A stretch of 64,000 bases of DNA, taken from assembly GCA_049303575.1 (NCBI GenBank), contig JBAQNH010000002.1, forward strand, positions 247,932 through 311,931, in the 5' to 3' direction. Below are positions 1 to 64,000 of the stretch, piece after piece; within the stretch, counting starts at the first letter, position 1, and every line of letters starts with the position of its first letter. The notes under the pieces were generated by a model. That model was not told where the DNA came from. It saw nothing but the letters and a program-made list of their open reading frames with translations, and searched no databases. Origin of the DNA: Microgenomates group bacterium (GTDB taxonomy: Bacteria; Patescibacteriota; Microgenomatia; UBA1400; MFAQ01). The position numbers and the translations under genes were made by a program.

Positions 1-120
1 GCGCGACTCAGCTAAATAAGCTTGAGGAGTAAATAGAGCATATCCATCCAAGGGAAGATTCCTTGGGTATTTTCTGTTTTCTTCTCAAGATCGAGTGGCG
101 CGAAAAAGAAAGGATTCGGG

Positions 121-2295
121 ATGACTCATCCTCAAACCACCATTGTTCTCAATGGTAAAACTATTACAATCGAGACCGGCCGCTTCGGCGCCCAAGCCTC
201 AGGTTCCGTTACCGTCAGATGTGGCGACACCGTCGTCATTGCCTCATGCGTAGCTACCAACAAAGTCAAAGAAGGAATTGATTATTTTCCTCTTTCAATT
301 GATTACCAAGAAAAATTCTATGCTGGCGGAGTTATTAGCTCCAGTCGTTTCATCAAGCGTGAAGGTAGACCATCCGAAGGAGAAATTCTCACCGGTCGTG
401 TCATTGATCGTTCCGTTAGACCTCTTTTTGATCAAGCATCCCGAAATGAAGTTCAACTTCTAGCCTCTCCTCTCTCCATCGATGGAGTTGAAGAACCTGA
501 AATTTTGGCCATCATCGCTGCCTCGGCCGCTATCTCCATGTCCGACTATCCTTGGTCCGGTCCTGTCGGTGCTGTTCGTATTGGTATGACTCCTGAAGGC
601 GAGTACATCGTGAACCCAACCAGTGAACAAAAACTAACCTCCCCTCTAGACTTAGTTGTCTCCGGTCCAAAAGGTGGTATTTGTATGGTTGAAGCCGGTG
701 CCAACGAAGTCAGTGAAGAAAAAATGACTGGTGCTTTAGCTTACGCCCAAGAATTCGTCGACACAGTTGCCGAAGGCATTGATAAATTTGCCAAAGCCAA
801 CGGTAAACCCAAGCGCGTTATTCCCGCCATTGAAATCGATCCCGAAATCCAAAAATTTGTCAAAGCCGAAATCGGTGATGTTGCCGAACTTCTCAAAAAT
901 GAGGCCACCAAAACCGGTACTCAAGCAAGAGAAGTTGTTACCGCCATCTGCGAAAAACATCCGGAATCAAATCCGAGTCATATTGCCGAAGCTGCCGACC
1001 ATATGCTTCGTGACCTAGCCAGAAAAAACATTCTCGAGACAAAAATCCGTCCCGATGGTCGAGGTACCGAAGACATTCGCCCTATTAATATTGAAATAGG
1101 ACTTCTTCCTCGTACTCATGGTTCTGCTTTCTTCCAGCGCGGACTAACCCACGTTCTTTCGGTCGTTACCCTTGCTTCTCCCGCGAGAGAACAGTTGATC
1201 GATGGTATGAAAGGTGAGTCCACCAAACGCTACATGCATCACTACAACATGCCCGGCTATGCCGCCGGAGAAGTTGGTCGTCCCGGTACCGGTCGTCGTG
1301 AAATTGGACACGGTGCTTTGGCCGAAAGAGCCCTTATTCCTGTTCTTCCTGATCAATCAGAGTTCCCTTACGCCATTCGCGTTGTTTCTGAAGTCATGTC
1401 TAGTAATGGTTCCACTTCCCAGGCTTCCATTTGTGGTTCCACTCTTTCGTTAATGGACGCTGGAGTACCAATCAAGAAAGCCGTCGCCGGCACCGCCATG
1501 GGACTAATTACCGAAGGCAATCAATTTGTGACCCTTACCGACATCTGTGGACTCGAAGATCACCTTGGTGATATGGACTTCAAAGTCGCCGGTACTATTG
1601 ATGGTATTACTGCACTTCAGATGGACGTTAAAGTCACTGGCATCAAAGCCGAAGTCTTAACTCAGGCAGTCGATCAAGCAAAAAGAGCCAGACTAAAAAT
1701 TTTGGAACTCATGACGGAAGCCATTACCTCTCCCCGTTCCAAAATTTCTCAGTACGCTCCTAAAATTGTTTCTACCAAAGTTCCTGTCGCCAAAATTGGT
1801 GACGTTATTGGATCAGGCGGTAAAATTATCCACCAAATTCAGGATGACTTCCTCGTTGAAGTCAACATCGAAGATGACGGTACGGTTACTGTTACGGGTA
1901 GCGATCAAGCAAAAGTTGACGGCGCCGTCGCCTATATCGACTCTATCGTTGCCGAAGCCGAAGTGGGTAGAACATATCAAGGCACTGTAGCCAGAATTGA
2001 AGCTTTTGGCGCCTTCGTTAATATTCTTCCTGGTAAAGATGGACTAGTTCATATTTCTCAAGTTCAACCAGAAGTATTTAAAGCAATGAAGATTGGTGAC
2101 AAAGTTGAAGTCAGATGTTACGAAGTCGACTCCATGGGTCGTGTTAATCTCACCATGCTCAAAGAAGGCGAAACTCCCATAAGAGCTGAACGCCCAATGG
2201 GTGGCGGTGGAGACCGACCAAGATTTGGTGGAGACCATGGTGGCCAAAGAAGTGGTGGCCGACCCAATTTCCGTAACTTTAGAGACAGTCGTTAA
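121..2295 (+). CDS. pnp: polynucleotide phosphorylase (PNPase) with KH and S1 domains and a Gly/Arg-rich C-terminal tail
   Basis: 724 aa; N-terminal RNase PH-like motifs, FFQRG and GSSM-type motifs, S1 domain, RGG-like tail GGGGDRPRFGGDHGGQRSGGRP. Confidence 0.95.
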   Translation: MTHPQTTIVLNGKTITIETGRFGAQASGSVTVRCGDTVVIASCVATNKVKEGIDYFPLSIDYQEKFYAGGVISSSRFIKREGRPSEGEILTGRVIDRSVRPLFDQASRNEVQLLASPLSIDGVEEPEILAIIAASAAISMSDYPWSGPVGAVRIGMTPEGEYIVNPTSEQKLTSPLDLVVSGPKGGICMVEAGANEVSEEKMTGALAYAQEFVDTVAEGIDKFAKANGKPKRVIPAIEIDPEIQKFVKAEIGDVAELLKNEATKTGTQAREVVTAICEKHPESNPSHIAEAADHMLRDLARKNILETKIRPDGRGTEDIRPINIEIGLLPRTHGSAFFQRGLTHVLSVVTLASPAREQLIDGMKGESTKRYMHHYNMPGYAAGEVGRPGTGRREIGHGALAERALIPVLPDQSEFPYAIRVVSEVMSSNGSTSQASICGSTLSLMDAGVPIKKAVAGTAMGLITEGNQFVTLTDICGLEDHLGDMDFKVAGTIDGITALQMDVKVTGIKAEVLTQAVDQAKRARLKILELMTEAITSPRSKISQYAPKIVSTKVPVAKIGDVIGSGGKIIHQIQDDFLVEVNIEDDGTVTVTGSDQAKVDGAVAYIDSIVAEAEVGRTYQGTVARIEAFGAFVNILPGKDGLVHISQVQPEVFKAMKIGDKVEVRCYEVDSMGRVNLTMLKEGETPIRAERPMGGGGDRPRFGGDHGGQRSGGRPNFRNFRDSR

Positions 2296-2327
2296 TGTAG
2301 AATATTTATTAAGGCCTTAGCCCGAGA

Positions 2328-2356
2328 AGCCCCGAGGAATCGGGGCTTTTTGTTTT
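2328..2356 (+). terminator. rho-independent terminator after pnp
   Basis: stem AGCCCCG/CGGGGCT with loop AGGAAT, followed by a T-tract. Confidence 0.6.
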
Positions 2357-2382
2357 CAACTTATTCGTCATATAATGAATTT

Positions 2383-3447
2383 ATGGAACCCTCTGCCCCA
2401 GTCCCAACACCACCTGCTTCTATGCTCGACGATCTTCGTCACAAGATTGAAGGTATCGTAATTCCTCCCGAGCTTAAGCAAAATACTCTGGAAATGATTG
2501 CTCGTCTTGAGCGCCTTTCTAGCCAGGGTTTTTTCTCGGAAGAATACGAAAAACTTAGTCATTACATTACTTGGGTCTCCAAGGTTCCCTGGACCAATAG
2601 GGTCGAACGACCCATCGACCTCACGGCTATCAAAGCGACCCTCGATAAAAATCATTACGGTATGGCCGAGGTGAAGGAACGTATTCTTGAATATATGTCC
2701 GTCCTCAAGCTTCGTTCCTCCAAAAATCTTGGTGTAGCTAGAGCACCAATTGTTTGTTTGGTTGGTCTTGTTGGTACCGGTAAAACTACCTTTGCTTACT
2801 CGCTTTCCGAAGCTCTCGGTCGTCCCATTGCCCGTATTCCCTTTGGGGGTTTAGGTTCAGCTAAAGATCTTCGTGGAGAGTCCCGTCTTCATCTTGAAGC
2901 CGAACCTGGTTATATCGTCAGAGCTCTTTGTGAAACCGGCGTCAAAAACCCCATTATCCTTCTTGATGAAATTGACAGAGTCACTGAAGAATCCAGAGCC
3001 GATCTCATGGGTGTCTTAGTCGAAATTCTTGATCCAACTCAAAACAATCGTTACCTCGATCACTTTATTGACTACCCGGTTGATCTTTCTGAGGTTATGT
3101 TTATTGCTACCGCCAACAACACCGGCAATCTAGCCACGGCTGTTATGGATCGTTTGGAACCTATTCAAATGCCTTCATACTCCGACGACGAAAAAACCCA
3201 TATCGCCCAAAACTATCTCTTTCCCAAGGCCTTGGAAGCCGCCGGTATGGACCCTGGCCTCATTACGGTAGATCCTGCCCTCTGGCCCACTATAATCCGC
3301 CCCTTAGGTTATGACGCAGGTATTCGTACCCTCAACCGTACCATCGAGGGTATTGTTCGCAAAGTAGCCTTGTTACTTGTCACTGGACAGGCTAAATCCA
3401 TTGCTCTAAACTCGGAAAACATCAAGTCCTTCCTCCCCAAGTGGTAG
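2383..3447 (+). CDS. Lon-like AAA+ ATPase module with no N-domain and no S16 protease domain
   Basis: Walker A GLVGTGKTT; aligns along its length to the Lon AAA+ region (ILLDEIDRV, VLDPTQNNRY, FIATANN, DRLE); the track start at 2350 is a TTG inside the terminator T-tract, the ATG at 2383 lies 8 nt after a TATAAT box. Confidence 0.6.
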   Translation: MEPSAPVPTPPASMLDDLRHKIEGIVIPPELKQNTLEMIARLERLSSQGFFSEEYEKLSHYITWVSKVPWTNRVERPIDLTAIKATLDKNHYGMAEVKERILEYMSVLKLRSSKNLGVARAPIVCLVGLVGTGKTTFAYSLSEALGRPIARIPFGGLGSAKDLRGESRLHLEAEPGYIVRALCETGVKNPIILLDEIDRVTEESRADLMGVLVEILDPTQNNRYLDHFIDYPVDLSEVMFIATANNTGNLATAVMDRLEPIQMPSYSDDEKTHIAQNYLFPKALEAAGMDPGLITVDPALWPTIIRPLGYDAGIRTLNRTIEGIVRKVALLLVTGQAKSIALNSENIKSFLPKW

Positions 3448-3644
3448 TTAGTGTATAATAAACCCATATTGAGTTTAGACTTGACTAAGACAAGTTACCT
3501 TTGATTCCGAAAGTTTATTGCAGCTTTGGTTCCCAAACAATTTCCTTAGTAAGTGTAAAATAAATTAAGTTAAGCTGGCCTTTTGCCGGCGCGTTCAAAC
3601 AGTGTATCTGCTTTGATCGGTTTAGTAATTAAATAAATATAAAT

Positions 3645-5303
3645 ATGGATTTTAAAAAAACTCCTCTAAAAATTATTCCTTTGGGTGGCGTCGGTGACGT
3701 TACCAAGAATATGTACGTTTACGAATATGGCAACGAACAAATCGTGGTCGACTGTGGCATGGGCTTTCCCAAAGACGATGCCCTCGGTGTCGATGCTGTT
3801 ATTCCGGATATCAGTTATCTCGAGCATAGCGACAAAAAGCTTCATGGCATTGTCCTAACTCATGCTCACCAAGACCACGTTGGTGGTTTACCATACATTC
3901 TTCCCCGCCTTCAAGGCATCGAAGTTTTTGGCAGCAAACTAGCAATCGCCATCGCCGAGATCAAGGTCCGCGAGTTTGGCATTACCAATAAAATGACTCC
4001 GGTTGAAGGCAAGCTAGATCTTGGACCTTTTCATCTGGAATTCATTCACATTACCCATTCCGTCCCCAACTGTTTCCATGTTTTGATCAAAACCCCAGCC
4101 GGTACCGTTTATCATGGTGCTGACTTTAAGTTTGATCTCACTCCCATCGACAATCTTCCTCCAGACATGGGTGCTATGGCTGTTGCCGGAAACAATGGTG
4201 TTGATTTAATGCTTACCGACTGTCTCCGTGTGGAAAAAAATGGCTTCTGCCCTTCAGAACGTTCTCTTCTTACAGCAATTGATAATGAAGTTAGATCCGC
4301 CGAAGGCAAACTCATCTTTACCACTATGTCTTCTTCAATCTCTCGTATTCAGATGGCTATCGATGCTTCAGCTAAATATCATCGTCGTGTTGCTATTGTT
4401 GGGCGTAGTGTAGAACAAAACGTTGAAGCCGCCGCCAAAAATGGCTTTATCAAGATTCCTAAAGGTATCTTCATTAAAAGCCAACAAGTCAGCAGTCTTC
4501 CTGCCAATCAAGTAACCGTGATTGTCTCTGGTTCACAGGGTCAAGTCGGCTCTGCAATGCACAGGCTTGCCAACGATGAACACACCCAGATCAAGCTTAA
4601 AAAAGGCGACAAAGTGGTCATTAGTTCCGATGCTATTCCTGGCAACGAAGGTGATATTTTCGACTTACTAGATACTCTCTATAAGAGAGGTATTGATGTT
4701 AAGTACTCCGGAACCTCCGAGAACCTTCACGTCTCCGGACATGGCTATCGTGGCGACATGATTCTTCTTGCGCGTTTAGTAAGACCAAAAAATATCATCC
4801 CTATCGGCGGTAACCTTCGCCACATGATGATTTATAAGGATCTCGCCAAAGAAATGAACTTTAATCCCGAAAAAGTCTTTGTCCTTTCAGACGGACAATC
4901 AATTCTGCTTGAAAACGGTGTTGTAAAAGAAGGTCCCAAAATCGAAACCAGAAACGTTTATGTCGATGGTTTAGGTATCGGTGACGTTGGCACTGTTGTT
5001 CTCCGTGACCGCCAAGTTATGTCTGCCGATGGAGTTCTCCTCGCAATTGTTCCTATGCGACGCGATAACTCCCAAGTCACTGGTGACATTGAAATCATTT
5101 CCCGTGGTTTTGTTTATCAAAAAGAGTCCCAAGAACTCATTAATGACGCCAGAAAACACGTTTATAGTTGTCTCAAGGATCTCAAAGGTCAAGCCACCGA
5201 CTGGGGATTCATTAGAAAAAAGATAGAAGGGGAATTAGAAAAATTTGCTTTCGAACATACCCAGAGACGTCCTCTCGTTATAGCCATCCTTTTGGAAGTA
5301 TAA
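3645..5303 (+). CDS. rnj: ribonuclease J (metallo-beta-lactamase / beta-CASP)
   Basis: 552 aa; HAHQDHVGG motif, IIPLGGVGDV N-terminus typical of RNase J. Confidence 0.9.
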   Translation: MDFKKTPLKIIPLGGVGDVTKNMYVYEYGNEQIVVDCGMGFPKDDALGVDAVIPDISYLEHSDKKLHGIVLTHAHQDHVGGLPYILPRLQGIEVFGSKLAIAIAEIKVREFGITNKMTPVEGKLDLGPFHLEFIHITHSVPNCFHVLIKTPAGTVYHGADFKFDLTPIDNLPPDMGAMAVAGNNGVDLMLTDCLRVEKNGFCPSERSLLTAIDNEVRSAEGKLIFTTMSSSISRIQMAIDASAKYHRRVAIVGRSVEQNVEAAAKNGFIKIPKGIFIKSQQVSSLPANQVTVIVSGSQGQVGSAMHRLANDEHTQIKLKKGDKVVISSDAIPGNEGDIFDLLDTLYKRGIDVKYSGTSENLHVSGHGYRGDMILLARLVRPKNIIPIGGNLRHMMIYKDLAKEMNFNPEKVFVLSDGQSILLENGVVKEGPKIETRNVYVDGLGIGDVGTVVLRDRQVMSADGVLLAIVPMRRDNSQVTGDIEIISRGFVYQKESQELINDARKHVYSCLKDLKGQATDWGFIRKKIEGELEKFAFEHTQRRPLVIAILLEV

Positions 5304-5304
5304 G

Positions 5305-5889
5305 CTAGTTAAACTTCCGGTCGATTGCCGAAAAAAGATCACTAAATCTATTAAAATTATCTTCGGAAATTGCAAAATCCACAGCAATTTTCGGGATAAT
5401 TGCTTGATGGTCATTAATTTGTCTATCTAAATCAGACAAATATGGGGCAGCCTCTCTTTCTGTTCTTCTTAATATATTTTTTATAATTATTTCTCTGGGT
5501 AAGTCTATCCTTATGGTGAATAACTTGAAATTATTTTTTATGGCAAAGTCTTGTACAAATTCAAATTTTCTATCAATGCTACTATCTAAAATAATAAACC
5601 CGTTACTCTTTGGAAGTTTCTCAAGAAGATATGCCAGGTAACTCAATAATATTTTTTGTTTATTATCATTATTATCAGGAGAAACAAGATTTTCGATAAT
5701 ATCGCGAATATCATCATTATTTATCCTAATTCCCTCATATTTCTCCTCTAATTTCTTGGCAATATAACTTTTTCCTGACCCTGTAATCCCGGAAAATAAC
5801 ACCAGAAACTTTTGATTTTTTTTATCTAAATTCCTTATCTGCTTAACGTGAATATTAAAAATTTGTTCGAGTATAGCTTGTGGGTCCAT
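5305..5889 (-). CDS. P-loop NTPase / predicted kinase (AAA_33 or zeta-toxin-like fold)
   Basis: Walker A GITGSGKS, hhhhD Walker B-like ILDSS; AT-rich; the only minus-strand gene in the first 50 kb. Confidence 0.5.
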   Translation of the reverse strand: MDPQAILEQIFNIHVKQIRNLDKKNQKFLVLFSGITGSGKSYIAKKLEEKYEGIRINNDDIRDIIENLVSPDNNDNKQKILLSYLAYLLEKLPKSNGFIILDSSIDRKFEFVQDFAIKNNFKLFTIRIDLPREIIIKNILRRTEREAAPYLSDLDRQINDHQAIIPKIAVDFAISEDNFNRFSDLFSAIDRKFN

Positions 5890-5929
5890 ATTTACATTAT
5901 AATGATACTCATCATAATAGAACTTATCT

Positions 5930-8041
5930 ATGGCTCGTAAAAAAGGTCGTCGCTCAAAGCCCTACAAACTGAATCTAAAAAAAGACACTGCCAACTCTGT
6001 TATGGCGCTGTTGATTATGGGTACCGGTGGTTTAATTGCTATTTCTTTTTCTCAGCAAGGGGCCTTTCTCACCCAAGTCAATGAAATTGGTCGCAATCTT
6101 TTGGGTTGGCCACTACTTTTAGTCCCCTTTATCTTTGTTGTTGGTGGTCTGCTTCTTACCCATGTCAAACTCGCCATCGCTTCAGCCCACGTTCTTCTTG
6201 GTAGTGTCGTCACCATGATTTCTTTAAGTGGACTTACCGGTTCAGGCAGTATCGGTTCAGGTATTAGAGAATCGATTATTTCTCTTATCTCCACTCCTGG
6301 AGCAATCCTTTTTTTCTTGGTCGGTACAGCCATCGGACTTTTCATTCTTTTTGAAACCTCTATCGAGGATCTCGTTGTCTTTATCCAAGAAAATCTCAAA
6401 AGAGTTGGTGACGCCAGTAGTAAACTCCAAACACTCGGTAAAAAGAACGGCACTGTTTTCGTCAGTAAGCCCGGCTCAGTCAAGATCACTGGCGGGGAAG
6501 ACAATTATGCACCTCCCATCATTCACCAGGAAGACACCAAAAAACCTCCCGTGGTTGGTCAACTGCCCCCCAAGCCCATGCTCGAAGGTGCCACGGCTAC
6601 AATCTGGCAGTATCCTCCAATTAGTCTTCTTTCGGATCAAAAACTCGGCAAAGCCGACCGTGGAGATATCAACAAAAATATTGAGGTCATCCAAAATACT
6701 CTTGAGTCATTTGGTATTCAAGCACACGTTTCTGAGGTTCATAAAGGCCCCGCCGTTACCCAGTATGCTCTGACTATTGCCATGGGTACCAAGTTGTCCA
6801 AAATTAATGCCCTTCAATCTGATTTGGCCCTCGCTCTTTCCGCACCACAAGGGCAAATCCGTATCGAGTCTCCAATCCCTGGTCGAGACTTGGTGGGTAT
6901 CGAAATCCCCAACCGCTCACTGGAATTTGTTTCTCTGAGAGATATGCTCAGTTCGCCTGCCATGCAAAACAACAAGTCAAAAACCATGGTCTCGCTTGGT
7001 TTAGATGTTTCCGGTACTGCTTGTGTTGTGGATATCGCCAAAATGCCTCACATTCTCATCGCTGGTACTACCGGTTCCGGAAAATCGGTTCTTATTAATG
7101 CTTTTATTGCCTCAATTCTTTTTCGAGCTTCCCCCGAAGAAGTCAAATTTATTATGGTTGATCCGAAACGTGTCGAGCTTACTCCTTATAGTGGTATTCC
7201 TCATCTACTTACCGATGTTATCGTCGATGTCGACAAAGTCGTCAACGCTTTGGGTTGGGCTGTAGCCGAAATGGAAAGACGTTATAAAATTTTTCAAGAG
7301 GTTGGTGTCAAAAATATTGCCGGTTACAACGAAAGTAAGGCCTTTCAATCCATGCCTTACATCATCATTGTCATTGACGAGATCGCCGACATTATGATGA
7401 ACAAAAACGCCGGCGAAGTTGAAAATCATATTGTCCGTTTGGCCCAAATGGCTCGTGCTGTTGGTATTCACTTGGTTCTTGCCACCCAACGACCATCCGT
7501 CAACGTCATCACCGGTATTATTAAAGCCAACATTCCCGCCCGTATTGCTTTTCAAGTCACTTCAATGATTGATTCTCGCGTTATTATTGACACCCCGGGT
7601 GCCGAAAAACTACTAGGTAAAGGAGATATGCTTTTTATTCCTCCGGATGTGGCCAAGCCCAAACGTATCCAGGGAGCATTTGTTTCCGAAAAAGAAATTG
7701 CCGATCTTCTCAGGTTTATTCAAAGCATTGGTGTTGAAGCCAAAAGAGATGACACAATTACAAAAAATGTTTCCAAAGGAAGAATTGGAACTAGTGGTCA
7801 GGACATGGGTAATGTAGATGAAAAATTTGAAGAAGCCGCCAGACTCTGTATCGCTGAAGGCAAAGGCTCTGCCTCCCTTCTCCAGCGTCGCCTTGAGGTT
7901 GGCTACGCCAGAGCCGCAAGAATCCTAGATCAACTGGAAAATGCTGGTATTCTTGCCCACGCCGAAGGTAATAAGCCTCGCGAAGTTATTGTTAATAGTT
8001 TTGATGAATACCTGCCCCAAAACGAAGAGCAGGAACAATAA
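5930..8041 (+). CDS. ftsK: DNA translocase FtsK/SpoIIIE
   Basis: N-terminal TM helices, motor domain Walker A GTTGSGKSV, C-terminal gamma wHTH. Confidence 0.9.
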   Translation: MARKKGRRSKPYKLNLKKDTANSVMALLIMGTGGLIAISFSQQGAFLTQVNEIGRNLLGWPLLLVPFIFVVGGLLLTHVKLAIASAHVLLGSVVTMISLSGLTGSGSIGSGIRESIISLISTPGAILFFLVGTAIGLFILFETSIEDLVVFIQENLKRVGDASSKLQTLGKKNGTVFVSKPGSVKITGGEDNYAPPIIHQEDTKKPPVVGQLPPKPMLEGATATIWQYPPISLLSDQKLGKADRGDINKNIEVIQNTLESFGIQAHVSEVHKGPAVTQYALTIAMGTKLSKINALQSDLALALSAPQGQIRIESPIPGRDLVGIEIPNRSLEFVSLRDMLSSPAMQNNKSKTMVSLGLDVSGTACVVDIAKMPHILIAGTTGSGKSVLINAFIASILFRASPEEVKFIMVDPKRVELTPYSGIPHLLTDVIVDVDKVVNALGWAVAEMERRYKIFQEVGVKNIAGYNESKAFQSMPYIIIVIDEIADIMMNKNAGEVENHIVRLAQMARAVGIHLVLATQRPSVNVITGIIKANIPARIAFQVTSMIDSRVIIDTPGAEKLLGKGDMLFIPPDVAKPKRIQGAFVSEKEIADLLRFIQSIGVEAKRDDTITKNVSKGRIGTSGQDMGNVDEKFEEAARLCIAEGKGSASLLQRRLEVGYARAARILDQLENAGILAHAEGNKPREVIVNSFDEYLPQNEEQEQ

Positions 8042-8046
8042 CTGTT

Positions 8047-8676
8047 ATGAAAACAGTTGGACAACTTCTCCACTCTGAAAGAAATAGGAAAAATATTTCT
8101 ATTTCAGAACTTTCTTTGGCTACCAAAATTGATGGCAAATATATCGAAGCCCTAGAAGCAGATCGTTATGATCTTCTTCCCTCCGAAACTTTTGCCAAGG
8201 GCTTTATCAGAAACTTATCGTTGAGTCTTGGTAGCGATCCGGAAGATTTTATCGCTGTTTTTAGGAGGGATTATCGTAATCCAGAACTCAAAAAAAATAT
8301 TGTCAAACAACACAAAAAACAAAGGCTTAATCTTCCTCATATATCTTCACAACTTCTACCAATAGTTCTGGGTGTAATTGTTTTTCTTGTTTACCTTATT
8401 TTTCAGTTTAGAGTTATTCTCACTCCTCCTCCTCTCACGGTGAATCGTCCTCTTGTAGGCGCCGTTCTCTCCTCTCCGGTTGAAATTCAAGGCTCAACTT
8501 CAACAGACTCCTTGGTCACCATAAATGAAGATAATGTCGTCAAACCGGATCAAAACGGTGTTTTTCAGGTAAGCATCAGTCTTCCTGTTGGTGAAATCTT
8601 GGTAAAGATAAAAGCCACCAATCGTTTTGGGAGAGTCACCTCTACCGATCTTCCCCTCACCATCATCTCCAACTAA
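8047..8676 (+). CDS. RodZ-like HTH (XRE) membrane protein
   Basis: N-terminal HTH ISISELSLATKIDGKYIEALE, central TM helix, C-terminal beta domain. Confidence 0.55.
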   Translation: MKTVGQLLHSERNRKNISISELSLATKIDGKYIEALEADRYDLLPSETFAKGFIRNLSLSLGSDPEDFIAVFRRDYRNPELKKNIVKQHKKQRLNLPHISSQLLPIVLGVIVFLVYLIFQFRVILTPPPLTVNRPLVGAVLSSPVEIQGSTSTDSLVTINEDNVVKPDQNGVFQVSISLPVGEILVKIKATNRFGRVTSTDLPLTIISN

Positions 8677-8709
8677 CCGAGAAAGCAAAAAATTTGCTAT
8701 GATGAATAT

Positions 8710-9009
8710 ATGACTTTGTCACAGATTATTTCGCTCATATCTGTCTCGGTTCTCACCGTCGTTGCTGTTATTGTCGGTATTGAGTTGATTTTGGTTCTCA
8801 AAGAACTAAAAAGCTCTCTAACAAGAGTCAATCACACACTTGATACCGCCGATGAAACTCTCCAAAAACTTTCCCAGCCAGCAGTAGGTCTCTTTGCTAT
8901 CATCGAGGGTTTTCGTCAGTCCGGAAAAATTGTCGAAATGGTCCAGCACTTACTTGGCAAAGACAAACCGTCAGCCCCGGTAAATCTTGAAGAAGATGAG
9001 CCTCAATAA
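8710..9009 (+). CDS. small membrane protein, DUF948-like
   Basis: N-terminal TM helix followed by a helical region; paired with a YtxH-like ORF as in Firmicutes. Confidence 0.35.
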   Translation: MTLSQIISLISVSVLTVVAVIVGIELILVLKELKSSLTRVNHTLDTADETLQKLSQPAVGLFAIIEGFRQSGKIVEMVQHLLGKDKPSAPVNLEEDEPQ

Positions 9010-9295
9010 TAACCAAGACCACCACTTTTCCTCCTTTGCCATGGGAGCAACCATCGGCGTCATCGCCGCTTTACTTTTTGGCACCGAAGAGGGTCGAAAA
9101 GTCGTTAAGGAAGTCTTGAATACCATTCCTGAAAAATACAAAAAGATCCCAGGGAATCTTCTTCCTCACGAGAAACCTGAAGAAGTTCCCCAGACTCCGA
9201 TAATTACTCCCCAAGAAACTCCTCACCACGCTACCTATGATTTTGAAGCACCACCACCTCCCCCTCCGTCAGTGCATCCTTTCCATCCAGAGTAG
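8987..9295 (+). CDS. YtxH-like small protein with Pro-rich C-terminus
   Basis: GATIGVIAALLFGTEEGRK motif typical of the YtxH family. Confidence 0.35.
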   Translation: MKKMSLNNNQDHHFSSFAMGATIGVIAALLFGTEEGRKVVKEVLNTIPEKYKKIPGNLLPHEKPEEVPQTPIITPQETPHHATYDFEAPPPPPPSVHPFHPE

Positions 9296-9307
9296 ATATC
9301 CTATAGC

Positions 9308-9336
9308 TTGACATTTAGCCCGTTTTGGAGTATACT
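9308..9336 (+). promoter_or_regulatory. consensus sigma70-type promoter (TTGACA, 17 nt spacer, TATACT)
   Basis: exact TTGACA and TATACT hexamers, 17 nt spacer, then RBS AAGGAGAG and ATG at 9381. Confidence 0.55.
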
Positions 9337-9380
9337 ACGCACAGTAATTCAAACTTACACTTTGACACAAGGAGAGTGCA

Positions 9381-9650
9381 ATGGGTTATTATTTCAACCC
9401 CCCCCAGTTACTTCCGCAAAAAGGTCGAAAATTAACTACCCGTAGTAATTTATACGGCGAACTCGTCGCTCAGCTTCAGCCAGGTGAAAAACTCATGGGG
9501 CACTATGATCGCGGCATGTTTCAAAATGCTGTCCACCTGTATTCCCAGAGCGAGTTCGATGGTTTTGAAGATCAGGTTAAGCGGGGAATAATTATCCGCC
9601 TGGGATTTTATGCCCTCAATGAAGAAGATTTCGCTCAGTATGTCGGGTAA
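9381..9650 (+). CDS. hypothetical protein (89 aa), monocistronic
   Basis: own consensus promoter, strong RBS, own terminator; no recognisable domain. Confidence 0.45.
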   Translation: MGYYFNPPQLLPQKGRKLTTRSNLYGELVAQLQPGEKLMGHYDRGMFQNAVHLYSQSEFDGFEDQVKRGIIIRLGFYALNEEDFAQYVG

Positions 9651-9661
9651 ATTTTGTACAA

Positions 9662-9696
9662 AATACCTCTTTTTTAAATAAGAGGTATTTTTTTTA
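9662..9696 (+). terminator. rho-independent terminator
   Basis: AATACCTCTT / AAGAGGTATT stem followed by T8. Confidence 0.6.
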
Positions 9697-9715
9697 GGCT
9701 ATAATTTGTATTCAA

Positions 9716-11554
9716 ATGACCATTAACGACATCAGGAGCAAATTCCTCTCTTTTATGGAAAAAAGAGGACATGCCATTATCCCTTCTGCATCACTAGTCC
9801 CCGAAGGTGACGCCACCACTCTTTTTACTTCTGCTGGTATGCAACCAATGATGCCCTATCTCCTTGGTCAAAAACATCCTTTAGGTACCCGTCTTGTTGA
9901 TTCTCAAAAATGTTTTCGTTCCGGAGATATTGATGAAATAGGAGACAATCGTCACACTACTTTTTTTGAAATGCTTGGTAACTGGTCACTGGGAGATTAC
10001 TTCAAAGACAAACAGCTTGAATGGTTTTTTACCTTTTTGACAAACAAAAACGAAGGTTTGGGTTTGGACCCTAAAAGACTCTTCGTCACCGTTTTTGAAG
10101 GAGGCTCTGGTGTAGGTAAAGATGTAGAAGCTGTCTCCATTTGGCAAGATCTCTTTAAAAAAGTAGGTGTTAGCGCCAAGGAAGGCGAACGTATTTTTGC
10201 TTATCCCGCCAACAAAAACTGGTGGTCCAGATCAGGAACTCCTGAAAATATGCCTGCCGGAGAACCAGGTGGTCCGGACTCCGAGGTCTTTTTTGATTTT
10301 GGTGAAAATCTAAAACTCCATGAAAAATCTAGTTTTAAAAAACAAAAATGTCACCCCAACTGTGACTGCGGTCGTTTTATGGAGATCGGCAACTCTGTTT
10401 TTATGCAGTATCTTAAAAAAGAGGATGGTACTCTTGAAGAACTTCCTCATAAAAACATCGACTTTGGTGGTGGTCTTACCCGTCTGGAGGCTGCCGTCAA
10501 CTCCGACCCGGATATGTTCAGGATCTCAAGTCTCCTCCCTTTGATTTCGGAAATTGAAAAAATTTCTGGAAAATCTTACTCTGATGTTGAAAATCAACCT
10601 CTCATGCGCGTGATTGCCGATCATCTCACCGCCGCTACCTTTCTTATTAAAGATGGTGTTTTCCCAACCAACAAAGCGCAAGGATATGTTCTTAGAAGGA
10701 TACTTCGTCGTGCCGCTGTCAAACTATATTTTCTGACTTCTGATTTCGAAACTCTCGAAAGACTTGCTGAACTTAGTTTCCTGGTCGCTCAGATTTATTC
10801 TCCTCTTTATTTCGATATCAAAAGAGACACACCCGTTCTTCACGAGACCATAAAGACCGAAATTAAAAGATTTAGTGTTTCCCTGGACAAAGGTATTAAA
10901 GAACTCGAAAAAAATCCCAAAATTGATGGTAAGGCCGCCTTTGACCTTTATCAAAATTATGGTTTCCCGCTGGAAATTACCGCTGAAATACTATCCAGAA
11001 TGAATATAAAAATCGACACGAAACAATTTGAAGCTGAATTTGAAAAACACAAACAACTTTCTCGTTCCGCTTCCGCCGGCATGTTTACCGGAGGCCTTGC
11101 TGACCACTCCAAAACCGTCACGGCGTACCACACGGCCACCCATTTGCTTCACGCTGCTCTCCGTCAAATCTTAGGTACTCACGTTGGTCAAAAAGGATCC
11201 AATATCACCTCGGAAAGACTCAGATTTGATTTTTCTCATCCGGAAAAACTCACGGATAATGAGATCAAATTAACTGAAGAATTAATCAATAGAGCAATCT
11301 CCACTAAACTTCCGGTTACTAGGGAAGAGATGAAAAAAGATGACGCTATTGCACAGGGAGCCATGGCTTTCTTTGGCCAAAAATATCCTGACATGGTTAG
11401 TGTTTACACGATTGGCGACAAAGAAAATACCTTTTCCAAGGAAATCTGCGGTGGACCCCATGTGACTAATACCCAAGAACTTGCTAAGATAAAGATAGTC
11501 AAACAAGAGTCACTGGGCGTTGGGACACGTCGCCTTTACTTACAGTTTGTTTGA
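9716..11554 (+). CDS. alaS: alanyl-tRNA synthetase, short form lacking the C-terminal C-Ala domain
   Basis: 612 aa; class II catalytic core (FTSAGMQP, FFEMLGNWSLGDY), editing domain HTATHLLH and CGGPHV motifs. Confidence 0.9.
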   Translation: MTINDIRSKFLSFMEKRGHAIIPSASLVPEGDATTLFTSAGMQPMMPYLLGQKHPLGTRLVDSQKCFRSGDIDEIGDNRHTTFFEMLGNWSLGDYFKDKQLEWFFTFLTNKNEGLGLDPKRLFVTVFEGGSGVGKDVEAVSIWQDLFKKVGVSAKEGERIFAYPANKNWWSRSGTPENMPAGEPGGPDSEVFFDFGENLKLHEKSSFKKQKCHPNCDCGRFMEIGNSVFMQYLKKEDGTLEELPHKNIDFGGGLTRLEAAVNSDPDMFRISSLLPLISEIEKISGKSYSDVENQPLMRVIADHLTAATFLIKDGVFPTNKAQGYVLRRILRRAAVKLYFLTSDFETLERLAELSFLVAQIYSPLYFDIKRDTPVLHETIKTEIKRFSVSLDKGIKELEKNPKIDGKAAFDLYQNYGFPLEITAEILSRMNIKIDTKQFEAEFEKHKQLSRSASAGMFTGGLADHSKTVTAYHTATHLLHAALRQILGTHVGQKGSNITSERLRFDFSHPEKLTDNEIKLTEELINRAISTKLPVTREEMKKDDAIAQGAMAFFGQKYPDMVSVYTIGDKENTFSKEICGGPHVTNTQELAKIKIVKQESLGVGTRRLYLQFV

Positions 11555-13728
11555 CGACTTCTGTCATGAACTTAGTAAATCTATTTGGAAACAAGTCAAA
11601 AACCAAAGAACCGGATTATTTTTTGGCCATCGAGATTCATGAATCTCTCATTAAAACCGCTCTCTGGGAAGTTGCCGAGGGAACTCCCTCTGTCATTAAA
11701 GTAGGATCATTTGAGTCATGGGCTGATGAAGACTCTCTTATAAATGGAGTTGATGCCTCACTCGAGCAAGCCGTCAAAGACATTGATTCCGAACCCCGAA
11801 AAGTTATTTTTGGACTTCCTGATTCCTGGATTGATGACGGCAAAGTTCACCCTTCAAAAACCAAACTAATAAGTCGTTTAGTTAAAGAGTTAGGACTTGA
11901 TCCCATTGGTATGGTTCCCATAAACTCCGCCATTGCTCATTACATGAAAAATCTTGAAGGTATTCCTCCCACGGCCATTCTTCTTGAAATCTATACTACC
12001 AAAGTTGTTGTCTCCGTTATTGAAAAGGGTGAAATAACCTCATCGGAAGAAACTGCCAGGTCAGATGACCTAGCCCAAGATGTTGAGGAAGGACTAACCG
12101 TCATTGGCAAGGAAAAGCTACCAGCTCGTTTTATCCTCACCAACGGCGGAGCACTTGAGGAAGAAGAACAACGCATCACCTCTCATCCTTGGCAGGAAAG
12201 GCTTCCTTTTCAACATATGCCCAAGGTTGAAGCTCTACCCGTAGACTTTAGTATTCGAGCCATTGCTCTCACTGGAGGTACGGAAGCTGTCCAATATCTT
12301 ACTGGAAAGACAAGCGAAGAGCCGCAGGAAGAAAGTTTTCCTCATGAAGAAACTAATATTTATGTTCCGGAAGTCTCACCGACATCCATTGACGAGCTCG
12401 GTTTTTCGTACGAAGAGGCCGATGCTCCCTCATCGGTAGAAAAAGCTCCCCCCGAAACATACGTCGAAACATCCACCGAAATCTCGGAACCGGAATATGC
12501 TCTTAGTCCGGAAGAACCATCCTTTACTCCAAAACCAAAAAATAAACTCGCTTTTTCTCTACCAACTTTTCCAAAATTTAGACTTCCCGATATAAAAGTA
12601 AATAAACTTTCTTGGTTATATTTACTAATCCTACCTTTGTTATTGATTTTGGGTTATGTTCTTTATCTATTTACCGGACAGGCAATTATTTCCATTGCCT
12701 TCAATCCTCAAAAAATCACTGGTCAGTACACCATCTCCATTGCCGAGAGTTCTGTTTCGGCCACACCCACTTTATTGTCCACAAAAAAAACGGTTTCTGG
12801 CTCTGCCAAAGAACAAATTCCTACCACTGGAGACGCGACTGTAGGGGACAAAGCTTCCGGAGCAATTACCATTGCCAACAAATCAACTGCCCCCATTGTT
12901 ATTAAAGCCGGCACCAGCATTCTCTCCGAAAATAGCAAATATGCGTATACCATAAACGATGCAGTGACCGTCGCTTCCAAGAGTGCCGATGTCGGCATTG
13001 TTCAGGGAGCATATGGAATTGCGTCAGGGGTAAAGGTGACAGCAGTCAAGATTGGTGCTGACTACAACCTTCCCAAAAACTCAAATTTCTCCGTTGATAA
13101 CTACTCAAAAAACACCATCATTGCCGTTGCTGATGCAGACTTCTCCGGTGGAACATCCAGAGCAGTTCGTGCAGTTTCCAAAGCCGATCAAGACAAACTT
13201 CTTTTACTGGCTACCGAGAAAATAAAGGCGCAAATTCAAGCCTCAACTCAATCACAAACTCCCGGATTTAAATCTCTGGCACTTTCCGAATTTGCCTTCA
13301 CCAAAAAAACTTTTGATAAGAATGTTGGCGAAGAAGCCACGGTTTTAAATTTGGATCTTGAAGGGTCGGTTGATACTCTCGTTTATTCCGAGGACAATCT
13401 TTATCAACTAATTGCGGTTCAACTCGCCCCCCAAATACCCGCTGGCTCAGAAATTTTTCCTGGAAACACTGCCATCGTACTCGAAGAACCAATTAAAAAA
13501 GACGGCTACTACGAAGCAAAAGTAAACGTGGAGACCAGTCTCTTCCCCAAGATTGATGAAGAAAAATTAAAAGCAGCTATCGGGGGAAAATCTGTCACCG
13601 GAATTCGCCCCTACTTCTCTACTATTCAAGGGTTTAGTCAACTTAGGATTAAAATTGCCCCCAAAATTCCCATTTTCACCAACTTCCTTCCCCTGAAAAA
13701 CATCAAGTTTGAACTAGTGGAGGACTAA
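11551..13728 (+). CDS. hypothetical membrane protein: N-terminal PilM/FtsA-like actin-fold domain, acidic linker, single TM helix, large extracellular domain
   Basis: 725 aa; residues ~20-190 resemble the PilM/FtsA SHS2 and 1A/2A region; TM LSWLYLLILPLLLILGYVLYLF at ~aa 350-375. Confidence 0.5.
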   Translation: MTTSVMNLVNLFGNKSKTKEPDYFLAIEIHESLIKTALWEVAEGTPSVIKVGSFESWADEDSLINGVDASLEQAVKDIDSEPRKVIFGLPDSWIDDGKVHPSKTKLISRLVKELGLDPIGMVPINSAIAHYMKNLEGIPPTAILLEIYTTKVVVSVIEKGEITSSEETARSDDLAQDVEEGLTVIGKEKLPARFILTNGGALEEEEQRITSHPWQERLPFQHMPKVEALPVDFSIRAIALTGGTEAVQYLTGKTSEEPQEESFPHEETNIYVPEVSPTSIDELGFSYEEADAPSSVEKAPPETYVETSTEISEPEYALSPEEPSFTPKPKNKLAFSLPTFPKFRLPDIKVNKLSWLYLLILPLLLILGYVLYLFTGQAIISIAFNPQKITGQYTISIAESSVSATPTLLSTKKTVSGSAKEQIPTTGDATVGDKASGAITIANKSTAPIVIKAGTSILSENSKYAYTINDAVTVASKSADVGIVQGAYGIASGVKVTAVKIGADYNLPKNSNFSVDNYSKNTIIAVADADFSGGTSRAVRAVSKADQDKLLLLATEKIKAQIQASTQSQTPGFKSLALSEFAFTKKTFDKNVGEEATVLNLDLEGSVDTLVYSEDNLYQLIAVQLAPQIPAGSEIFPGNTAIVLEEPIKKDGYYEAKVNVETSLFPKIDEEKLKAAIGGKSVTGIRPYFSTIQGFSQLRIKIAPKIPIFTNFLPLKNIKFELVED

Positions 13729-13729
13729 C

Positions 13730-14482
13730 ATGCTCTACGGATACAAAAAGGCTACGGCGAAAAATCCGCATCCTGGGCGAAAAATCCCCATCTACCTAAA
13801 AACCGTACCAACATTAATTTCTGCCCTTGGCCTTGGAATCCTTGGTGCCGTAGCTTATCCCGTGGTAAGTTATCAGTTAAAAGACTTCAAGCCGTTTAGT
13901 CTGGTAAATACTGGCCTTCTCTCCCCGGTCTATTACGAATCAAAAGCAAGCTCGGATCGTGAACCAAAGGTCCTGAGTGACCTGGACTATACCAAAGCCA
14001 GTAGTTGGTTCCCCGGAGACACTCAAAATAATCCCTTTACTGCCCCCAAGATGGACGATGGCAACATTCCCGAATTTTATTCCATCTCTGTTCCTTCCCT
14101 TGGACTTGCCGATGTTCAGGTAAGTTTATTTGACGAAGATCTGACGAAACACCTGGTCCAGTATCCTCAAACCGCACTTCCTGGGGAACTCGGTTCGCCT
14201 GTAATTTTTGGTCACTCTACCCTCCCACAATTTTATAATCCCTTAAAATACACCACCATTTTTTCCAATTTACCCAAAATAAAACTTGGTTCGGACGTCT
14301 TTGTCAAATACAAAGACGCAGAATATACTTATCGAGTTACCAGTATTATTGAGGTAAAACCATCGGAGCTCTGGGTACTAAAACAAAACTACAACGCTAA
14401 AACTATTAAATTAATTACTTGCGTTCCTCCTGGAACCACTCTTCGTCGTCTAGTGGTGGAAGCAACTCTCATTGAAAATTAA
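13730..14482 (+). CDS. sortase family transpeptidase
   Basis: N-terminal TM anchor, catalytic His (IFGHSTL), TLxTC motif (KLITCVPPG), Arg (RRLVV). Confidence 0.7.
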   Translation: MLYGYKKATAKNPHPGRKIPIYLKTVPTLISALGLGILGAVAYPVVSYQLKDFKPFSLVNTGLLSPVYYESKASSDREPKVLSDLDYTKASSWFPGDTQNNPFTAPKMDDGNIPEFYSISVPSLGLADVQVSLFDEDLTKHLVQYPQTALPGELGSPVIFGHSTLPQFYNPLKYTTIFSNLPKIKLGSDVFVKYKDAEYTYRVTSIIEVKPSELWVLKQNYNAKTIKLITCVPPGTTLRRLVVEATLIEN

Positions 14483-14484
14483 AT

Positions 14485-14883
14485 ATGAAAACAATACTCT
14501 GTCTCGATCTTGGTACCGCTCATACAGGCATTGCCATTTCTCACGAGGGAATTCTTGCCGAACCTTTGGCTACCATTTTTGAGTCCAAAAAAGACAGACT
14601 CCTTGGTAAACTCCTTCCCTTTATAGCCAAAAACGATCCTGAAACCATCGTTATTGGTGTTCCTCGTCATGGTCCGTTGGTTGAAACAGCTTCAGACCTA
14701 AAAAAACAGCTTCAGAAAGTTTTCTCTGGCAAAATTGTTTTGTTTTCGGAAGACTTTTCTTCCCGTTCGGCCAGAAGCCTCCTGAAAGAATCTGGTAAGA
14801 CTTTAATGAGAAGAAAAAAGAGTGAGCATCAAACAGCCGCCGCCATCATTTTGGAGGACTATCTAGACAACGCCGACAATTAA
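14485..14883 (+). CDS. ruvX: Holliday junction resolvase-like YqgF/RuvX
   Basis: ILCLDLGTAHTGIAIS N-terminus; RNase H-like fold family. Confidence 0.85.
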   Translation: MKTILCLDLGTAHTGIAISHEGILAEPLATIFESKKDRLLGKLLPFIAKNDPETIVIGVPRHGPLVETASDLKKQLQKVFSGKIVLFSEDFSSRSARSLLKESGKTLMRRKKSEHQTAAAIILEDYLDNADN

Positions 14884-14903
14884 CACTTTGATACAATAAA
14901 GCT

Positions 14904-15110
14904 ATGTTCAAGAATATTATTGCTCCCGTTCAGGCCTGGCTCCTTTCCAAAGGCTCTTGCGTTGGTTGTGGCACCCCACTCATTGAAGGTGAAAGTATCC
15001 CTTCAAAAAAGGTCAAAGACTGCAATCAGGTCACCTGCAAATGTGGTCGTATCTTTATTTATAATCCCAAGACAAAAACCTACCGCCGCGCCCTTTTAAG
15101 TGAAGTATAA
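14904..15110 (+). CDS. small zinc-ribbon protein
   Basis: CVGCG ... CKCG pairs; 68 aa. Confidence 0.35.
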   Translation: MFKNIIAPVQAWLLSKGSCVGCGTPLIEGESIPSKKVKDCNQVTCKCGRIFIYNPKTKTYRRALLSEV

Positions 15111-16104
15111 ATTCATGTTTAAACGCCTTTTTACTGTCTTTACCATCCTTTTTATTGCCCTTTTTGGTTGGTTTTTTCAAGCTACTAGACCAGTCACTTA
15201 CAAACAAACTTCCACTCAAGAGTTTGAAATTAAACCCGGTTGGGGTATCGACCGCATTGGTCAAGAACTAAGTGCTGCCAAACTAATTAGGTCCAGAGCC
15301 GCGTTCAAAATTACCGTTATAGTTCGTGGTATTTCCAGTCGAGTTCAAGCTGGCTTTTTTAGACTTTCACCCAATATGAGTATCACCGAGATTGCCAACA
15401 GTCTCACTCATGCCAGTACCAAGACAATAAGAGTCACTATCCCCGAAGGTCTTCGTCGTCAAGAAATTGCCCTTATCTTCGAAAGTGCCTTTAAAAATGC
15501 CGAAGGTAAGACTTTTACTACTACCGAGTTTATTTCCAAAACCGCCGACAAAGAGGGGAGACTTTTCCCGGATACTTACGACTTTGATCCCAAAGCCACT
15601 ACTTCCGCTATCATCAGTCGTTTAGAAAAAAGATATTTGGATATCTTAGTTGAAGCAAAAGTTTCGGAAGCAGACATAAACAAGGTAACCATACTTGCCT
15701 CACTTCTGGAAAGAGAAGCTGCCTCCTCTACCGAAATGCCCGAAGTTGCTGGTGTTATTGAAAACAGAATCAATGCCGGCTGGCCACTTCAAATTGACGC
15801 CACTGTTCAGTACGCCTTGTCCACCATCCGTTGCCGAAAGCTTGACTGCGATTGGTGGCCAAAAAGTCTTACCCGGGCAGACCTTCAAGTTAGCTCACCC
15901 TACAACACCTACCTCAATCAAGGTTTACCTCCCAAACCAATCAGTAATCCTGGGAAAGCCGCCCTCCTAGCCGCCGTTTCTCCCAAGAAAACATCCGCTT
16001 GGTTTTATCTTCACGATTTAAATGGAAAAATTCATTTTGCAAACACCATCGAAGAGCACAATCAAAACGTTTGCACCTACCTTCAAAAAGACTGCGGCAA
16101 CTGA
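15100..16104 (+). CDS. mltG: endolytic murein transglycosylase MltG (YceG-like)
   Basis: N-terminal TM helix, YceG domain, conserved alaS-ruvX-mltG neighbourhood. Confidence 0.8.
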   Translation: MKYKFMFKRLFTVFTILFIALFGWFFQATRPVTYKQTSTQEFEIKPGWGIDRIGQELSAAKLIRSRAAFKITVIVRGISSRVQAGFFRLSPNMSITEIANSLTHASTKTIRVTIPEGLRRQEIALIFESAFKNAEGKTFTTTEFISKTADKEGRLFPDTYDFDPKATTSAIISRLEKRYLDILVEAKVSEADINKVTILASLLEREAASSTEMPEVAGVIENRINAGWPLQIDATVQYALSTIRCRKLDCDWWPKSLTRADLQVSSPYNTYLNQGLPPKPISNPGKAALLAAVSPKKTSAWFYLHDLNGKIHFANTIEEHNQNVCTYLQKDCGN

Positions 16105-16237
16105 TGAATCTTTAGGTTGACAACGGCCTCAACATTATGATATCCTAATGGCACTGCTATAAACTTGGCTGGATTTTGTGTCGGTCAGGTTTTCGTATGT
16201 TTCATTGTTATTTACTTTTCCTTAAAATCCAAAACGG

Positions 16238-19200
16238 ATGAATAAACAAACCAATCGTGAAAACTGGGGAACAATAAACCCGGTATTACCAGAATTGAAT
16301 TTGATTCAAATTCAAATCAACTCATACAAGCAATTTCTCCAAGACGGCATAAGTGAGTCTCTCACGGAGCTTAACCCCATCAAGGACTTCACTGGTAAGG
16401 TTTTTGAATTCGAATTTCTTTCAAACCGTATTGGTCTTCCTAAAATCACTCCCAAACAAGCCATTGAAAAAGGCGTTACTTTCGAAGCTCCTCTTTGGGC
16501 AACCGTTAAATTAACCAATCTCCACTCCAAAGCCACCCAGCAACAGGAAATTTTCTTGGGTGACATCCCCATGATGACTTCCACAGGAACCTTTATCATT
16601 AATGGGGTCGAACGTGTCGTTGTCGATCAGTTGGTTCGCTCTCCAGGCGCCTACTTCACTCGTGAAGTTGATCCTCACTCTGGTCGTGCTATTCATCAGG
16701 CTGAAATCCGCCCCATGCGTGGTTCTTGGCTAGAAGTAATTGTTAGTCGCAACGATCATCTCTCTGTCAGAATCGACCGTCATCGCAAAGTATCTGCCAC
16801 CACCCTCCTTCGCGCTCTAGGTTTTAGTACCAACGAAGAAATTCTCGCGCTTTTCAGTGAAGTCGACATTGACAAAGATCACCCCTACATTGCCACCACC
16901 CTTCTCAAGGATCCAACCACCAACACAGAAGAAGCTCTTTTGGAGTTCTATCAAAAGGTTCGCCCCGGTGAACCAGCCGTTCTTGAAAATGCCAAAGCTC
17001 TTCTCCACCAAATGTTTTTTGATTCTCGACGTTATAACTTAGGACTCGTTGGACGTTACAAGATGAGTCGAAAACTTGGTCTATCTACTCCAGTAGACAA
17101 ACAACACGTTACTCTTTCCATCGATGACTTTATTGGTTCCATCAAATACCTTATCGATCTTCAAAATGGCAAAGGTAAAGTTGACGACATTGATCATTTA
17201 GCCAACCGCCGTCTTCGTTGCGTCGGTGAACTTGTCAACCAGACTTCTTTCAAGGCGGGACTCTTGAGGCTTGAGCGTTCCATCAAAGAGAAAATGTCTC
17301 TTGCCAAACCCGACGAACTTCCCACCCCCGCTGCTTTTGTAAATCCCAGACCAATAATTTCCGCCATTACCGAGTTTTTCCGCCGAAACAGACTTTCTTC
17401 CATCCTAGATCAGGTTAACCCTCTTTCAGAAATCGATAACTTAAGACGTATTTCCGTTATGGGACCTGGTGGTATCACTCGTGAACGTGCTAGTTTTTCC
17501 ATGCGTGACATTCACTCTTCTCAATACTCCCGTATCTGTCCAGTAAGATCTCCTGAAGGTCCAAACATTGGTTTGGTTACCTACCTGGCTCTTTACACTC
17601 GTATCAACGACTATGGTTTCCTCGAGTCACCCTATCTTAAAGTTGAAAAAGTAACAAGAGGTGGCAAAACCAAGATGGTTATCGGCAAAGAAATTATTTT
17701 CCTCGCCGCCGATGATGAAGAAGACGTTTATGTTACTCACGCCGGAATCGAACGCGATGGTGATGTCATTACTCAAAAATGGGTTCCTGCTCGCTACCAA
17801 GGCAAATACCTCGAAGTCGACGCCGACTTAATCCAATACATTGATGTTGTTCCTCGTCAGGTTGTTGGTACTTCGGCTTCTCTCATTCCTTTCATTCAGC
17901 AAGATGAAGGTACTCGTGCTCTCATGGGTACTCACCACCTTACTCAGGCCTTACCTCTAGTCAAACCTTCCGCCCCTATTGTCGGTACCGGTATGGAAAG
18001 TGTTGTTGCTCAAAGTATGGGCTGGTCAGTCACTTCTCAGTTTGCCGGCGAAGTTATTTCCGTCGACGCCGACCACATCTCCCTCAAGCTTTCTCCATCT
18101 GACGCTAAAATCGCTGCCTCCGAGGTCTCTCCTTTTGACTACGGTTTTGTCGAAGTCAATCGTGACATCGTTACCTACAACATCAGAAAATATCACAACT
18201 CTTCTCAAGACACCTCCTACAACCAGCATCCCTTGGTCGACATTGGTGACAAAATCAAAAAAGGTGACTGCATCATCAACGGTCCAGCTGCTGAAAATGG
18301 CGAGTTGGCTCTCGGTCAAAACCTTTTAATTGCCTATGCCGCTTTCGAAGGTCTAGGTTATGAAGATGCCATCGTTGTTTCTGATCGTTGCGTTAGTCAG
18401 GATCTTCTTTCTTCCGTCCATATTCATGAACACACCTGTGACGTCATGGATACAAAGCTTGGACCTGAAGAATTAACCCGAGACATCCCCAACGTTGCCG
18501 AAACTGATCTACGAAACCTCGACCACGAAGGTATTATTGCCGTCGGTTCCGTAGTTGGTCCCAACGACATTTTGATTGGAAAAATTGCTCCTAAGGGTGA
18601 AACCGAACTCACTGCCGAAGAAAGATTGCTTCGCGCCATCTTTGGCGAAAAGGCAAGAGAAGTTAGAGATACCTCTCTTCGTATGCCTCACGGTGAACAA
18701 GGTGTCATCATTTCTATCCGCATTTTAAATCGCGATGACGGTGACGAACTTGACGCTGGTGTCATCAAACAGATCAAAGTCAAAGTCGCTCAGCTCAGAA
18801 AAATTACCGTTGGTGACAAAGTCGCTGGACGTCATGGTAATAAAGGAGTCATTAGTAAAATCGTTTCTCAGGCCGACATGCCCCATATGGCTGACGGTAC
18901 CCCTGTTGATATTATTATTTCTCCTCTCTCAGTTCTCGCTCGTATGAACTTAGGTCAGCTCCTGGAAGCCCAACTTGGATTTGCCGGAAGCAAACTTGGT
19001 AAACGTTACTCAGTTCCGGTTTTTGAAAGTGTTTCCGAAGCCAAAATTGCCGCCGCTTTAAAAGAAGCCGATCTTCCTGTTACCGGTAAGATTCAGCTTT
19101 ACGACGGTCGAAGTGGAGAAGCTTTTGAAGAAGAGACCGCTGTTGGTGTTACCTACATCATAAAGCTCAACCACATGGTCGAAGACAAGACTCATGCGCG

Positions 19201-19678
19201 TAGTATTGGACCTTACAGTTTAGTCACTCAGCAGCCATTAGGTGGTAAAGCTCAAATGGGAGGACAGCGTTTGGGAGAAATGGAAGTCTGGGCTCTCGAA
19301 GCACACAAAGCCGCCTATACCCTCCAGGAAATGCTCACCATTAAATCCGATGACGTTGTTGGTCGTTCCAAAGCTTTCGAATCAATTGTTAAAGGTGAAA
19401 CGATCTCCATGTCCTCAGTTCCTGAGTCCTTCAAGGTTCTTATGAAAGAACTTAACTCTCTCGGACTTGCAATCGTTCCAACCGGATCGGTTGAAGTTGT
19501 CGAGGAAGAACCTACCGCCATAAAACCAGAAGTCGCCGCCGAAATTACCGAAGCAACTGCGATGAGTGAAGAACTTCAAGCCGCTACTTTTGAAGATGAA
19601 GAGGAATCTGAAGAAACCGAAGAAGTGTCGGAAGAAGCCGCTGAAGCGGGTATTACCAAAGAAGAAGTAAATCAGTAA
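16238..19678 (+). CDS. rpoB: DNA-directed RNA polymerase beta subunit
   Basis: 1146 aa; conserved beta motifs; acidic C-terminal tail. Confidence 0.97.
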   Translation: MNKQTNRENWGTINPVLPELNLIQIQINSYKQFLQDGISESLTELNPIKDFTGKVFEFEFLSNRIGLPKITPKQAIEKGVTFEAPLWATVKLTNLHSKATQQQEIFLGDIPMMTSTGTFIINGVERVVVDQLVRSPGAYFTREVDPHSGRAIHQAEIRPMRGSWLEVIVSRNDHLSVRIDRHRKVSATTLLRALGFSTNEEILALFSEVDIDKDHPYIATTLLKDPTTNTEEALLEFYQKVRPGEPAVLENAKALLHQMFFDSRRYNLGLVGRYKMSRKLGLSTPVDKQHVTLSIDDFIGSIKYLIDLQNGKGKVDDIDHLANRRLRCVGELVNQTSFKAGLLRLERSIKEKMSLAKPDELPTPAAFVNPRPIISAITEFFRRNRLSSILDQVNPLSEIDNLRRISVMGPGGITRERASFSMRDIHSSQYSRICPVRSPEGPNIGLVTYLALYTRINDYGFLESPYLKVEKVTRGGKTKMVIGKEIIFLAADDEEDVYVTHAGIERDGDVITQKWVPARYQGKYLEVDADLIQYIDVVPRQVVGTSASLIPFIQQDEGTRALMGTHHLTQALPLVKPSAPIVGTGMESVVAQSMGWSVTSQFAGEVISVDADHISLKLSPSDAKIAASEVSPFDYGFVEVNRDIVTYNIRKYHNSSQDTSYNQHPLVDIGDKIKKGDCIINGPAAENGELALGQNLLIAYAAFEGLGYEDAIVVSDRCVSQDLLSSVHIHEHTCDVMDTKLGPEELTRDIPNVAETDLRNLDHEGIIAVGSVVGPNDILIGKIAPKGETELTAEERLLRAIFGEKAREVRDTSLRMPHGEQGVIISIRILNRDDGDELDAGVIKQIKVKVAQLRKITVGDKVAGRHGNKGVISKIVSQADMPHMADGTPVDIIISPLSVLARMNLGQLLEAQLGFAGSKLGKRYSVPVFESVSEAKIAAALKEADLPVTGKIQLYDGRSGEAFEEETAVGVTYIIKLNHMVEDKTHARSIGPYSLVTQQPLGGKAQMGGQRLGEMEVWALEAHKAAYTLQEMLTIKSDDVVGRSKAFESIVKGETISMSSVPESFKVLMKELNSLGLAIVPTGSVEVVEEEPTAIKPEVAAEITEATAMSEELQAATFEDEEESEETEEVSEEAAEAGITKEEVNQ

Positions 19679-19683
19679 AAAAT

Positions 19684-22600
19684 ATGAATAACATTGTCGA
19701 TTTCTCAGGTTTACAAATAAGGCTTGCCAGTCCAGATGACATCAAAAAATGGTCTCATGGTTTAGTTACTAAACCGGAAACCATTAATTATCGTACCCAA
19801 AAACCAGAAAAAGATGGTCTTTTCTGTGAAAGAATCTTTGGTCCGGTAAAAGACTGGGAATGTTACTGTGGTAAGTACAAACGTGTTCGTTTCAAGGGCA
19901 TTGTCTGTGACAAGTGTGGTGTTGAAGTTACCCTTAGTCGTGTTCGCCGTGAACGTATGGGTCACATCAACCTCGCCGCTCCTGTTGCTCACGTATGGTT
20001 CTTCAAAGGAGCTCCTTCAAAACTATCATTACTCTTGGACATTTCCCCCAAAGCTCTTACTTCTGTAATTTACTTTAGTAAATTCCTCATCATGTCTATT
20101 GATGAAGAAAAAAGAGAAACTGCTCTAAAAGACATCATCGCTCAAAAGGAAGCTAAGCTCGAAGAAGTCCACTCCAATTTTGATAAACAGATCGAGGAAA
20201 TCAAGAAAGAAGGTCAAAAAGAACTCGCCGAGGTTAAGAAAAAATCTAAAGCCAAAGACGAACGAGAGTTAAAATCGGAAGATCTAAAAGTTGAAGCCAA
20301 ACAAAAAATAGCCAGTCTCAGAGAGCAAATGGTTGTTGAGTTGGCCTTTACTGAAGAAATTTATAGCAAACTTGCCGTTATTATCGAAAGAATTCAGGTC
20401 AACTCACTTCTTTCCGACTCTGAATACGCCAAACTTGCCGAATACAATCTGGTAGATTGGATGACTGCCGGTATGGGTTCCGAAGCAATTTTGGAAGCTC
20501 TCAAGAAAGTTAATCTTGAGGAAATGGCCACTAAGCTCAAGGAAGAATCTCTATCAAACTCCGAAGCCAAACGTCTTCGTGCTACCAAACGTCTTCAAGT
20601 TGTCAGAGGATTACTAGACTCCAAAGTCAAACCTGAATGGATGGTTCTCGAAGTTCTCCCCGTGATACCTCCAGATCTTCGTCCTATGGTTCAGCTTTCT
20701 GGTGGTCGTTTTGCCGCCTCGGATCTCAATGATCTCTATCGCCGTGTAATAAACCGCAACAATCGTTTGAAACACCTTATTGATCTAGGTGCTCCCGAAA
20801 TCATCTTGAGAAACGAAAAACGCATGCTTCAGGAAGCCGTTGACTCCCTTATCGACTCCTCTCAAGCTCGTTCTACTCGAAGATCAAGAACCGGCAAAAC
20901 CCTTAAATCTCTTTCCGACATGCTTCGTGGAAAACAAGGTCGTTTCCGTCAAAATCTTCTCGGAAAACGTGTCGACTACTCAGGACGTAGTGTTATTATC
21001 GTTGGACCAGAGCTCAAACTTAACCAGTGTGGTCTTCCTAAAGACATGGCTCTTGAAATGTTTAAACCCTTCGTGCTTCACGAGATCATCAAACAGGACT
21101 TGGCTCCAAACGTTAAAGCCGCCAAGGCTTTGATCGAAAAACGCCAACCAGAAGTCTTCGATATCCTGGAAAGAATTACTAAAAAGCACCCGATTCTTCT
21201 AAACCGTGCTCCTACACTCCACAAGCTTTCTATTCTTGCTTTCTTACCGGTACTCGTCGACGGTTCCGCTATTCGTTTACACCCAGTTGTCTGTGAAGGT
21301 TTCAACGCTGACTTCGATGGTGACCAGATGGCCGTTCACGTACCTCTAACTAAGAAAGCCATCCGCGAAGCCAAGAAGTTCATGTTGCCTCAGTTCAACC
21401 TTCTCAAACCTTCCTCAGGACAAAGTGTCAACATTCCTTCTCGTAAAGAAATGGCCGTTGGTGTTTACTACCTTACCTCAGTTGACGAAACACTTACTCC
21501 TTACAAATATCCTTTTGGTAGTAAAGCCGAAGCAATCACCGCCTACCAGAACAAAGTTATTGAAGTTCGTCAGCCAATCGATGTCAGACTCGACCCTGAA
21601 AAAATGGAAATGACCAACACTACCGTTGGCCGTATCATCTTCAATGAGATTCTTCCCAAGGAATGGGAATTCCAAAACAAGAGTCTTACTGGAAAAGAAA
21701 TTTCTGCCTTCTTTACTCGCGCTATCAAGACCGTAGACACCAAACGTGTTGTCAAATTGATCGACGCTGTCAAGAGTATTGGTTTTGAGTACGCCACTAT
21801 CAGTAGTTTCTCTTTTGCTATCTCCGATAACGAAGTTTTCCCTCAAAAGGCCGAACTTATTGCCGCCGGAAACAAAAAAGCCGAAGAAATTGAAGAAAAC
21901 TACAAACTAGGGCTCATCACTAACAGTGAAAGAAGCAAACTCACTATCAATATGTGGCGTGAAACCGCCGCTGACCTTGCCGAAAAAACCTGGCAGACTT
22001 TCTCAAAAACTAACCCAATTCGTCTCGTTATTGATTCGGCTTCAGGACGTGTTACCAAAAACTCCATCGAACAGCTCTCTGCTATGCGTGGACTTATTGC
22101 AGATCCTCTAGGTAATCTCATTGAACTTCCTATCAAAGGTAACTTCCGTGAAGGTCTTTCTATCTTCGAGTACGTTACTTCCATCAGAGGTTCTAGAAAA
22201 GGTCTTACCGATACGGCTCTCCGTACTGCAGATGCAGGTTACTTGACTCGCCGCTTGGTAGATGTCAGTCATGACGCTATTATCCGTGCCGAAGAATGTG
22301 GTACTGAAGAGTTCATCACCATCATCGCCGAGGAAAGAGGCAAGATTTTTGGCAAGCGCATTGTTTATCGTTATGCCGTCAAAAAAGTAATCTCTCCTGT
22401 CACTAAAAAAGTTTTAGTCGACGCTGGTGAGCTAATTACCGAAGAAATTGCCGCCGCTATCGAAGCTGCAGGAGTCAAAGAGGTTGATGTTCGATCTCCC
22501 ATCACCTGTAAACTTCGTTTTGGTCTCTGTGCCAAGTGCTATGGTCACAACACAGCCACCAATACCCTCGCCATCATTGGTGATCCTGTTGGTGTTATTG

Positions 22601-23388
22601 CCGCTCAGTCCATTGGTGAACCTGGTACTCAGTTAACTATGCGTACCAAACACTCTGGAGGTGCTGCTGGTGTCGACGTTACCCAGGGTCTTCCTCGCGT
22701 TACCGAGCTTTTGGAAGTTCGTACTCCTAAACTTGTTGCTCCTATTTCCGAAGTATCCGGAAAAGTCAAAGTTGTTGAAACCGAAAACGGCAATCTTATT
22801 ACCGTCACTCCTGGTGGTAAAAAAGATGATCGTAAAGAATATCTCGTTCCTCTGGCTATGTCTCTCAAGGTGGCCGATGGTGACTTGATCTCTGTTGGTA
22901 CTCAACTGGCTTCTGGTGGTGTAGACATTAAGCAGCTCTTAAAGATCAAAGGTCTCAGAGCTACCCAAAACTACCTCATTGGCGAAATTCAGTCCATTTA
23001 CGAGTCACAGGGTATCAGTATTCACGACAAGCACTTTGAGGTTATCCTTCGCAAGATGTGTGACTATGTTCGCATTGACGCCGTTGGTGACACCGCACTT
23101 GTTGCTGGAGATGTTATTAGTCGTGGATCCTACGAAATGGCCAATGAAGCAATCATTGCTCAAGGTGGAGAACCAGCTACCGCTACGAACTTAATTCTAG
23201 GTGCCATTAGAGCCGCTCTTCACACCGATTCCTGGCTCTCTGCCGCTTCTTTCCAAGACACCACTTCCGTATTAACCGACGCTGCTGTTCAAGGCAAGAT
23301 TGATCACCTTATTGGTATGAAGGAAAACGTTATCATTGGTCGCTTGGTTCCTACGAGCAAGTTGAGAGCAAGAATCGAGAATATCTGA
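19684..23388 (+). CDS. rpoC: DNA-directed RNA polymerase beta-prime subunit
   Basis: 1234 aa; zinc finger CYCGKYKRVRFKGIVCDKCG, NADFDGD catalytic motif. Confidence 0.97.
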   Translation: MNNIVDFSGLQIRLASPDDIKKWSHGLVTKPETINYRTQKPEKDGLFCERIFGPVKDWECYCGKYKRVRFKGIVCDKCGVEVTLSRVRRERMGHINLAAPVAHVWFFKGAPSKLSLLLDISPKALTSVIYFSKFLIMSIDEEKRETALKDIIAQKEAKLEEVHSNFDKQIEEIKKEGQKELAEVKKKSKAKDERELKSEDLKVEAKQKIASLREQMVVELAFTEEIYSKLAVIIERIQVNSLLSDSEYAKLAEYNLVDWMTAGMGSEAILEALKKVNLEEMATKLKEESLSNSEAKRLRATKRLQVVRGLLDSKVKPEWMVLEVLPVIPPDLRPMVQLSGGRFAASDLNDLYRRVINRNNRLKHLIDLGAPEIILRNEKRMLQEAVDSLIDSSQARSTRRSRTGKTLKSLSDMLRGKQGRFRQNLLGKRVDYSGRSVIIVGPELKLNQCGLPKDMALEMFKPFVLHEIIKQDLAPNVKAAKALIEKRQPEVFDILERITKKHPILLNRAPTLHKLSILAFLPVLVDGSAIRLHPVVCEGFNADFDGDQMAVHVPLTKKAIREAKKFMLPQFNLLKPSSGQSVNIPSRKEMAVGVYYLTSVDETLTPYKYPFGSKAEAITAYQNKVIEVRQPIDVRLDPEKMEMTNTTVGRIIFNEILPKEWEFQNKSLTGKEISAFFTRAIKTVDTKRVVKLIDAVKSIGFEYATISSFSFAISDNEVFPQKAELIAAGNKKAEEIEENYKLGLITNSERSKLTINMWRETAADLAEKTWQTFSKTNPIRLVIDSASGRVTKNSIEQLSAMRGLIADPLGNLIELPIKGNFREGLSIFEYVTSIRGSRKGLTDTALRTADAGYLTRRLVDVSHDAIIRAEECGTEEFITIIAEERGKIFGKRIVYRYAVKKVISPVTKKVLVDAGELITEEIAAAIEAAGVKEVDVRSPITCKLRFGLCAKCYGHNTATNTLAIIGDPVGVIAAQSIGEPGTQLTMRTKHSGGAAGVDVTQGLPRVTELLEVRTPKLVAPISEVSGKVKVVETENGNLITVTPGGKKDDRKEYLVPLAMSLKVADGDLISVGTQLASGGVDIKQLLKIKGLRATQNYLIGEIQSIYESQGISIHDKHFEVILRKMCDYVRIDAVGDTALVAGDVISRGSYEMANEAIIAQGGEPATATNLILGAIRAALHTDSWLSAASFQDTTSVLTDAAVQGKIDHLIGMKENVIIGRLVPTSKLRARIENI

Positions 23389-23407
23389 TAAAATACACAT
23401 CTGAAAT

Positions 23408-23824
23408 ATGCCTACAACTAACCAATTAATCAAACACGGCCGCATCACAACTGCGCGCAAAGTGAAAACAACCGCTCTCCGTAAGAGCTTCAACTCTATC
23501 AAACGACGTATGGTCGAGACTCAGTCTCCTCAAAAAGCCGGTGTTTGTCTTCAGGTTAAAACCATGACCCCCAAGAAACCAAACTCTGCTTTGCGTAAGA
23601 TTGCTCGTGTTAGACTATCAAACAAACAAGAAGTCACCGCCTACATCATGGGTGAAGGCCACAACCTAGCCGAACACAGTATCGTTATGATTCGTGGCGG
23701 TCGTGTTCGTGACCTTCCAGGTGTCAAATATCACATCATTCGTGGCAAGCTCGATACCGGTGGTATTGAAAAACGCCGCACCAGTCGTAGTAAATACGGT
23801 ACCAAACGTCCTAGTGCTAAATAA
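23408..23824 (+). CDS. rpsL: 30S ribosomal protein S12
   Basis: [12 protein letters not shown]... [10 protein letters not shown]. Confidence 0.97.
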
Positions 23825-23829
23825 TATAT

Positions 23830-24306
23830 ATGAGATCCAAGAAAACACACGCTAAAAAAATTCAACTTGATCCAATCTATGGAAGCGAGTTGGTTTCTAA
23901 GATTATCAATGGTTGTATGCTCGAAGGTAAAAAATCCGTCGCTGCCAAGCAAATTTATACCGCAATCGATATCATCGGACAGCAAACCGGCAAAAACGGT
24001 CTCGAGTATCTTACCGAAGCAATGGAAAATGTTAAGCCTACTATAGAAGTTCGCTCTCGTCGTGTTGGAGGTGCCTCTTATCAGGTTCCTACCCCCATTC
24101 GCCCCGAACGTCGTGACTCCCTCGCTATTCGTTGGGTATTAAACGCTGCCAAGGCTAGATCAAACAACCCCACGAGAACCTTAGCCGACAAACTCGCCGC
24201 TGAAATTATGGAAGCTCACGAAAACACCGGTTCCGCAATAAAGAAAAAGCTCGACACCCATAAAATGGCTGAGGCTAACAAAGCCTTCGCTCACTTTAGA
24301 TGGTAA
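23830..24306 (+). CDS. rpsG: 30S ribosomal protein S7
   Basis: 158 aa S7 family. Confidence 0.95.
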   Translation: MRSKKTHAKKIQLDPIYGSELVSKIINGCMLEGKKSVAAKQIYTAIDIIGQQTGKNGLEYLTEAMENVKPTIEVRSRRVGGASYQVPTPIRPERRDSLAIRWVLNAAKARSNNPTRTLADKLAAEIMEAHENTGSAIKKKLDTHKMAEANKAFAHFRW

Positions 24307-24330
24307 TAATAAGATTAATAATCTAAAACA

Positions 24331-24357
24331 AAAAAAGCCTCCTCTGGGAGGTTTTTT
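24331..24357 (+). terminator. rho-independent terminator after rpsG
   Basis: A6-GCCTCC-TCT-GGAGGT-T6 hairpin. Confidence 0.6.
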
Positions 24358-24365
24358 GTTGTTTA

Positions 24366-24374
24366 TGGTAGAAT
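24366..24374 (+). promoter_or_regulatory. extended -10 promoter element (TGgTAGAAT) for the small ORF
   Basis: TGnTAGAAT followed by RBS AGGAGG at 24398-24403 and ATG at 24409. Confidence 0.4.
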
Positions 24375-24408
24375 ATTCCAAAATCTTGTACGTTAATAGG
24401 AGGAAAAC

Positions 24409-24669
24409 ATGTGGTGTCCATTTATTGCTGCTGCACTCATCAGCAACGAAGGTAAGAACTCTGTAGAAAGGATTCAAGATACTGCATTTCTCGATTGTCA
24501 GGAAACTAAGTGTCAAATGTGGAATTCACAAACCAAAGACTGTGGTTTAAAACAATCGTCCAACCGAACTCTTGTCGAGATCAAAGACCTTCTTGCTAGT
24601 ATCTCAAGCACCCTTAGTAACATCGGTGATGATGTCACTCGCCAGACAGAAGAATTAAATCATTATTAG
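24409..24669 (+). CDS. hypothetical small Cys-containing protein (86 aa) inserted in the str operon
   Basis: own promoter, RBS and terminator; 4 Cys; no recognisable domain. Confidence 0.45.
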   Translation: MWCPFIAAALISNEGKNSVERIQDTAFLDCQETKCQMWNSQTKDCGLKQSSNRTLVEIKDLLASISSTLSNIGDDVTRQTEELNHY

Positions 24670-24716
24670 AAGGGGAAGGTCCAGTCCACTTCAACCGAAG
24701 ATTGAGTAGTTACGCC

Positions 24717-24744
24717 TAGCGCCCTCACGGGCGCTATTTTATTT
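24717..24744 (+). terminator. rho-independent terminator
   Basis: perfect 8-bp stem TAGCGCCC/GGGCGCTA, loop TCAC, then T-rich tract. Confidence 0.65.
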
Positions 24745-24753
24745 CTTCCTTCT

Positions 24754-26847
24754 GTGTTAATCTACCTCAGCAAAATATTTCTTAAGATGGCCTTAAAAAC
24801 AATCGAAAATATACAATATAACCGTTCGTCTGAGTATGCTCTGGAAAATCTGGATCAACTTCCTGTGGCCAAATTAAGAGAGTACTTAAGAGAAGAAATT
24901 AGACTTCATCCCAATTTTGTTCTCATCGGTGAGACAGGTTCCGGCAAAACCACTTGTCTTCCTCCTTTATTACTCGAGTTAAGAGATGAACTCGGTCTCA
25001 AAGGCAGTATTGCCGTAACCCAGCCCAGAAGAATTGCCACCAAGAGTGTTACTGACCGTGTTGCCGAAATGATGGACTATCCGGTAGGAGACAAGGTTGG
25101 TTACCATATTCGTTTTGAAGATATTACTTCCAAAGACACCGACATCACTTTCATGACCGATGGTGTTCTTCTGCGAAAAATTCAATTTGATCCTCTTCTT
25201 TCTGAGTACTCCATTGTCATGATCGATGAAGCCCATGAGCGTAGTTTAAACATCGACCTCTGTCTTGGTCTTCTAAAAGATGTTAATCAAAGACGTTTTG
25301 AAGCCGGTTTGGACTCTGTCCGCGTTGTTGTCACTTCAGCCACTATCGAAAGAAACCGTTTTGCCGAATACATTGGTTATAAAGACAAAGATAATCTGGT
25401 CGAAATTCCCGGAAAAATGTTTCCAGTAGAGGTTTATTACGAAGATGAAATTCCTTTTAACTACGACTTTACCCAAGGTGCCGCTGAAAAAGTAAAAGCC
25501 ATTGTTGATAGCAATCTTAAAGGCGATATTCTCATTTTTATGCCCGGAAAAAGAGAAATCACCGATACTATTCAAAAAATCGAAGCCAAAATTGGTAATA
25601 ACGGGGTTGAGATTTTTCCACTTCATGCCGAAATGTCTCCCGAAGATCAAGACAAAATATTCACCCCTACCGACAAAAGAAAAATTATTGTCGCCACCAA
25701 CATTGCCGAGACCTCGGTCACAATAGATGGCATTATTCACATTATTGACTCCGGTTATATCAAACAAACCCGTTTTGACCCAAAAACCGGTATTGAACAA
25801 CTGGTTCTCACCGAACACGCCATAAGTGGTCTTGATCAACGCAAGGGTCGTGCCGGTCGCACTGCTCCGGGGTATTGTTATCGATTGTTTACCGAAAGTA
25901 GTCTCAAAAGACGACCTCTTTATCAAACTCCGGAAATTCAGCGTTCTAATTTGTCCCAGATCGTTCTTGCGATGAAGAAAGTCGGTATTGAAAGTATTGA
26001 GAACTTTGATTTTATGGATCACCCAGGTCGCGAAGCAATTACCCAGGCCCTAAACACCCTGTTTACACTAGGTGCCATAGACGGCCACGGCAATATTACC
26101 GAAATCGGTGATTGGTTGGTTGAGCTTGGACTGGAACCACGTTTGGGACGGATGCTCCTCGAGGCCATAAGGCCGGAAATCGACTGTGTCAATGAAATTA
26201 CAATCATTGCCTCTTTCCTCGACGGCAAAAATATCTTCATCAGACCACCGGAAAAAGAGCTGGAACTGGCTGCCGAAAGAGCCCATGCCCAATTTACCCA
26301 TCAAGATGACTCCGATTTCTCCGTCCTTCTTAATATCTGGAAGGCTTACGCGGCTAGTGGTTATAGCGCTGACTGGGCAAAGAAAAATTTTCTAAACGAA
26401 AAAGCTTTGGAAGAAGCCAAAAATGTTCGTTTGGATCTTATCGATGTTCTAGCAACTCATAAAATCATCATTAATCCAAATGCCTCCCCAAAAATAAATA
26501 GAACCGCCATTGGTAAAGCCGTTACCGCCGGTCTTATTGGTAATCTTTTGCAAAAAGTCGATAAATTTACTTTCAAAAAAGTCGATGGCACCAAAGGAAG
26601 TATTTTTATTCATCCCAGTTCTGTTTTGACCTACAACACTTTAAGAAAGGGCTCCTTTATTATTGCCAGTGAAATTTTTATCAACCCCCTTGGTAAAGCC
26701 TTTGCTTGCAACTGTCTGGAAGCAAGACATGAATGGCTCAAAGACTATGCTCCTGAACTTTTGCACCGTCCAGGCAGGCATCATCTAAATCACGAAAATA
26801 AAACCGGTCGATCCAAACACTACTCCCGTCATAATTCGCATCGCTAA
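24754..26847 (+). CDS. DEAH-box ATP-dependent helicase, HrpA/HrpB-like
   Basis: GETGSGKTT Walker A, DEAH box (IDEAHERS), HA2 and OB-like C-terminal region; the start may be the ATG at 24787. Confidence 0.8.
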   Translation: MLIYLSKIFLKMALKTIENIQYNRSSEYALENLDQLPVAKLREYLREEIRLHPNFVLIGETGSGKTTCLPPLLLELRDELGLKGSIAVTQPRRIATKSVTDRVAEMMDYPVGDKVGYHIRFEDITSKDTDITFMTDGVLLRKIQFDPLLSEYSIVMIDEAHERSLNIDLCLGLLKDVNQRRFEAGLDSVRVVVTSATIERNRFAEYIGYKDKDNLVEIPGKMFPVEVYYEDEIPFNYDFTQGAAEKVKAIVDSNLKGDILIFMPGKREITDTIQKIEAKIGNNGVEIFPLHAEMSPEDQDKIFTPTDKRKIIVATNIAETSVTIDGIIHIIDSGYIKQTRFDPKTGIEQLVLTEHAISGLDQRKGRAGRTAPGYCYRLFTESSLKRRPLYQTPEIQRSNLSQIVLAMKKVGIESIENFDFMDHPGREAITQALNTLFTLGAIDGHGNITEIGDWLVELGLEPRLGRMLLEAIRPEIDCVNEITIIASFLDGKNIFIRPPEKELELAAERAHAQFTHQDDSDFSVLLNIWKAYAASGYSADWAKKNFLNEKALEEAKNVRLDLIDVLATHKIIINPNASPKINRTAIGKAVTAGLIGNLLQKVDKFTFKKVDGTKGSIFIHPSSVLTYNTLRKGSFIIASEIFINPLGKAFACNCLEARHEWLKDYAPELLHRPGRHHLNHENKTGRSKHYSRHNSHR

Positions 26848-26967
26848 GCATCATCCTTTTACCCATAACAATCGGATTTATGGTAAAATTAAGCTCGTGA
26901 AATTATGTCCCGAAAAGGATAGGTTTCTTTCGTCTAAATAAATAATTAAACAAAAACAACAAAAAGT

Positions 26968-29091
26968 ATGGCCGCAGCCGTCTCAAAACAAGTTCCTTTA
27001 GAAAATGTTAGAAACATTGGTGTCATTGCTCACATTGACGCCGGTAAAACCACCACCACGGAGCGTATCCTTTTTTACACTGGTAAAACCTACAAGATCG
27101 GTGATATTGACGAAGGAGATACTCAAATGGACTGGATGGACCAAGAGCGCGAACGTGGTATTACCATTGTTTCCGCTGCTACTACCACTTTCTGGACTCC
27201 AGTTTTAAAAGATGCCAATATCAAAGACGACTGTCGTTTTAATATTATCGACACTCCCGGACACGTTGACTTCACCGCCGAAGTTGAGCGCTCTCTCCGC
27301 GTTCTCGATGGAGGTATTATCGTTCTTGATGCTGGTAGCGGTGTTCAATCTCAAACCGAAACCGTCTGGCGCCAAGCCGACAAATACAAAGTTCCTCGTA
27401 TTGCCCTGGTTAACAAAATGGACGTTTTGGGAGCCGATTTTATGGCTACCATTAAAGACGTTCATGAAAAACTCGGTGCCAAAACGGCCATTCTCGCTCT
27501 TCCAATAGGAGTTGAAAATACTTTCAAGGGAATTGCTATGCTTCTCGAGAAAAAAACCATTATCTGGCAGGGCGACGAAACTGGCGCCAAATATGATGTT
27601 ACCGAAGGTTTTTCCGCCGATATGGAAGCAGAATGTGAGAGTGAGAGAGCCAAACTTGTTGAGTCTATCGTTGAAACGGATGAAGCTTTAATGGAAAAAT
27701 ATTTGAATGGTGAAGAACCTTCCATGAAGGATCTTAAAACCGCTCTCCGTAGAGCTACAATTGCCAACGAAATTGTTCCTGTCTTTCCTGGATCATCTTT
27801 AAGAAATAAAGGCGTTCAGCCACTTCTTGATGCCGTTGTTGATTTTCTTCCCTCTCCTCTCGACATTACCGACACTGCCGGAACCAACCCTAAAACTGGT
27901 GAGGTAGAAACCAGAAAACCCAGTCCAGACGAAGCCTTCGTTGGTCTGGCTTTCAAAATTCAAGCCGACCCCCACGTTGGAAAAGTTACTTACGTCCGTC
28001 TCTACTCCGGAAAAATTACTGCTGGTTCCTATGTCTACAACGCCAGTAAATCCGAACGTGAACGCCTCGGTCGTTTAATGCTCATGCACGCCAACACTCG
28101 TGAGGAAATCCAAGAGGCCAGAGCTGGTGAAATTGTCGGTATTGTTGGTCTTAAGGCCACCAAAACAGGGGACACTCTCTGTGAAGAAACCCGACCCATT
28201 GTTCTCGAATCCATTGACTTCCCGGATCCTGTTATCTCACTTGCGATAGAACCAAAAACTAAAGCTGATCAAGAAAAACTCGACATTGCCCTTGGTCGTC
28301 TAGCTGAAGAAGACCCTACTTTTAAGATCAAAACTAATCATGAAACGGGTCAAACCGTCATTGCTGGTATGGGTGAACTTCACTTGGAAATTCTTGTTGA
28401 TCGTCTTCGTCGTGAATTCAAAGTCGATGCTACAACCGGCGCTCCTCAAGTGGCCTATCGAGAAACAATTACCAAAGAAGCTCGTGGTGAAGGTAAATAT
28501 ATTCGTCAGTCAGGTGGCCGTGGTCAGTATGGACACGCTATTTTAGTTGTTACTCCTAAACCTCGTGGTGAAGGATTTACTTTTACCAATAAAATTGTTG
28601 GTGGAACCATTCCTCGCGAGTTCATTAACCCTATTGAAAAAGGTGTTCGTGAAGCTTTAGACAACGGTCTTATCGCTGGTTTCCCTATGGTAGACCTTGA
28701 TGTTGCCGTCGTTGATGGAAGTTTCCACGAAGTCGACTCTTCCGAAATGTCCTTCAAAATTGCCGGAAGTATGGCTCTTCAGGACGCCGTCAAACAAGCT
28801 GGTGCCGTTATTCTCGAACCAATTATGAAAGTCGAAGTTACTACCCCGGAAGCCAACATGGGTGACATTATCGGCGATCTCTCGGCCAGACGTGCCCAAA
28901 TTGGTGGTACTGCTCAGCGTGGCAATGCTCGTGTTATTACCGCTACCGTTCCTCTTTCCGAGCTCTCTGCTTATGCTACGGCCATTCGTTCCCTTACCGC
29001 CGGACGCGCTAGCTACTACATGGAACCAAGTCATTATCAGGACCTTCCAAACAGCATTGCAGCCAAGCTGTTGAAAAATCCCGCACAATAA
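26968..29091 (+). CDS. fusA: elongation factor G
   Basis: AHIDAGKTTTTER, DTPGHVDF; 707 aa. Confidence 0.97.
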   Translation: MAAAVSKQVPLENVRNIGVIAHIDAGKTTTTERILFYTGKTYKIGDIDEGDTQMDWMDQERERGITIVSAATTTFWTPVLKDANIKDDCRFNIIDTPGHVDFTAEVERSLRVLDGGIIVLDAGSGVQSQTETVWRQADKYKVPRIALVNKMDVLGADFMATIKDVHEKLGAKTAILALPIGVENTFKGIAMLLEKKTIIWQGDETGAKYDVTEGFSADMEAECESERAKLVESIVETDEALMEKYLNGEEPSMKDLKTALRRATIANEIVPVFPGSSLRNKGVQPLLDAVVDFLPSPLDITDTAGTNPKTGEVETRKPSPDEAFVGLAFKIQADPHVGKVTYVRLYSGKITAGSYVYNASKSERERLGRLMLMHANTREEIQEARAGEIVGIVGLKATKTGDTLCEETRPIVLESIDFPDPVISLAIEPKTKADQEKLDIALGRLAEEDPTFKIKTNHETGQTVIAGMGELHLEILVDRLRREFKVDATTGAPQVAYRETITKEARGEGKYIRQSGGRGQYGHAILVVTPKPRGEGFTFTNKIVGGTIPREFINPIEKGVREALDNGLIAGFPMVDLDVAVVDGSFHEVDSSEMSFKIAGSMALQDAVKQAGAVILEPIMKVEVTTPEANMGDIIGDLSARRAQIGGTAQRGNARVITATVPLSELSAYATAIRSLTAGRASYYMEPSHYQDLPNSIAAKLLKNPAQ

Positions 29092-29158
29092 GGTAAAATC
29101 TGCTAAAATAAATAGGCTTAAAACGCAAATTATAAATAATTAAAAAAAATTAACAAAA

Positions 29159-30334
29159 ATGGCTACATACCAAAGAACCAAACCTCACGTAAATATCGGC
29201 ACCATCGGTCACGTTGACCACGGCAAGACCACTCTTACCGCTGCCATTACTACCACTCTAGCTGCTCAGGGACTAGCGGAAGCTCTTCCTTTTGATCAGA
29301 TTGATAAATCTCCCGAAGAGAGAGAGCGTGGAGTTACCATTAACATTTCCCACGTCCCTTACGAAACAGCAACCCGTCACTACGCTCACATCGACTGTCC
29401 TGGTCACCGCGACTATATCAAAAACATGATCACTGGTGCCGCTCAGATGGATGGCGCTATTTTAGTTGTCGCTGCTACCGACGGTCCTATGCCTCAAACC
29501 AAAGAGCACTTGCTTTTGGCCCACCAAGTAAACGTTCCTCGTTTAGTCGTTGCTTTAAACAAAATTGATGCCGTTTCCGATCCTGAGCTCCTTGAGCTCG
29601 TCGAGATGGAAATAAAAGAACTCTTGGTTAAATATCACTTCGAAGAGGACACCCCAATCGTTCGTGTTTCTGCTCTTAAAGCTCTCGAAGGCGATAAAGA
29701 AGCCCAAGCCGGTATCATGAAACTCATGGACACCGTCGACACTTGGATTCCTACTCCTGTCCGCGAGCTCGACAAACCTTTCCTTATGCCTGTTGAAGAC
29801 GTTTTCTCAATCAAAGGTCGTGGAACAGTTGTTACCGGACGTATCAGTACTGGTATCGTCAAAATCGGTGATGAAATCGAAATCGTTGGTATCAAAGACA
29901 CCACCAAATCTGTTGTTACTGGAGTCGAAATGTTCCACCAACAGCTTGAACAGGGTCAATCAGGTGACAACGTCGGTCTTCTTCTAAGAGGTATCGAAAA
30001 AGAAGATGTCCAAAGAGGTCAAGTTTTGGCCAAACCTGGTTCCATCACTCCTCACACCAAGTTCGAAGCCGAGGCTTATATCCTAGGCAAAGATGAGGGT
30101 GGTCGCCACACTCCTATGTTCACTGGTTACAAACCCCAGTTCTTTATCCGCACCACCGATGTTACCGGAGAGGTTAAACTTCCTGAAGGTGTCGAGATGA
30201 TCATGCCTGGTGACAACGCCAAAATGAACGTCGAACTTATTCAACCAATTGCCATGTCTGAAGGCCAAAACTTCGCTATCCGCGAAGGAGGTCTTACCGT
30301 TGGCGCTGGAGTTATCACTAAGGTTATCGCTTAA
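29159..30334 (+). CDS. tuf: elongation factor Tu
   Basis: [21 protein letters not shown]; 391 aa. Confidence 0.97.
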
Positions 30335-30369
30335 ACTACGATAATCATCAAATTGCACATTTATTCTTC

Positions 30370-30687
30370 TTGAAAATGACAGACCAACCACGTATCCGCG
30401 TCAAACTAAAATCCTTCGATCATCGTGTTATCGATGAGGCTGCTAAGAAAATCATTCAAGCAGCTTTAGTTTCCGGAGCTCAGGTGGTTGGTCCCGTCCC
30501 TCTGCCCACCAAGAAGAAGGTTATTGTCGTTACCTCTTCACCTCATACCGATAAAGATGCTCGCGAACAGTTCGCCATCCTTACTCACAAGAGACTCATC
30601 GACATCGTAAATCCTACCAACAAGACTATTGATTCACTTCAGCACCTTGACCTTCCTGCCGGTGTTGGAATTGAAATCAAGATGTAA
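30370..30687 (+). CDS. rpsJ: 30S ribosomal protein S10
   Basis: [14 protein letters not shown]. Confidence 0.95.
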
Positions 30688-30740
30688 CCTAAATGTCGCT
30701 ATCTTTAAATAACTAAAACTCCCTTTTCCGTTTTTCGGTT

Positions 30741-30766
30741 TCCCCGAAAATCGGGGGCGTTTTATA
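30741..30766 (+). promoter_or_regulatory. hairpin plus U-tract between rpsJ and rplC (possible attenuator or partial terminator)
   Basis: CCCCGA/TCGGGG stem followed by GCGTTTTAT within a 90-nt intergenic gap inside the S10 operon. Confidence 0.35.
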
Positions 30767-30777
30767 TTAATAAAAAA

Positions 30778-31377
30778 ATGAACAAACAAGTATACGCAAC
30801 CAAGACAGAAATGTCACAGACCTTCGTCGAAGGTAAGCGGATCCCCTTGACCGTCCTCACGGTAGATCCTCACGTGGTTATTTCTCAAAAAACTATTGAT
30901 AAAGACGGATACCAAGCTACAGTCTTGGGTATTGGAAACAAAAAGAGAGCCAACAAGCCTCTTGCTGGTTTCCTTAAAAAAGCCGGCATCGGCACAACTC
31001 CTAAATTAATTAGAGAAGTCTCCGAAGAAGTAACTGATATTAATTTGGCCGAAATTTTAGTTCCTGGTTCCCTGGTCAACGTCACTGCCACTTCCAAAGG
31101 CAAAGGTACCTCCGGTGTTATGAAGCGTTGGGGTATGCACGGTGGTCCTCGTACTCACGGTCAATCCGACAGAGGTCGTGCACCTGGTTCTATTGGTCGA
31201 GGCACTACTCCGGGTAGAGTTGTCAAAGGCAAACACATGGCCGGTCGCATGGGCAACGTCAACGTCACTATCGAAAACCTGAAAATTCACTCATTTGACG
31301 CGCAGACAGGTATTCTTCAAATTACCGGTTCTATTCCCGGTTCCCGCGGCGCTGTTACCAAGATCACTATTTTATAA
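30778..31377 (+). CDS. rplC: 50S ribosomal protein L3
   Basis: 199 aa L3 family. Confidence 0.93.
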   Translation: MNKQVYATKTEMSQTFVEGKRIPLTVLTVDPHVVISQKTIDKDGYQATVLGIGNKKRANKPLAGFLKKAGIGTTPKLIREVSEEVTDINLAEILVPGSLVNVTATSKGKGTSGVMKRWGMHGGPRTHGQSDRGRAPGSIGRGTTPGRVVKGKHMAGRMGNVNVTIENLKIHSFDAQTGILQITGSIPGSRGAVTKITIL

Positions 31378-31380
31378 ACT

Positions 31381-31998
31381 ATGGCTACTAAAAAAATTCT
31401 CACCACCGAGCCCAAGGATCTTTCGATTTTCGACAAGGAAGTCTCACCCTCACTTCTTGCCCAGGCAATCTATGTTTATCAGGAAAACTCCCACATTGGA
31501 GTTTCCAAAGTCAAAACACGTGGAGAAGTTGATTTCACCAAAAAGAAAGTCTACAAACAAAAAGGTACTGGTAATGCCCGTCATGGCGCCAAATCCGCCC
31601 CCATCTTTGTTGGTGGTGGTGTAGTTTTCGGCCCTCGCGGTTTGAAGCTCACTCCTAAATCTCTCAATAAAAAAATGAAGATTAAAGCCCTTCTTGGAGC
31701 TCTTTCTCTCTACAACAGAGAAAAGCGCCTCTCCCTGCTAGACACGGCCGCTATCAAGGACTCCTCGACCAAATCTGCTCTCAGTTTACTAGGTGCAGAG
31801 AAACTCGGACTTGTTCATTTTAACGAAGACCCCAAAACACTTAAATCTATCGGAAATCTGGACAACGTAGTTCTTCTCTCCGCCAATCGTCTAAATGTCT
31901 ATAAAGTAGTTCAAAGCCCTAAGATCGTCCTCACTCCCAGTGCCTACACTCACTTAGTCGAAAGATTGAAATCTGTTTTATTGACTAAATCCAAATAA
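31381..31998 (+). CDS. rplD: 50S ribosomal protein L4
   Basis: 205 aa L4 family. Confidence 0.9.
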   Translation: MATKKILTTEPKDLSIFDKEVSPSLLAQAIYVYQENSHIGVSKVKTRGEVDFTKKKVYKQKGTGNARHGAKSAPIFVGGGVVFGPRGLKLTPKSLNKKMKIKALLGALSLYNREKRLSLLDTAAIKDSSTKSALSLLGAEKLGLVHFNEDPKTLKSIGNLDNVVLLSANRLNVYKVVQSPKIVLTPSAYTHLVERLKSVLLTKSK

Positions 31999-32000
31999 AC

Positions 32001-32309
32001 ATGTCTACACCTTTAATTCACCAAAACACCATTATTAGTCCGGTTGTCACTGAGAAAAGTTATGCTCTTTCGGCTCTCGACAAATACGTTTTTAACGTTG
32101 CCCCAAGTGCCAGTAAATATCAGATCAAAAAAGCCGTTGAAGATCTCTTCAAAGTTAATGTTCTCAGTATTAATACTGTAAAACACGGTTCCAGACCAAT
32201 GAAATCCAGAAAAACAGGTCGCCACATTACCCTTCCTGTGAGTAAAAAAGCCATTGTTAAAATTAAAGCCGGTCAAAAGATCGAACTCTTTAATACTGTT
32301 AAATCATAA
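32001..32309 (+). CDS. rplW: 50S ribosomal protein L23
   Basis: 102 aa, position and family. Confidence 0.9.
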   Translation: MSTPLIHQNTIISPVVTEKSYALSALDKYVFNVAPSASKYQIKKAVEDLFKVNVLSINTVKHGSRPMKSRKTGRHITLPVSKKAIVKIKAGQKIELFNTVKS

Positions 32310-32314
32310 AGATT

Positions 32315-33073
32315 ATGAAGACCCAAGCACCCAAAAAACTAAGAAAATTAAATCCCAAATCGTCAGGCCGTAATTTTTCTGGTAAAATAACAGTTCGCCA
32401 TCAAGGTGGTCGCGAAACACGTTTTCTCCGTCATATTGACTGGAAGCGTAATGTTGCGCTGACTGCTAAAGTGGCTTCTATCGAATACGACCCAAATCGT
32501 ACCGCCGATATTGCTCTTTTAGTCTATGGAAATGGTGTCAAAGATTATATTCTTGCCCCGCAAGGACTTAAAATCGGAGACGTCATCGTTTCTTCCGAAA
32601 CCGCTGAAATTAAAATCGGTAACTGTTTACCTTTAAAAAATATCCCGATTGGTATCCAGATTCATAATCTGGAAATCACTCCTGGAAAAGGCGCCCAAAT
32701 GGTAAGATCGGCCGGAAACTCCGCTACGGTCCAATCCAAAGAAGGCGAGCTAGTTTCCGTCAAACTTCCTTCAGGTGAAATCCGCGTTTTCAAAGGTGAC
32801 TGTAAGGCCACCATTGGAAGTCTCACCAACGAACACCACAAAGAAGAAATCATTGGCAGCGCTGGTCGTGCCCGCCACATGGGTCGTCGCCCCTCAGTTC
32901 GTGGTGTTGCTCAAGATCCAAGATCTCACCCTCACGGTGGTGGAGAAGGTCGTTCCGGAGTTGGTATGAAATCTCCTAAATCCCCCTGGGGTAAGAGAAC
33001 CATGGGTAAGAGAACCAGAGACAAAAAGAAATACAGTAATAAATCAATTATTAAACATCGCTACAACCATTAA
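32315..33073 (+). CDS. rplB: 50S ribosomal protein L2
   Basis: HPHGGGEGR motif; Lys-rich C-terminus. Confidence 0.95.
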
Positions 33074-33075
33074 TT

Positions 33076-33360
33076 ATGTCTAGAAGTTCGGTAAAAGGAC
33101 CATACGTTGATGAGAAGCTCATCATTAAAATAGAGCGACTCAAAAACTCGGGCAAAAAAGAGCCTATCAAAACCTGGGCAAGATCCTCACAGATCCCCCC
33201 GGAATTTGTTGGCTACACTTTTTCAGTCCACAACGGTAAAGTCTTCAAGGACGTTTTCATCACCGAAGACATGGTTGGTCACCGTTTGGGAGAGTTTTCT
33301 CTAACCAGAACTTTCCGTGGTCACGGACGCATCGTCAAGAGACTCTTAACCAAAACCTAA
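33076..33360 (+). CDS. rpsS: 30S ribosomal protein S19
   Basis: [12 protein letters not shown]... GHRLGEF. Confidence 0.95.
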
Positions 33361-33366
33361 AATACT

Positions 33367-33840
33367 ATGGCTACTCTTAATAATAAAGAAAACTCCAACA
33401 TCATTACTGCACGTGCCAGTCACGTGTTGTCTTCGCCTCGTAAAACCAATCTTATTCTTAAGGCTCTAGTTGGTCGTCCGGCTCTTCTCGCCATAAAACA
33501 GCTCGCCGTCATCCAAAAAAGAGCTTCAGATCCTGTAGCTAAACTCATCAAACAGGCTATTGGTAATGCTGTCTCGCTTAAACAGGCTTCCCCAGACTCC
33601 CTAATAATTGCCTCCGCTTTTGCTACTAAAGGCCGCACTATCAAACGCGCCCACATCGGTGGCCGTGGTCGTACTAAACCTTACGAGAGAATTTCTTCCC
33701 ATTTAACCCTAAGTCTTAGAGTTGCTACCCCCAAAGTCATTACCCCCAAAGTTGAAGCCGCTCCTAAGGTCGAGGTCAAAGAGGTCAAAAAAGAAGCAAT
33801 CAAAAAAGTAAAAGCAGCCACCACTAAAAAAACTAAATAA
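33367..33840 (+). CDS. rplV: 50S ribosomal protein L22 with Lys/Ala/Pro-rich C-terminal extension
   Basis: L22 core plus PKVITPKVEAAPKVEVKEVKK tail. Confidence 0.9.
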   Translation: MATLNNKENSNIITARASHVLSSPRKTNLILKALVGRPALLAIKQLAVIQKRASDPVAKLIKQAIGNAVSLKQASPDSLIIASAFATKGRTIKRAHIGGRGRTKPYERISSHLTLSLRVATPKVITPKVEAAPKVEVKEVKKEAIKKVKAATTKKTK

Positions 33841-33841
33841 C

Positions 33842-34495
33842 ATGGGTAAAAAAGTCAATCCAACCATTTTTAGAACCGGATACATCTTTCCAACTAAGTC
33901 CGTTTGGTACAGTAACTTCAAAAACTACGCTAAGTTTGTTCTCGAAGACAACAGTATTCGACGTTACCTGGAAGAAAAATTGAAACTTGCTGGCATCACC
34001 AACATCGAAATCAAACGTAGTATCAACACCGTTGATATCTTTATGTATGTTTCTCGTCCCGGTGTGGTCATTGGTAGAGGTGGATCTTCCCTAGAACAAC
34101 TCAAAAAAGACGTTGAAAAACTTCTCAAGATCGATCTCAAAGCCAAAAACGCCATCAAGATCAATCTTCACCCCATGGAGATCAAAAATCCCGAACTCTC
34201 CGCCGGTATCATTGTCGACAGACTAGCCAATCAACTTGAACACCGCTATCCTTTCCGTCGTGCCGCTAACCAAGCCATCGAAAAAGTTATGGCTGCCGGT
34301 GCCAAGGGTGTCAAAATCGTTTTTGCTGGCCGTATTGATGGAGCTGAAATTGCCCGTACCGAAAAATTCAAACAGGGCCGTATCCCTACTCAAACTCTTC
34401 GTGCCAATATCGACTATGTTGAAAAACCAGCTCTAACCCGTTCTGGCTACGTTGGTATTAAAGTCTGGATTTATACCGGAGACATCATCATCTAA
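33842..34495 (+). CDS. rpsC: 30S ribosomal protein S3
   Basis: KH domain and S3 C-terminal domain. Confidence 0.95.
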   Translation: MGKKVNPTIFRTGYIFPTKSVWYSNFKNYAKFVLEDNSIRRYLEEKLKLAGITNIEIKRSINTVDIFMYVSRPGVVIGRGGSSLEQLKKDVEKLLKIDLKAKNAIKINLHPMEIKNPELSAGIIVDRLANQLEHRYPFRRAANQAIEKVMAAGAKGVKIVFAGRIDGAEIARTEKFKQGRIPTQTLRANIDYVEKPALTRSGYVGIKVWIYTGDIII

Positions 34496-34509
34496 AAACC
34501 TAAAAGACT

Positions 34510-34923
34510 ATGCTACAACCATCAAGACGAAAATACAGAAAAGAATTTAGAGGTTCTATGGGTGGAGTCGCCACCAGAAGTAACTTCTTAGCTTACGGTG
34601 ACTTCGGTATTAAAGCCGAGGGTTGTGGTTGGCTTACTGCCGCCGAGATTGAGTCTGCTCGTCGCACCATCACTCACCACACCAAACGTGTTGGTAAATT
34701 CTTCCTTCGTGTTTTCCCTCACAAACCAATTGGTTGGAAAACCCCAGGCGCCCGTATGGGTTCCGGAAAATCTGATGTTTCAGCCTATGTCGCCGTCGTC
34801 AAACCTGGTCAGATCCTTATGGAACTTTCCGGTGTTAGTCGAGAAGTCGCCGCTGAGGCTATTCGTCTTGCCGGTCACAAAATCTCCGTTAAAACCAAAT
34901 TTATAGAAAAAGACAATGCCTAA
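34510..34923 (+). CDS. rplP: 50S ribosomal protein L16
   Basis: 137 aa L16 family. Confidence 0.95.
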   Translation: MLQPSRRKYRKEFRGSMGGVATRSNFLAYGDFGIKAEGCGWLTAAEIESARRTITHHTKRVGKFFLRVFPHKPIGWKTPGARMGSGKSDVSAYVAVVKPGQILMELSGVSREVAAEAIRLAGHKISVKTKFIEKDNA

Positions 34924-35077
34924 AACCAAGATCGAAACTCCCATGGAAACCTTAGACGAGCTAAAAATTAAATTGGCCGATATCAAACTGAAAATTAAAG
35001 CCGGTCAGGAAAAAAACACCAACGCTCACAAGAAAACCAAAGTTCAAATTGCTCAATTGCTATCAAGATCAAAATAA
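34916..35077 (+). CDS. rpmC: 50S ribosomal protein L29 (53 aa, below the ORF-track cutoff)
   Basis: ATG at 34916 overlaps the rplP stop; MPKTKIETPMETLDELKIKLADIKLKIKAGQ...; expected position between rplP and rpsQ. Confidence 0.8.
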   Translation: MPKTKIETPMETLDELKIKLADIKLKIKAGQEKNTNAHKKTKVQIAQLLSRSK

Positions 35078-35078
35078 T

Positions 35079-35306
35079 ATGAAAAAACACTTAATCGGAA
35101 CCGTCAAAAGCGCCAAGATGATCAAAACTGCTGTTGTTGACGTGGTTCATTTCCAAGTTCACCCCAAATACCTCAAACGTATCAAGGTCAACAAATCCTA
35201 CACCGCTCACAATGAAATCGGAGCCAAAGAAGGCGACAGTGTCCGTCTCGAAGAAACCCGACCTATTAGTAAAAACAAACACTGGCAAATAACTAAAGTT
35301 CTATGA
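35079..35306 (+). CDS. rpsQ: 30S ribosomal protein S17
   Basis: [20 protein letters not shown]; the track start at 35049 is an upstream TTG. Confidence 0.92.
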
Positions 35307-35677
35307 TTCAACTAAGATCAGTTCTCAATGTTGCCGATAACTCCGGTGCCAAACTAGTCAAGGTCATCCTTGTTCATGGTGGTTCTCATCGCAGATTTGG
35401 TTTCGTGGGTGACATCGTCACTGCCGCAGTTGAAGGTGCAGACGCGAGCGGCACCGTTAAAGACAAACAAGTTGTTAAGGCCGTCATCGTCCGTTGCCGC
35501 AAGGAAACTGGTCGTTCGGATGGTACTTACGTTCGTTTTGATGACAATGCCGTCGTTATTATTGACTCGATTGCCGGTAAGCTACCTCTCGGAACCCGTA
35601 TCTTTGGCCCCATTGCCAGAGAAGTCAAGGACAGAGGATTCGCCAAAATTGCTTCCTTAGCACCCGAAGTCGTCTAA
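35303..35677 (+). CDS. rplN: 50S ribosomal protein L14
   Basis: [17 protein letters not shown]. Confidence 0.97.
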
Positions 35678-35683
35678 AAGTAT

Positions 35684-36010
35684 ATGTTTAAATTTAAAAT
35701 CAACGACACCATAAAAATCACCGCCGGCAAAGACAAAGGTCGCACAGGTAAGATCCTCAAAGTTCTTCCTCAAGATCAAAAAGTTTTAGTCGAAGGTCTT
35801 AATGTTTACAAAAAACATCTCAAACCCAAGGGTAATGAAGCAGGTTCAATCGTGACTCTTCCCAGAGCCATTTCTACCGCCTCGGTCGCTCTTGTCTGTC
35901 CTAGTTGTGGCAAAGCCACCAGAGTTGGTTTTGATGCCAGCCAGACACCCAAAGTCAGAGTCTGCCACTTATGTCGTCAAGTTATTACCGGTGAAACCAA
36001 GAAAAAATGA
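35684..36010 (+). CDS. rplX: 50S ribosomal protein L24 carrying CxxC...CxxC in its C-terminal half
   Basis: KOW motif ITAGKDKGRTGKILKV; CPSCGKATRVGF...VRVCHLCRQ. Confidence 0.9.
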   Translation: MFKFKINDTIKITAGKDKGRTGKILKVLPQDQKVLVEGLNVYKKHLKPKGNEAGSIVTLPRAISTASVALVCPSCGKATRVGFDASQTPKVRVCHLCRQVITGETKKK

Positions 36011-36558
36011 CACAAACTCTTAAAGAAAACTATTTAAAGACCATAAGACCGGCTCTGCAAAAAGAACTCGGACTCTCTTCTGTTGAAGCTACTCCAAAAT
36101 TGGAGAAGATCACTCTCAACACCAGTTCCCGTGACTTCAAAACCGACAAAGAACTTCTTACCAAAACAAAAGCCTGGATTGCCACCATTACCGGTCAGAC
36201 TCCAGTCGAAACCAAGGCCAAGCACAGTATCGCTGCCTTCAATCTTCGTGAAGGTGAAGTCGTTGGTGTCAAGGTTACTCTAAGAGGTAATCGCATGTAT
36301 GACTTTTTCCAAAAGTTGACCTCCATCGTACTTCCCCGTATTAAAGACTTCCAAGGTGTTTCCAAGACTACGGTCGACAAAAGTGGTAACTACACTCTCG
36401 GTCTTTCCGAGCAGATTGTGTTCCCCGAGGTCGAATATGATAAAATAGGCAGGATTCAAGGCTTGGAAATTACTATTTCAACGAGTGCCAAAGACGCCGC
36501 CTCCTCCTTAATGCTTCTCACCGCTCTCGGCATGCCTTTTACCAAAGAAGCAAAATAA
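36007..36558 (+). CDS. rplE: 50S ribosomal protein L5
   Basis: 183 aa L5 family. Confidence 0.95.
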
Positions 36559-36565
36559 GCTAAAC

Positions 36566-36751
36566 ATGGCTAAAACAAGTAAAATCGAAAAATCAAAAAG
36601 ACTGAAAGGTCACTCGACCAGAGATCATCGTCGCTGTCAGCTTTGTGGTAGACCTCGTGGTGTTATCCGTATCTTCGGATTATGCCGCTTGTGCTTCCGC
36701 GAGTTAGCTCACAAAGGTGAACTTCCGGGCGTCTACAAAATGTCAAAATAA
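36566..36751 (+). CDS. rpsN: 30S ribosomal protein S14 type Z (zinc-binding)
   Basis: 61 aa; CQLCGRP...CRLCFR. Confidence 0.95.
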
Positions 36752-36752
36752 T

Positions 36753-37142
36753 ATGGATACAATCGCAGACTTCATCACCATTATCAGAAACGGCTATCTC
36801 GCAAAAAAAGATACTGTTGTGGCTAAACACACCATTATCAGCGAGGGAATAGCTAAGCTTCTTAAAGCCGACGGTTTCATCGTCGACTACTCAGTCGAAA
36901 ACACCAAACCTTCGAAGAAAATTATCATAACCCTTCGTTATTTCGACAAGAACCTTCCCGCCATTACCGGCATCAAACGCATCAGTAAGGGAAGTGTTCG
37001 TATCTACTCCGGCTTCAACGAAATTCCTCAAGCCCTCTCTGGCGCCGGCACCACTATTATCTCCACATCAGCTGGTCTTATGACCGGTAAAACCGCCCAC
37101 GAAAAACATCTCGGCGGTGAAGTTATCTGTCAAATTTGGTAA
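36753..37142 (+). CDS. rpsH: 30S ribosomal protein S8
   Basis: MDTIADFITIIRNG start; the track start at 36717 overlaps rpsN. Confidence 0.93.
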   Translation: MDTIADFITIIRNGYLAKKDTVVAKHTIISEGIAKLLKADGFIVDYSVENTKPSKKIIITLRYFDKNLPAITGIKRISKGSVRIYSGFNEIPQALSGAGTTIISTSAGLMTGKTAHEKHLGGEVICQIW

Positions 37143-37148
37143 AAAAAT

Positions 37149-37697
37149 ATGAGCCGCATTGGACGCAAACCACTATATCTTCCTGAAACTGTCAAAGTTG
37201 AAAAACTAGACGGTCTACTTAGATTCACCGGTCCCAAAGGGACACTCGAGTCTGTAGTTCCCAAGGAAATAAATGTTGAACAAAAAGAAAATGTTCTAAA
37301 CTTCACCCGCGAAAACGACATTCCTGCCGTTCGTGCACTTCATGGTCTCGCTCGTCGTTTGGCTCAAAACTGTGTCACTGGAGTTACCGAAGGTTTTGAA
37401 AAACATCTTCAACTCTTAGGTACCGGTTACCGTGTTGCCAACTCTGGTGAAGGTATTTCTCTATCTCTCGGTTTTAGTCACCCCGTCATCTTCAAAAAAG
37501 TTCCTGGAGTAAATATTGTTGTCGAAGGTCAAGACAAAATTCATATTTCCGGAATTGACAAACAACTAGTCGGTCAAGTCGCTGCAAACATTAGAGAGCT
37601 CAAGAAACCTGAACCCTACAAGGGTAAAGGAATCCGCTACTCCGATGAAGTCGTCATCAAGAAACAAGGTAAGACCGCTACCAAAACAGCCGCTTAA
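37149..37697 (+). CDS. rplF: 50S ribosomal protein L6
   Basis: MSRIGRKPLYLPETVKV. Confidence 0.95.
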   Translation: MSRIGRKPLYLPETVKVEKLDGLLRFTGPKGTLESVVPKEINVEQKENVLNFTRENDIPAVRALHGLARRLAQNCVTGVTEGFEKHLQLLGTGYRVANSGEGISLSLGFSHPVIFKKVPGVNIVVEGQDKIHISGIDKQLVGQVAANIRELKKPEPYKGKGIRYSDEVVIKKQGKTATKTAA

Positions 37698-37714
37698 TTA
37701 ATTTATTAACAAAA

Positions 37715-38062
37715 ATGATTCAAAACACCTTAACCTCTAAGGCCAGAAGACAGCACCGCGTACGTGCCAAGCTTTTAGCCGGAACCAACCTTCCCCGACT
37801 CACTGTTCTTCGTTCAAACCAGAACATCGGGGCCCAAATTATTAGAAAAGACGGACATGTTCTAGCAGCCGTTACTTCTCAGTCCCTCAAGTCCTTCAAG
37901 GGAACCAAGTTGGCCCAAGCTACCGAAGTTGGAACTCTTTTGGGTAAAATAGCCAAAGAAAACAAAATCGACAGTATCGTTTTCGATCGTGGTGCTTACC
38001 GTTTTCATGGTCGAGTCAAGGCATTGGCCGAGGCAGTTAGAGAGTCAGGAATTAAATTCTAA
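37715..38062 (+). CDS. rplR: 50S ribosomal protein L18
   Basis: 115 aa L18 family. Confidence 0.93.
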   Translation: MIQNTLTSKARRQHRVRAKLLAGTNLPRLTVLRSNQNIGAQIIRKDGHVLAAVTSQSLKSFKGTKLAQATEVGTLLGKIAKENKIDSIVFDRGAYRFHGRVKALAEAVRESGIKF

Positions 38063-38068
38063 AATCAT

Positions 38069-38596
38069 ATGAATCCTTCAAATAACTCAAACAACAATCG
38101 TGGCAGAGGAGGAGATCGTCCTCAACAAGACGGTTTCGAACAAGTTCTTCAAATCCGCCGCGTTAGTAAAAAGACCCAAGGTGGTAGTAACGTTTCTTTC
38201 TCCGCCTTAGTCGTTACCGGAGACAAAAAAGGCAAGGTTGGTCTAGGACTCGCCAAAGCCCCAAACGTTGCCGATGCTATCAAAAAAGCCGTTCGTCTTA
38301 GTAATCGTGACCTCGTCCAAGTTCCTTTGGTAAATGGAACCATTCCTTACGAAACCATTTCCAAGTTTGGTGCTTCCAAAGTACTCTTCCGCCCAGCACC
38401 CAAAGGTACCGGTATTATTGCTGGTTCCTCCATTCGTGCTGTCGTAGAAGCTGCTGGTGTCACCGACATCGTCTGTAAAGCTCTAGGTAGTAACAACAAA
38501 ACAACGAACGCCCGAGCTACCTTCAAAGCTTTAAAACAAGTCGAGTCTCTCGCCAAAAAGTACGCCCTCTTAAAAGAACTTAAAGTTAAAGCCTAA
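38069..38596 (+). CDS. rpsE: 30S ribosomal protein S5
   Basis: dsRBD-like domain and S5 C-terminal domain. Confidence 0.95.
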   Translation: MNPSNNSNNNRGRGGDRPQQDGFEQVLQIRRVSKKTQGGSNVSFSALVVTGDKKGKVGLGLAKAPNVADAIKKAVRLSNRDLVQVPLVNGTIPYETISKFGASKVLFRPAPKGTGIIAGSSIRAVVEAAGVTDIVCKALGSNNKTTNARATFKALKQVESLAKKYALLKELKVKA

Positions 38597-38601
38597 ATCC
38601 T

Positions 38602-39051
38602 ATGAACTTATCTAATCTCCCTCAATCAGTCAAAACAGGAAAAAAACGCCTTGGTCGTGGATATGGTTCTGGAGTTGGCGGTCACACTGTTGGTCGTGGA
38701 CAAAAAGGTCAAAAAACTCGTGGAGTTATCCCTTTATGGTTTGAAGGTGGTCAGCTTCCAATTGTCAGACGTACCCCTTTCATTAAAGGTAAACACCGTT
38801 TCCAGGTAATTAATCTTCAACCAATCACCGTCAACTTTGACATTCTTACTAGCTACTTCGAAGACAAAGCCGTTGTTGATGCCACCTCTTTAGTCAAGAC
38901 TCTCAAAGTCAGTGACAAAGAAGCCAAGCGTGGATTCAAGATCATTGCTACGGGCAAGCTCGAAAAAGCTCTTGAGGTAAACGTTCCCGCTTCTGCCGGA
39001 GCCATCAAAGCCATCGAAAAAGCTGGTGGCAAGTATACTTTTTCTAAGTAA
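38602..39051 (+). CDS. rplO: 50S ribosomal protein L15 (follows rpsE directly; no L30 gene)
   Basis: GRGYGSGVGGHTVGRGQKG motif. Confidence 0.95.
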   Translation: MNLSNLPQSVKTGKKRLGRGYGSGVGGHTVGRGQKGQKTRGVIPLWFEGGQLPIVRRTPFIKGKHRFQVINLQPITVNFDILTSYFEDKAVVDATSLVKTLKVSDKEAKRGFKIIATGKLEKALEVNVPASAGAIKAIEKAGGKYTFSK

Positions 39052-39074
39052 CCTAAAAATTGTACCCCTATTTA

Positions 39075-39100
39075 AAAAGGCCCTTGCTTGGGGCCTTTTT
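39075..39100 (+). terminator. rho-independent terminator after rplO
   Basis: A5-GGCCC-TTGCTT-GGGCC-T5. Confidence 0.6.
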
Positions 39101-39109
39101 GATATAATA
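39101..39109 (+). promoter_or_regulatory. extended -10 promoter (TGaTATAAT) for the first island ORF
   Basis: TGnTATAAT immediately after the terminator T-tract; RBS AGGAGG at 39139-39144, ATG at 39149. Confidence 0.5.
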
Positions 39110-39148
39110 CCGTCAAGCAACTTAAAATGACCTATTCCAGGAGGAAAA

Positions 39149-39526
39149 ATGGACAGAAAATATGTGAAATGTGTCTTGGATAAGGGCTTTGCTATTGTTC
39201 GGGAAAAGGAAAACATTGCCGATGGATGGTTCCCCAATATCACTTTTTTTGGGACCGACGGCAACTTTCTCTTTACTCTTCTCGGTGACTCCAAAAAAAA
39301 ATTCTACGATGCACTTACAAAGCTGGGCGACCCAGAGGCAAATCAAGAAGATCGTCAAGAATTTGACTACTCCACACTTTCCAAAAGTTATACCTTTGAG
39401 TGGAAGTTAGGCTGGCTTTGTGTCTTCGAAACAAATGTCGTAAAAGACAAGACTAAAGACAGTTTGGTTATCATCGACAAAACTTCTGCCAAGAAAATCC
39501 TTGAGGGAATTAAAAATCTAGTCTAG
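39149..39526 (+). CDS. hypothetical protein (125 aa), island ORF 1
   Basis: own promoter, RBS and terminator; no recognisable domain. Confidence 0.5.
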   Translation: MDRKYVKCVLDKGFAIVREKENIADGWFPNITFFGTDGNFLFTLLGDSKKKFYDALTKLGDPEANQEDRQEFDYSTLSKSYTFEWKLGWLCVFETNVVKDKTKDSLVIIDKTSAKKILEGIKNLV

Positions 39527-39532
39527 TCTCTC

Positions 39533-39558
39533 TCCACCCCACCCGGGGTGGTTTTTTG
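39533..39558 (+). terminator. repeated terminator hairpin, copy 1 (CCACCCCACCCGGGGTGG + T6)
   Basis: CCACCCC/GGGGTGG stem; near-identical copies at 40132 and 41321. Confidence 0.65.
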
Positions 39559-39615
39559 TAATATAATATCCCCCAAGCAACTTAAAATTCGATAATTCAA
39601 GAGAAGGAGCCTTAC

Positions 39616-40125
39616 ATGCAGAAAAAACTTGAACTAAGAAGCCAATTTGTTCGCCCGCACTTAATTCAAAGACTGAATAAACCAATCGGTCATGTAAACC
39701 CCTGGTCCTTCGGAGGGGGATTAGAAGACGGTGGTATTAGTCAAGAAGGTATGGATATCTTGAAAGACATCTTTTCTTTTGACTATATGGGATCATCGGA
39801 GTTCGAATGGGGAGCCGTTCCCGCGGCTTTAAACTTTATTGCCCAGCAATCAAGTCTCAAAACGGTCACATCCGGGGAGATTATGGGAGTTTATTACATC
39901 TGTCCGGTTAGTTATGAAGAGGGTGTGAAAGACACAATCAAGGTATTGCTTGAAGATGAACACACCCTTCGATTGAAAGAAGGCTGCGGCCTCAAGGACA
40001 GAGTCAAAAATCTGAATGAGTGGGACGAACGCAACGTTGGTTGGCTCGAACTGGACAACGGTTTCTTCTTCTTCACCGATAAAGAAATGTTTGAGAAAAC
40101 CAAACTTCTTTTTGAAGTTCCCTAA
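39616..40125 (+). CDS. hypothetical protein (169 aa), island ORF 2
   Basis: preceded by a TATAAT box, the shared 5'-UTR motif CAAGCAACTTAAAAT and RBS AAGGAG; no recognisable domain. Confidence 0.5.
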   Translation: MQKKLELRSQFVRPHLIQRLNKPIGHVNPWSFGGGLEDGGISQEGMDILKDIFSFDYMGSSEFEWGAVPAALNFIAQQSSLKTVTSGEIMGVYYICPVSYEEGVKDTIKVLLEDEHTLRLKEGCGLKDRVKNLNEWDERNVGWLELDNGFFFFTDKEMFEKTKLLFEVP

Positions 40126-40131
40126 ATACAT

Positions 40132-40157
40132 CACCACCCCCTACGGGGTGGTTTTTA
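40132..40157 (+). terminator. repeated terminator hairpin, copy 2 (loop variant CCCTACGGGG)
   Basis: CCACCCC-CTAC-GGGGTGG + T5. Confidence 0.6.
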
Positions 40158-40740
40158 GTGCCAAGGAAACCCCGCACAAGCGAGGTCTGTGCGGGGATGA
40201 ATTGGAAAAACAGGTTACCATCGTAAGATGGTATCCTGTTGGTAGTGTGAGAAGACTGAAACTAAACCATGTTACATATCAACAGGAGTTCCATATTGTT
40301 TGGGGTACTCGATACAGAAGAAAGTTTCTTAAAAAGTACGTTAAGCCCGAGTTTGTGAGATTGTTACAGCAAGTCGAGAAGAAGTATCCTACACTCCATG
40401 TGGTTGAGGTAAATACTAATGAAGATCATGTTCACCTACAGATTGAGATACCACCGAACCTTTCTTCTGCCGTCGTGGTAAAAAGGGTGAAGTGGTATCT
40501 GAGTAAGGGGTTAAAGAAGAAATTCAAGTTCATCCGTGAGATGTATCTCGACGGCAGTATATGGAGTGTGGGTTACTTCTCTTCAACCATTGGGCTTAAC
40601 GAAGAAACCATACGAGAGTACATTGTTAAACAAGGTCAAGAAGACCTGCCGAGGGAAGAGTAGTCTTCGAACAGAATACCACCAGGAAACCCCGGACCAA
40701 TGCGAGGCAAATGCCGAGTCTGTCCGGGGAGGACGTCATT
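40150..40740 (+). mobile_element. IS200/IS605-family insertion sequence (TnpA only), bounded by subterminal hairpins
   Basis: left-end hairpin CCCCGCACA...TGTGCGGGG (40170-40196) and right-end hairpin CCCCGGAC...GTCCGGGG (40690-40729), both preceded by GGAAACC; single HUH-Y1 transposase gene between them. Confidence 0.7.
40202..40663 (+). CDS. tnpA: IS200/IS605 family transposase TnpA (HUH Y1); start uncertain
   Basis: FHIVWGTRYRRKFL motif, HVHLQIEIPP (HxH), catalytic Tyr in SVGYFSSTIG; the track start at 40016 overlaps the upstream ORF and is an artefact; candidate starts are TTG 40202 or GTG 40247. Confidence 0.75.
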   Translation: MEKQVTIVRWYPVGSVRRLKLNHVTYQQEFHIVWGTRYRRKFLKKYVKPEFVRLLQQVEKKYPTLHVVEVNTNEDHVHLQIEIPPNLSSAVVVKRVKWYLSKGLKKKFKFIREMYLDGSIWSVGYFSSTIGLNEETIREYIVKQGQEDLPREE

Positions 40741-40820
40741 TTCATGCTATTAGCTTGACAAATATACAATTATAGGATAGTGTATAGATACTTTAAAATT
40801 CTATATTCCTGGAGGTTAAT

Positions 40821-41312
40821 ATGCCCTACGTTTTTCTTAGAAACTTACCTGAACACTTTATGGGTCTAGTCAATACTCCGCGTGAAATTTTCAGTCCAGC
40901 AACATCTACCGCCGATATGTATGCGAAAATCGCGGAAGCTGCCAGTTGTGAAGTCGATGGGGTAGAAATTCACTTATCAAGTGAAACTTACACCCTTCTT
41001 AATCTGGATGGTTCAGCGCGTAAGTGTCCGAATGTTCATGGTGAAGTAGAGTGGCACGGAAGTGAAAACCGAGATCTTAAGGTAAAACAAACAATCGCCG
41101 ATGCGATTCAGCAGTTTCTGAATTTGCATCTGGCCGGTGAAGGGTTTGATCTTACTTTCCACGACTCACCTGCTGGCACGTTCTTTGTTGAAAAGGGCGG
41201 CAAATCAGTTTTGATCCAAGGAGGGGAAGCCATTCCTCCAAACAAGGTTCTCGCTCAAGTTGCCTACGAAGTCCTGGGGCACGAAACCCCAGGTGTAATA
41301 ACCAACGACTAA
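40821..41312 (+). CDS. hypothetical protein (163 aa), island ORF 3
   Basis: TTGACA-like and TATAAT-like promoter elements upstream, RBS GGAGG, followed by terminator repeat copy 3. Confidence 0.5.
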   Translation: MPYVFLRNLPEHFMGLVNTPREIFSPATSTADMYAKIAEAASCEVDGVEIHLSSETYTLLNLDGSARKCPNVHGEVEWHGSENRDLKVKQTIADAIQQFLNLHLAGEGFDLTFHDSPAGTFFVEKGGKSVLIQGGEAIPPNKVLAQVAYEVLGHETPGVITND

Positions 41313-41320
41313 CCAAGATG

Positions 41321-41346
41321 TTCTAACTAACCACCCCACCCGGGGT
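41321..41346 (+). terminator. repeated terminator hairpin, copy 3
   Basis: ACCACCCCACCCGGGGTGG + T5, then TGTAAAAT -10-like box ahead of secY. Confidence 0.65.
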
Positions 41347-41414
41347 GGTTTTTCTTTGGTGTAAAATACCTTCTGACTCACCCAAGTTTCAAGCCAACTG
41401 TTAAAATAAAAACA

Positions 41415-42701
41415 ATGAATAATTTATTAGCCCCCCTGCGTGCCTTACTGAAGATTCCCGAACTTCGTCGTCGTTTAGTCTTCACCGCCATCGTTATTGC
41501 CATTTTCCGACTCGTTGCTCATGTCCCCGCCCCGGGCATTAATCTGGCTGCTCTTAAAGAAATGTTCAACTCGTCTGCCTTTTTATCTCTTCTCGACGTC
41601 TTTTCTGGCGGTACTCTCGGGAACTTCTCTATTATGGCTCTTGGTCTTAACCCTTACATCAACGCCTCTATTATTTTCCAAATGCTCGGCATGGTCATTC
41701 CCAAGCTTGAAGCACTTCAAAAGGAAGGGGACTACGGTCGTCAAAAAATTAATCAATACACTCGTCTCCTCACCATTCCTCTCTGTTTTCTTCAAGGCAT
41801 CGCTCTAATTTTTCTTCTCCAAAAACAAGGTCTTACTACTACGGCCGATCCACTTCAGCTTGCTTCTGTTGTCTTTACTCTCGCCGCCGGCACCTCTCTT
41901 CTCATCTGGCTTGGAGAGCAACTAAACGACTACGGCCTGGGAAATGGTATCAGTCTTATCATTTTTGTTGGCATCGTTACTCGTATTCCCATAAGTCTGA
42001 TGCAGACTATCTCCACTATTGACCAAACAAGGATATTTACCTACCTTATCTTTCTTATCTTCGTCATCGCCGCCATCTATGCCATCGTGCGGACAGGTGA
42101 AGCTGTTCGTGAAATTCCCATTCAGTCTGCTCGTCGTGGCGGGGGGGCCTCTTACGGCGCCGTCGCCAGTAGCCATCTTCCCCTCCGTTTAAACCAGGCT
42201 GGTGTTATCCCAATTATCTTTGCCGTGTCCTTTATGCTCATTCCTGGGATGCTCAGTCAAATTTTGGGTCGCGTTAATCAACCGGCACTTGCTAGCTTTG
42301 CTACTACCTTGAGTATTTTGTTATCTCCGAGCTCTGTTCTTTATAATGTCCTCTACTTTGTTTTGGTGGTCGCTTTTACCTACTTTTATACCGCCGTTGT
42401 TTTCAATCCCGAAAAAATTGCCAAAGATCTTCGCTCCTCTGGATCATTCATTCCTGGTATAAGACCCGGTCCTGACACCGTTAATTATCTAAATTTTATC
42501 CTCGGTCGTATCACTCTGGTCGGAGCCAGTTTCCTTGGTCTTGTCGCCGTTCTTCCTTCAATTATGTCCGGTTTTACCGGTATTTCCTCACTAGCTATTG
42601 GTGGTACCAGTGTTCTTATCGTCGTCTCGGTTGTTCTCGAGATCTTGAAGACCATCAACTCCCAGCTCTATATGCACAGTTACGACAAATTCCTGGATTA
42701 G
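41415..42701 (+). CDS. secY: preprotein translocase subunit SecY
   Basis: 428 aa, 10 TM helices, SecY signature regions. Confidence 0.95.
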   Translation: MNNLLAPLRALLKIPELRRRLVFTAIVIAIFRLVAHVPAPGINLAALKEMFNSSAFLSLLDVFSGGTLGNFSIMALGLNPYINASIIFQMLGMVIPKLEALQKEGDYGRQKINQYTRLLTIPLCFLQGIALIFLLQKQGLTTTADPLQLASVVFTLAAGTSLLIWLGEQLNDYGLGNGISLIIFVGIVTRIPISLMQTISTIDQTRIFTYLIFLIFVIAAIYAIVRTGEAVREIPIQSARRGGGASYGAVASSHLPLRLNQAGVIPIIFAVSFMLIPGMLSQILGRVNQPALASFATTLSILLSPSSVLYNVLYFVLVVAFTYFYTAVVFNPEKIAKDLRSSGSFIPGIRPGPDTVNYLNFILGRITLVGASFLGLVAVLPSIMSGFTGISSLAIGGTSVLIVVSVVLEILKTINSQLYMHSYDKFLD

Positions 42702-42702
42702 T

Positions 42703-43269
42703 ATGAATTTAATTATTTTAGGTCCCCAAGGGTCGGGAAAAGGCACTCAAGCAAAACTCCTGGCGGAAAAATTTGGTCTCAAGCATATCTCTACTGGTGA
42801 ACTTCTTCGCGCCGAAGCCGAAAGTGGCACGGAAAAAGGCAAAATCATTAGTAAAATTCTCGAAAGTGGAGAACTAATCCCTTTTGAAACCGTCACTCAA
42901 GTTCTCGAACCAGCACTCCTTTCCGCCAAGTCCGGCTTCATTCTTGATGGCACTCCTCGCGATATCAAACAGCTTGAGTATCTCGACTGGCTATTGAAAG
43001 AAAAAGGTCTTAACCTCGACAAGATAATTTTGTTGGACATTCCCCGCGAAATAAGTCTTTCTCGATTATCCAAGAGAGCCGAGATCGAACATCGTTCCGA
43101 CGATACCCCCGAAGTTATCAACGCCAGGCTCGATATTTACGAAAAAAACACTCTTCCCGTTGTCGAAACTTATCGTGAGCAAGGAAAACTCCTCGTTATC
43201 GACGGTACCCCGGACATACAAACCATCTTCGAAAGCTTAGTTACCAAACTAGAACCACTCGCCAAATGA
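42703..43269 (+). CDS. adk: adenylate kinase (short LID, no zinc)
   Basis: ILGPQGSGKGTQA P-loop. Confidence 0.93.
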   Translation: MNLIILGPQGSGKGTQAKLLAEKFGLKHISTGELLRAEAESGTEKGKIISKILESGELIPFETVTQVLEPALLSAKSGFILDGTPRDIKQLEYLDWLLKEKGLNLDKIILLDIPREISLSRLSKRAEIEHRSDDTPEVINARLDIYEKNTLPVVETYREQGKLLVIDGTPDIQTIFESLVTKLEPLAK

Positions 43270-44012
43270 CCAAACTCGAAATCATGACCGAAGGGGGTGC
43301 CCGTTTGGGTTGGATCAAAGGCCAACTAATAAACTCCGTTCAAGCCGGCGTTACCCCTCTCGAAATAGAAGCCTTGGCAGACAAATTAATTAAAGAAGGT
43401 GGAGACAAAGCTTCATTCAAGATGGAGCCGGGCTATCGCCATGCCACCTGCATCAACATCAATGAAGGTATGGTTCACGGCGTTCCCAACGCCATCCCTT
43501 TCAAACCGGGAGACGTTGTCAAAATCGACATGGGCCTTTTTCATCATGGTTATCATCTCGATACCGCCGTTACCGTACAAATTCCTCCCCTTAACGAAAA
43601 GATTTCCCAGTTTCTGGAAATCGGTCAAAAAGCTCTCCAAGCCTCCATCGCCATTGCCCTTCCAGGAAACTCGGTTTTTGATATCGGGCAGACTATGCAG
43701 CAAATCATTGAAGGAGCCGGATTTAACGTAGTTAGAGACCTCACAGGCCACGGAATTGGCCGTAAACTGCACATGGATCCCTATATTCCTTGCTTTGGAG
43801 ACAAGCAAAACAAGAAGGATATCCTTTTCGTCGACCAAACTATAGCCGTCGAGGCTATGTATACGATGGGAGATTGGCATCTCGTCGAAGATCCCGATGG
43901 CTGGACACTGTCCACCCAAGACCACTCGATTACAGGCTATTTTGAAGAAACTGTCTACCTTACCTCAGACGGTCCTATCGTGCTTACAAAACTAAAAGAC
44001 ACGCTTGACTAG
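43266..44012 (+). CDS. map: methionine aminopeptidase type I
   Basis: 248 aa pita-bread fold motifs; conserved position after adk. Confidence 0.9.
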   Translation: MTKLEIMTEGGARLGWIKGQLINSVQAGVTPLEIEALADKLIKEGGDKASFKMEPGYRHATCININEGMVHGVPNAIPFKPGDVVKIDMGLFHHGYHLDTAVTVQIPPLNEKISQFLEIGQKALQASIAIALPGNSVFDIGQTMQQIIEGAGFNVVRDLTGHGIGRKLHMDPYIPCFGDKQNKKDILFVDQTIAVEAMYTMGDWHLVEDPDGWTLSTQDHSITGYFEETVYLTSDGPIVLTKLKDTLD

Positions 44013-44058
44013 CGCTTTTTATTATTATCTGTTAAAATAACGCTCGTACAACTTAAAT

Positions 44059-44277
44059 ATGGCTAAAAACCAGATGACTGAGGTAAACGGAGTCGTTTCC
44101 GAGGCTTTACCCAATACACAATTTCGGGTAACTCTCGAAGACGGCAGAGAAATCTTGGCTCATCTTGCAGGTAAAATGCGACTATATCGCATCCGCGTGA
44201 TGCCCGGTGACAAAGTCAAGCTCGAAATGAGCCCCTACGACACCGACAAAGGCAGAATCACTTACAGGCAAGGTTGA
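44059..44277 (+). CDS. infA: translation initiation factor IF-1
   Basis: 72 aa S1-like OB fold. Confidence 0.95.
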
Positions 44278-44341
44278 TCCTTTTCGACTCCCCGTTTGCT
44301 TTATAATACAAAAATATTTATTAACTAAAAACTAAACACGC

Positions 44342-44455
44342 ATGCGCGTTCAATCGTCAGTCAGACCCAGATGCAAAAACTGCAAAATTATTAAACGCCA
44401 CGGTAAGGTGTTCATTATTTGCACCACCCCACGCCATAAACAGCGTCAGGGATAA
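44342..44455 (+). CDS. rpmJ: 50S ribosomal protein L36 (zinc ribbon)
   Basis: [37 protein letters not shown]; below the ORF-track size cutoff. Confidence 0.85.
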
Positions 44456-44471
44456 TTAAACATATAAAAAC

Positions 44472-44876
44472 ATGCCTAGAATAGCCGGTATCGACATCCC
44501 AAACGAAAAAAGAATTGACATCGCTCTAACATATATCTTTGGAATTGGTGACAAAGTCGCCAAAGACATTCTTAAGATAGCTAAAGTTGAACCAAATATT
44601 CGTACCAAAAACCTGACCTCAGACGAGTTCAAAGCCATCCAAGCCGCCATCGAGACTCTTCCCACGGAAGGTGAACTCAGAAAAATTAATCGCGATAATA
44701 TTGAAACTTTAAAAAGAATTCAATCCTACCGCGGCTCCCGTCACTCCATGGGGCTCCCCGTTCGTGGCCAAAGAACCCGTACCAACGCTCGTACTCGTAA
44801 GGGAAAGAGAAAGACCATCGGTGCAATCTCCAAAGAAGCCGCTACCCAAACAGAAACTCCAGCCGTAAAAAAATAA
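44472..44876 (+). CDS. rpsM: 30S ribosomal protein S13
   Basis: MPRIAGIDIPNEKRIDIALTYIFGIG. Confidence 0.95.
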   Translation: MPRIAGIDIPNEKRIDIALTYIFGIGDKVAKDILKIAKVEPNIRTKNLTSDEFKAIQAAIETLPTEGELRKINRDNIETLKRIQSYRGSRHSMGLPVRGQRTRTNARTRKGKRKTIGAISKEAATQTETPAVKK

Positions 44877-44885
44877 TCTAACAAA

Positions 44886-45335
44886 ATGCCAGAAACAAAA
44901 CCAGAAATCACTACTCCCGAAACAGTCGCTCCGGTGACCTCACCTAAAATAGCTACTAAAGGGAAAAAAGCTTCAGCCGTTCACTTCAAAGGCGGTCAGG
45001 GAAAGATGTACGTCAAGTCTACTTTCAATACTACCTATGTTTCCTTCACCAACATGAACGGTGATGTTATTTGTTGGAGTGCTGCCGGTACCTGCGGATT
45101 CAAAGGTGCTAAGCGCTCTACTCCTTTCGCTGCGACCACCATTATTGAAGAAGGTACCAGAAAAGCCAAATCCCTAGGACTTACCGCCGTTGAAGTTTTT
45201 CTCAAAGGACCTGGTCCTGGGAAAGACGCCGCCCTTCGTGTGTTAAAAACCTCTGGAGTTGAAATCAACTTACTCGCCGACACTACCCCTATTCCTCACA
45301 ATGGTTGCCGCCCTAAGAAAACTAGAAGAGTCTAA
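44886..45335 (+). CDS. rpsK: 30S ribosomal protein S11
   Basis: 149 aa S11 family with N-terminal extension. Confidence 0.93.
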   Translation: MPETKPEITTPETVAPVTSPKIATKGKKASAVHFKGGQGKMYVKSTFNTTYVSFTNMNGDVICWSAAGTCGFKGAKRSTPFAATTIIEEGTRKAKSLGLTAVEVFLKGPGPGKDAALRVLKTSGVEINLLADTTPIPHNGCRPKKTRRV

Positions 45336-45357
45336 TAAATAAACAAGAAAACACAAC

Positions 45358-45981
45358 ATGGCTAAATACATCGACCCCAAATGCAGACTCTGTCGCCGCG
45401 AAGGCGTCAAGCTCTATCTCAAAGGAGAACGCTGTTTCTCCCCTAAATGTCCTATCGAAAAAACTGGTGCCCAGATTCCTGGTCAGCACGGAAAAAAGAG
45501 ATCTCATGGTCGTATCTCTGGTTATGGCATTCAGCTTCGCGAGAAGCAAAAAGCCAAGCGTTCATACGGTATTCTTGAAAATCAATTCCACGGCTACTAC
45601 GAAACTGCCATGAAATCATCTCAAAACACCGGTGAGGTTCTCATGCAACTTCTTGAATCTCGTCTAGACAACATTGTCTTCCGCTTGGGATTTGTTACTT
45701 CCAGATCTTTAGCTCGCCAACTAGTCACCCACGGCAATATCTCTGTTGATGGTAAAAAAGTCGACATCGCTTCCTACATCACCAAACCTGGTCAAACAGT
45801 TTCTCTTACCGAGAAAGCTACCAAATTTATTTTCGTCGCCCCTAACTTGACCGAAAAGAACGTCCCCGCCAAATGGCTATCCAAAAAAGATGCCGAAGGA
45901 AAAATCGATCGTCTTCCTACTCGTGAAGAAATCGGTAGTGACATTAAAGAAAATCTTATTATCGAGTACTACTCAAGGTAA
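45358..45981 (+). CDS. rpsD: 30S ribosomal protein S4
   Basis: N-terminal zinc-ribbon-like CRLCRREG...CFSPKCP, S4 domain. Confidence 0.95.
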   Translation: MAKYIDPKCRLCRREGVKLYLKGERCFSPKCPIEKTGAQIPGQHGKKRSHGRISGYGIQLREKQKAKRSYGILENQFHGYYETAMKSSQNTGEVLMQLLESRLDNIVFRLGFVTSRSLARQLVTHGNISVDGKKVDIASYITKPGQTVSLTEKATKFIFVAPNLTEKNVPAKWLSKKDAEGKIDRLPTREEIGSDIKENLIIEYYSR

Positions 45982-46009
45982 TTAATTTAGTAATTAAAAA
46001 ACAAAGAAA

Positions 46010-46912
46010 ATGTTAGAACCAAATTTCAAAGTTTCCGTCAAGAATATCGCTGTTAACTCCGCTGAAGTCATTATCGAACCACTTCCTCAGAATTTTGGAC
46101 ACACTCTTGGCAATGCGCTTCGTCGTGTTTTATTAACCTCCCTTGAAGGTGGTGCCGCTACCCGTGTCAAAATTGATGGCGTTACTCACCAGTTCTCTAC
46201 CTTGGCCGGCATGAAGGAAGACGTTCTTGAGTTGATTCTAAATCTCAAAACCCTAAACTTTACTGTTGACTCGGATGAACCAGTTGAAATCAAACTCAAA
46301 GCTTCAGGTGCCTCCGTTGTTAAAGCTTCTGACCTTGATCTTCCCGCCAACGTTACTCTAGCTAACCCTGATGTTGTTCTTTGTCATCTAACTTCCGCCA
46401 AAGCTAAGCTTTCGGCTACTGTTACCGTCGCCAAAGGAATGGGCTATATCTCTGCCGAGGAAAATGCTACCGATGAAATAGGTGTTATTCCTCTAGACTC
46501 TTCTTTCTCACCTGTCATCAAAGCCAACTACACCATCGAAGCCGCTCGTGTCGGACGATCCAGTAACTACGACAAAGTTCGTTTAGTCGTCACCACCAAC
46601 GGAACCACTTCTCCTGAAGAGGCCGTTAAGAGTGCCGCTCGTATCACTACCGGATTCTTTGACTACGTTAACTCCGCCGAAGCCTACATTCAGGAAGTAA
46701 AATCCAAGTCTGTCATCGAAACCGCCGGTTTCGTCGACGATCTTGATCTTCCTACCCGCGTTCTCAATGCCTTGAAAAAAGCCGATATCAACAAGTTATC
46801 AGATCTTAAAGCTCTTACCCTCGCTGACCTTAAAAAAGTCAAAAACCTTGGCGAAAAATCTGCCATGCAGGTTATCGAAAAAGCAGGCGAGAAGGGCATT
46901 ACTATTGAATAA
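46010..46912 (+). CDS. rpoA: DNA-directed RNA polymerase alpha subunit
   Basis: 300 aa; NTD and HhH-containing CTD. Confidence 0.93.
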   Translation: MLEPNFKVSVKNIAVNSAEVIIEPLPQNFGHTLGNALRRVLLTSLEGGAATRVKIDGVTHQFSTLAGMKEDVLELILNLKTLNFTVDSDEPVEIKLKASGASVVKASDLDLPANVTLANPDVVLCHLTSAKAKLSATVTVAKGMGYISAEENATDEIGVIPLDSSFSPVIKANYTIEAARVGRSSNYDKVRLVVTTNGTTSPEEAVKSAARITTGFFDYVNSAEAYIQEVKSKSVIETAGFVDDLDLPTRVLNALKKADINKLSDLKALTLADLKKVKNLGEKSAMQVIEKAGEKGITIE

Positions 46913-46914
46913 AT

Positions 46915-47352
46915 ATGGGACGACGTCATCAATCAAAACTTCCAAAGCTCAACCGCGACTCAAACTCGCGTAAATCCTTATTTAGGGTTCAGTTAAAGTC
47001 ACTCATTGAGTATGGCAAGCTTACTACTACCGTATCCAAGGCTAAAATAATCAAACGTTTGTTTGACAAGCTTGCAGCCAAGGCCACCGAAGGCACCCTA
47101 GCTTCTCGTCGCAATGTTGCTGCTACTCTCGGTTCACCTAAGTCGGCTAACAGACTGGTTGACTCCATCATTCCAGTCATGGGAGGACGCAAAAGTGGTT
47201 TTACTACCATTCAAAAAGTCTCTGTCCAAAAAGGTGACGCCACTTCTATCGCTACACTTTCTCTAATGGCCATGCCTCCTGTTGTCGAGAAAAAAGTTGT
47301 CGAGAAAAAAGTCAAAGCCGCTCCCGTTAAAGAGACTAAAAAAGCCAAATAA
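46915..47352 (+). CDS. rplQ: 50S ribosomal protein L17 with Lys-rich C-terminal extension
   Basis: L17 core plus VVEKKVVEKKVKAAPVKETKKAK tail. Confidence 0.9.
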   Translation: MGRRHQSKLPKLNRDSNSRKSLFRVQLKSLIEYGKLTTTVSKAKIIKRLFDKLAAKATEGTLASRRNVAATLGSPKSANRLVDSIIPVMGGRKSGFTTIQKVSVQKGDATSIATLSLMAMPPVVEKKVVEKKVKAAPVKETKKAK

Positions 47353-47357
47353 ATCCT

Positions 47358-47792
47358 ATGAAAACAACTACTTTAAAACCAACCGACCTCAAACGAAACT
47401 GGCACTTAATTGATCTTGATGGCCAAATTTTAGGACGAGTTTCCACAGAAATAGCCAAGCTTCTCATGGGTAAAGGTAAAGCTCTTACTGGTGCTCATCT
47501 CGACAACGGCGACTACGTTGTTGCTATAAACTCCGACAAAATTAAAGTTACCGGTAAAAAACTCTCCGACAAAATCTACTACTCTCACTCTGGTTTCCCT
47601 GGTGGTCTAAAAGATATTACTCTTCAAGAGTTACTTACTAAAGACTCGCGCAAGGTCATTGAAAAATCAGTCAAAGGTATGCTTCCCAAAAACAAACATC
47701 AACAGGATAGACAACGTCGTCTCAAAATCTTCGCTGATGATAAACACCCTTACTCTCAGGAGTTGGGTCTTAACAAAAAAACCGAAAAATAA
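47358..47792 (+). CDS. rplM: 50S ribosomal protein L13
   Basis: 144 aa L13 family. Confidence 0.93.
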   Translation: MKTTTLKPTDLKRNWHLIDLDGQILGRVSTEIAKLLMGKGKALTGAHLDNGDYVVAINSDKIKVTGKKLSDKIYYSHSGFPGGLKDITLQELLTKDSRKVIEKSVKGMLPKNKHQQDRQRRLKIFADDKHPYSQELGLNKKTEK

Positions 47793-47794
47793 AT

Positions 47795-48274
47795 ATGGCA
47801 CAAAAACTAACCAAAAAATCTAAAGTCGCTGTCAAGCCGGTTAAAACCGTCCCTGTCAAAAAAGGCGTTTTGGCTATGCCTAAAGAATATTTCTCAGCTG
47901 TTGGCCGTCGTAAAACTGCCATTGCTCGAGTTCGTATCTGGCCAGGAAAACAAGAGCTCGTCATTAATGGCAAGCCCTTATCCGTCTACTTCAAAGGTGA
48001 AACCATAAAGAAAATGATTCTCTCTCCTTTTGTTGTGGCCGACGTTTCAGGTCAATACACTGGTAGTATCAAAGTCGCCGGCAGCGGCATCATGGGTCAA
48101 GCCGAAGCCATTATGCATGGCATTGGCCGCGCTCTCATGAAAGCCGACTCCGAAAAATTCAAAAAACTCATGCGCGATGGCGGTTTTCTTACTAGAGATC
48201 CACGTATGAAAGAAACCAGAAAATCCGGTCAGGGTGGTCGTGCACGTGCCAAGAAACAATCTCCAAAACGTTAA
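47795..48274 (+). CDS. rpsI: 30S ribosomal protein S9 (Lys-rich N-terminal extension, or a later start at ATG 47876)
   Basis: GRRKTAIARV... C-terminal GGRARAKKQSPKR. Confidence 0.9.
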   Translation: MAQKLTKKSKVAVKPVKTVPVKKGVLAMPKEYFSAVGRRKTAIARVRIWPGKQELVINGKPLSVYFKGETIKKMILSPFVVADVSGQYTGSIKVAGSGIMGQAEAIMHGIGRALMKADSEKFKKLMRDGGFLTRDPRMKETRKSGQGGRARAKKQSPKR

Positions 48275-48280
48275 GCAACC

Positions 48281-49228
48281 TTGCTAAACAAACATATGAA
48301 CTTCGTCATCCCGGAAACTTATTTGGGAGACGGTCGTATTTCTCTTTCTAATTTACTGGAAAAATATCGCGAACTTGAAAAATCTGGCTGGCAGATGGAT
48401 GTGGTTGCAATTCAAGAGGGTCTTCCTATCATCGCTCTCACCACTCCTTTAAAAGACAATAATCCTGTCAAATCATTATGGATCTTGGGTGGTATTCACG
48501 GTGAAGAACCCGCCGGTCCCAACGCCTTTTTTACTCGAATCGAAGTCATCAACAACTTGGCCAAAGAGGGGGTTCCTACAGTCTTTATTCCATTACTTAA
48601 CCCCCTTGGTTACTCCAAGGACTGGCGTTATGAAAATGAAAAACGGGATTTTCGTTTAGGTCACAGTGTCACAGATGCCGAACACCTCTTACTAAACTCA
48701 AAAGGAAATCCGAGAATAGACTCACCCAATAGCCAAACCGCCAAACAAATCCTTAACTGGGTAACCAAAACAATGCTTCAATATCAGCCGGAACTGGTTT
48801 TTGATCATCATGAAGACGTTGTCGACGAAATCTATCCCCCAGGCGACTCCCGGAATCTAACTTCTTGTTATGTCTATCTTTCAGGAAATGATAATAATGG
48901 CATTGATATCGCCAAAAGTATCGACCAAATCTTCAAAGATACTTCGCTTCCTGTTGTCGACAACGGCACCACCAGATTTGGTGAGAAGATTCAAGATGGT
49001 ATTGTCCCCAACACTCAAGACGGCTCAATCGACGAATTTTTTGTCTCGGAAAAATATTTCGATATCAATACTCAAAAAATTGTAACCAAGCGTCCGACAC
49101 CGGTAGTATTAGTTGTGGAAACCACCGTTCCTTTTGATAACCCGATTCCTCTTGCTAAAAGACAAACAGCTCACGAAAAAATCATCAACGCCTACAGTGA
49201 TTTTTGGAAAAAGATTATATTAGACTAA
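48281..49228 (+). CDS. M14-like zinc carboxypeptidase / succinylglutamate desuccinylase-aspartoacylase family protein
   Basis: GGIHGEE zinc-binding motif early in the sequence; 315 aa. Confidence 0.45.
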   Translation: MLNKHMNFVIPETYLGDGRISLSNLLEKYRELEKSGWQMDVVAIQEGLPIIALTTPLKDNNPVKSLWILGGIHGEEPAGPNAFFTRIEVINNLAKEGVPTVFIPLLNPLGYSKDWRYENEKRDFRLGHSVTDAEHLLLNSKGNPRIDSPNSQTAKQILNWVTKTMLQYQPELVFDHHEDVVDEIYPPGDSRNLTSCYVYLSGNDNNGIDIAKSIDQIFKDTSLPVVDNGTTRFGEKIQDGIVPNTQDGSIDEFFVSEKYFDINTQKIVTKRPTPVVLVVETTVPFDNPIPLAKRQTAHEKIINAYSDFWKKIILD

Positions 49229-49229
49229 T

Positions 49230-50159
49230 ATGGGCACTCCATTCAAATGGATCGCACTCTTTGCCATCGGGCTATTTCTCGGCATATTTTTATTTACTTC
49301 CAAGCCACTACCGATAACTGGTCGACTTCCGGAATTAATTTTTCCCAAAGACTCATCTCCTCTTACCCTTATTTTCACCGGTGATGTTATGCTTGGTCGT
49401 TCCGTCAATACTCGAATTCAAAAATATACCGACCCCACCTGGCCATTCAAAAATATTTCCTCCTTTTTATCTGCTGGAGACTTAACTATCATTAATCTGG
49501 AATCTCCCTTTATCACCGGTTGTCGTCCAACAGATACAGGAATGATTTTTTGTGCCGACCCTAAAAATGTTTTTGGACTCGTCTCTGCCGGTGTGGATAT
49601 TGCCACACTTGTCAACAATCACATCAACAATCAGGGGCGAGAGGGGAAAGATGAAACGGTTTCAATTTTAAAAACAAATGGCATTCTTCCTGTGGTTTCC
49701 GAAAAGACGGAGTTTAATACGGTAAAGAACACCAAACTAGCAATACTATCCTTTTCCGATTTTCCCCAAGTAGATGAAAAAGAGGTCGAGAAACAAATAT
49801 CCACCGCTTCTAAGTCTGCCGACCTCGTCATAACTACTTTTCACTGGGGGGCAGAGTATCAAAGATATCCAACCTCAAGACAGGTATTTCTTGCTCATCT
49901 CGCCATCGATTCCGGTGCTGATATCGTCGTTGGACATCATCCTCACTGGGTTCAAACCGAAGAAATTTATCTTGGCAAACCAATTTACTACTCCCTTGGT
50001 AATCTTATTTTTGATCAAATGTGGTCGGAGGAAACACGTCTCGGTGAAATCTTAAGAGTTACTTACCAAGACGGCAAACTGGTAAAAAAAGAAGTTTTCC
50101 CGATAAAAATTTTTGACTACGGCCAACCCAATTTTTATCCTACTTCGGATCTGAAATAA
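49230..50159 (+). CDS. CapA/PgsA-family (poly-gamma-glutamate synthesis-like) metallophosphatase
   Basis: N-terminal TM helix; TFHWGAEY and GHHPHW motifs. Confidence 0.65.
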
Positions 50160-51076
50160 GCAATCGTCTGAACGAGTCCTTTTTCCAAAGGAATCAAAGG
50201 TTCCCAGGATAGTTTTTCTTTTGCCAAAGTAATATCCGGTTTTCGGATCTTTGGGTCATCTTTAGGAATATCTTCAAAAACAATCTTGCTTTTTGACTCG
50301 GGAATCATTTTAAGGACAATCTCAGCCAACTCTTTAATCGTAAATTCCCCGGGATTTCCGATATTTACCGGCCCGATAAATCCAAGATTATTTTCCATCA
50401 TTTTCAACATGCCGCTAATTAGATCATCTACATACTGGAAGCTTCTTGTTTGTGAACCATCGCCATAGATCGTGATGTCCTGATTGGAAAGTGCTTGCAC
50501 AATAAAGTTTGAAACCACCCTTCCATCATTTGGATCCATGTTTGGACCATAGGTGTTAAAAATTCTGATTATTCTTACGGGAAGTTCAAATTTTCGAAAA
50601 TAATCGACAATCAATGTCTCTGCCGCTCTTTTCCCTTCGTCATAGCAAGATCGAATTCCAACCGGGTTTACATTACCCCAGTAACTCTCTTTTTGAGGGT
50701 GTTCTAGTGGGTCTCCGTAGACTTCTGACGTCGATGTTTGCAGTAGTCGGCAATTGTTATTTTTTCTAGCCAAATCCAGCATATTCATCACCCCGATCAC
50801 AGAAGTTTTCCAGGTAAAGATAGGGTCTTTTTGATATGCGGGAGGGGAAGCTGGACAAGCTAAGTTATAAATTCTATCTAATCCGGTAATTTCCAAGGGA
50901 TTTACGATATCATGTTCAATTACTGAAAACTTCTCCGACTCCAAGAGTTTCTCAATATTCTTTTTTCTTCCGGTATAAAAATTATCTACACAGATAACCT
51001 CATTACCTTCATCAATAAGCCTTTTACAAAGGTGTGAACCAATAAATCCCGCCCCTCCTGTTACTAGTATTTTCAT
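50135..51076 (-). CDS. UDP-glucuronate decarboxylase (UDP-xylose synthase), NAD-dependent SDR
   Basis: [14 protein letters not shown] Rossmann motif; strong UXS-like similarity throughout. Confidence 0.8.
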
Positions 51077-51133
51077 TATGTAATTCTACCCCAGCTTGAC
51101 AACCTTTCTCTTCCGCCTTATAGATTAATCAGT

Positions 51134-52303
51134 ATGAAAAAAATTATTCAACTCTTTTCCTCGTTGGTTCCCGCCTTTTTATTCATTTCTATTTTTGCTT
51201 CCTCCGCCGGAGCAGTTTTTTTTCAAACCGGTGACAGTCTTGTAATACCCAAAGAAAAAATAATCAATGAAACAGCCGTCATTTCCGGTTCTTCGCTTAC
51301 CATTAATTCAAATATCAACGGAGACCTTTTGTGTGCTGGTCAAAATGTTGTAATTAATGGGAACATCAAAGGTGATGTTATTTGTTTTGGTCAAAATATT
51401 AAAATAAACGGCACTGTTGATGGCAATGTTCGTGCTGCAGGCCAGACAATCGAGATCTTTGGCCAAGTTACCAGGAATCTTTCAATTGCCTCACAACAAC
51501 TGGTTCTTGATTCAAAGTCGCAAATAAAAGGTGATGTTTTTTTTGGAGTTCAGAATGTCGAACTGGGTGGTGTCATGGGACGTGACCTAGCCGGAGCCGG
51601 TGACTCAATCACTATTACAGGGTCTCTTTTAAGAAACGCCGTCGTTACGGGAACAAAGCTGTCCATAATTGAAACTGGAAAAATTGGCGGCAACCTTGAC
51701 TACTATATGGAAAAAACAGCCACGGCTTCAATTGGTGAAAAAACTGTCAAAGGAAATATACTAAGACACGATATTGTTACTCCCTCAAAACCTGCATTAG
51801 ACAAAAAAATGGCCGGCATTGCCAACACAGCCATTATCCTCAAAACCATATTTGGAATCCTCTCCTTTGGTCTTCTTGGTTTGGCTATTGTTTTCTTCGA
51901 CAAAAAAGACACCAAAAAGAAAATTTCCGCAATCATCAATAAACCCCTGGTCAGCGGACTTATTGGTTTAGCGATCTTAATCACTGCCCCCTTAGTCTTC
52001 ATTATTATTCTGGCTACGGTTATTGGTATGCCTTTGGCCTTTGTTGTTATGTTTGTTTATATCATTGCTCTAATTACCGCCTCACTCTATCCTTCAGCCA
52101 TATACGGAAAACTCTTTTTTGAAAAAGTGCTTCAAAAAACAAACACCTCTCTTTATTCTCAAATGTTTATGGGAGTAATCCTACTCGGGCTTGTTTCAAT
52201 TATTCCGGTTATTGGTTGGATAATTGCTTTTGTATCATTCTGCATGGGACTTGGAGCCTCTCTCGTTTCAATGTTCCCCGAAAAAGCCGAAACTAAAAAT
52301 TAA
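51134..52303 (+). CDS. membrane-anchored beta-helix repeat protein (bactofilin / polymer-forming-like repeats) with C-terminal multi-TM domain
   Basis: signal/TM N-terminus, repeated INGxIKGDV / GQNVxINGxV units, 4 predicted C-terminal TM helices. Confidence 0.4.
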   Translation: MKKIIQLFSSLVPAFLFISIFASSAGAVFFQTGDSLVIPKEKIINETAVISGSSLTINSNINGDLLCAGQNVVINGNIKGDVICFGQNIKINGTVDGNVRAAGQTIEIFGQVTRNLSIASQQLVLDSKSQIKGDVFFGVQNVELGGVMGRDLAGAGDSITITGSLLRNAVVTGTKLSIIETGKIGGNLDYYMEKTATASIGEKTVKGNILRHDIVTPSKPALDKKMAGIANTAIILKTIFGILSFGLLGLAIVFFDKKDTKKKISAIINKPLVSGLIGLAILITAPLVFIIILATVIGMPLAFVVMFVYIIALITASLYPSAIYGKLFFEKVLQKTNTSLYSQMFMGVILLGLVSIIPVIGWIIAFVSFCMGLGASLVSMFPEKAETKN

Positions 52304-52309
52304 TATCGC

Positions 52310-52690
52310 TCAATAACCCCTTTTTCCTCTGGGTCTTAACATGTTCCTACGTTGCTTTCGACGTTTTTCCTTCTTTCTCTTCGGAAGTTTTTCGTTATGA
52401 ATGAAATTTGGATCTTCCACTGTCAGATAATACTCAAGGCTAACATAAGCACCCTTTAGCTGCTTTCTTACTAAAAGAAGTCTCGCCTCTGTCGTCCGAT
52501 CTTTATCTTTGTGACATGGCTCGGAAAGATGTTGAATATTTTCCTTCGCATTTATTTGCTCATAACTCCACCCCCAGAGCTTCCCAATACATTGGGGAGT
52601 AAAGTGATCTACCGTGTTTCCAACACCGTCACATGACTCGTTATGAACAGGAGCTTCACACGGAGGGTAACAATTAACCTCTTTATTCAT
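52310..52690 (-). CDS. HNH endonuclease with basic C-terminal tail
   Basis: CxxxC ... DHFTPQC ... N ... EPCHKDKD arrangement; KRKKEKRRKQRR tail. Confidence 0.55.
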   Translation of the reverse strand: MNKEVNCYPPCEAPVHNESCDGVGNTVDHFTPQCIGKLWGWSYEQINAKENIQHLSEPCHKDKDRTTEARLLLVRKQLKGAYVSLEYYLTVEDPNFIHNEKLPKRKKEKRRKQRRNMLRPRGKRGY

Positions 52691-52763
52691 TTAGAGAAAA
52701 TATATCACCACAAACTCAAATTACTAGAGGCAAAATATGATACCGGAAGTACAGATCCTTTGT

Positions 52764-53375
52764 TTACATTGACACGCTGTCGGCAAAAACCACCAGACGT
52801 TTGCTATAACTTTTTTTGTTCAAATCCCAAACCCCATCACAAGTAACCAGATTTAAATGAACACCGTCATTCAGATCAAATACTTCTTTTGCATAATCAG
52901 GATTTAAAATACGTTTTTCTCGAACAATAAAAACAAACGACTCTCCCTTATCATCCTCAACATATATCAAACTATTTTCTTTTAATTTATACAAATCGAC
53001 AAACACCCCTGCTTCATCATTCTTTCCATCTAAATGTCCGGCAATAACGGCACTTCCGATCTCCCCGGGGATTGGTCCAATTTTAAACCATCCGGCTTCA
53101 AGAATACTGTTCGGAACCTCCATTTCCCCTTCTGAATTAACGCCAACTTGCTGAATAGCGGTATCGACGTTGATTGCTGGTATTATTAGGCGTACCGGAA
53201 TTCCCGGTCTCTTACTCTGTTCTTCGACCCCCAAAACTTTGATTTTCTCGTTTGGTAAAGTTTGTCGATCATGAACCTGAATTTTGTATAGTCCAATCGA
53301 AGATATTAAAAACAACACAAAAGAAAATGTCATTAACACAACACGTTCTCTTAGTCTTGTCCAGTGAATAAACAT
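52764..53375 (-). CDS. sortase family transpeptidase (second copy)
   Basis: N-terminal TM helix, IAGH, LNLVTC (TLxTC), RLVV motifs. Confidence 0.7.
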   Translation of the reverse strand: MFIHWTRLRERVVLMTFSFVLFLISSIGLYKIQVHDRQTLPNEKIKVLGVEEQSKRPGIPVRLIIPAINVDTAIQQVGVNSEGEMEVPNSILEAGWFKIGPIPGEIGSAVIAGHLDGKNDEAGVFVDLYKLKENSLIYVEDDKGESFVFIVREKRILNPDYAKEVFDLNDGVHLNLVTCDGVWDLNKKSYSKRLVVFADSVSM

Positions 53376-53403
53376 ACTATTACTTTCAACAATCTCATTT
53401 CTA

Positions 53404-54579
53404 TCAGACTCTCTTTCGCTCTCCCCTGGAAATGAAGTAAATGCCCAAACCTAAAAGCGTTCCCACTAGAACACTCCAATAATTATTATTACTCTCTCCA
53501 CCAGTCCCCGCATTAGGTAATCTTGGTCCTCCCACAAGAACTGCGGCTTCAAAAGTTCCAATCTGACACTCATTTCTGGCGGCCACTTGCACCCAGATTG
53601 GTTGGTTTGCCGGGAGGGCATTAATCGTCGTTGAAAATCCCGTCACATCCACGTTGTAAATCAAATTATCCTTTGTCGTTCCATAACGGACAATAAAATC
53701 ATTCGTTCCAGAGTAAGGTCCCCAGCTAATATAAATACTATCCGCATCCACTCTTCTTGAATCAATTATGTTTGGTGCAATAACTCCGAGATCTATAGTT
53801 GGACAAAATGGATTTGGAGCGCTATTGTCACCGATTGATGATCCAACTGAAGATGTCGTTGTGGTTGAAGCGGTACAGGTTGGTCCACTTATTGTATTGC
53901 CGTCCAGTGTCACTGTACCTGCATCTTGGACTAAGAGACGACCATTCAGAGTCGCACCTGTATTCATAGCATTTACGCCGTTAAGAGCCAATATATTTCC
54001 TATAAACGAAGTGGTTGTGCCAAGGGTTACTGAGCTACCAACTCTCCACCATACATTGCAAGGGTCACCACCGGTAACAGACGAACCGGACGAGGTGATC
54101 AGCGTCGATACTGTTTTAAAAATCCAAACCCCCGACCCTGCAAGAGTTAGATTTCCGGAAAGTGAGAAACTACTTGTTGAACAATAAACGCCTGGACTAA
54201 GTGGAGAAATCAAGGTTAAATCTTGAGCCCCATATGTTTGATCACATGTTTGGTCTAATGTACCGAAAGCTGTGAGATTGTCTGCTTGTGCCGCTATTGC
54301 GCTTGCATCATTGTTGTGCAGATAAACTGCATTATTTCCACCGGCTATTCCCGGAGGGAAGCCTGTTAATGACGTTCCTGAGCTGACTCCAACATTTCCG
54401 GTTGTTGTTGTCGAACCGGTATTCGTCACCGCCTGTCCTCCAAGAACGGAATAGCTTGATGCACCCACTAGTATTGGTGAGGTTGCTGCATACACCGGTG
54501 TCGCCAAGAAAAAAAATAAAGCAGGGATAAAAATCTGCACCAAACTCAACCCAAAAGAAAAAACTCTACCTTTTTTCAT
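53404..54579 (-). CDS. secreted surface protein: signal peptide, DUF3494 ice-binding-like domain, FN3-like domain, C-terminal LPNAG sorting signal
   Basis: signal peptide ending VYA; TGxT/GxS-rich DUF3494-like N-terminal region (VTGFPPGI); C-terminus LPNAG + hydrophobic stretch + RGERKRV. Confidence 0.6.
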   Translation of the reverse strand: MKKGRVFSFGLSLVQIFIPALFFFLATPVYAATSPILVGASSYSVLGGQAVTNTGSTTTTGNVGVSSGTSLTGFPPGIAGGNNAVYLHNNDASAIAAQADNLTAFGTLDQTCDQTYGAQDLTLISPLSPGVYCSTSSFSLSGNLTLAGSGVWIFKTVSTLITSSGSSVTGGDPCNVWWRVGSSVTLGTTTSFIGNILALNGVNAMNTGATLNGRLLVQDAGTVTLDGNTISGPTCTASTTTTSSVGSSIGDNSAPNPFCPTIDLGVIAPNIIDSRRVDADSIYISWGPYSGTNDFIVRYGTTKDNLIYNVDVTGFSTTINALPANQPIWVQVAARNECQIGTFEAAVLVGGPRLPNAGTGGESNNNYWSVLVGTLLGLGIYFISRGERKRV

Positions 54580-54685
54580 AATTTTTTATACTAATACTAC
54601 ATCCAATGTATCCAAAAATTATTAAAAAGTCAAACTTAAGTTGTAAAGAAGCTTACAAGTTATTTATCCTCAGTCTAGTCCCAAA

Positions 54686-54759
54686 TGGTCGGGGTGTGGA
54701 GAGTTGAACTCCAGCCGTGCGGCCCCCAGCCGCAAATACTACCGTTATACTACACCCCG
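54686..54759 (-). tRNA. tRNA-Pro (anticodon GGG)
   Basis: manual fold: acceptor CGGGGTG/CACCCCG, anticodon stem TGCGG/CCGCA, loop CTGGGGG, T-arm TGGAG-TTCAACT-CTCCA, encoded CCA. Confidence 0.8.
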
Positions 54760-54831
54760 AATGTGAAAATTATATCATGTAGAAGCCAAAACAGGCTTGA
54801 AGTTTCGGTAAAACTTTGGTTTAATTAATAT

Positions 54832-55611
54832 ATGACCCGTATTTTAATAATTTGTTCCTTCTGTAAGGGAAAAATATATCGAAATCCGAGCAGTATAAAT
54901 AGTAAACATAATTTTTGTAATCATCACTGTTCAGCTTCGTTTACCAACAGAAAAAGAACTACAAAACTATCGGTTTTAAGAAAAACTCGGGTAATTCTAT
55001 CTCCGCTTTGCAAGCAGTTTGGCTGTTCCAATCACATTGGTCTAGAAAATAAAATATTTTGTTCATATCAATGTAAAAAAGCCTTCTATCAAAGCGGACA
55101 CTCACAATTCAAAGAAGAAAGTATAAAAAGGGTCAGTTCCTTCATGAAAGAATATGGCAGATTACCTGTTAAACGAGAGTTTTCTCAAGGATACAAAAGA
55201 ATTCTTCACGTCTTTGGTTCCTGGAATAATCTGATCAAATCTGCGGGTTTCGAACCCAATCCGGTATTATTTTCTCGGAAATATATCGCCAACGACGGAC
55301 ACGGATGTGACTCTTTATCTGAAAAAATTATTGATGATTGGATGTTTGCACGGAAGATTCCACACCTGATAAAAGAAAAATATCCTTGGAATAACGGCAT
55401 GACAGCTGATTTTAAAGTTGGTGAATATTGGATTGAATTATTTGGACTTGTTGGTCAATTGAAGTCATATGATTGTTTAATGAAAATAAAACTTCAAAAA
55501 GTCAAAGAACACAATTTAAACTTAATTAGTTTATTTTTAAGTGATTTGTTTCCACATAATCATCTTCAAGATAAATTAGACATCTTGCGAAAACGGTCAA
55601 CTTATCTATAA
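54832..55611 (+). CDS. hypothetical Cys-rich (zinc-ribbon) protein, strongly AT-rich gene
   Basis: several CxxC/CxxxC pairs in the N-terminal 90 aa; composition far below the window average. Confidence 0.4.
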   Translation: MTRILIICSFCKGKIYRNPSSINSKHNFCNHHCSASFTNRKRTTKLSVLRKTRVILSPLCKQFGCSNHIGLENKIFCSYQCKKAFYQSGHSQFKEESIKRVSSFMKEYGRLPVKREFSQGYKRILHVFGSWNNLIKSAGFEPNPVLFSRKYIANDGHGCDSLSEKIIDDWMFARKIPHLIKEKYPWNNGMTADFKVGEYWIELFGLVGQLKSYDCLMKIKLQKVKEHNLNLISLFLSDLFPHNHLQDKLDILRKRSTYL

Positions 55612-55644
55612 TGACTAGTAGATTAGCAAAAAACCCGAAAGTTT

Positions 55645-56700
55645 ATGCCCAAAAAAGCAAAAGAAGAGAAAGCCAAAGTTGTCCAAGTAAGTAACAATGA
55701 CGACCGTTTAACTGCTGTCAAAATTGCTATGCAACAAATCACCAAGCAGTATGGTGAAGGCGCCATCATGCGTATGGGGTCAGACAAAATCAACGAAAAA
55801 ATCCCCGTCATTTCTTCCGGTTCAATCAGTCTTGATCTTGCTCTCGGTGTTGGTGGCTTTCCTAAAGGCAGAATTATCGAAATCTACGGTCCAGAAGCCT
55901 CGGGTAAAACCACACTTGCCCTCCACGTCATATCCGAAGCCCAAAAAGCGGGTGGAGTCGCTGCCTTCATCGACGCCGAACACGCTGTCGACCCAACCAG
56001 AGCCAAGTCTATTGGCGTTGACCTGGATAGTCTCTTACTTTCCCAGCCGGACAACGGTGAACAAGCTCTTGAAATAGCCGAAACCCTCATTCGTTCAGGT
56101 GGTGTTGATGTTGTCGTCATTGACTCAGTCGCCGCCCTTGTCCCCAAAGCCGAAATTGAAGGCGAGATGGGGGATGCTTCTATGGGCATGCAAGCCAGAC
56201 TCATGAGTCAAGCCCTAAGAAAGATTACCGGCGCCATTTCCAAGAGCAAATGTATCGTCATTTTTACCAATCAACTTCGCGATAAAATCGGTGTCATGTT
56301 TGGTAACCCGGAAGTGACCACCGGAGGAAAAGCTCTCAAATTTTATGCTTCGATTCGTATTGACATGCGTAAAATTGGCAACATCCAAGAAGGTGAAGAA
56401 ATTGTTGGTTCTCGTCACCGTGCCAAAATCGTCAAAAATAAAGTGGCCTCTCCTTTCAGATCAGCGGAATTCGACATTCTCAATATTGGTGGCATTAGTA
56501 AGCTGGGGGATCTTTTAGACACTGCCATCGCTTACGAAATTATCGAAAAGGCCGGTGCTTTCCTGAAATACAATGGCGAAACCATTGCCCAGGGAAGAGA
56601 GGCTGCCAAAGCCATTCTGGCCGAAAAACCGGAAATGATCGAAAAAATCAAGAAAGAAGTCGTTGCTAAAGTCAATGCCGGAGCAACTATCACCAAGTGA
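55645..56700 (+). CDS. recA: recombinase RecA
   Basis: GPEASGKTT Walker A, full RecA core. Confidence 0.97.
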
Positions 56701-57151
56701 GATCAGAGCTAGCCTCGTAAAATACGCCGCCTTTTGTCTCAGTCGAAGACCGTATTTTGAGGAAACAATTCGTCAAAAGCTTGTTTTAAGGTCCAAAAAG
56801 CTCAATATTAAAAACGCTATCAAGGTAATTGCAGACATTCTAAAAGATCTTAAAAAGAGCGGTTATCTCGACGATCCCTACCTGGCTCAGGCTTTCGCCA
56901 GGCGTCAGCTTGATAAGTGTTATGGCCCTAGGATAATTAGCCTCAAACTAGGCAGAATGAAGCTAAACAGGGAGGTAATAGATCTCGCTTTAGAGGAAGC
57001 AAGCGTCGACAAACAGGTTGCCGCCATCAGAAAATATGCCCTCAAGTACCCCAAACTAGACAAATATCGGATTACCTCCAAGCTATATTCAAGAGGGTTT
57101 AGCTCCTCCGCCATAAATAAACTATTTGACTCAGAGTACATTGGAGACTAA
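56663..57151 (+). CDS. recX: RecA regulator RecX
   Basis: three-helix repeat pattern; immediately downstream of and overlapping recA. Confidence 0.7.
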
Positions 57152-57304
57152 AATATGGTTACTAATCTAAGAAGTCACTCTTAAAATTACGCAATGTTCG
57201 ATATAAGCAATACCAATATAAAAACAATTCAGTCGCTCCGCGGCTGAGTTTGCGTGGTTTCCCTGGGTTTCTCTTAGACTAGGTTTAATATTTTTTATAA
57301 ACCG

Positions 57305-58861
57305 ATGTCATTACTATCAATTTTCAAAACCAATCTTTTTAAGGCTTCCGCCGTTCCTTCTTCGCCTGCCAAAAAAATAACCTCTCCGGAGACAGTCACT
57401 GTCAAAAAAGAGGAAACCAAAGTTTCCGCTCCTTCCGTCGATACCGCCGCCATTATTGCCCAAGCTCAAGCCCAAGCTCAAAACCAGGCCAGAGAGATTA
57501 TTCTCGCTGCCAAAGACGAAGCTTTCAAGCTCAAAGATCAAGCTCTCAAAGATACCCGAATTCAGCTTGAAGATATTGAAATTAGAGTCAAGGCCTTAGC
57601 TCAAAAACAGCAAGGTCTGCAAACTCTAGAGGACGAGGTTAGAAAAGAAAAACTCACTCTGGAAGCCCAGCAAAAGCAAGCCGAAGAAATGAAAGCCAAG
57701 ATTGCTGAAGAAGAAACTGCTATGGCCAAAAAACTGGAGAAAATTGCCTCTCTAACCACAGAACAAGCCAAGAAAGAGCTACTGGCCCAAGTAGAAAAGG
57801 GCTCTTCACAAGAAATAGCCAGAATTATTAAAGAAACCGAAGAAAAAGCCAAAATTGAGGCCGAAGATGTCGCCAGAGAAATACTTGTTGACTCTATGCG
57901 CGCCGGAGCTACCGACTATGTTGCCGAGTACACCATTTCTACCGTTCCAATCCCGGACGAAGAAACCAAAGGCCGCATCATTGGTAAGGACGGACGAAAC
58001 ATTCGTATCTTTGAAAAAGTGTCTGGCTGTGATGTTTCTATGGATGACGCCCCTGATGAGGTAAAACTCAGTAGTTTTGATCCAGTAAGACGCGAAATCG
58101 CTCGTGTAACCCTAATTCGCTTAATTAAAGACGGTCGTATTCACCCCGCTCGCATTGAAGAGTACTTCGACAGAGCCCGTCGTGACGTCGAACAGCTAAT
58201 GTTCCAGGAAGGTCAGAAACTTTGTCACGCCGTTGGTGTTTACAACATGCCCCGTGACGTCATCGCCGTACTTGGTCGTTTTAAATTCCGTACTTCCTAT
58301 GGCCAGAACATGATTAGTCACACCCTCGAGGAAACCAGAATAGGTATCAAACTCGGAAACGAAGTAGGCGCCAACATCGACACTATTCGACTTGGCTGTC
58401 TTCTCCATGACATTGGTAAGGTTATCGAAGGAGAAGGTAATCATGTAGAGTTAGGTGTCAATTATCTTAAAAAATATAACCTTCCTCAGGCAGCTATAGA
58501 CTGTGTCGCCCAACATCACGAGGACGAGGAGTTTAGCTCCGTCGAGTCCATGCTTGTTTATATCTCGGATGCCATCTCAGGTAGTCGCCCTGGTGCTCGC
58601 CATGAAAACACCGAAGAGTATGGCAAGAGAATTAAGCAACTTGAAGAAATAGCTAAAAAACATCCTGAAGTAGAAGATGCTTACGCTATCTCGGCCGGTC
58701 GTGAAATTCGTGTCATTGTTAATCCTGGCAAAGCTGGTGATGATCAGTTGTCGATTCTGGCTCAAGCCATTCGCGACGAGATTCGCTCAACCATGACCTT
58801 CCCTGGTACCGTCAAGGTCAACGTCATTCGCGAGACCAGAGCTGCCGAGATTGCAAGTTAG
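57305..58861 (+). CDS. rny: ribonuclease Y
   Basis: long coiled-coil N-terminus, KH domain (GRIIGKDGRNIR), HD domain. Confidence 0.9.
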   Translation: MSLLSIFKTNLFKASAVPSSPAKKITSPETVTVKKEETKVSAPSVDTAAIIAQAQAQAQNQAREIILAAKDEAFKLKDQALKDTRIQLEDIEIRVKALAQKQQGLQTLEDEVRKEKLTLEAQQKQAEEMKAKIAEEETAMAKKLEKIASLTTEQAKKELLAQVEKGSSQEIARIIKETEEKAKIEAEDVAREILVDSMRAGATDYVAEYTISTVPIPDEETKGRIIGKDGRNIRIFEKVSGCDVSMDDAPDEVKLSSFDPVRREIARVTLIRLIKDGRIHPARIEEYFDRARRDVEQLMFQEGQKLCHAVGVYNMPRDVIAVLGRFKFRTSYGQNMISHTLEETRIGIKLGNEVGANIDTIRLGCLLHDIGKVIEGEGNHVELGVNYLKKYNLPQAAIDCVAQHHEDEEFSSVESMLVYISDAISGSRPGARHENTEEYGKRIKQLEEIAKKHPEVEDAYAISAGREIRVIVNPGKAGDDQLSILAQAIRDEIRSTMTFPGTVKVNVIRETRAAEIAS

Positions 58862-58863
58862 AC

Positions 58864-58893
58864 TTGCACAAACCGCTCTTTTGGTGGTAACAT
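58864..58893 (+). promoter_or_regulatory. putative promoter for hup (TTGCAC, 18 nt spacer, TGgTAACAT)
   Basis: hexamers with extended -10 TG; RBS AAGGGGG before ATG 58948. Confidence 0.4.
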
Positions 58894-58947
58894 CAGCTAA
58901 ATTAATTAACACTTTGCTGCCCAATCACCTTAAGGGGGTGAAAAAAT

Positions 58948-59223
58948 ATGACCAAACAAACACTCATCGGCATAGTGTCCAAAAAGGTACACTTGACCAA
59001 GAAGGCAGTTAAAGAAACTGTAGACACATTTTTCGAAGAATCTATTGTCGCGCTCGGTAAAGGAGAAAAAGTAGTTATTTCCGGTTTTGGTACTTTTTAT
59101 GTAGGAAAAGTTGATGACAAACAAGTTGTTCCTTTCGGTAATGAAGGTAAAAGACAAGTTGTTAAAGGTCACAAAGTCATTAATTTCCACGTCGGTAAGC
59201 CATTAAAAAAGAAGGTTTGGTAA
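58948..59223 (+). CDS. hup: DNA-binding protein HU/IHF family
   Basis: 91 aa; GFGTF motif. Confidence 0.9.
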   Translation: MTKQTLIGIVSKKVHLTKKAVKETVDTFFEESIVALGKGEKVVISGFGTFYVGKVDDKQVVPFGNEGKRQVVKGHKVINFHVGKPLKKKVW

Positions 59224-60374
59224 TGCCGTCCGTTTTCATCAAAACTTTCGGTTGTCAGGCAAACAAATCCGACTCCGAAAGAATTCTTGGTGATTACTCC
59301 TCCAGAGGTTATCAAGAGACCTCGGATTGGAAAGAAGCGGATGAAATTGTTCTCAATACCTGTTCTGTTCGTCAATCGGCCGAAGACAGAGTTCGTGGCT
59401 TTCTTCTCAATTTGACGAAACATGTTGGCGAAATTGGCAAGCCCAAACCAAAAGTAATTCTCACCGGCTGCATGCTCCACTTCAATGAAAGAGAAATTAA
59501 AGATCTTCTTCCGGAAGTTGACGAAATTCTTCCCATCGCCGAAGTCGGTTTCAATCAAAAAGCAATAAGAAAAGACAAAGATAATGCCTGGGTTCCCATT
59601 TCTACCGGCTGCAACTCATTTTGCACTTACTGCATTGTTCCGTTTTCTCGAGGTAGAGAAAGATCACGCCCTCTAGATGACATCCTCAAAGAGGTTGAGA
59701 GTCTCGCTAAAGATGGTTACAAAACAATCAACCTCCTGGGTCAAAACGTCAACTCATATGGTTTGGAAAAATCAGGAATAAATCTTCGCAAACTTTATAT
59801 GGATAAAGAAAATTTTTCGGCGAATTCAATTCCCAGTAATCAATCTCAATATCAAAAACCAACGACCACACCACCCTTTGTTTTGCTACTCCAAAAAATT
59901 AGTCAAATTTCCGGGGTCGAAAAAATTACTTTCTTCACCAGCAACCCTTGGGATTTTTGGGACGAGTTAATTGCTGAAATTGCTGCTAATCCCAAAATTG
60001 ATCGTTTTATTCACCTTCCTGTTCAATCTGGAAGCAACCGAATTTTAAAACTAATGAATCGGGGATACACGAGGGAGTCGTATCTATCTCTAGTTGAAAG
60101 AATTAGGGCAAAAGTCCCCGAGGCAGTTTTTGGTACGGACATTATTGTTGGCTTTCCTGGTGAAACTGATGCGGATTTTCAGGATACTTTGGATCTGGTC
60201 AAGAAGGTCGGTTTCAAAGTCGCTTTTGTTGCCAGATACTCTCCTCGTCCAGGAACTGCTTCCTTCAGACTCTACCCAGACGATGTTCCAGCCAAAGTAA
60301 AAAAAGAAAGATGGGAAATTCTCGATCAAATAGCCAACAAAGACAACTTGGCAGACCGACCGCTAATTCCCTAA
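59223..60374 (+). CDS. miaB: radical SAM methylthiotransferase MiaB-like (no TRAM domain)
   Basis: MTTase N-domain FGCQANxxDSE, radical SAM CxxxCxxC (CNSFCTYC); 384 aa from ATG 59223. Confidence 0.8.
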   Translation: MPSVFIKTFGCQANKSDSERILGDYSSRGYQETSDWKEADEIVLNTCSVRQSAEDRVRGFLLNLTKHVGEIGKPKPKVILTGCMLHFNEREIKDLLPEVDEILPIAEVGFNQKAIRKDKDNAWVPISTGCNSFCTYCIVPFSRGRERSRPLDDILKEVESLAKDGYKTINLLGQNVNSYGLEKSGINLRKLYMDKENFSANSIPSNQSQYQKPTTTPPFVLLLQKISQISGVEKITFFTSNPWDFWDELIAEIAANPKIDRFIHLPVQSGSNRILKLMNRGYTRESYLSLVERIRAKVPEAVFGTDIIVGFPGETDADFQDTLDLVKKVGFKVAFVARYSPRPGTASFRLYPDDVPAKVKKERWEILDQIANKDNLADRPLIP

Positions 60375-60375
60375 C

Positions 60376-61302
60376 ATGAGGAACCATAAACAAAAAATCA
60401 TTGTCATCTGCGGACCGACCGCCTCGGGCAAAACAGGTTTAGCTCTTCAATTAGCTAAAGAGTTAAAAAACGCCAACATTCTCTCTGCTGACTCAAGACA
60501 GGTATACCAAGACCTTGATCTAATTACCGGCAAAGACATTCCTAAAAATCTTCCCCCGGAAATAAAAGTTTTTGGTCACGACATATTTACTCCAAATGAA
60601 AGAGCCAACCTCGCCGACTTTGTTCGTTACTCACAGGCAATAATTAAAGAATCAAGAGTATCAAATACCCCCTTAATTATTGTTGGCGGTACCGGGCTCT
60701 ATTTAAAAGCTCTCACTCAAAATCTCTCCGACATCTCTATTCCGCCCAACCCTCTTCTTCGTCAAGAGTTGGAAAAACTATCCGTCGAAAAACTCCAAGA
60801 ATTACTCCAAAAAGAAAATCCTCAAAAACTGTCATCGCTCAACCGATCTGATTTTATGAATCCACGGCGACTAATTCGGTATCTAGAAATATCACGGTCA
60901 AAGGCTAGCTCGTCTGATATTAATATTTCCACAAAAGATATCTCTTTTTACTGGGTCGGACTTCTTCCGGACAAAGACACCCTAAAAACCAGTATCCACC
61001 ACCGTGTTCTGGAAAGAATTAAGGGGGGAGCTGTTGCCGAAGTCAGGGCTTTACTAAAGAAATATCCTGATAGAAGTCTGGCTATTTACACTAGTCTGGG
61101 AGTTCCCCAGATAATTGCTTTCCTGGAAGGAAAACTCTCCGAAAAACAGTTGGTTGAGGTGTGGGCGAATGCCGAAACAGACTACTCCCGTAGGCAAATT
61201 GTTTGGTTTAAAAAACAACCGGGTATTGTTTGGTATGATAAAAGTACTGACAGATCTTTGCTTGTTAGTCAGCTGAAAAAAATATACCAACAAAATGCTT
61301 AA
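60376..61302 (+). CDS. miaA: tRNA dimethylallyltransferase
   Basis: ICGPTASGKT P-loop. Confidence 0.9.
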   Translation: MRNHKQKIIVICGPTASGKTGLALQLAKELKNANILSADSRQVYQDLDLITGKDIPKNLPPEIKVFGHDIFTPNERANLADFVRYSQAIIKESRVSNTPLIIVGGTGLYLKALTQNLSDISIPPNPLLRQELEKLSVEKLQELLQKENPQKLSSLNRSDFMNPRRLIRYLEISRSKASSSDINISTKDISFYWVGLLPDKDTLKTSIHHRVLERIKGGAVAEVRALLKKYPDRSLAIYTSLGVPQIIAFLEGKLSEKQLVEVWANAETDYSRRQIVWFKKQPGIVWYDKSTDRSLLVSQLKKIYQQNA

Positions 61303-62290
61303 AAAAAGACGCATCACCTTCGACCTTTCCATCGCCAGTATTATCTGGGTTTTATTTTCTCTTGCTATTGTTTTTAGTATCGTCCAGCTTCTGGATATTG
61401 TTGTCTTGATTTTTTCGGCAATTTTGATTACTTTGGCTATTTGTCCGCTTGTTGATTGGTTCGAAAAATTCAAGATCAAGAGGGGACTCTCCGCAGTAGT
61501 CATCCTACTTACCTTTTTTGGTTTAATTATCACTCTAGCGGTTTCCGTAGCCACACCTTTATTCAATCAGACGGAACAATTCCTTCAGAAACTTCCCACT
61601 CTTATTGAAAAGGTCAGCCCGATAAAATTTGATGTCAATTCCTTTTCAACTCAAATTTCTCAAGTCCCCAACCAAGTTTTTAAGATTGCCCTAGACACCT
61701 TTTCCGGATTTCTCACCGTTTTTGCCGTCATCGTTCTCAGTTATTACATGATTCAGGAGATGCATAAACTAAGAGACTACTTTACCTTTTGGTGGTCCGA
61801 GAAAGGCAATCAGTATTATCAAATCGTCGAAAAGCTTGAAGTCGAAATTGGACGTTGGATTCGAGGGGAAATTCTCTTAATGCTTATTGTTGGTATTTTA
61901 AGTTATCTAGGTTACATGATTGTTGGCCTTCCCTACGCCATTGCTCTTGGTGTTATCGCCGGTATTTTGGAGCTGGTTCCCAATGTTGGCCCCACGATTG
62001 CGACTGTCCCCGCAGTTCTTGTTGGTTTTTCGATCTCTCCCGCTCATGGAATTGGTGCCCTGGTTGTCTCGATCATTGTCCAGCAGTTGGAAAACAACTT
62101 CATTGTTCCCAAGGTAATGCAAAAAGCCACCGGTCTAAACCCGATTATTACTCTTCTTGCCATCATGATTGGTTTAAAACTTGGCGGACCAATACTTGCC
62201 GTTCTTTCACTTCCTGTTGTCTTATCTGCCAGAGTGATTCTCGCCCACATTAGGGTAAACAAAACTACCAACATTCCTGAGATTCACTAA
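61295..62290 (+). CDS. AI-2E family transporter (UPF0118/PerM-like)
   Basis: 331 aa, 7-8 TM helices, characteristic C-terminal GxxxG-rich region. Confidence 0.75.
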   Translation: MLKKRRITFDLSIASIIWVLFSLAIVFSIVQLLDIVVLIFSAILITLAICPLVDWFEKFKIKRGLSAVVILLTFFGLIITLAVSVATPLFNQTEQFLQKLPTLIEKVSPIKFDVNSFSTQISQVPNQVFKIALDTFSGFLTVFAVIVLSYYMIQEMHKLRDYFTFWWSEKGNQYYQIVEKLEVEIGRWIRGEILLMLIVGILSYLGYMIVGLPYAIALGVIAGILELVPNVGPTIATVPAVLVGFSISPAHGIGALVVSIIVQQLENNFIVPKVMQKATGLNPIITLLAIMIGLKLGGPILAVLSLPVVLSARVILAHIRVNKTTNIPEIH

Positions 62291-62294
62291 CCCT

Positions 62295-62620
62295 TTCGGG
62301 ACTCCCGGGTCATAGTAAGCCGGATTCTGTCTAGGAGGAACATCTATCTAATGCTCGAGACTTCTGGGATGGAAAAGATACCTTAATCCCAATTCGTCGA
62401 TTGCAGCGGGGCGGGTTACCACTTTCCAAAAATTACTTCTTGGAAATCTCTTGTAACCAAGAGCGTTTCACCTTTATTCGTCTCTGTGGCCCTATCGCGC
62501 CTCTCGAGTCGCCTCGAGAAGAACCAGGTTTCCCTGGCCACCCTATCTTTTAGCTGTCCGGACTTTCCTCCCTACCTTGCGGCAGGGCGTTCCTCACCAG
62601 CACCCGGGAGTACTACTATT
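62295..62620 (-). ncRNA. rnpB: RNase P RNA, bacterial type A (compact)
   Basis: on the minus strand: P4 5' strand GGAGGAAAGUCCGG (complement of 62558-62571), 3' ACAGAAUCCGGCUUAC (complement of ~62312-62327), P1 pairing GUACUCCCGGG / CCCGGGAGUC at both ends, GGUGAAA in the P10-P11 region. Confidence 0.85.
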
Positions 62621-62640
62621 ATATAGTAAAACCCATAATG

Positions 62641-62670
62641 TTGCATTTATTTGGCTATATATCGTATAAT
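62641..62670 (+). promoter_or_regulatory. near-consensus promoter (TTGCAT, 18 nt spacer, TATAAT)
   Basis: followed by AGGAG and GTG at 62711. Confidence 0.5.
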
Positions 62671-62710
62671 ATGCAGGCACATTAATCATGTTAGTGAACA
62701 GGAGTCCAAA

Positions 62711-63013
62711 GTGATCAAGCTCAAAAAATCCTCAGATATGACCAAAGAACATCGTTTTCTCTTGATTGTCTTCAAAACGACCAAATACTTTGTCGAAGGA
62801 GATGAAAGGTCCAGGACAAACCCCGGTCATGGTTATCCGGCACACACCGACGAAATCGATGCGACCGAAATCTATGCTTTTGAAAACCAACAGGAACTCG
62901 AATTAGAATTAATCAGATTGTTTGATGAAGATAAAAAGCGCAAAGATTTGTTGGTGATAAATGTCGCTAGCATCATTCCTATCAAGGTGACTCTCGGCAT
63001 TCAATTCAATTGA
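62711..63013 (+). CDS. hypothetical protein (~100 aa from GTG), monocistronic
   Basis: RBS AGGAG 6 nt before GTG; the track start TTG 62651 lies inside the promoter; own terminator. Confidence 0.45.
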   Translation: MIKLKKSSDMTKEHRFLLIVFKTTKYFVEGDERSRTNPGHGYPAHTDEIDATEIYAFENQQELELELIRLFDEDKKRKDLLVINVASIIPIKVTLGIQFN

Positions 63014-63033
63014 TTTAATCAAAGAAACCAACC

Positions 63034-63059
63034 GTCCCAACTTATGTTGGGACTTTTTT
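63034..63059 (+). terminator. rho-independent terminator
   Basis: GTCCCAAC-TTAT-GTTGGGAC + T6. Confidence 0.7.
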
Positions 63060-63095
63060 GTTGACTAAAACGAAAATTCTCTATAAGATAGATAT

Positions 63096-63788
63096 ATGAA
63101 CACAAGTGTTTTTTACTCTTTTGAAACCTCTCTCTCTTACGCCTTCAACCAAATGCTGGTTGGTATAGTAAGTTTTATTCCCAGTCTCCTGGGAGCCATC
63201 GTCCTGTTTTTGCTGGGTCTCATTCTCGCCGGTTGGCTAAAAACTCTAACAGTCAAACTGGTTAATCTCACCAAGCTTGGCGGGATCATCAAAAACTCCG
63301 CTTTCAAAGAGTTCCTTAAAAATGCCCAGATGACCCAAAAGATTGAGATTATTATCGGCGAGATTGTTCGCTGGATAATCATCATTCTCTTCTTCATTGC
63401 CAGCATTAATGTTCTTGGGCTGACCTCCGTCAGCGAGTTCCTCAACAACATCATTCTGGGAATTCCTACCCTTATTGCTGCCATTATTATTCTCGCTGTT
63501 GGTGTTTTTATTGCCGGTTTCTTGGAAAAGATGGTCAAGGGCTCACTTGGTTCTCAGGATCCCGCTTTTTCCCGCCTGGTTGGCAAGGTAGTTAGCTACG
63601 CTACCCTAACCCTCTTTATTCTGGCCGCCATCTCTCAGCTTGGTATCGCTCGTTTTTTCATCGAGACCACCTTCACCGGCTTTATCGCCGCTCTATCTTT
63701 GGGCATTGGTATTAGTCTTGGACTTGGATCAAAAGACCTGATTAAGTCCCTCCTTGAAGGTTGGTACAAAAATCTTAAAAAGAAATAA
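63096..63788 (+). CDS. membrane protein with conserved TM-helix repeats (mechanosensitive-channel-associated TM_helix-like)
   Basis: 230 aa; repeated amphipathic/TM segments. Confidence 0.45.
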   Translation: MNTSVFYSFETSLSYAFNQMLVGIVSFIPSLLGAIVLFLLGLILAGWLKTLTVKLVNLTKLGGIIKNSAFKEFLKNAQMTQKIEIIIGEIVRWIIIILFFIASINVLGLTSVSEFLNNIILGIPTLIAAIIILAVGVFIAGFLEKMVKGSLGSQDPAFSRLVGKVVSYATLTLFILAAISQLGIARFFIETTFTGFIAALSLGIGISLGLGSKDLIKSLLEGWYKNLKKK

Positions 63789-63803
63789 ACTTCTTTTTCC
63801 AAC

Positions 63804-63840
63804 AAAAAACCCAAGGTAGATTTCTCTCTCTTGGGTTTTA
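63804..63840. terminator. bidirectional rho-independent terminator between convergent genes
   Basis: A6-CCCAAG...CTTGGG-T4 hairpin flanked by A-tract and T-tract. Confidence 0.6.
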
Positions 63841-63849
63841 AGACGGCTT

Positions 63850-63990
63850 TTACTTAGCGCCGATTTTGAACATTTTGGTGCCACATACTGGACAAACAGC
63901 CTTAACGGCTGGTTTACCATTTTTCATAGTAACTCTTTCGAATTCGGTAACGTCTCTTTTGGCTCTACATTTTACACAATAGATCTGCAT
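63850..63990 (-). CDS. small zinc-ribbon protein (46 aa)
   Basis: MQIYCVKCRAKRDV...CPVCGTKMFKIGAK; CxxC...CxxC. Confidence 0.45.
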   Translation of the reverse strand: MQIYCVKCRAKRDVTEFERVTMKNGKPAVKAVCPVCGTKMFKIGAK

Positions 63991-64000
63991 TTTCTTGGTT

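What the first reader, a model, noticed from the sequence alone, without database searches (positions are those of the whole stretch)
39533..41346. Near-identical terminator hairpin in three copies, plus a conserved 15-nt 5'-UTR block, framing each island gene
CCACCCCACCCGGGGTGG plus a T-run occurs at 39533, 40132 (loop variant CTAC) and 41321, each immediately after an island ORF. The 5'-UTRs of ORF1 and ORF2 share TATAAT...CAAGCAACTTAAAAT at 39114-39128 and 39574-39588. Repeated promoter-UTR-terminator modules suggest cassette-like duplication or recombination, or a REP/MITE-like repeat family used as portable expression units. IS200/IS605 elements and their RAYT relatives are known to associate with REP hairpins, and the IS here sits directly against copy 2.
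Basis: seen in the sequence. Interest (0 to 1): 0.6.

Follow-up and report, generated by a model that had tools for sequence, protein, structure and literature searches.

The report
Shuffled gene cassettes between rplO and secY
The three look-alike hairpins are transcription terminators ending small self-contained accessory genes lodged between two essential genes (rplO and secY) of an ultra-small Microgenomates bacterium, and in related genomes the same terminator-plus-promoter junctions mark where such genes are gained, lost and re-ordered.

Summary
The hairpin CCACCCC-N4-GGGGTGG plus a T-run occurs three times (39534, 40134, 41331) and nowhere else in the 64 kb. The block CAAGCAACTTAAAAT occurs twice. 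The host is a Microgenomates (CPR) MAG.

In about 25 related genomes the rplO-secY gap measures 0.6-4.6 kb, against 60-312 bp in two outgroups. It holds a different mix and order of about 12 recurring small gene families in each genome. Most cassettes there end in a hairpin of this family: 33 of 63 terminator-like sites inside islands, 0 of 27 outside.

Three independent genome pairs differ by whole cassettes whose end-points fall inside the repeated hairpin/promoter module. One is a 97.8% identical sister strain that lacks ORF2, the IS and ORF3.

The "UTR block" is a paralogous copy of the extended -10 element (CTGTTAAAAT) that lies 7 nt before the secY start codon.

Best reading: these are moron-like, insulated transcription units in a recombination hotspot, and the homologous terminator-promoter junctions serve as crossover points. 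The IS200-like element is a strain-specific passenger, and no REP/RAYT or integron features were found. This is a new variant of known kinds and moderately interesting.

The parts
38602..39051 (+). rplO (ribosomal protein L15), the conserved left flank of the island; no L30 gene lies between rpsE and rplO
   Evidence: Pfam Ribosomal_L27A on the identical product
39074..39100 (+). rplO terminator hairpin AAAAAGGCCC-ttgcttg-GGGCCTTTTT, conserved in position across the clade; it marks an operon boundary
   Evidence: -18.9 kcal/mol, z -4.3
39100..39108 (+). Extended -10 promoter TGATATAAT for ORF1 (type A module)
   Evidence: TGRTATAATA-like sites enriched in the window: 13 found, 5.3 expected
39114..39128 (+). 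Block copy 1, CAAGCAACTTAAAAT, containing the -10-like hexamer TAAAAT
39149..39526 (+). ORF1 (125 aa), family F1; the commonest island family, fast-evolving
39534..39557 (+). Hairpin copy 1, CCACCCC-accc-GGGGTGG plus T6; intrinsic terminator of ORF1
39559..39567 (+). -10 region TAATATAAT for ORF2 (type A module)
39574..39588 (+). Block copy 2, CAAGCAACTTAAAAT
39616..40125 (+). ORF2 (169 aa), family F4; a phage-pool family of unknown function and unmatched fold
40133..40157 (+). Hairpin copy 2, ACCACCCC-ctac-GGGGTGGT plus T5; terminator of ORF2. It belongs to the cassette, not to the IS
   Evidence: ORF2 homologues in L128 and L145 have the hairpin without any IS
40161..40746 (+). IS200-like insertion sequence (boundaries approximate): left-end hairpin 40161-40205, tnpA about 40247-40663 (GTG start), right-end hairpin 40684-40735. 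An inverted repeat 40234-40244/40277-40287 brackets the start codon
   Evidence: Y1_Tnp 1.7e-26; contigs L005/L007 break inside the right end
40755..40799 (+). Type B promoter for ORF3: TTGACA (40755-40760), 17 nt, TAGTGT (40778-40783), then degenerate block ACTTTAAAAT (40790-40799)
   Evidence: homologous promoter upstream of the ORF3 homologue in L193
40821..41312 (+). ORF3 (163 aa), family F6; invariant Pro2, and 2 of 5 homologues hit Pfam DUF1904
41329..41355 (+). Hairpin copy 3, AACCACCCC-accc-GGGGTGGTT plus T-run; terminator of ORF3 and right edge of the variable region
   Evidence: 39/39 nt identical to L145
41358..41407 (+). secY restart region: GGTGTAAAAT (41358-41367) followed by CAAGCCAACTGTTAAAAT (41390-41407). 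The latter's TGTTAAAAT is an extended -10 that ends 7 nt before the secY ATG, so the secY mRNA is probably leaderless
41415..42701 (+). secY, the conserved right flank

Best explanation
The region 39.05-41.41 kb is one instance of a lineage-wide hypervariable cassette island at the rplO|secY operon boundary of a Microgenomates (CPR) clade.

Anatomy. Each island gene is an autonomous, insulated transcription unit with five parts:
- a sigma-70-type promoter, either an extended -10 (TGnTATAAT) placed a few nt after the preceding T-run, or TTGACA-17-TATAnT;
- a conserved G(C/T)AACTTAAAAT element 5-10 nt downstream of the -10;
- a short unstructured leader with AGGAGG;
- the ORF;
- a 7-9 bp CCACCC(C)/(G)GGGTGG hairpin plus U-run that terminates transcription 7-16 nt after the stop codon.
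The last hairpin is followed by promoters that restart transcription of secY-adk-map. Insertions therefore have no polar effect on essential genes.

Origin and turnover. The hairpin and promoter/block junctions are homologous repeats. The block is a paralogous copy of the secY core-promoter region. These repeats act as crossover points for homologous recombination, or slippage, within genomes and between related genomes. Whole cassettes are gained, lost, duplicated and re-ordered in this way, and the junctions are partly homogenised within each genome. The cargo genes are drawn from a shared accessory and phage gene pool.

Shown versus inferred. Shown: the anatomy, island specificity, hotspot conservation, and indels bounded by the repeats. 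Inferred: actual termination and promoter use, the recombination mechanism (RecA-type rather than site-specific), and the direction of each event.

The IS. The IS200-like element is an unrelated passenger that landed 9 nt after hairpin 2.
For: Anatomy. Hairpins fold at -14 to -16.5 kcal/mol and the leaders are unstructured (z about 0).

Island specificity: 3 copies, all in the island; 3 of 9 strong window terminators; 33/63 inside islands against 0/27 outside, over 173 kb of related loci; AACTTAAAAT is not enriched elsewhere in the window.

Hotspot. The rplO-secY gap is 593-4595 bp in the roughly 25 clade loci that reach secY, and 60-312 bp in two outgroups. Twelve recurring gene families appear in a different order and content in nearly every distinct genome. 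In one search, 16 of 18 truncated contigs end inside the island.

Indels bounded by repeats: WIN/L001, L128/L135 and L131/L193. The crossover positions differ: inside the hairpin in two pairs, and 15-30 nt downstream of it in L131/L193. That pattern argues for homology-driven rather than site-specific exchange.

Module conservation and homogenisation: 39/39 nt are identical between WIN and L145, next to secY DNA that is only 79.6% identical. L142 has 4 identical hairpins and 3 near-identical modules of about 55 nt. Within-genome similarity exceeds between-genome similarity (permutation 3/300 and 0/300). Compensatory stem changes are present.

Block is a copy of the secY promoter. CTGNTANAAT lies 7-14 nt before the secY ATG in most clade members and in outgroup L181, and even inside the 3' end of the F3 gene.

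Generic promoter grammar.

Cargo from the phage pool. In viral contexts the gene is not followed by the hairpin (0/29).

Patescibacteria commonly carry competence and pilus genes (PMC12455944).
Against: No transcript data: termination, promoter choice (TATAAT or TAAAAT) and the leaderless secY mRNA are all predictions.

Only 64 kb of the 704 kb source contig, and 12 kb pieces of the relatives, could be read. The 'outside' sequence is mostly ribosomal operons with few terminators, so genome-wide island specificity is not proven.

The same stem, and even the same 18-mer with loop CTCACC, turns up in unrelated taxa and in high-GC viral contigs. Convergence on this terminator design is therefore possible and weakens the homology argument for the hairpin alone.

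The excess of within-genome over between-genome similarity is modest (0.875 against 0.829).

A site-specific or single-strand recombinase encoded elsewhere in the genome cannot be excluded. Insertion cannot be told from deletion for any single event.
Confidence: 0.7

Rival explanations
1. The hairpin, or the hairpin plus block, is the recombination site of a dedicated site-specific or single-strand DNA recombinase encoded elsewhere in the genome. This would be an integron/attC-like or Xer/pdif-like cassette system. Cassettes would excise as circles and re-insert at the rplO|secY landing site, and terminator activity would be secondary.
For: Cassette arrays sit at one fixed locus in about 25 genomes, and unrelated gene families share the same short structured junction. 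The outer CCA...TGG pairs are invariant in 27 distinct hairpins, and loop sequences are conserved across genomes whose L15 proteins differ by up to 24%. The hairpin-promoter junction is far more conserved than the adjoining secY DNA.
Against: No recombinase lies in or next to any island. The hairpin is an 18-22 nt perfect stem with a U-run, not a 57-141 bp attC with R/L boxes or a 28-bp dif-like site. The sequence after the stem (GTTTTTN) does not fit the integron core GTTRRRY. The cassettes carry their own promoters. Crossover points in three strain pairs fall at different places along the module.
Confidence: 0.12
2. There is no homology and no special role. These are ordinary intrinsic terminators that converged on an optimal G-free 5' arm design, and ordinary promoters. 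The island is just a set of independently acquired genes, and the repeats play no part in its dynamics.
For: The exact 18-mer with loop CTCACC occurs in unrelated high-GC viral contigs. The grammar 'terminator then extended -10 within about 10 nt' is generic in this genome.
Against: The family is absent from all 27 terminator-like sites outside the islands and from the 6 other strong terminators in the window. Similarity extends beyond the stem into the T-run, promoter and block: about 55 nt near-identical three times in L142, and 39/39 nt between WIN and L145. Three independent indels have their end-points in the repeats.
Confidence: 0.1
3. The hairpins are REP- or MITE-like elements spread or acted on by the adjacent IS200/IS605-type Y1 transposase or a RAYT relative.
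For: An IS200-like tnpA (Y1_Tnp, 1.7e-26) sits 9 nt from hairpin 2. Y1 transposases act on DNA hairpins (established knowledge).
Against: The IS ends carry different hairpins (GGAAACCCCGCACA...TGTGCGGGGA). tblastn finds no Y1 transposase in any of the roughly 45 related loci, although 21 islands carry 38 family hairpins. The IS is absent from the corresponding positions in L128, L145 and L193. Only 3 copies occur in 64 kb, all directly after stop codons and each with a U-run. There are no terminal inverted repeats or target duplications.
Confidence: 0.03

Closest known systems
Phage 'morons' (autonomous promoter-gene-terminator units inserted between adjacent genes of a conserved operon; own knowledge: Juhala et al. 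2000, Hendrix et al.)
   Same: Each island gene has its own sigma-70 promoter and factor-independent terminator. The genes sit between two genes that are adjacent in outgroups (a 60-bp gap in L180). Strand composition is atypical: GC skew flips positive at 39-41 kb. At least one cargo family is common in phage contigs.
   Different: The host replicon is a bacterial chromosome at a ribosomal/secY operon boundary, not a prophage. Several units are stacked in an array. Their terminators and promoter junctions are homologous to each other and mark the recombination break-points.
Neisseria minimal mobile elements (MMEs; Saunders & Snyder 2002, cited in PMC1797815)
   Same: Alternative small gene cassettes occupy a syntenic site between conserved flanking genes in different strains, with no mobility genes of their own (for the definition). 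The organisms are probably naturally competent (PMC12455944).
   Different: MMEs are exchanged through homology in the flanking genes. Here, internal repeated terminator-promoter modules also provide crossover points, which allows single cassettes to be added, removed or re-ordered within the array.
Integron cassette arrays / CALINs (attC-bounded cassettes)
   Same: An ordered array of single-gene cassettes sits at one locus, each ending in a short structured element. Content and order vary between relatives.
   Different: There is no integrase and no attI. The hairpins are 18-22 nt perfect terminators with U-runs rather than 57-141 bp attC sites. The cassettes have their own promoters. The crossover position is not fixed.
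Uptake-sequence inverted repeats that double as terminators (Neisseria DUS, Haemophilus USS; own knowledge)
   Same: Near-identical terminator hairpins recur after many genes in competent bacteria.
   Different: DUS/USS are spread genome-wide at about one per kb. Here there are 3 copies in 64 kb, all in the island, and none in 173 kb of flanking DNA from relatives.
IS200/IS605 family, IS200 group (applies only to the inserted element at 40161-40746)
   Same: It has a single Y1 HUH transposase gene of about 138 aa, subterminal hairpins at both ends sharing AGGAAACCCCG, no terminal inverted repeats, and an inverted repeat that sequesters the start region, as in Salmonella IS200 (own knowledge).
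   Different: It is shorter (about 590 bp) than classical IS200 (about 700 bp). The exact ends and the target site could not be determined because no second copy was available.

Membership tests
Intrinsic (Rho-independent) terminator | G+C-rich stem of 5-12 bp, a loop of 3-8 nt, followed immediately by a U-run | tested here: met
   7-9 bp stems with 6 G-C pairs, 4-nt loops and T5-T6 tails; folding energies -14.1 to -16.5 kcal/mol
Intrinsic (Rho-independent) terminator | Lies shortly downstream of a stop codon on the coding strand | tested here: met
   7, 7 and 16 nt after the stop codons of ORF1-3; the same holds in related islands
Intrinsic (Rho-independent) terminator | Stem pairing is maintained by compensatory change | tested here: met
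   3 of 7 pairs show double changes (C-G to U-A) among 27 distinct family members; the outer 3 pairs are invariant
Intrinsic (Rho-independent) terminator | Transcripts actually end at the U-run | not testable with these tools
   Needs Term-seq or in vitro transcription
Integron / attC cassette array | IntI tyrosine recombinase and an attI site adjacent to the array | tested here: not met
   Island ORFs have no recombinase domains. The flanks are rplO and secY in every genome. The rest of the genome was not available
Integron / attC cassette array | attC of 57-141 bp with R''-L''/L'-R' boxes, extrahelical bases, and core GTTRRRY | tested here: not met
   The hairpin is an 18-22 nt perfect stem, and the 3' foot reads GTTTTTN
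Integron / attC cassette array | Cassettes are mostly promoterless and expressed from Pc | tested here: not met
   Every cassette has its own -10 or -35/-10 promoter
REP / RAYT system | Hundreds of extragenic palindromic copies spread genome-wide | tested here: inconclusive
   3 copies in 64 kb, all in the island, and none in 173 kb of related flanks. The full genome could not be scanned
REP / RAYT system | A Y1 transposase (RAYT) flanked by, and specific for, the repeated hairpin | tested here: not met
   The tnpA here is flanked by different hairpins. No Y1 gene occurs in the other islands that carry the hairpin
MITE | Terminal inverted repeats and a target-site duplication around a short non-coding element | tested here: not met
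   No repeats exist beyond the hairpin itself, and the flanks differ between copies
Phage moron | An autonomous promoter + ORF + terminator unit lying between genes that are adjacent in relatives | tested here: met
   (outgroup gaps of 60-312 bp)
Phage moron | Resides in a phage or prophage genome | tested here: not met
   The flanks are ribosomal-protein genes, secY, adk and map, and no phage structural genes are present
Minimal mobile element (Neisseria type) | Alternative gene cassettes at a syntenic site between conserved genes in different strains, without their own mobility genes | tested here: met
   definition from PMC1797815
Minimal mobile element (Neisseria type) | Exchange by transformation and homologous recombination in the flanking genes | not testable with these tools
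   Only inferred. The break-points seen here lie in internal repeats
IS200/IS605 (inserted element only) | Y1 HUH transposase plus subterminal hairpins, without terminal inverted repeats | tested here: met
   Pfam Y1_Tnp 1.7e-26 and PHROG transposase 2.1e-27. Left-end and right-end hairpins at 40161-40205 and 40684-40735 share AGGAAACCCCG

The most novel reading that the evidence does not exclude
The roughly 60-nt 'terminator hairpin + restart promoter + TAAAAT block' is a selected gene-capture module. On this reading it is a natural landing pad at the rplO|secY boundary of a CPR clade that does two jobs. It insulates and expresses any inserted gene without polar effects on secY. It also serves as the recombination site through which single-gene cassettes, partly of phage origin, are captured, excised and shuffled. 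That would make it a recombinase-free, or unknown-recombinase, analogue of an integron in ultra-small bacteria.
Probability: 0.18. Interest if true: 0.75.

Novelty: new variant of a known kind. Interest (0 to 1): 0.5.

Why it matters
CPR/Patescibacteria have tiny genomes, and how they acquire and try out new genes is poorly understood. This study found a fixed, lineage-wide hotspot inside the most conserved gene cluster of the genome. Small genes there are stacked as insulated transcription units, and whole units are swapped at repeated terminator-promoter junctions.

The finding has three uses. It offers a concrete, testable model for gene flux in these organisms. It explains why metagenome assemblies of this clade break right after rplO, which matters for binning and for ribosomal-protein phylogenies. 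It also supplies natural terminator and promoter parts, and a probable leaderless secY promoter, for a group that has no genetic tools.

Tried and rejected
1. Degenerate hairpin scan of genome contigs. A genome-wide census of the source MAG was therefore impossible.
2. Exact-protein look-ups for ORF2 and for a 138-aa TnpA found nothing on record. IS copy number and target site could not be determined.
3. Rfam scan of the island at E up to 1: no family matched.
4. Pfam, PHROGs, NCBIfam and PADLOC on ORF1-3: no hits. Pfam on ten other island proteins gave only weak M28 peptidase, methyltransferase and DUF2284 hints. No defence or toxin-antitoxin assignment was possible.
6. ORF3 structure. pLDDT was 58.8 from 5 sequences, too poor for a fold search. 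The tautomerase-like idea (Pro2, DUF1904) remains a lead only.
7. TTGATA-N18-TAAAAT as the promoter, with the block as its -10. Rejected as the general rule because the spacing ranges from 17 to 30 nt between modules. Not excluded for module 1.
8. DNA-uptake-sequence idea. Rejected because the copies are confined to the island.
9. Hairpin travelling with the ORF2 family. Rejected: 0 of 29 viral homologues carry it, and neither does the CPR locus L276. Only L132 has a related hairpin.
10. Exact hairpins in IMG/VR: 0 and 3 hits, all in unrelated high-GC contexts.
Full report
OBSERVATION. The 18-mer CCACCCCACCCGGGGTGG is exact at 39534-39551 and 41331-41348. A loop variant, CCACCCCCTACGGGGTGG, lies at 40134-40151. 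At up to 3 mismatches these are the only matches on either strand of the 64-kb window, where 0.01 are expected. Each is followed by 5-6 T and starts 7, 7 and 16 nt after the stop codons of ORF1 (39149-39526), ORF2 (39616-40125) and ORF3 (40821-41312). As RNA they fold into 7-9 bp hairpins of -14.1 to -16.5 kcal/mol. CAAGCAACTTAAAAT is exact at 39114-39128 and 39574-39588, each time 5-6 nt after a TATAAT. Degenerate further copies of the block lie upstream of ORF3 (ACTTTAAAAT, 40790-40799) and of secY (CAAGCCAACTGTTAAAAT, 41390-41407).

CONTEXT. The island sits between rplO (38602-39051) and secY (41415-42701), inside the S10-spc-alpha ribosomal gene cluster. No L30 gene lies between rpsE and rplO, which is a CPR trait (own knowledge). 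The source is an NCBI MAG labelled 'Microgenomates group bacterium', locus tags WA052_01915-01930, on a 704-kb contig. rplO has its own strong terminator at 39074-39100 (-18.9 kcal/mol). GC skew flips positive at 39-41 kb. Between hairpin 2 and the ORF3 promoter lies an IS200-like element of about 590 bp. Its tnpA hits Y1_Tnp at 1.7e-26, and it has left- and right-end hairpins at 40161-40205 and 40684-40735 that share AGGAAACCCCG. An inverted repeat brackets the probable GTG start at 40247.

NOT A GENERIC TERMINATOR. A strict scan of the window finds 9 strong terminators on the + strand. Three are this hairpin, all in the island, and the other six have unrelated stems. In 21 related loci (below) there are 63 terminator-like sites in 43.5 kb of island, and 33 belong to the CCAYYC...GRRTGG family. 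There are 27 such sites in 173 kb outside the islands, and none belongs to the family. The 10-nt core AACTTAAAAT is not enriched elsewhere in the window (12 found, 13.9 expected). The extended -10 TGRTATAATA is enriched (13 found, 5.3 expected). The layout 'terminator, then extended -10 within about 10 nt, then a leader of about 35 nt with AGGAGG' also occurs at 24333-24410 with unrelated sequences. The island therefore uses the genome's normal regulatory grammar but with its own repeated sequences. One caveat applies: only 64 kb of the source genome could be read, and the 'outside' DNA is mostly ribosomal operons.

A LINEAGE-WIDE HOTSPOT. Exact-protein look-ups and a JGI metagenome scan with L15 returned about 45 loci of the same clade, with L15 70-98% identical. 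Among the loci that reach secY, the rplO-secY gap is 593-4595 bp. It is 60 and 312 bp in two outgroups whose L15 is 56-58% identical. Sixteen of 18 contigs that do not reach secY end 41-1700 nt after rplO, as expected if strain heterogeneity breaks assemblies there. The islands contain about 12 recurring families. F1 corresponds to ORF1 and often has 2-3 paralogues per island. F4 corresponds to ORF2 and F6 to ORF3. F3 is a Cys/His-rich 170-aa protein that abuts secY. The others are F2, F5 and F7-F12. Content and order differ in nearly every distinct genome. For example, the window has F1-F4-IS-F6, L128 has F4-F1, L131 has F1-s-F2-F4-F3, L193 has F6-F1-F4-F4'-F3, and L142 has F1-F7-F1-F1. Most cassettes end in a hairpin of the family. 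Many are preceded by one of two junction types. Type A is T-run + GGTATATAATACCGC + CAAGCAACTTAAAAT. Type B is TTGACA-17-TATA(C/A)T + about 8 nt + GTAACTTAAAAT.

REPEATS ARE THE BREAK-POINTS. L001 is a sister strain 97.8% identical over 7 kb. It has rplO-terminator-ORF1-hairpin-secY leader, and ORF2, the IS and ORF3 are absent. Its single hairpin matches window copy 1 on the left and copy 3 on the right. L128 and L135 differ by the F1 cassette, and a 25-nt hairpin in L135 aligns to both L128 hairpins. L131 and L193 differ by four cassettes, each bounded by hairpin/promoter repeats. For the 106-aa cassette the switch lies 15-30 nt downstream of the hairpin, between the T-run and the -10. The ORF1 homologue keeps its own leader (GACCTATTCC(G)AGGAGG) in the window and in L128, but upstream of AACTTAAAAT it carries a type A promoter in one and a type B promoter in the other. 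Crossovers thus fall at several places along a module of about 60 nt. That pattern fits homology-driven exchange or slippage better than a site-specific recombinase.

CONSERVATION AND HOMOGENISATION. Hairpin 3 plus the following promoter (41329-41367) is 39/39 nt identical to L145, while the adjoining secY DNA is 79.6% identical and ORF2 is 72%. L142 carries four identical hairpins and three near-identical modules of about 55 nt. Hairpins are more alike within a genome than between genomes: 0.875 against 0.829, with 3 of 300 permutations reaching the observed value, and 0 of 300 when flanks are included. Among 27 distinct family members the outer CCA/TGG pairs never vary, and three inner pairs show compensatory changes. 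The cargo, by contrast, evolves fast. ORF1 is 74% identical between the window and L001 (32 nonsynonymous and 11 synonymous codon changes). The four ribosomal genes upstream show 19 synonymous changes and no nonsynonymous ones.

WHAT THE BLOCK IS. In most clade members and in outgroup L181, a CTGNTANAAT lies 7-14 nt before the secY ATG, and no Shine-Dalgarno sequence is present. It persists even where it forms the last codons of the F3 gene. This is an extended -10 (TGnTAAAAT) at the distance expected for a leaderless or near-leaderless secY mRNA. That conclusion is an inference. The cassette block CAAGC-AACT-TAAAAT aligns to this secY element, CAAGCCAACTGTTAAAAT. The type A junction as a whole is a shortened copy of the secY restart region, GGTGTAAAATACC...CAAGCCAACTGTTAAAAT. 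The 'UTR block' is therefore a paralogous copy of the secY core-promoter region, and it sits 5-10 nt after another -10. Three roles are possible: a second -10, the first transcribed bases, or a homology scar. Sequence alone cannot decide between them. The leaders themselves are unstructured (z about 0), and no Rfam family matches.

THE IS AND THE REP/RAYT IDEA. Hairpin 2 belongs to the ORF2 cassette, because ORF2 homologues in L128 and L145 have the hairpin without any IS. The IS ends carry different hairpins. No Y1 transposase is found in any other related locus, although 21 islands hold 38 family hairpins. Contigs L005 and L007 start inside the IS right end, which suggests the IS is multi-copy in the genome. 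The IS is a strain-specific passenger.

CONVERGENCE CAVEAT. The 18-mer with loop CTCACC occurs in three unrelated viral contigs, at least two of them clearly G+C-rich. A G-free 5' arm and loop is evidently a favoured terminator design, so the stem alone is weak evidence of homology. The case for homology rests on three things: island specificity, similarity that extends through the T-run, promoter and block, and the repeat-bounded indels.

VERDICT. This is a moron-like, MME-like cassette hotspot at an operon boundary of a CPR clade, and its homologous terminator-promoter junctions are the crossover points. Confidence is about 0.7. The main rival is a dedicated recombination site (about 0.12). 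Pure convergence (about 0.1) and REP/RAYT (about 0.03) are less likely. It is a new variant of known kinds, with interest 0.5.

Noticed in passing
window 41399-41417; also L128, L135, L154, L166, L176, L177, L181 just upstream of secY: secY has no Shine-Dalgarno sequence. An extended -10 (CTGTTAAAAT, generalised as CTGNTANAAT) ends 7-14 nt before its ATG in most clade members and in outgroup L181. This suggests a leaderless or near-leaderless secY mRNA.
   Followed up: partly
window 24333-24736: A second moron-like single-gene unit lies between rpsG and the EF-G genes. It consists of a terminator (24333-24356), TGGTAGAATA, AGGAGG, an 86-aa ORF (24409-24669) and a terminator (24717-24736). Its hairpins are unrelated to the island family.
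   Followed up: partly
window 24754-26847 and 26968-29091: Two long ORFs (697 and 707 aa) lie in tandem where fusA is expected, upstream of tuf. The second begins like EF-G. The first was not examined and may be an EF-G paralogue.
   Followed up: no
L024 3221-4108 and L027 4061-5853 (contigs labelled Candidatus Peribacteria): The identical hairpin AACCACCCCACCCGGGGTGGTTTTTT occurs in the rpoC-rpsL gap of two other CPR genomes. That gap is also variable: one holds a small membrane protein plus a 129-aa ORF, the other a 385-aa ORF plus a 135-aa ORF. Cassette insertion at conserved operon junctions may therefore be more widespread in CPR.
   Followed up: partly
window 39149-39526 compared with L001 6546-6923: ORF1 is only 74% identical between strains whose flanking ribosomal genes show synonymous changes only. 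It has 32 nonsynonymous and 11 synonymous codon differences, arranged as a mosaic of identical and very divergent stretches. This points to diversifying selection or allele replacement.
   Followed up: partly
L131 5563-6086, L137, L145, L193 2388-2900: Family F3 (about 170 aa, Cys/His-rich, faint DUF2284 hit) always sits directly before secY. Its last codons contain the secY -10 element. In genomes without F3, including the window, the block at 41390-41407 looks like the retained 3' end of a deleted F3 gene.
   Followed up: partly
window 40234-40244 / 40277-40287: An 11-nt inverted repeat brackets the probable GTG start of the IS200-like tnpA. It resembles the translation-sequestering stem-loop described for Salmonella IS200 (own knowledge).
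   Followed up: no
Genome-contig loci L008-L127: 39 of the 120 returned hits for CCACCCC-N4-GGGGTGG-T5 are CPR/Patescibacteria, mostly Saccharibacteria. Many are bidirectional (A5...T5).
   Followed up: no
P0129, P0133, P0140, P0145: A short stretch of ORF1 (about residues 19-60 or 45-95) recurs 4-8 times in giant proteins of 391-1428 aa. ORF1 may therefore be a single unit of a repeat domain.
   Followed up: no
window 5001-6000 and 50000-53400: These are low-GC stretches (0.345 and 0.37-0.40) that coincide with the few minus-strand genes of the window. They may be further acquired regions.
   Followed up: no
L131 3386-3500: In L131 an extra promoter (TTGACA...TATAAT) and a terminator of about 110 nt lie between rplO and the usual rplO-type terminator. 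This may be a small RNA or a micro-ORF cassette.
   Followed up: no

Follow-up and report, generated by a model that had tools for sequence, protein, structure and literature searches.

What lies between the ribosomal protein gene rplO and secY in this stretch of DNA, is it still a mobile element, and why is it found immediately behind an intrinsic terminator? The window (the whole stretch of DNA that was analysed, 64 kb in length) reads at this place, in order, rplR, rpsE, rplO, ORF125, ORF169, terminator, insertion sequence (IS), ORF163, secY, adk. The answer to the first question can be given with high confidence: the IS is an autonomous tnpA-only element of the IS200/IS605 family, IS200 group, and its nearest kin form a subfamily of compact elements (559-670 bp) found widely among Patescibacteria (CPR).

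Extent of the element, its transposase and its leader

The tnpA-only element is 584 bp long and occupies window positions 40157-40740 of the + strand, for which 40156-40739 are equivalent coordinates: the T's at both junctions are unassignable and leave the junctions ambiguous by 1 nt. Relatives served to place these boundaries in register, by way of multicopy elements, a tandem junction and empty sites. A scan of one genome per species yielded 80 loci, mostly in Patescibacteria MAGs. (The first-pass annotation had begun the IS at 40150; positions 40150-40156 are the final stem bases and the T-run of the adjacent terminator, and the actual start is 40156/40157.) Neither inverted terminal repeats nor a target-site duplication is seen. 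Insertion without duplication is shown in relatives, and the empty homologous terminator of L094, described below, points to it for the window copy. The expected empty site of the window copy is GGGGTGGTTTTT abutting TTCATGCTATTAGC, and its expected junction of right end (RE) to left end (LE) is ...GTCAT(T) directly followed by (T)AGTGCC...; a metagenome scan with the LE pattern returned only two loci and no exact empty site for this copy. The intragenic site in L009 implies an IS with one T more than the other sites imply. Between the ends there is a single ORF, as expected from the earlier remark that neither tnpB nor iscB is carried as cargo, for which 584 bp leaves no space.

This ORF, tnpA (40247-40663, + strand, GTG start), has as its product a 138-aa transposase of the Y1 HUH type, the key residues of which are H61-V-H63, Y125 and Q129. 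It is matched by Pfam Y1_Tnp (PF01797; E 1.9e-26, 93 bits against a cutoff of 23) and by the NCBIfam equivalog transpos_IS200 (NF033573; 98.4 bits against a cutoff of 55), and it aligns over its full length to IS608 TnpA (PDB 2a6m; E 2e-15), with DHVHL falling on DHIHI and REYIVKQ on KQYIENQ (KQY127IENQ131 in IS608). The HUH residues of IS608 are H64 and H66, and its Gln is Q131. The catalytic Tyr of IS608 is Y127 (PMC3597680). In an alignment of the window TnpA with 13 homologues H61, H63, Y125 and Q129 are invariant, and every residue that is invariant across the 14 proteins is present in the window TnpA, which is of full length; the frame is intact, as had been claimed from first inspection. 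The accompanying statement that all catalytic motifs are present needs partial correction: HUH and Tyr are indeed there, but the Tyr is Y125 in the C-terminal REYIVKQ and is not near the N-terminal 'YHxVW'/FHIVWG strand or the SVGYF segment. The same gene is on record in GenBank as MFZ3069053.1, already annotated as an IS200/IS605 family transposase. That entry is called as 215 aa from ATG 40016, a start that makes it overlap the end of ORF169 and run across both the terminator and the left end of the IS; the homologues put the start of tnpA at GTG 40247 instead of 40016. The exact 138-aa protein is not on record, gene callers having chosen longer starts.

Ahead of tnpA is a leader hairpin (AACAGGTTACCATC / GATGGTATCCTGTT, 40209-40240, + strand; repeat search, fold z -5.7), which ends 6 nt upstream of the GTG; in relatives the distance from the corresponding hairpin to the start codon is 0-8 nt. 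What is kept in this hairpin is structure and not sequence (z < -2 in 38 of 47 distinct relatives), and no canonical Shine-Dalgarno sequence precedes tnpA. In IS200, itself nearly dormant, a stem-loop that stands right before the start codon sequesters the Shine-Dalgarno sequence, a design for low expression (PMC4513863). By analogy, the leader hairpin, the absent Shine-Dalgarno sequence and the GTG start probably keep transposase low in the window IS also.

Hairpins, guides and putative cleavage sites

Both subterminal hairpins lie where the first-pass annotation had placed them, and their stems covary across about 45 relatives. The left end (40157-40205, + strand; delimited by folding and by covariation of its stem and outer helix in 45 distinct elements) consists of a 13-nt leader, the guide GAAA (40166-40169), the hairpin (40170-40196) and ATGAA (40197-40201). 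In the hairpin CCCCGCACA (40170-40178) pairs with TGTGCGGGG (40188-40196), with a single-stranded DNA fold of -12.3 kcal/mol (z -3.9; 0 of 200 shuffles as good). An outer helix of 3-4 bp, in the window CCAA (40161-40164) with TTGG (40202-40205) on the + strand, surrounds the left guide and also covaries among the 45 distinct elements. The right end (40685-40740, + strand) is delimited by folding, by covariation and by the right flanks of relatives, which diverge after GTCATT; it consists of GGAAA, containing the guide GAAA (40686-40689), a hairpin with an inner GGC/GCC stem in which CCCCGGAC (40690-40697) pairs with GTCCGGGG (40722-40729), and the tail AGGACG-TCAT-T. This right hairpin is the minimum free energy fold, its energy alone not being significant (z -1.1); judged by covariation across the relatives, it is real.

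The covariation is of the compensatory kind. (What this means for the LE stem is that pairs 6, 7 and 8 are changed on both sides in 16/45, 16/45 and 9/45 distinct sequences, respectively, and that the covariation score is 0.39, compared with 0.12 for shuffles and at most 0.07 for slid partners.) The RE stem gives similar covariation. Extraction of the ends demanded at least 7 of 8 stem pairs, a threshold that inflates 'percent paired' and leaves the double changes, the guide pair and the outer helix unaffected. The two ends also have a common lead-in, as had been noticed at the outset: AGGAAACCCCG is found at 40164 and at 40684, and GGAAACCCCG occurs exactly twice in 64 kb, once per IS end.

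The logic by which such ends are cut is known from IS608 (ISHp608 of Helicobacter pylori), in which a tetranucleotide on the 5' side of each hairpin foot pairs with TTAC on the left and with TCAA on the right, leaving the third base of the cleavage site without a partner, and in which AG follows the right foot and AT the left foot on the 3' side (PMC3201880). In the window the guide is GAAA at both ends, occupying the 4 nt directly 5' of each hairpin; TTTT flanks the element on the left, and its right tail reads AG-GACG-TCAT-T. On the IS608 pattern GAAA would pair with TTTT of the left flank and with TCAT of the right end, making the last four T's of T5 40152-40156, on the host side, the putative left cleavage and target site and TCAT (40736-40739, + strand) the putative right cleavage site. 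The assignment of TCAT is supported by guide/site covariation among relatives: three lineages combine GAAG with TCAC, a fourth has GATT and TCCA, and at g4:c-1 there is A:T in 14 sequences, G:C in 2, T:A in 1 and no pairing in 1. AG 3' of the RE foot is invariant, and AT after the LE foot is found in about 90% or more of the 45 relatives. A further covariation was seen at the right end, where the fifth base 5' of the hairpin foot (window 40685) varies together with the third base past the foot (40732): in all but one of 15 such sequences, among them the window, G is found with G, and three lineages combine A with T; we know of no IS608 interaction that accounts for it.

Likeness to IS608 covers the Y1 HUH TnpA with its HUH, Tyr and Gln aligned, the presence of subterminal hairpins at both ends on one strand, the lack of target duplication, the 4-nt guide directly 5' of each hairpin foot, the T-C-A-N pattern of the right site (which ends the 10-nt tail here and lies 10 nt 3' of the foot in IS608), and the AG and AT that follow the right and left feet (PMC3201880). 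The differences are that the window IS lacks tnpB and is only 584 bp long, that its subfamily targets TTTT at terminators and IS608 targets TTAC, that the left cleavage site lies 13-14 nt from the hairpin foot as opposed to 19 nt in IS608, and that the covarying outer helix enclosing the left guide and the leader hairpin before the start are outside the IS608 picture. Amino acid identity between the two transposases is ~30%, estimated by eye.

If the analogy with IS608 holds, a TnpA dimer would bind both hairpins on the top strand while it is single-stranded, and the pairing of GAAA with TTTT and with TCAT would position Y125 for cleavage. The top strand would then be released as a circle of single-stranded DNA in which RE abuts LE, and the circle would integrate 3' of another T-run recognised by the left guide.

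The rplO-secY island and the landing sites of the subfamily

The gap between rplO (38602-39051, from the sequence and ORF listing of the window) and secY (41415-42701, followed by adk) extends over 39052-41414 and is a variable island of small lineage-specific accessory ORFs, here ORF125 (39149-39526), ORF169 (39616-40125) and, after the IS, ORF163 (40821-41312). None of the three has a match in Pfam or NCBIfam. In relatives the island ORF families, which there include an additional Cys-rich DUF2284-like family, differ in number and order: there are five island ORFs in L093 and one in L010, and L006 contains a pair of ORF169 paralogues. The remark that a mobile element in a CPR ribosomal operon is unusual was for this reason overstated; the site is a variable island between rplO and secY, and L010 has an IS at the homologous terminator.

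The terminator hairpin that had been noted beside the IS is confirmed by terminator scan and fold: ACCACCCCCTACGGGGTGGT followed by T5 at 40133-40156 (+ strand), directly after ORF169, with the stem CCACCCC (40134-40140) / GGGGTGG (40145-40151), the T-run at 40152-40156, and a single-stranded DNA fold of -8.9 kcal/mol (z -3.9). Near-identical terminators, CCACCCCnnnnGGGGTGG plus T-run, stand at 39534-39551, 40134-40151 and 41331-41348, one behind each island ORF, and one of these three (40134-40151) carries the IS; there is no fourth occurrence in 64 kb, with 0.06 expected by chance. This suggests that the island ORFs travel or duplicate as cassettes, terminator included. In L094, the ORF163 homologue of which is 60% identical, the near-identical terminator ACCACCCCATCCGGGGTGGTTTTT is followed by the ORF163-type upstream region without an IS, and L093 has the same IS-free arrangement with a different terminator. 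From these empty-site analogues it follows that the terminator is host DNA, outside the IS, and that the IS begins directly after its T-tract. The alternative that the terminator hairpin is part of the IS, as it is in IS200, was rejected: the flanks of identical copies differ outward from the T-run, and the L094 hairpin is IS-free.

The earlier proposal that insertion takes place 3' of a short target motif is borne out, the motif being a T-run. At 63 of 66 distinct sites there is a T-run of at least four that ends 12-17 nt (mostly 13-14) 5' of the hairpin foot, with one outlier at 10 nt, and at 50 of the 66 a perfect GC-containing hairpin lies within 3 nt of the T-run; several others have imperfect hairpins. 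Background T5 runs at the same loci have such a hairpin in 203/3698 cases (5.5%; odds ratio 54, p 6e-47), and the 36 nt 5' of the T-run have a median fold of -12.7 kcal/mol, compared with -3.5 in the background. The window copy obeys this hairpin and T-run rule. Thus, the family lands in the great majority of cases on intrinsic terminators. Landing of this kind leaves the upstream gene with its terminator, and it shields tnpA against read-through transcription.

Whether the transposase chooses terminators or the association merely reflects purifying selection, harmless insertions being the ones that survive in gene-dense genomes, is a separate matter. Selection could contribute in part, although we consider it somewhat doubtful as the source of the association. 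It gains from the fact that the guide GAAA specifies only a T-rich tetranucleotide, from a coding density of ~77% in these genomes (by a crude ORF call) and from the expected loss of insertions in genes. When the comparison is confined to intergenic T5 runs, however, a hairpin precedes only 104/970 (10.7%), as against 76% of the insertion sites (odds ratio 26); the one clearly intragenic insertion (L009/L006) is also behind a hairpin, ACCGTTG...CAACGGT, with T-run; and the distance from T-run to element is fixed. On the strength of the intergenic control and of the hairpin at the intragenic site, structural targeting is favoured over the survival of harmless insertions. The more specific proposition, that this CPR IS200 subfamily recognises terminators as single-stranded DNA structure (hairpin plus T-tract) and not merely as the word TTTT, is put forward tentatively, with a likelihood that we would place a little short of even.

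A precedent for such a choice of target exists. Bacterial class C (IIC) group II introns insert just downstream of terminator stem-loops, which they recognise as DNA structure. The analogy is restricted to target choice, since the machinery of these introns (ribozyme and reverse transcriptase) is different. If structural recognition is correct, the subfamily would have a self-targeting 'safe harbour' strategy comparable with that of the group IIC introns. The left end of IS200 has its own terminator hairpin, whereas the window IS sits behind a terminator of the host; under structural recognition an element could do without a terminator of its own and become smaller than IS200, at 559-670 bp. 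No report of terminator targeting by IS200/IS605 elements was found in the searchable literature, a body of work that does not extend to ISfinder/TnPedia or to older subscription papers such as the IS1541 insertion-site study.

As regards the predicted insertion on the lagging-strand template, the + strand carries 59 of the 64 window ORFs with a length of 100 aa or more, co-oriented with the IS, which agrees with the prediction. The window + strand is C-rich throughout (GC skew -0.03 to -0.15; GC3 skew of the + ORFs -0.44), which does not agree with it, and a C-rich + strand that nevertheless carries the genes is the opposite of the usual G-rich leading/coding strand. Flanks are G-rich on the IS top strand at 61 of 78 loci, in the direction that a lagging-strand bias would give, a figure that is confounded with gene orientation; they are C-rich in the window and in L010. 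A replichore reading of the orientation of copies in an Uhrbacteria MAG was dropped when the sign of local GC skew did not change with orientation.

Copies, mobility and place in the family

The window holds a single copy; no further copies, solo ends or miniatures are present in its 64 kb. Elsewhere the lineage is repeated. The nearest copies are in other metagenomes: the L097 element, 94% identical in DNA, is behind a different terminator, downstream of map, where the neighbouring host gene is only 79% identical, and L098 has a copy that is 92.5% identical beside a putative tRNA gene. P0004, with a TnpA 77% identical to that of the window, has elements at least 99.5% identical at no fewer than five sites, with at least four left and five right contexts and with flanks that begin to differ immediately outside (T)AATGCCAAGGAAACCCC on the 5' side and GGAGGATGTCAT(T) on the 3' side; some of its contigs look chimeric, joined through the repeat. 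Other relatives number 11 copies in one Uhrbacteria MAG and at least nine in MFD01112.bin.1.8, including a tandem dimer with the junction GTCACT directly followed by CTATTAGAGG. Both ends of the window IS match the ends of the multicopy relatives in register.

Several related arrangements occur. The tandem dimer with GTCACT joined to CTATTAG is at ~3900-5100 of L080, the right-end tail is duplicated in L015, and in L023 (~860-1420) a second, distant Y1 transposase gene with hairpins of its own directly follows the first element. L099 (Ga0209717_1000001) has on its reverse strand, at ~5600-5860, a PATE/MITE-like miniature of ~220 bp that lacks tnpA and is made of left end, leader hairpin, a few codons and right end; it too is behind a hairpin and T5. 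L091 and L092, Logan contigs of other runs of the same study, begin inside the RE hairpin loop, implying that assembly breaks at the IS in those samples and hinting at repetition or polymorphism of the IS there.

With regard to mobility, the first-pass annotation had associated a fossil with the lack of other copies and a degraded frame. The frame is intact, and the copies that are 92-94% identical at other sites in other metagenomes, together with the multicopy close relatives, argue that the IS is not a fossil. On sequence grounds, then, mobility is indicated for the subfamily and for this lineage (L097, L098), the source genome contributing one copy in 64 kb. It is nevertheless conceivable, though we think it unlikely, that the window copy, intact as it looks, is a recent fossil, an inactive remnant immobile in its source genome: such a remnant would fit the lone copy in 64 kb, the GTG start, missing Shine-Dalgarno sequence and strong leader hairpin, and the near-dormancy of IS200 itself (PMC4513863). 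Against this, frame, catalytic residues, hairpins, guides and cleavage sites are all unimpaired by comparison with multicopy relatives, and the multicopy elements share the features of weak expression, which are for that reason to be seen as regulation and not as decay.

L010 (SecY 91% and L15 89% identical) has an IS with 75% aa identity behind the homologous rplO-secY terminator. Either the two share an old insertion or one terminator has been used repeatedly, and presence or absence is uninformative in this regard, excision being seamless in the IS200/IS605 family. The same locus provides the main reason for considering a vertically inherited, domesticated RAYT-like Y1 transposase that is fixed at the rplO-secY terminator and no longer mobile, a reading that is highly improbable: the L010 homologue follows the homologous terminator in a host whose proteins are 77-98% identical, its IS DNA (73%) has diverged to an extent similar to the flanks (77-83%), and the copy in the window is single, but copies 92-94% identical stand at unrelated loci where host DNA is only 79% identical, the nearest relatives are multicopy, both ends retain cleavage sites that match the guides, the hairpins are direct and not inverted, GGAAACCCCG, unlike REPs, is not repeated elsewhere in 64 kb, and the L094 terminator has no IS.

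Comparison with named systems leads to the same assignment as an autonomous IS. RAYT/REP (TnpA-REP) systems likewise have a Y1 HUH protein flanked by GC-rich hairpins; there the REPs are inverted around the RAYT and highly repeated, and the RAYT is single copy (PMC3184786, PMC5581495). A RAYT/REP identity was rejected for the window element, its hairpins being direct, its end motifs occurring only at the IS in 64 kb and its homologues being multicopy. The IS605 and IS1341 groups were likewise set aside, there being no tnpB ORF within the IS or adjoining it.

IS200/IS1541 elements of Salmonella and Yersinia are, like the window IS, tnpA-only, and the match to the transpos_IS200 equivalog is shared with them. 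IS200, at 707 bp, has been called the smallest autonomous IS (PMC4513863); the window copy, at 584 bp, and the subfamily, at 559-670 bp, are shorter. An Rfam scan of 38500-42000 at E <= 1 gave no match and hence no known IS-associated RNA, nor is an art200-like sRNA in evidence. Identity to named plasmid-borne ISs is below 40% aa, the best being an IS1541A-like element at 39%. In all the sequence-level features tested, the window IS is a member of the IS200 group.

As a class, then, the window IS is ordinary, and its relatives in CPR almost always land behind terminators. For the window itself little changes, since the IS was correctly recognised and is already labelled in GenBank. In practical terms, elements of this kind mark terminators, break metagenome assemblies and cause start codons to be miscalled. 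For the family, a compact Patescibacteria IS200 lineage obeys the guide and cleavage-site rules of IS608 with a simple T-run as target; the family-wide preference for terminators is the only part of possible specialist interest. If that preference is intrinsic to the transposase, it would constitute natural, structure-directed, low-damage targeting by an enzyme of ~140 aa, and it would help to account for the persistence of ISs in genomes that are very small and densely packed with genes.

Follow-up and report, generated by a model that had tools for sequence, protein, structure and literature searches.

The locus analysed here raises the question of whether a sortase and the surface protein encoded next to it form a dedicated enzyme-substrate pair, and whether the pentapeptide LPNAG near the C terminus of the surface protein, with alanine in place of the threonine of LPXTG, marks a specificity of its own. 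The window, meaning the whole stretch of DNA that was analysed, comprises 64,000 nucleotides of a contig from a very small, uncultured bacterium of the Microgenomates group. The pair is interpreted, with a probability of about 0.8, as a dedicated sortase-substrate operon of this Microgenomates (Patescibacteria) bacterium that would anchor a DUF3494 head to the cell wall, and LPNAG as a variant within a family that mostly carries LPNTG.

Layout of the locus and content of the pair

The 391-aa surface protein, the sortase, a 126-aa HNH-type orf and a tRNA-Pro(GGG), all described in a first-pass annotation of the sequence, were found where that annotation had placed them. The features are:

54686..54759, minus strand: tRNA-Pro(GGG) (ARAGORN)
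53404..54579, minus strand: gene of the 391-aa putative sortase substrate (orf; Pfam PF11999, 129.9 bits; AlphaFold2 and Foldseek)
54487..54579, minus strand: signal peptide, aa 1-31, MKKGRVF...TPVYA, with predicted cleavage (translation, alignment of homologs, model helix at aa 3-24)
53890..54447, minus strand: DUF3494 / IBP-1 beta-solenoid head, aa 45-230 (Pfam E=1.3e-37, pLDDT >90, Foldseek)
53530..53796, minus strand: FN3-like beta-sandwich stalk, aa ~262-350 (Foldseek matches to FN3)
53404..53520, minus strand: predicted C-terminal sorting signal, consisting of LPNAG, the polar spacer TGGESNNNYW, a hydrophobic helix, RGERKRV and the stop codon (translation)
53506-53520, minus strand: LPNAG pentapeptide (translation)
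52764..53375, minus strand: gene of a class-F-like sortase of 203 aa, membrane-anchored at its N terminus (Pfam PF04203, NCBIfam)
53034-53036, 52839-52841 and 52797-52799, minus strand: sortase His114, Cys179 and Arg193, respectively (triad positions checked)
52310..52690, minus strand: gene of a poly-basic-tailed protein of the HNH superfamily, 126 aa long (PHROG matches, remote relatives)

On the same strand, 28 bp separate the stop codon that ends the substrate gene from the start of the sortase gene. Both genes of the pair already carry names in GenBank: MFZ3069073.1, 100% identical to the 391-aa protein, is an 'ice-binding family protein', and MFZ3069072.1, the sortase, is a 'class F sortase'. 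A scan for promoters and terminators returned no more sites than shuffled sequence did; the best promoter-like site (54647-54618, 10/12 matches) falls in the gap that separates the tRNA from the substrate gene.

The signal peptide, DUF3494 beta-solenoid and FN3-like domain attributed to the 391-aa protein were borne out, the second by Pfam and the third by Foldseek. Pfam Ice_binding/DUF3494 matches aa 45-230 far above its cut-off of 28.7 bits, and the AlphaFold2 model (mean pLDDT 78.8, above 90 in the solenoid) has the discontinuous beta-solenoid fold and the flanking helix (aa 92-107) of type 1 ice-binding proteins. The first-pass annotation had proposed modelling this domain, and the modelled solenoid matches crystal structures of ice-binding proteins in Foldseek (7bwy and 6eio, E~1e-14, TM 0.80-0.87), with its closest likeness to the fungal structure 7bwy (E=1.7e-14, TM 0.87, 38% identity). 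The protein scores 67 bits against the NCBIfam equivalog IBP_CFB, for which the cut-off is 400. Unlike the ice-binding proteins, its close relatives were recovered from metagenomes of groundwater and sediment rather than from ice, and ice binding is only a putative function here. DUF3494 proteins have also been described as substrate-binding (PMC12337378), and Pfam Ice_binding has been classed as an adhesive head domain in fibrillar adhesins (PMC8286594), surface proteins built of adhesive head, stalk and anchor, from which the 391-aa protein differs in having a single stalk domain.

That stalk domain, joined to the solenoid by a Ser/Thr linker, is modelled as a seven-strand beta-sandwich with a pLDDT of 76-87. 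Its Foldseek matches (E 1.2e-4 to 3e-4, TM 0.7-0.8) superpose on FN3 domains of neogenin, BOC and CDO with an rmsd of 2.1-2.6 Å over ~90 residues; in isolation it reaches 14 bits (E=0.062) against Pfam fn3 (PF00041), aligned to profile positions 3-76 of 84 and under the cut-off of 25. Homologs of ~280-300 aa, such as those of Saccharibacteria, are without the FN3-like domain. At the other end of the protein, the signal peptide ends in VYA|A, so placed that the predicted cleavage precedes a conserved ATSP; A31, A32, T33, S34 and P35 are invariant or nearly so across 35 aligned homologs.

The sortase, whose catalytic domain covers aa ~55-203, matches Pfam Sortase (PF04203) with 77.4 bits (cut-off 26.6, E=1e-21). 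It had been described as having a TLxTC motif with His and Arg; the three residues hold as His114, Cys179 and Arg193, but the motif at the cysteine reads LNLVTC rather than strict TLxTC. His114 and Cys179 are invariant in 49 DUF3494-linked sortases, and Arg193 is present in the window sortase and in every Patescibacteria member. Class F is by far the best-scoring class, at 110.5 bits for NCBIfam class_F_sortase (NF033748) against 24.7 for the next class model, though below the curated cut-off of 166, and the enzyme is accordingly designated class-F-like; ten other DUF3494-linked sortases score 75-125 bits against the same model, all under 166. To our knowledge, the enzyme of Propionibacterium acnes is the sole class F sortase to have been characterised. 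It is a housekeeping enzyme that recognises LPXTG (PMC8225981), whereas the window sortase is paired with one substrate family. What class F sortases do physiologically is still unknown (PMC13251363). A phylogenetic comparison with the other sortase of the window (at 13730) had been suggested, but the two share 33% identity over just 49 residues and fit different classes best, and the comparison is uninformative about the motif.

In the proposed mechanism, the 391-aa precursor would be exported via Sec, its signal peptide would be removed after VYA, and its hydrophobic C-terminal helix and RGERKRV tail would hold it in the membrane. Cys179 of the membrane-anchored sortase would then attack the Ala357-Gly358 bond of LPNAG (the Thr-Gly bond in most relatives), and the amine of a peptidoglycan precursor, the likely acceptor, would resolve the acyl-enzyme, so that the ice-binding-fold head, carried by its FN3-like stalk, would end up covalently bound to the cell wall. 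A cell wall is indicated by a YceG/MltG-type peptidoglycan enzyme encoded within the window.

Recurrence of the gene pair

If the sortase is dedicated to the DUF3494 protein, the two genes should be found together elsewhere. Gene order was counted at 80 loci, one genome per species, with the sortase scored as linked if it followed on the same strand within 1.5 kb. A sortase of this type comes after 54 of the 57 DUF3494 proteins that carry an xPx[T/A/S]G signal, in 48 cases within 200 bp, as opposed to nine of 21 DUF3494 proteins that lack the signal (Fisher p=2e-6). In the reverse direction, 56 of 67 metagenome relatives of the sortase have a DUF3494 protein directly upstream, and eight of the remaining 11 have one a gene further up. 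The pair spans Patescibacteria and Chloroflexota and stands in unrelated contexts at loci L005, L006 and L089. The suggestion that the sortase and the DUF3494-FN3 protein are a cognate pair thus gains from a gene order that recurs in many genomes and in unrelated surroundings, and the predicted sortase-substrate relationship is strongly supported at the level of sequence.

Comparable arrangements are the dedicated operons of the class B sortase SrtB with IsdC and of the class GN 'marine' sortase with its target, in which likewise one sortase gene adjoins one substrate gene, the sorting signal is family-specific and the pairing is conserved over many genomes. The present pair differs from them in sortase class, in the DUF3494 fold and in its host phyla, Patescibacteria and Chloroflexota. 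No paper mentioning DUF3494 together with a sortase was found in the literature.

Dedication to a single neighbouring substrate is also a property of pilus loci, and in some relatives either the DUF3494 gene or the sortase is present as a tandem pair, in the latter case with a C-terminal membrane helix on one of the two. Both features would suit a polymerase that joins DUF3494-FN3 copies into a surface fibre, either in the manner of class C sortases or head to tail through the mature N terminus, where A-T-S-P is nearly invariant in Patescibacteria. Such a role is very unlikely for the window sortase: there is no invariant pilin-motif lysine among the 35 aligned homologs, the window encodes a single substrate with a single sortase for it, and the only membrane anchor of that sortase is N-terminal. 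The head-to-tail version was rejected, as ATSP is not at the predicted mature N terminus in Chloroflexota homologs.

With attachment to the cell wall as the preferred outcome, the pair may tentatively be seen as one instance of an undescribed system spanning phyla, in which a clade of class-F-related sortases would be dedicated to DUF3494 proteins by way of the signal LPNTG-(F/L)-(A/G)-P-x-x-N-N-x-P-W. If so, DUF3494 proteins would be the first natural substrate family for class-F-type sortases, and the DUF3494 head would be a main wall-anchored adhesin of Patescibacteria, possibly serving attachment to host cells and not to ice. The surface construction of Patescibacteria is little understood, and the pairing names a concrete candidate for a surface adhesin; across Patescibacteria and Chloroflexota together it names a concrete candidate substrate for the class-F-like type of sortase.

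The tRNA and HNH neighbours

The tRNA-Pro(GGG), the only tRNA that ARAGORN finds in the window, is co-oriented with the substrate gene and directly upstream of it. It had been taken to mark an edge, an idea that did not hold up: tRNA-Pro is a conserved upstream neighbour that immediately precedes the substrate gene in L004, L087 and L090, the three nearest relatives examined, and stands at a greater distance upstream in L089, and a search of positions 51000-55700 turned up no att-like direct repeat of its sequence.

These observations also bear on whether the segment from tRNA-Pro to the HNH gene could be a mobile island that integrated at the tRNA and carried in the sortase, the substrate and the nuclease. 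The tRNA at one end, HNH-type genes on both flanks of the pair, a slightly lower GC content (0.39-0.40 versus about 0.43-0.45 elsewhere) and signs of recombination in the beta-solenoid segment of the substrate gene would all fit an island. It is nevertheless extremely unlikely, given that relatives down to 61% protein identity keep the gene order recA - tRNA-Pro - substrate - sortase - bactofilin-like gene, that no direct repeat of the tRNA end turned up between 51000 and 55700, that the neighbouring genes include no integrase or recombinase, and that the low-GC stretch extends over housekeeping neighbours.

The 126-aa orf with the poly-basic tail had been called an HNH nuclease. Its membership in the HNH superfamily stands, but by way of its relatives rather than by a direct match to a curated profile: the orf itself has no Pfam or NCBIfam match even at E<=10, while 13 of 14 family members match PHROG HNH families weakly (E 0.003-0.07), 25 of 109 relatives detected by profile match Pfam HNH (PF01844; best E=1e-9), and the 109 relatives share C11, C20, D28, H29, N51, H60, K63 and D64 with at least 90% conservation. 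A profile search of the orf against PDB sequences gave chance-level matches only, and its structural model is of low confidence (pLDDT 58.7), with Foldseek matches to McrA and Gme HNH that are not significant (E 0.9-5). A dN/dS of 0.10-0.16 was obtained for the orf. The HNH gene does lie beside the sortase in the window, but it is not a general member of the unit: apart from close relatives, L035 is the only place where it comes after the sortase. It is best regarded as a lineage-specific neighbour that is outside the predicted sorting unit. This gene and an HNH_repeat gene beyond the tRNA are predicted to be homing-endonuclease-like neighbours whose presence varies and which take no part in sorting.

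Alanine in the sorting signal

LPNAG, the hydrophobic helix and RGERKRV have the tripartite layout of LPXTG-type signals, with Ala replacing Thr. The first-pass annotation had staked its reading in advance on conservation of the pentapeptide in homologs, and conservation was found: in position counts over 198 non-redundant signals of the family, P and G are present in 100%, L in 84% and N in 72%. At position 4, 89% have Thr and 9% have Ala. Upstream of the helix the family has the spacer (F/L)-(A/G)-P-x-x-N-N-x-P-W, whereas positions +1 to +3 of the window signal are TGG, lacking the Pro that stands at +3 after the Gly in 72% of the family. The window protein has no match to Pfam Gram_pos_anchor (PF00746, cut-off 20 bits) at E<=0.1, and its tail is under the LPXTG-anchor thresholds of both Pfam and NCBIfam, although two homologs, P0070 at 20.0 bits and P0105 at 25.7 bits, reach the PF00746 cut-off. 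No other protein with LPxxG, a transmembrane helix and a basic tail was found among orfs of at least 60 aa in the window.

Because of the family preference for Thr, Ala at position 4 may lower or abolish cleavage. Carried to its end, this would mean that the substitution has inactivated the signal, the protein staying uncleaved on a plain membrane anchor and the sortase being idle or acting on other substrates; the TGG that departs from F/L-A/G-P and the missing match to the Pfam LPXTG anchor would agree with such a loss. The comparison with L004 makes it unlikely. Both the window and L004 retain LPNAG, the transmembrane helix, the basic tail and an adjacent intact sortase, and these have been under purifying selection in the two lineages over a dS of ~0.2-0.3 (signal dS 0.29, dN/dS 0.24; sortase dN/dS 0.19). 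Ala variants have moreover arisen repeatedly, with at least five independent origins among Thr-type sortases, and the sortase was always retained. Proteins with LPXAG are displayed on the surface of staphylococci (PMC3436756, PMC7137321). Since the signal and sortase are kept in the window and L004, Ala recurs in at least five places and LPXAG is in use in staphylococci, the Ala variant looks functional as far as comparison of sequences can tell.

In staphylococci, proteins with LPXAG have been recognised as sortase substrates or as surface proteins (PMC3436756, PMC2629846, PMC7137321). LPXTG sorting in Gram-positive bacteria, which includes SasD and SasF of Staphylococcus aureus, both with LPXAG, resembles the present pair in the tripartite layout of the signal and in a membrane-anchored cysteine transpeptidase with a His-Cys-Arg triad, and Ala at position 4 is a minority variant there as it is in the DUF3494 family (PMC3436756, PMC2629846, PMC7137321). 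Unlike LPXTG sorting in Gram-positive bacteria, the window sortase is dedicated to a single substrate beside it rather than being a housekeeping class A enzyme, the DUF3494 family signal has a longer conserved spacer before the helix, and the host belongs to the Patescibacteria.

LPNAG had been called an unusual motif, a description that is not supported. The family consensus is LPNTG, and in the closest relative, at 86% identity, the motif is LPNTG, one transition away (GCG versus ACG). Sortases of Ala-type signals form no separate clade; they interleave with Thr-type ones, which are usually their nearest neighbours (about seven to nine Ala cases in all). LPNAG is accordingly predicted to be a tolerated single-nucleotide variant of LPNTG and not a separate specificity. 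Because the pair is common across two phyla and LPNAG differs from LPNTG by one letter, the case is a largely ordinary one. The variant adds little in itself, being a recurrent minority form, and would serve chiefly as a natural test of Ala tolerance at the cleavage position.

A surface protein and its sortase

The source of the window is a Patescibacteria (Microgenomates-group) metagenome-assembled genome. Four proteins of the locus are 100% identical to GenBank MFZ3069071.1, MFZ3069072.1 ("class F sortase"), MFZ3069073.1 ("ice-binding family protein") and MFZ3069074.1, the first and last of which are hypothetical in GenBank. The genes, in minus-strand order, are flanked on one side by recA and a gene for a 259-aa protein containing an HNH_repeat domain, and on the other by a gene for a bactofilin-domain membrane protein.

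54686-54759, minus strand: tRNA-Pro(GGG)
53404-54579, minus strand: 391-aa ORF, the substrate
52764-53375, minus strand: 203-aa ORF, the sortase, starting 28 bp past the substrate stop codon
52310-52690, minus strand: 126-aa ORF, HNH-type
54832-55611, plus strand: 259-aa gene between tRNA-Pro and recA, matching PF18780 (E=5e-9)
51134-52303, plus strand: 389-aa bactofilin-like protein: signal or anchor sequence, region of bactofilin-like repeats, C-terminus of several membrane helices

The best-supported reading, with a probability of roughly 80%, is that the sortase anchors to the wall, in the ordinary way, a surface protein whose FN3-like stalk bears a head with the ice-binding fold. By analogy with established sortase biology, the substrate would be exported, cleaved by the sortase between Ala357 and Gly358, and transferred to a peptidoglycan amine. 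Every component is of a known kind and the genes were already named in GenBank. No paper linking DUF3494 to sortases was found, and the function of class F sortases was still called unknown in 2026 (PMC13251363), which makes the conserved pairing a modest observation, though a useful one.

Residues 45-230 of the substrate match Pfam Ice_binding/DUF3494 (E=1.3e-37). In an AlphaFold2 model built on 35 homologs (mean pLDDT 78.8), a signal-peptide helix (residues 3-24) is followed by a beta-solenoid with a flanking helix (residues 43-231, pLDDT >90), a disordered Ser/Thr linker, a beta-sandwich (residues 270-349, pLDDT 76-87) and a C-terminal helix (residues 366-386). The top Foldseek matches in the PDB are ice-binding crystal structures (7bwy, E=1.7e-14, TM 0.87, 38% identity), and the next are about 20 FN3 domains (E~1e-4, TM 0.7-0.8). 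The DUF3494 and FN3-like domains proposed in the first-pass annotation are both borne out, the latter by fold and not by sequence threshold, since the isolated sandwich scores 14 bits against Pfam fn3, under the cut-off of 25. DUF3494 domains elsewhere are described as substrate-binding or adhesive (PMC12337378, PMC8286594), and the close relatives originate from groundwater and sediment; ice binding by the head domain is conceivable, given that it is 38% identical to a protein that does bind ice.

The 203-aa protein matches Pfam Sortase (E=1e-21) and has an N-terminal membrane anchor, His114, Cys179 (LNLVTC) and Arg193. Among the NCBIfam class models, class F scores 110.5 bits and every other class at most 25 bits; because class F is best by a wide margin yet below its curated cut-off of 166 bits, the enzyme is labelled class-F-like. 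Ten other DUF3494-linked sortases score 75-125 bits with the class F model, likewise below the cut-off. In 15 DUF3494-adjacent sortases from records titled as Chloroflexota lineages (L027, L031, L033, L046, L049-L051, L059-L061, L064, L065, L070, L076, L079), the aligned column of the catalytic Arg193 contains His, within F-D-H-H or F-D-R-H followed by x-V-V-Y/F-A-T, as against Y-S-K-R-L-V-V-F-A-D; most of them lack Arg both there and at the preceding position, and local misalignment is possible.

A second sortase in the window (13730-14482, 250 aa), which had been put forward for comparison, belongs to an unrelated class: its best matches are to class C, D or E, and it is 33% identical to the 203-aa sortase over only 49 residues. 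Immediately before it lies a 725-aa membrane protein (11551-14482 together, plus strand) that matches Baseplate_J-like weakly and lacks a sorting signal at its C-terminus; no substrate for this second sortase is evident within the window.

Conservation of the pair

The substrate-sortase pair is real, as the first reading had proposed. The order of the two genes is retained in close relatives within the same recA-to-bactofilin context and in distant relatives (L005, L006, L089) within quite different contexts. In a forward scan of 80 loci, one genome per species, 57 DUF3494 proteins had both an xPx[T/A/S]G signal and enough downstream sequence; a sortase of this type followed on the same strand within 1.5 kb in 54 of them and within 200 bp in 48, compared with 9 of 21 DUF3494 proteins without such a signal (Fisher p=2e-6). 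The 80-locus samples consisted of the best-scoring matches and were not drawn at random. When the sortase profile was searched in reverse against metagenome contigs, a DUF3494 protein was directly upstream in 56 of the 67 loci with enough upstream sequence; it was one gene further up in eight of the remaining 11, and another LPNTG protein preceded the sortase in the last three. A single database protein (P0027) fuses the DUF3494 substrate with the sortase. Homologs were detected by phmmer (E<=1e-3) and ORFs of fetched loci were called mechanically. The hosts include Microgenomates, Saccharibacteria, Gracilibacteria, Peribacteria, Dojkabacteria, Uhrbacteria and many Chloroflexota, several organism names in record titles being evidently wrong.

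Some relatives have two tandem DUF3494 genes (L035, L039) or two tandem sortases (L089, L146, L149, L156, L159, L161, L166), the second sortase being about 270-330 aa and ending in several cases (L146, L149, L161, L166) with a hydrophobic helix. These duplications are reminiscent of pilus loci; the window itself, with one substrate and one sortase, is the simple case.

The sorting signal

The substrate ends in LPNAG-TGGESNNNYW-SVLVGTLLGLGIYFIS-RGERKRV. LPNAG had been singled out as an unusual motif, a view that does not hold. Over 198 non-redundant family signals, positions 1, 2, 3 and 5 of the pentapeptide are L (84%), P (100%), N (72%) and G (100%), and position 4 is T (89%), A (9%) or S (1%). 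Beyond the 90% cluster to which the window belongs, the nearest relative (L087, 86% identity) has LPNTG, one codon apart (ACG versus GCG), while LPNAG is common to the window and the more distant L004 (78%). Variants with Ala (LPNAG, LPSAG, LPAAG, LPRAG, MPNAG) are scattered across Microgenomates and Saccharibacteria, with and without the FN3 domain, and the sortase nearest to that of most Ala-type pairs comes from a Thr-type pair, which indicates at least five independent switches. In staphylococci, LPXAG proteins are already included among the sortase substrates and have been found at the cell surface (PMC3436756, PMC2629846, PMC7137321). By dN/dS between the window and L004 (0.24 on the signal, 0.19 on the sortase), the Ala form is maintained by purifying selection.

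The spacer after the pentapeptide is more distinctive of the family than the Ala. Across 198 non-redundant tails from the C-termini of homologs (P0001-P0120, L005-L169) it reads (F/L)-(A/G)-P-x-x-N-N-x-P-W, with P in 72% and the two N in 48% and 40%, and 139 of the 198 have Trp at positions 11-20 from the pentapeptide Leu. The spacer is common to Patescibacteria and Chloroflexota (for example, LPDTGGAPIRNxxxPW) and only partly retained in the window (53404-53520); this sortase clade may use it for recognition.

Neighbouring genes and a mosaic substrate gene

The downstream gene had been called an HNH endonuclease. The 126-aa protein has no direct match in Pfam or NCBIfam, and its placement in the HNH superfamily is indirect, on three lines: weak PHROG HNH matches in 13 of 14 members of its small close family (12 clusters); Pfam HNH matches (best E=1e-9) in 25 of the 109 relatives scanned, out of 120 found by profile search of 1.84 billion representatives; and near-invariant C11, C20, D28-H29, N51, H60 and K63-D64. 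The gene is under purifying selection (dN/dS 0.10-0.16), and its place after the sortase is confined to this lineage and one Collierbacteria genome; another relative has different genes at this position.

The tRNA-Pro gene had previously been taken as an edge. In L004, L087 and L090, the three closest relatives that were checked, the substrate gene comes immediately after it; in L089 the tRNA lies at a greater distance upstream. Since its position is conserved and neither an att-like repeat nor an integrase was found at the locus, the tRNA does not bound an island but is a conserved neighbour. The N-terminus of the 259-aa protein is rich in Cys, and its PF18780 match is to a "homing endonuclease associated repeat"; a 289-aa homolog is present in L087 and L088, and in L001-L004 the gene is absent and recA is adjacent to the tRNA region. 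This is probably a selfish gene of the endonuclease type whose presence varies among genomes. The 389-aa bactofilin-like gene, a conserved neighbour of the pair within this lineage, contains 51-nt direct repeats (51302-51562) in its bactofilin-like repeat region, and its membrane C-terminus corresponds to DUF8173 in relatives.

By dS against L087 and L004, the substrate gene is a mosaic of segments. Its solenoid part (53870-54470) is close to L087, with dS 0.63, and distant from L004, with dS 1.74. The reverse holds for the signal peptide, the FN3 domain, the sorting signal and the sortase, where dS is 0.05-0.34 to L004 and 0.53-0.90 to L087. In the flanks, recA and the bactofilin-like gene, dS is 0.43-0.48, and dN/dS is below 0.3 in all segments compared. 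This pattern suggests recombination that swapped the exposed head domain between related lineages.
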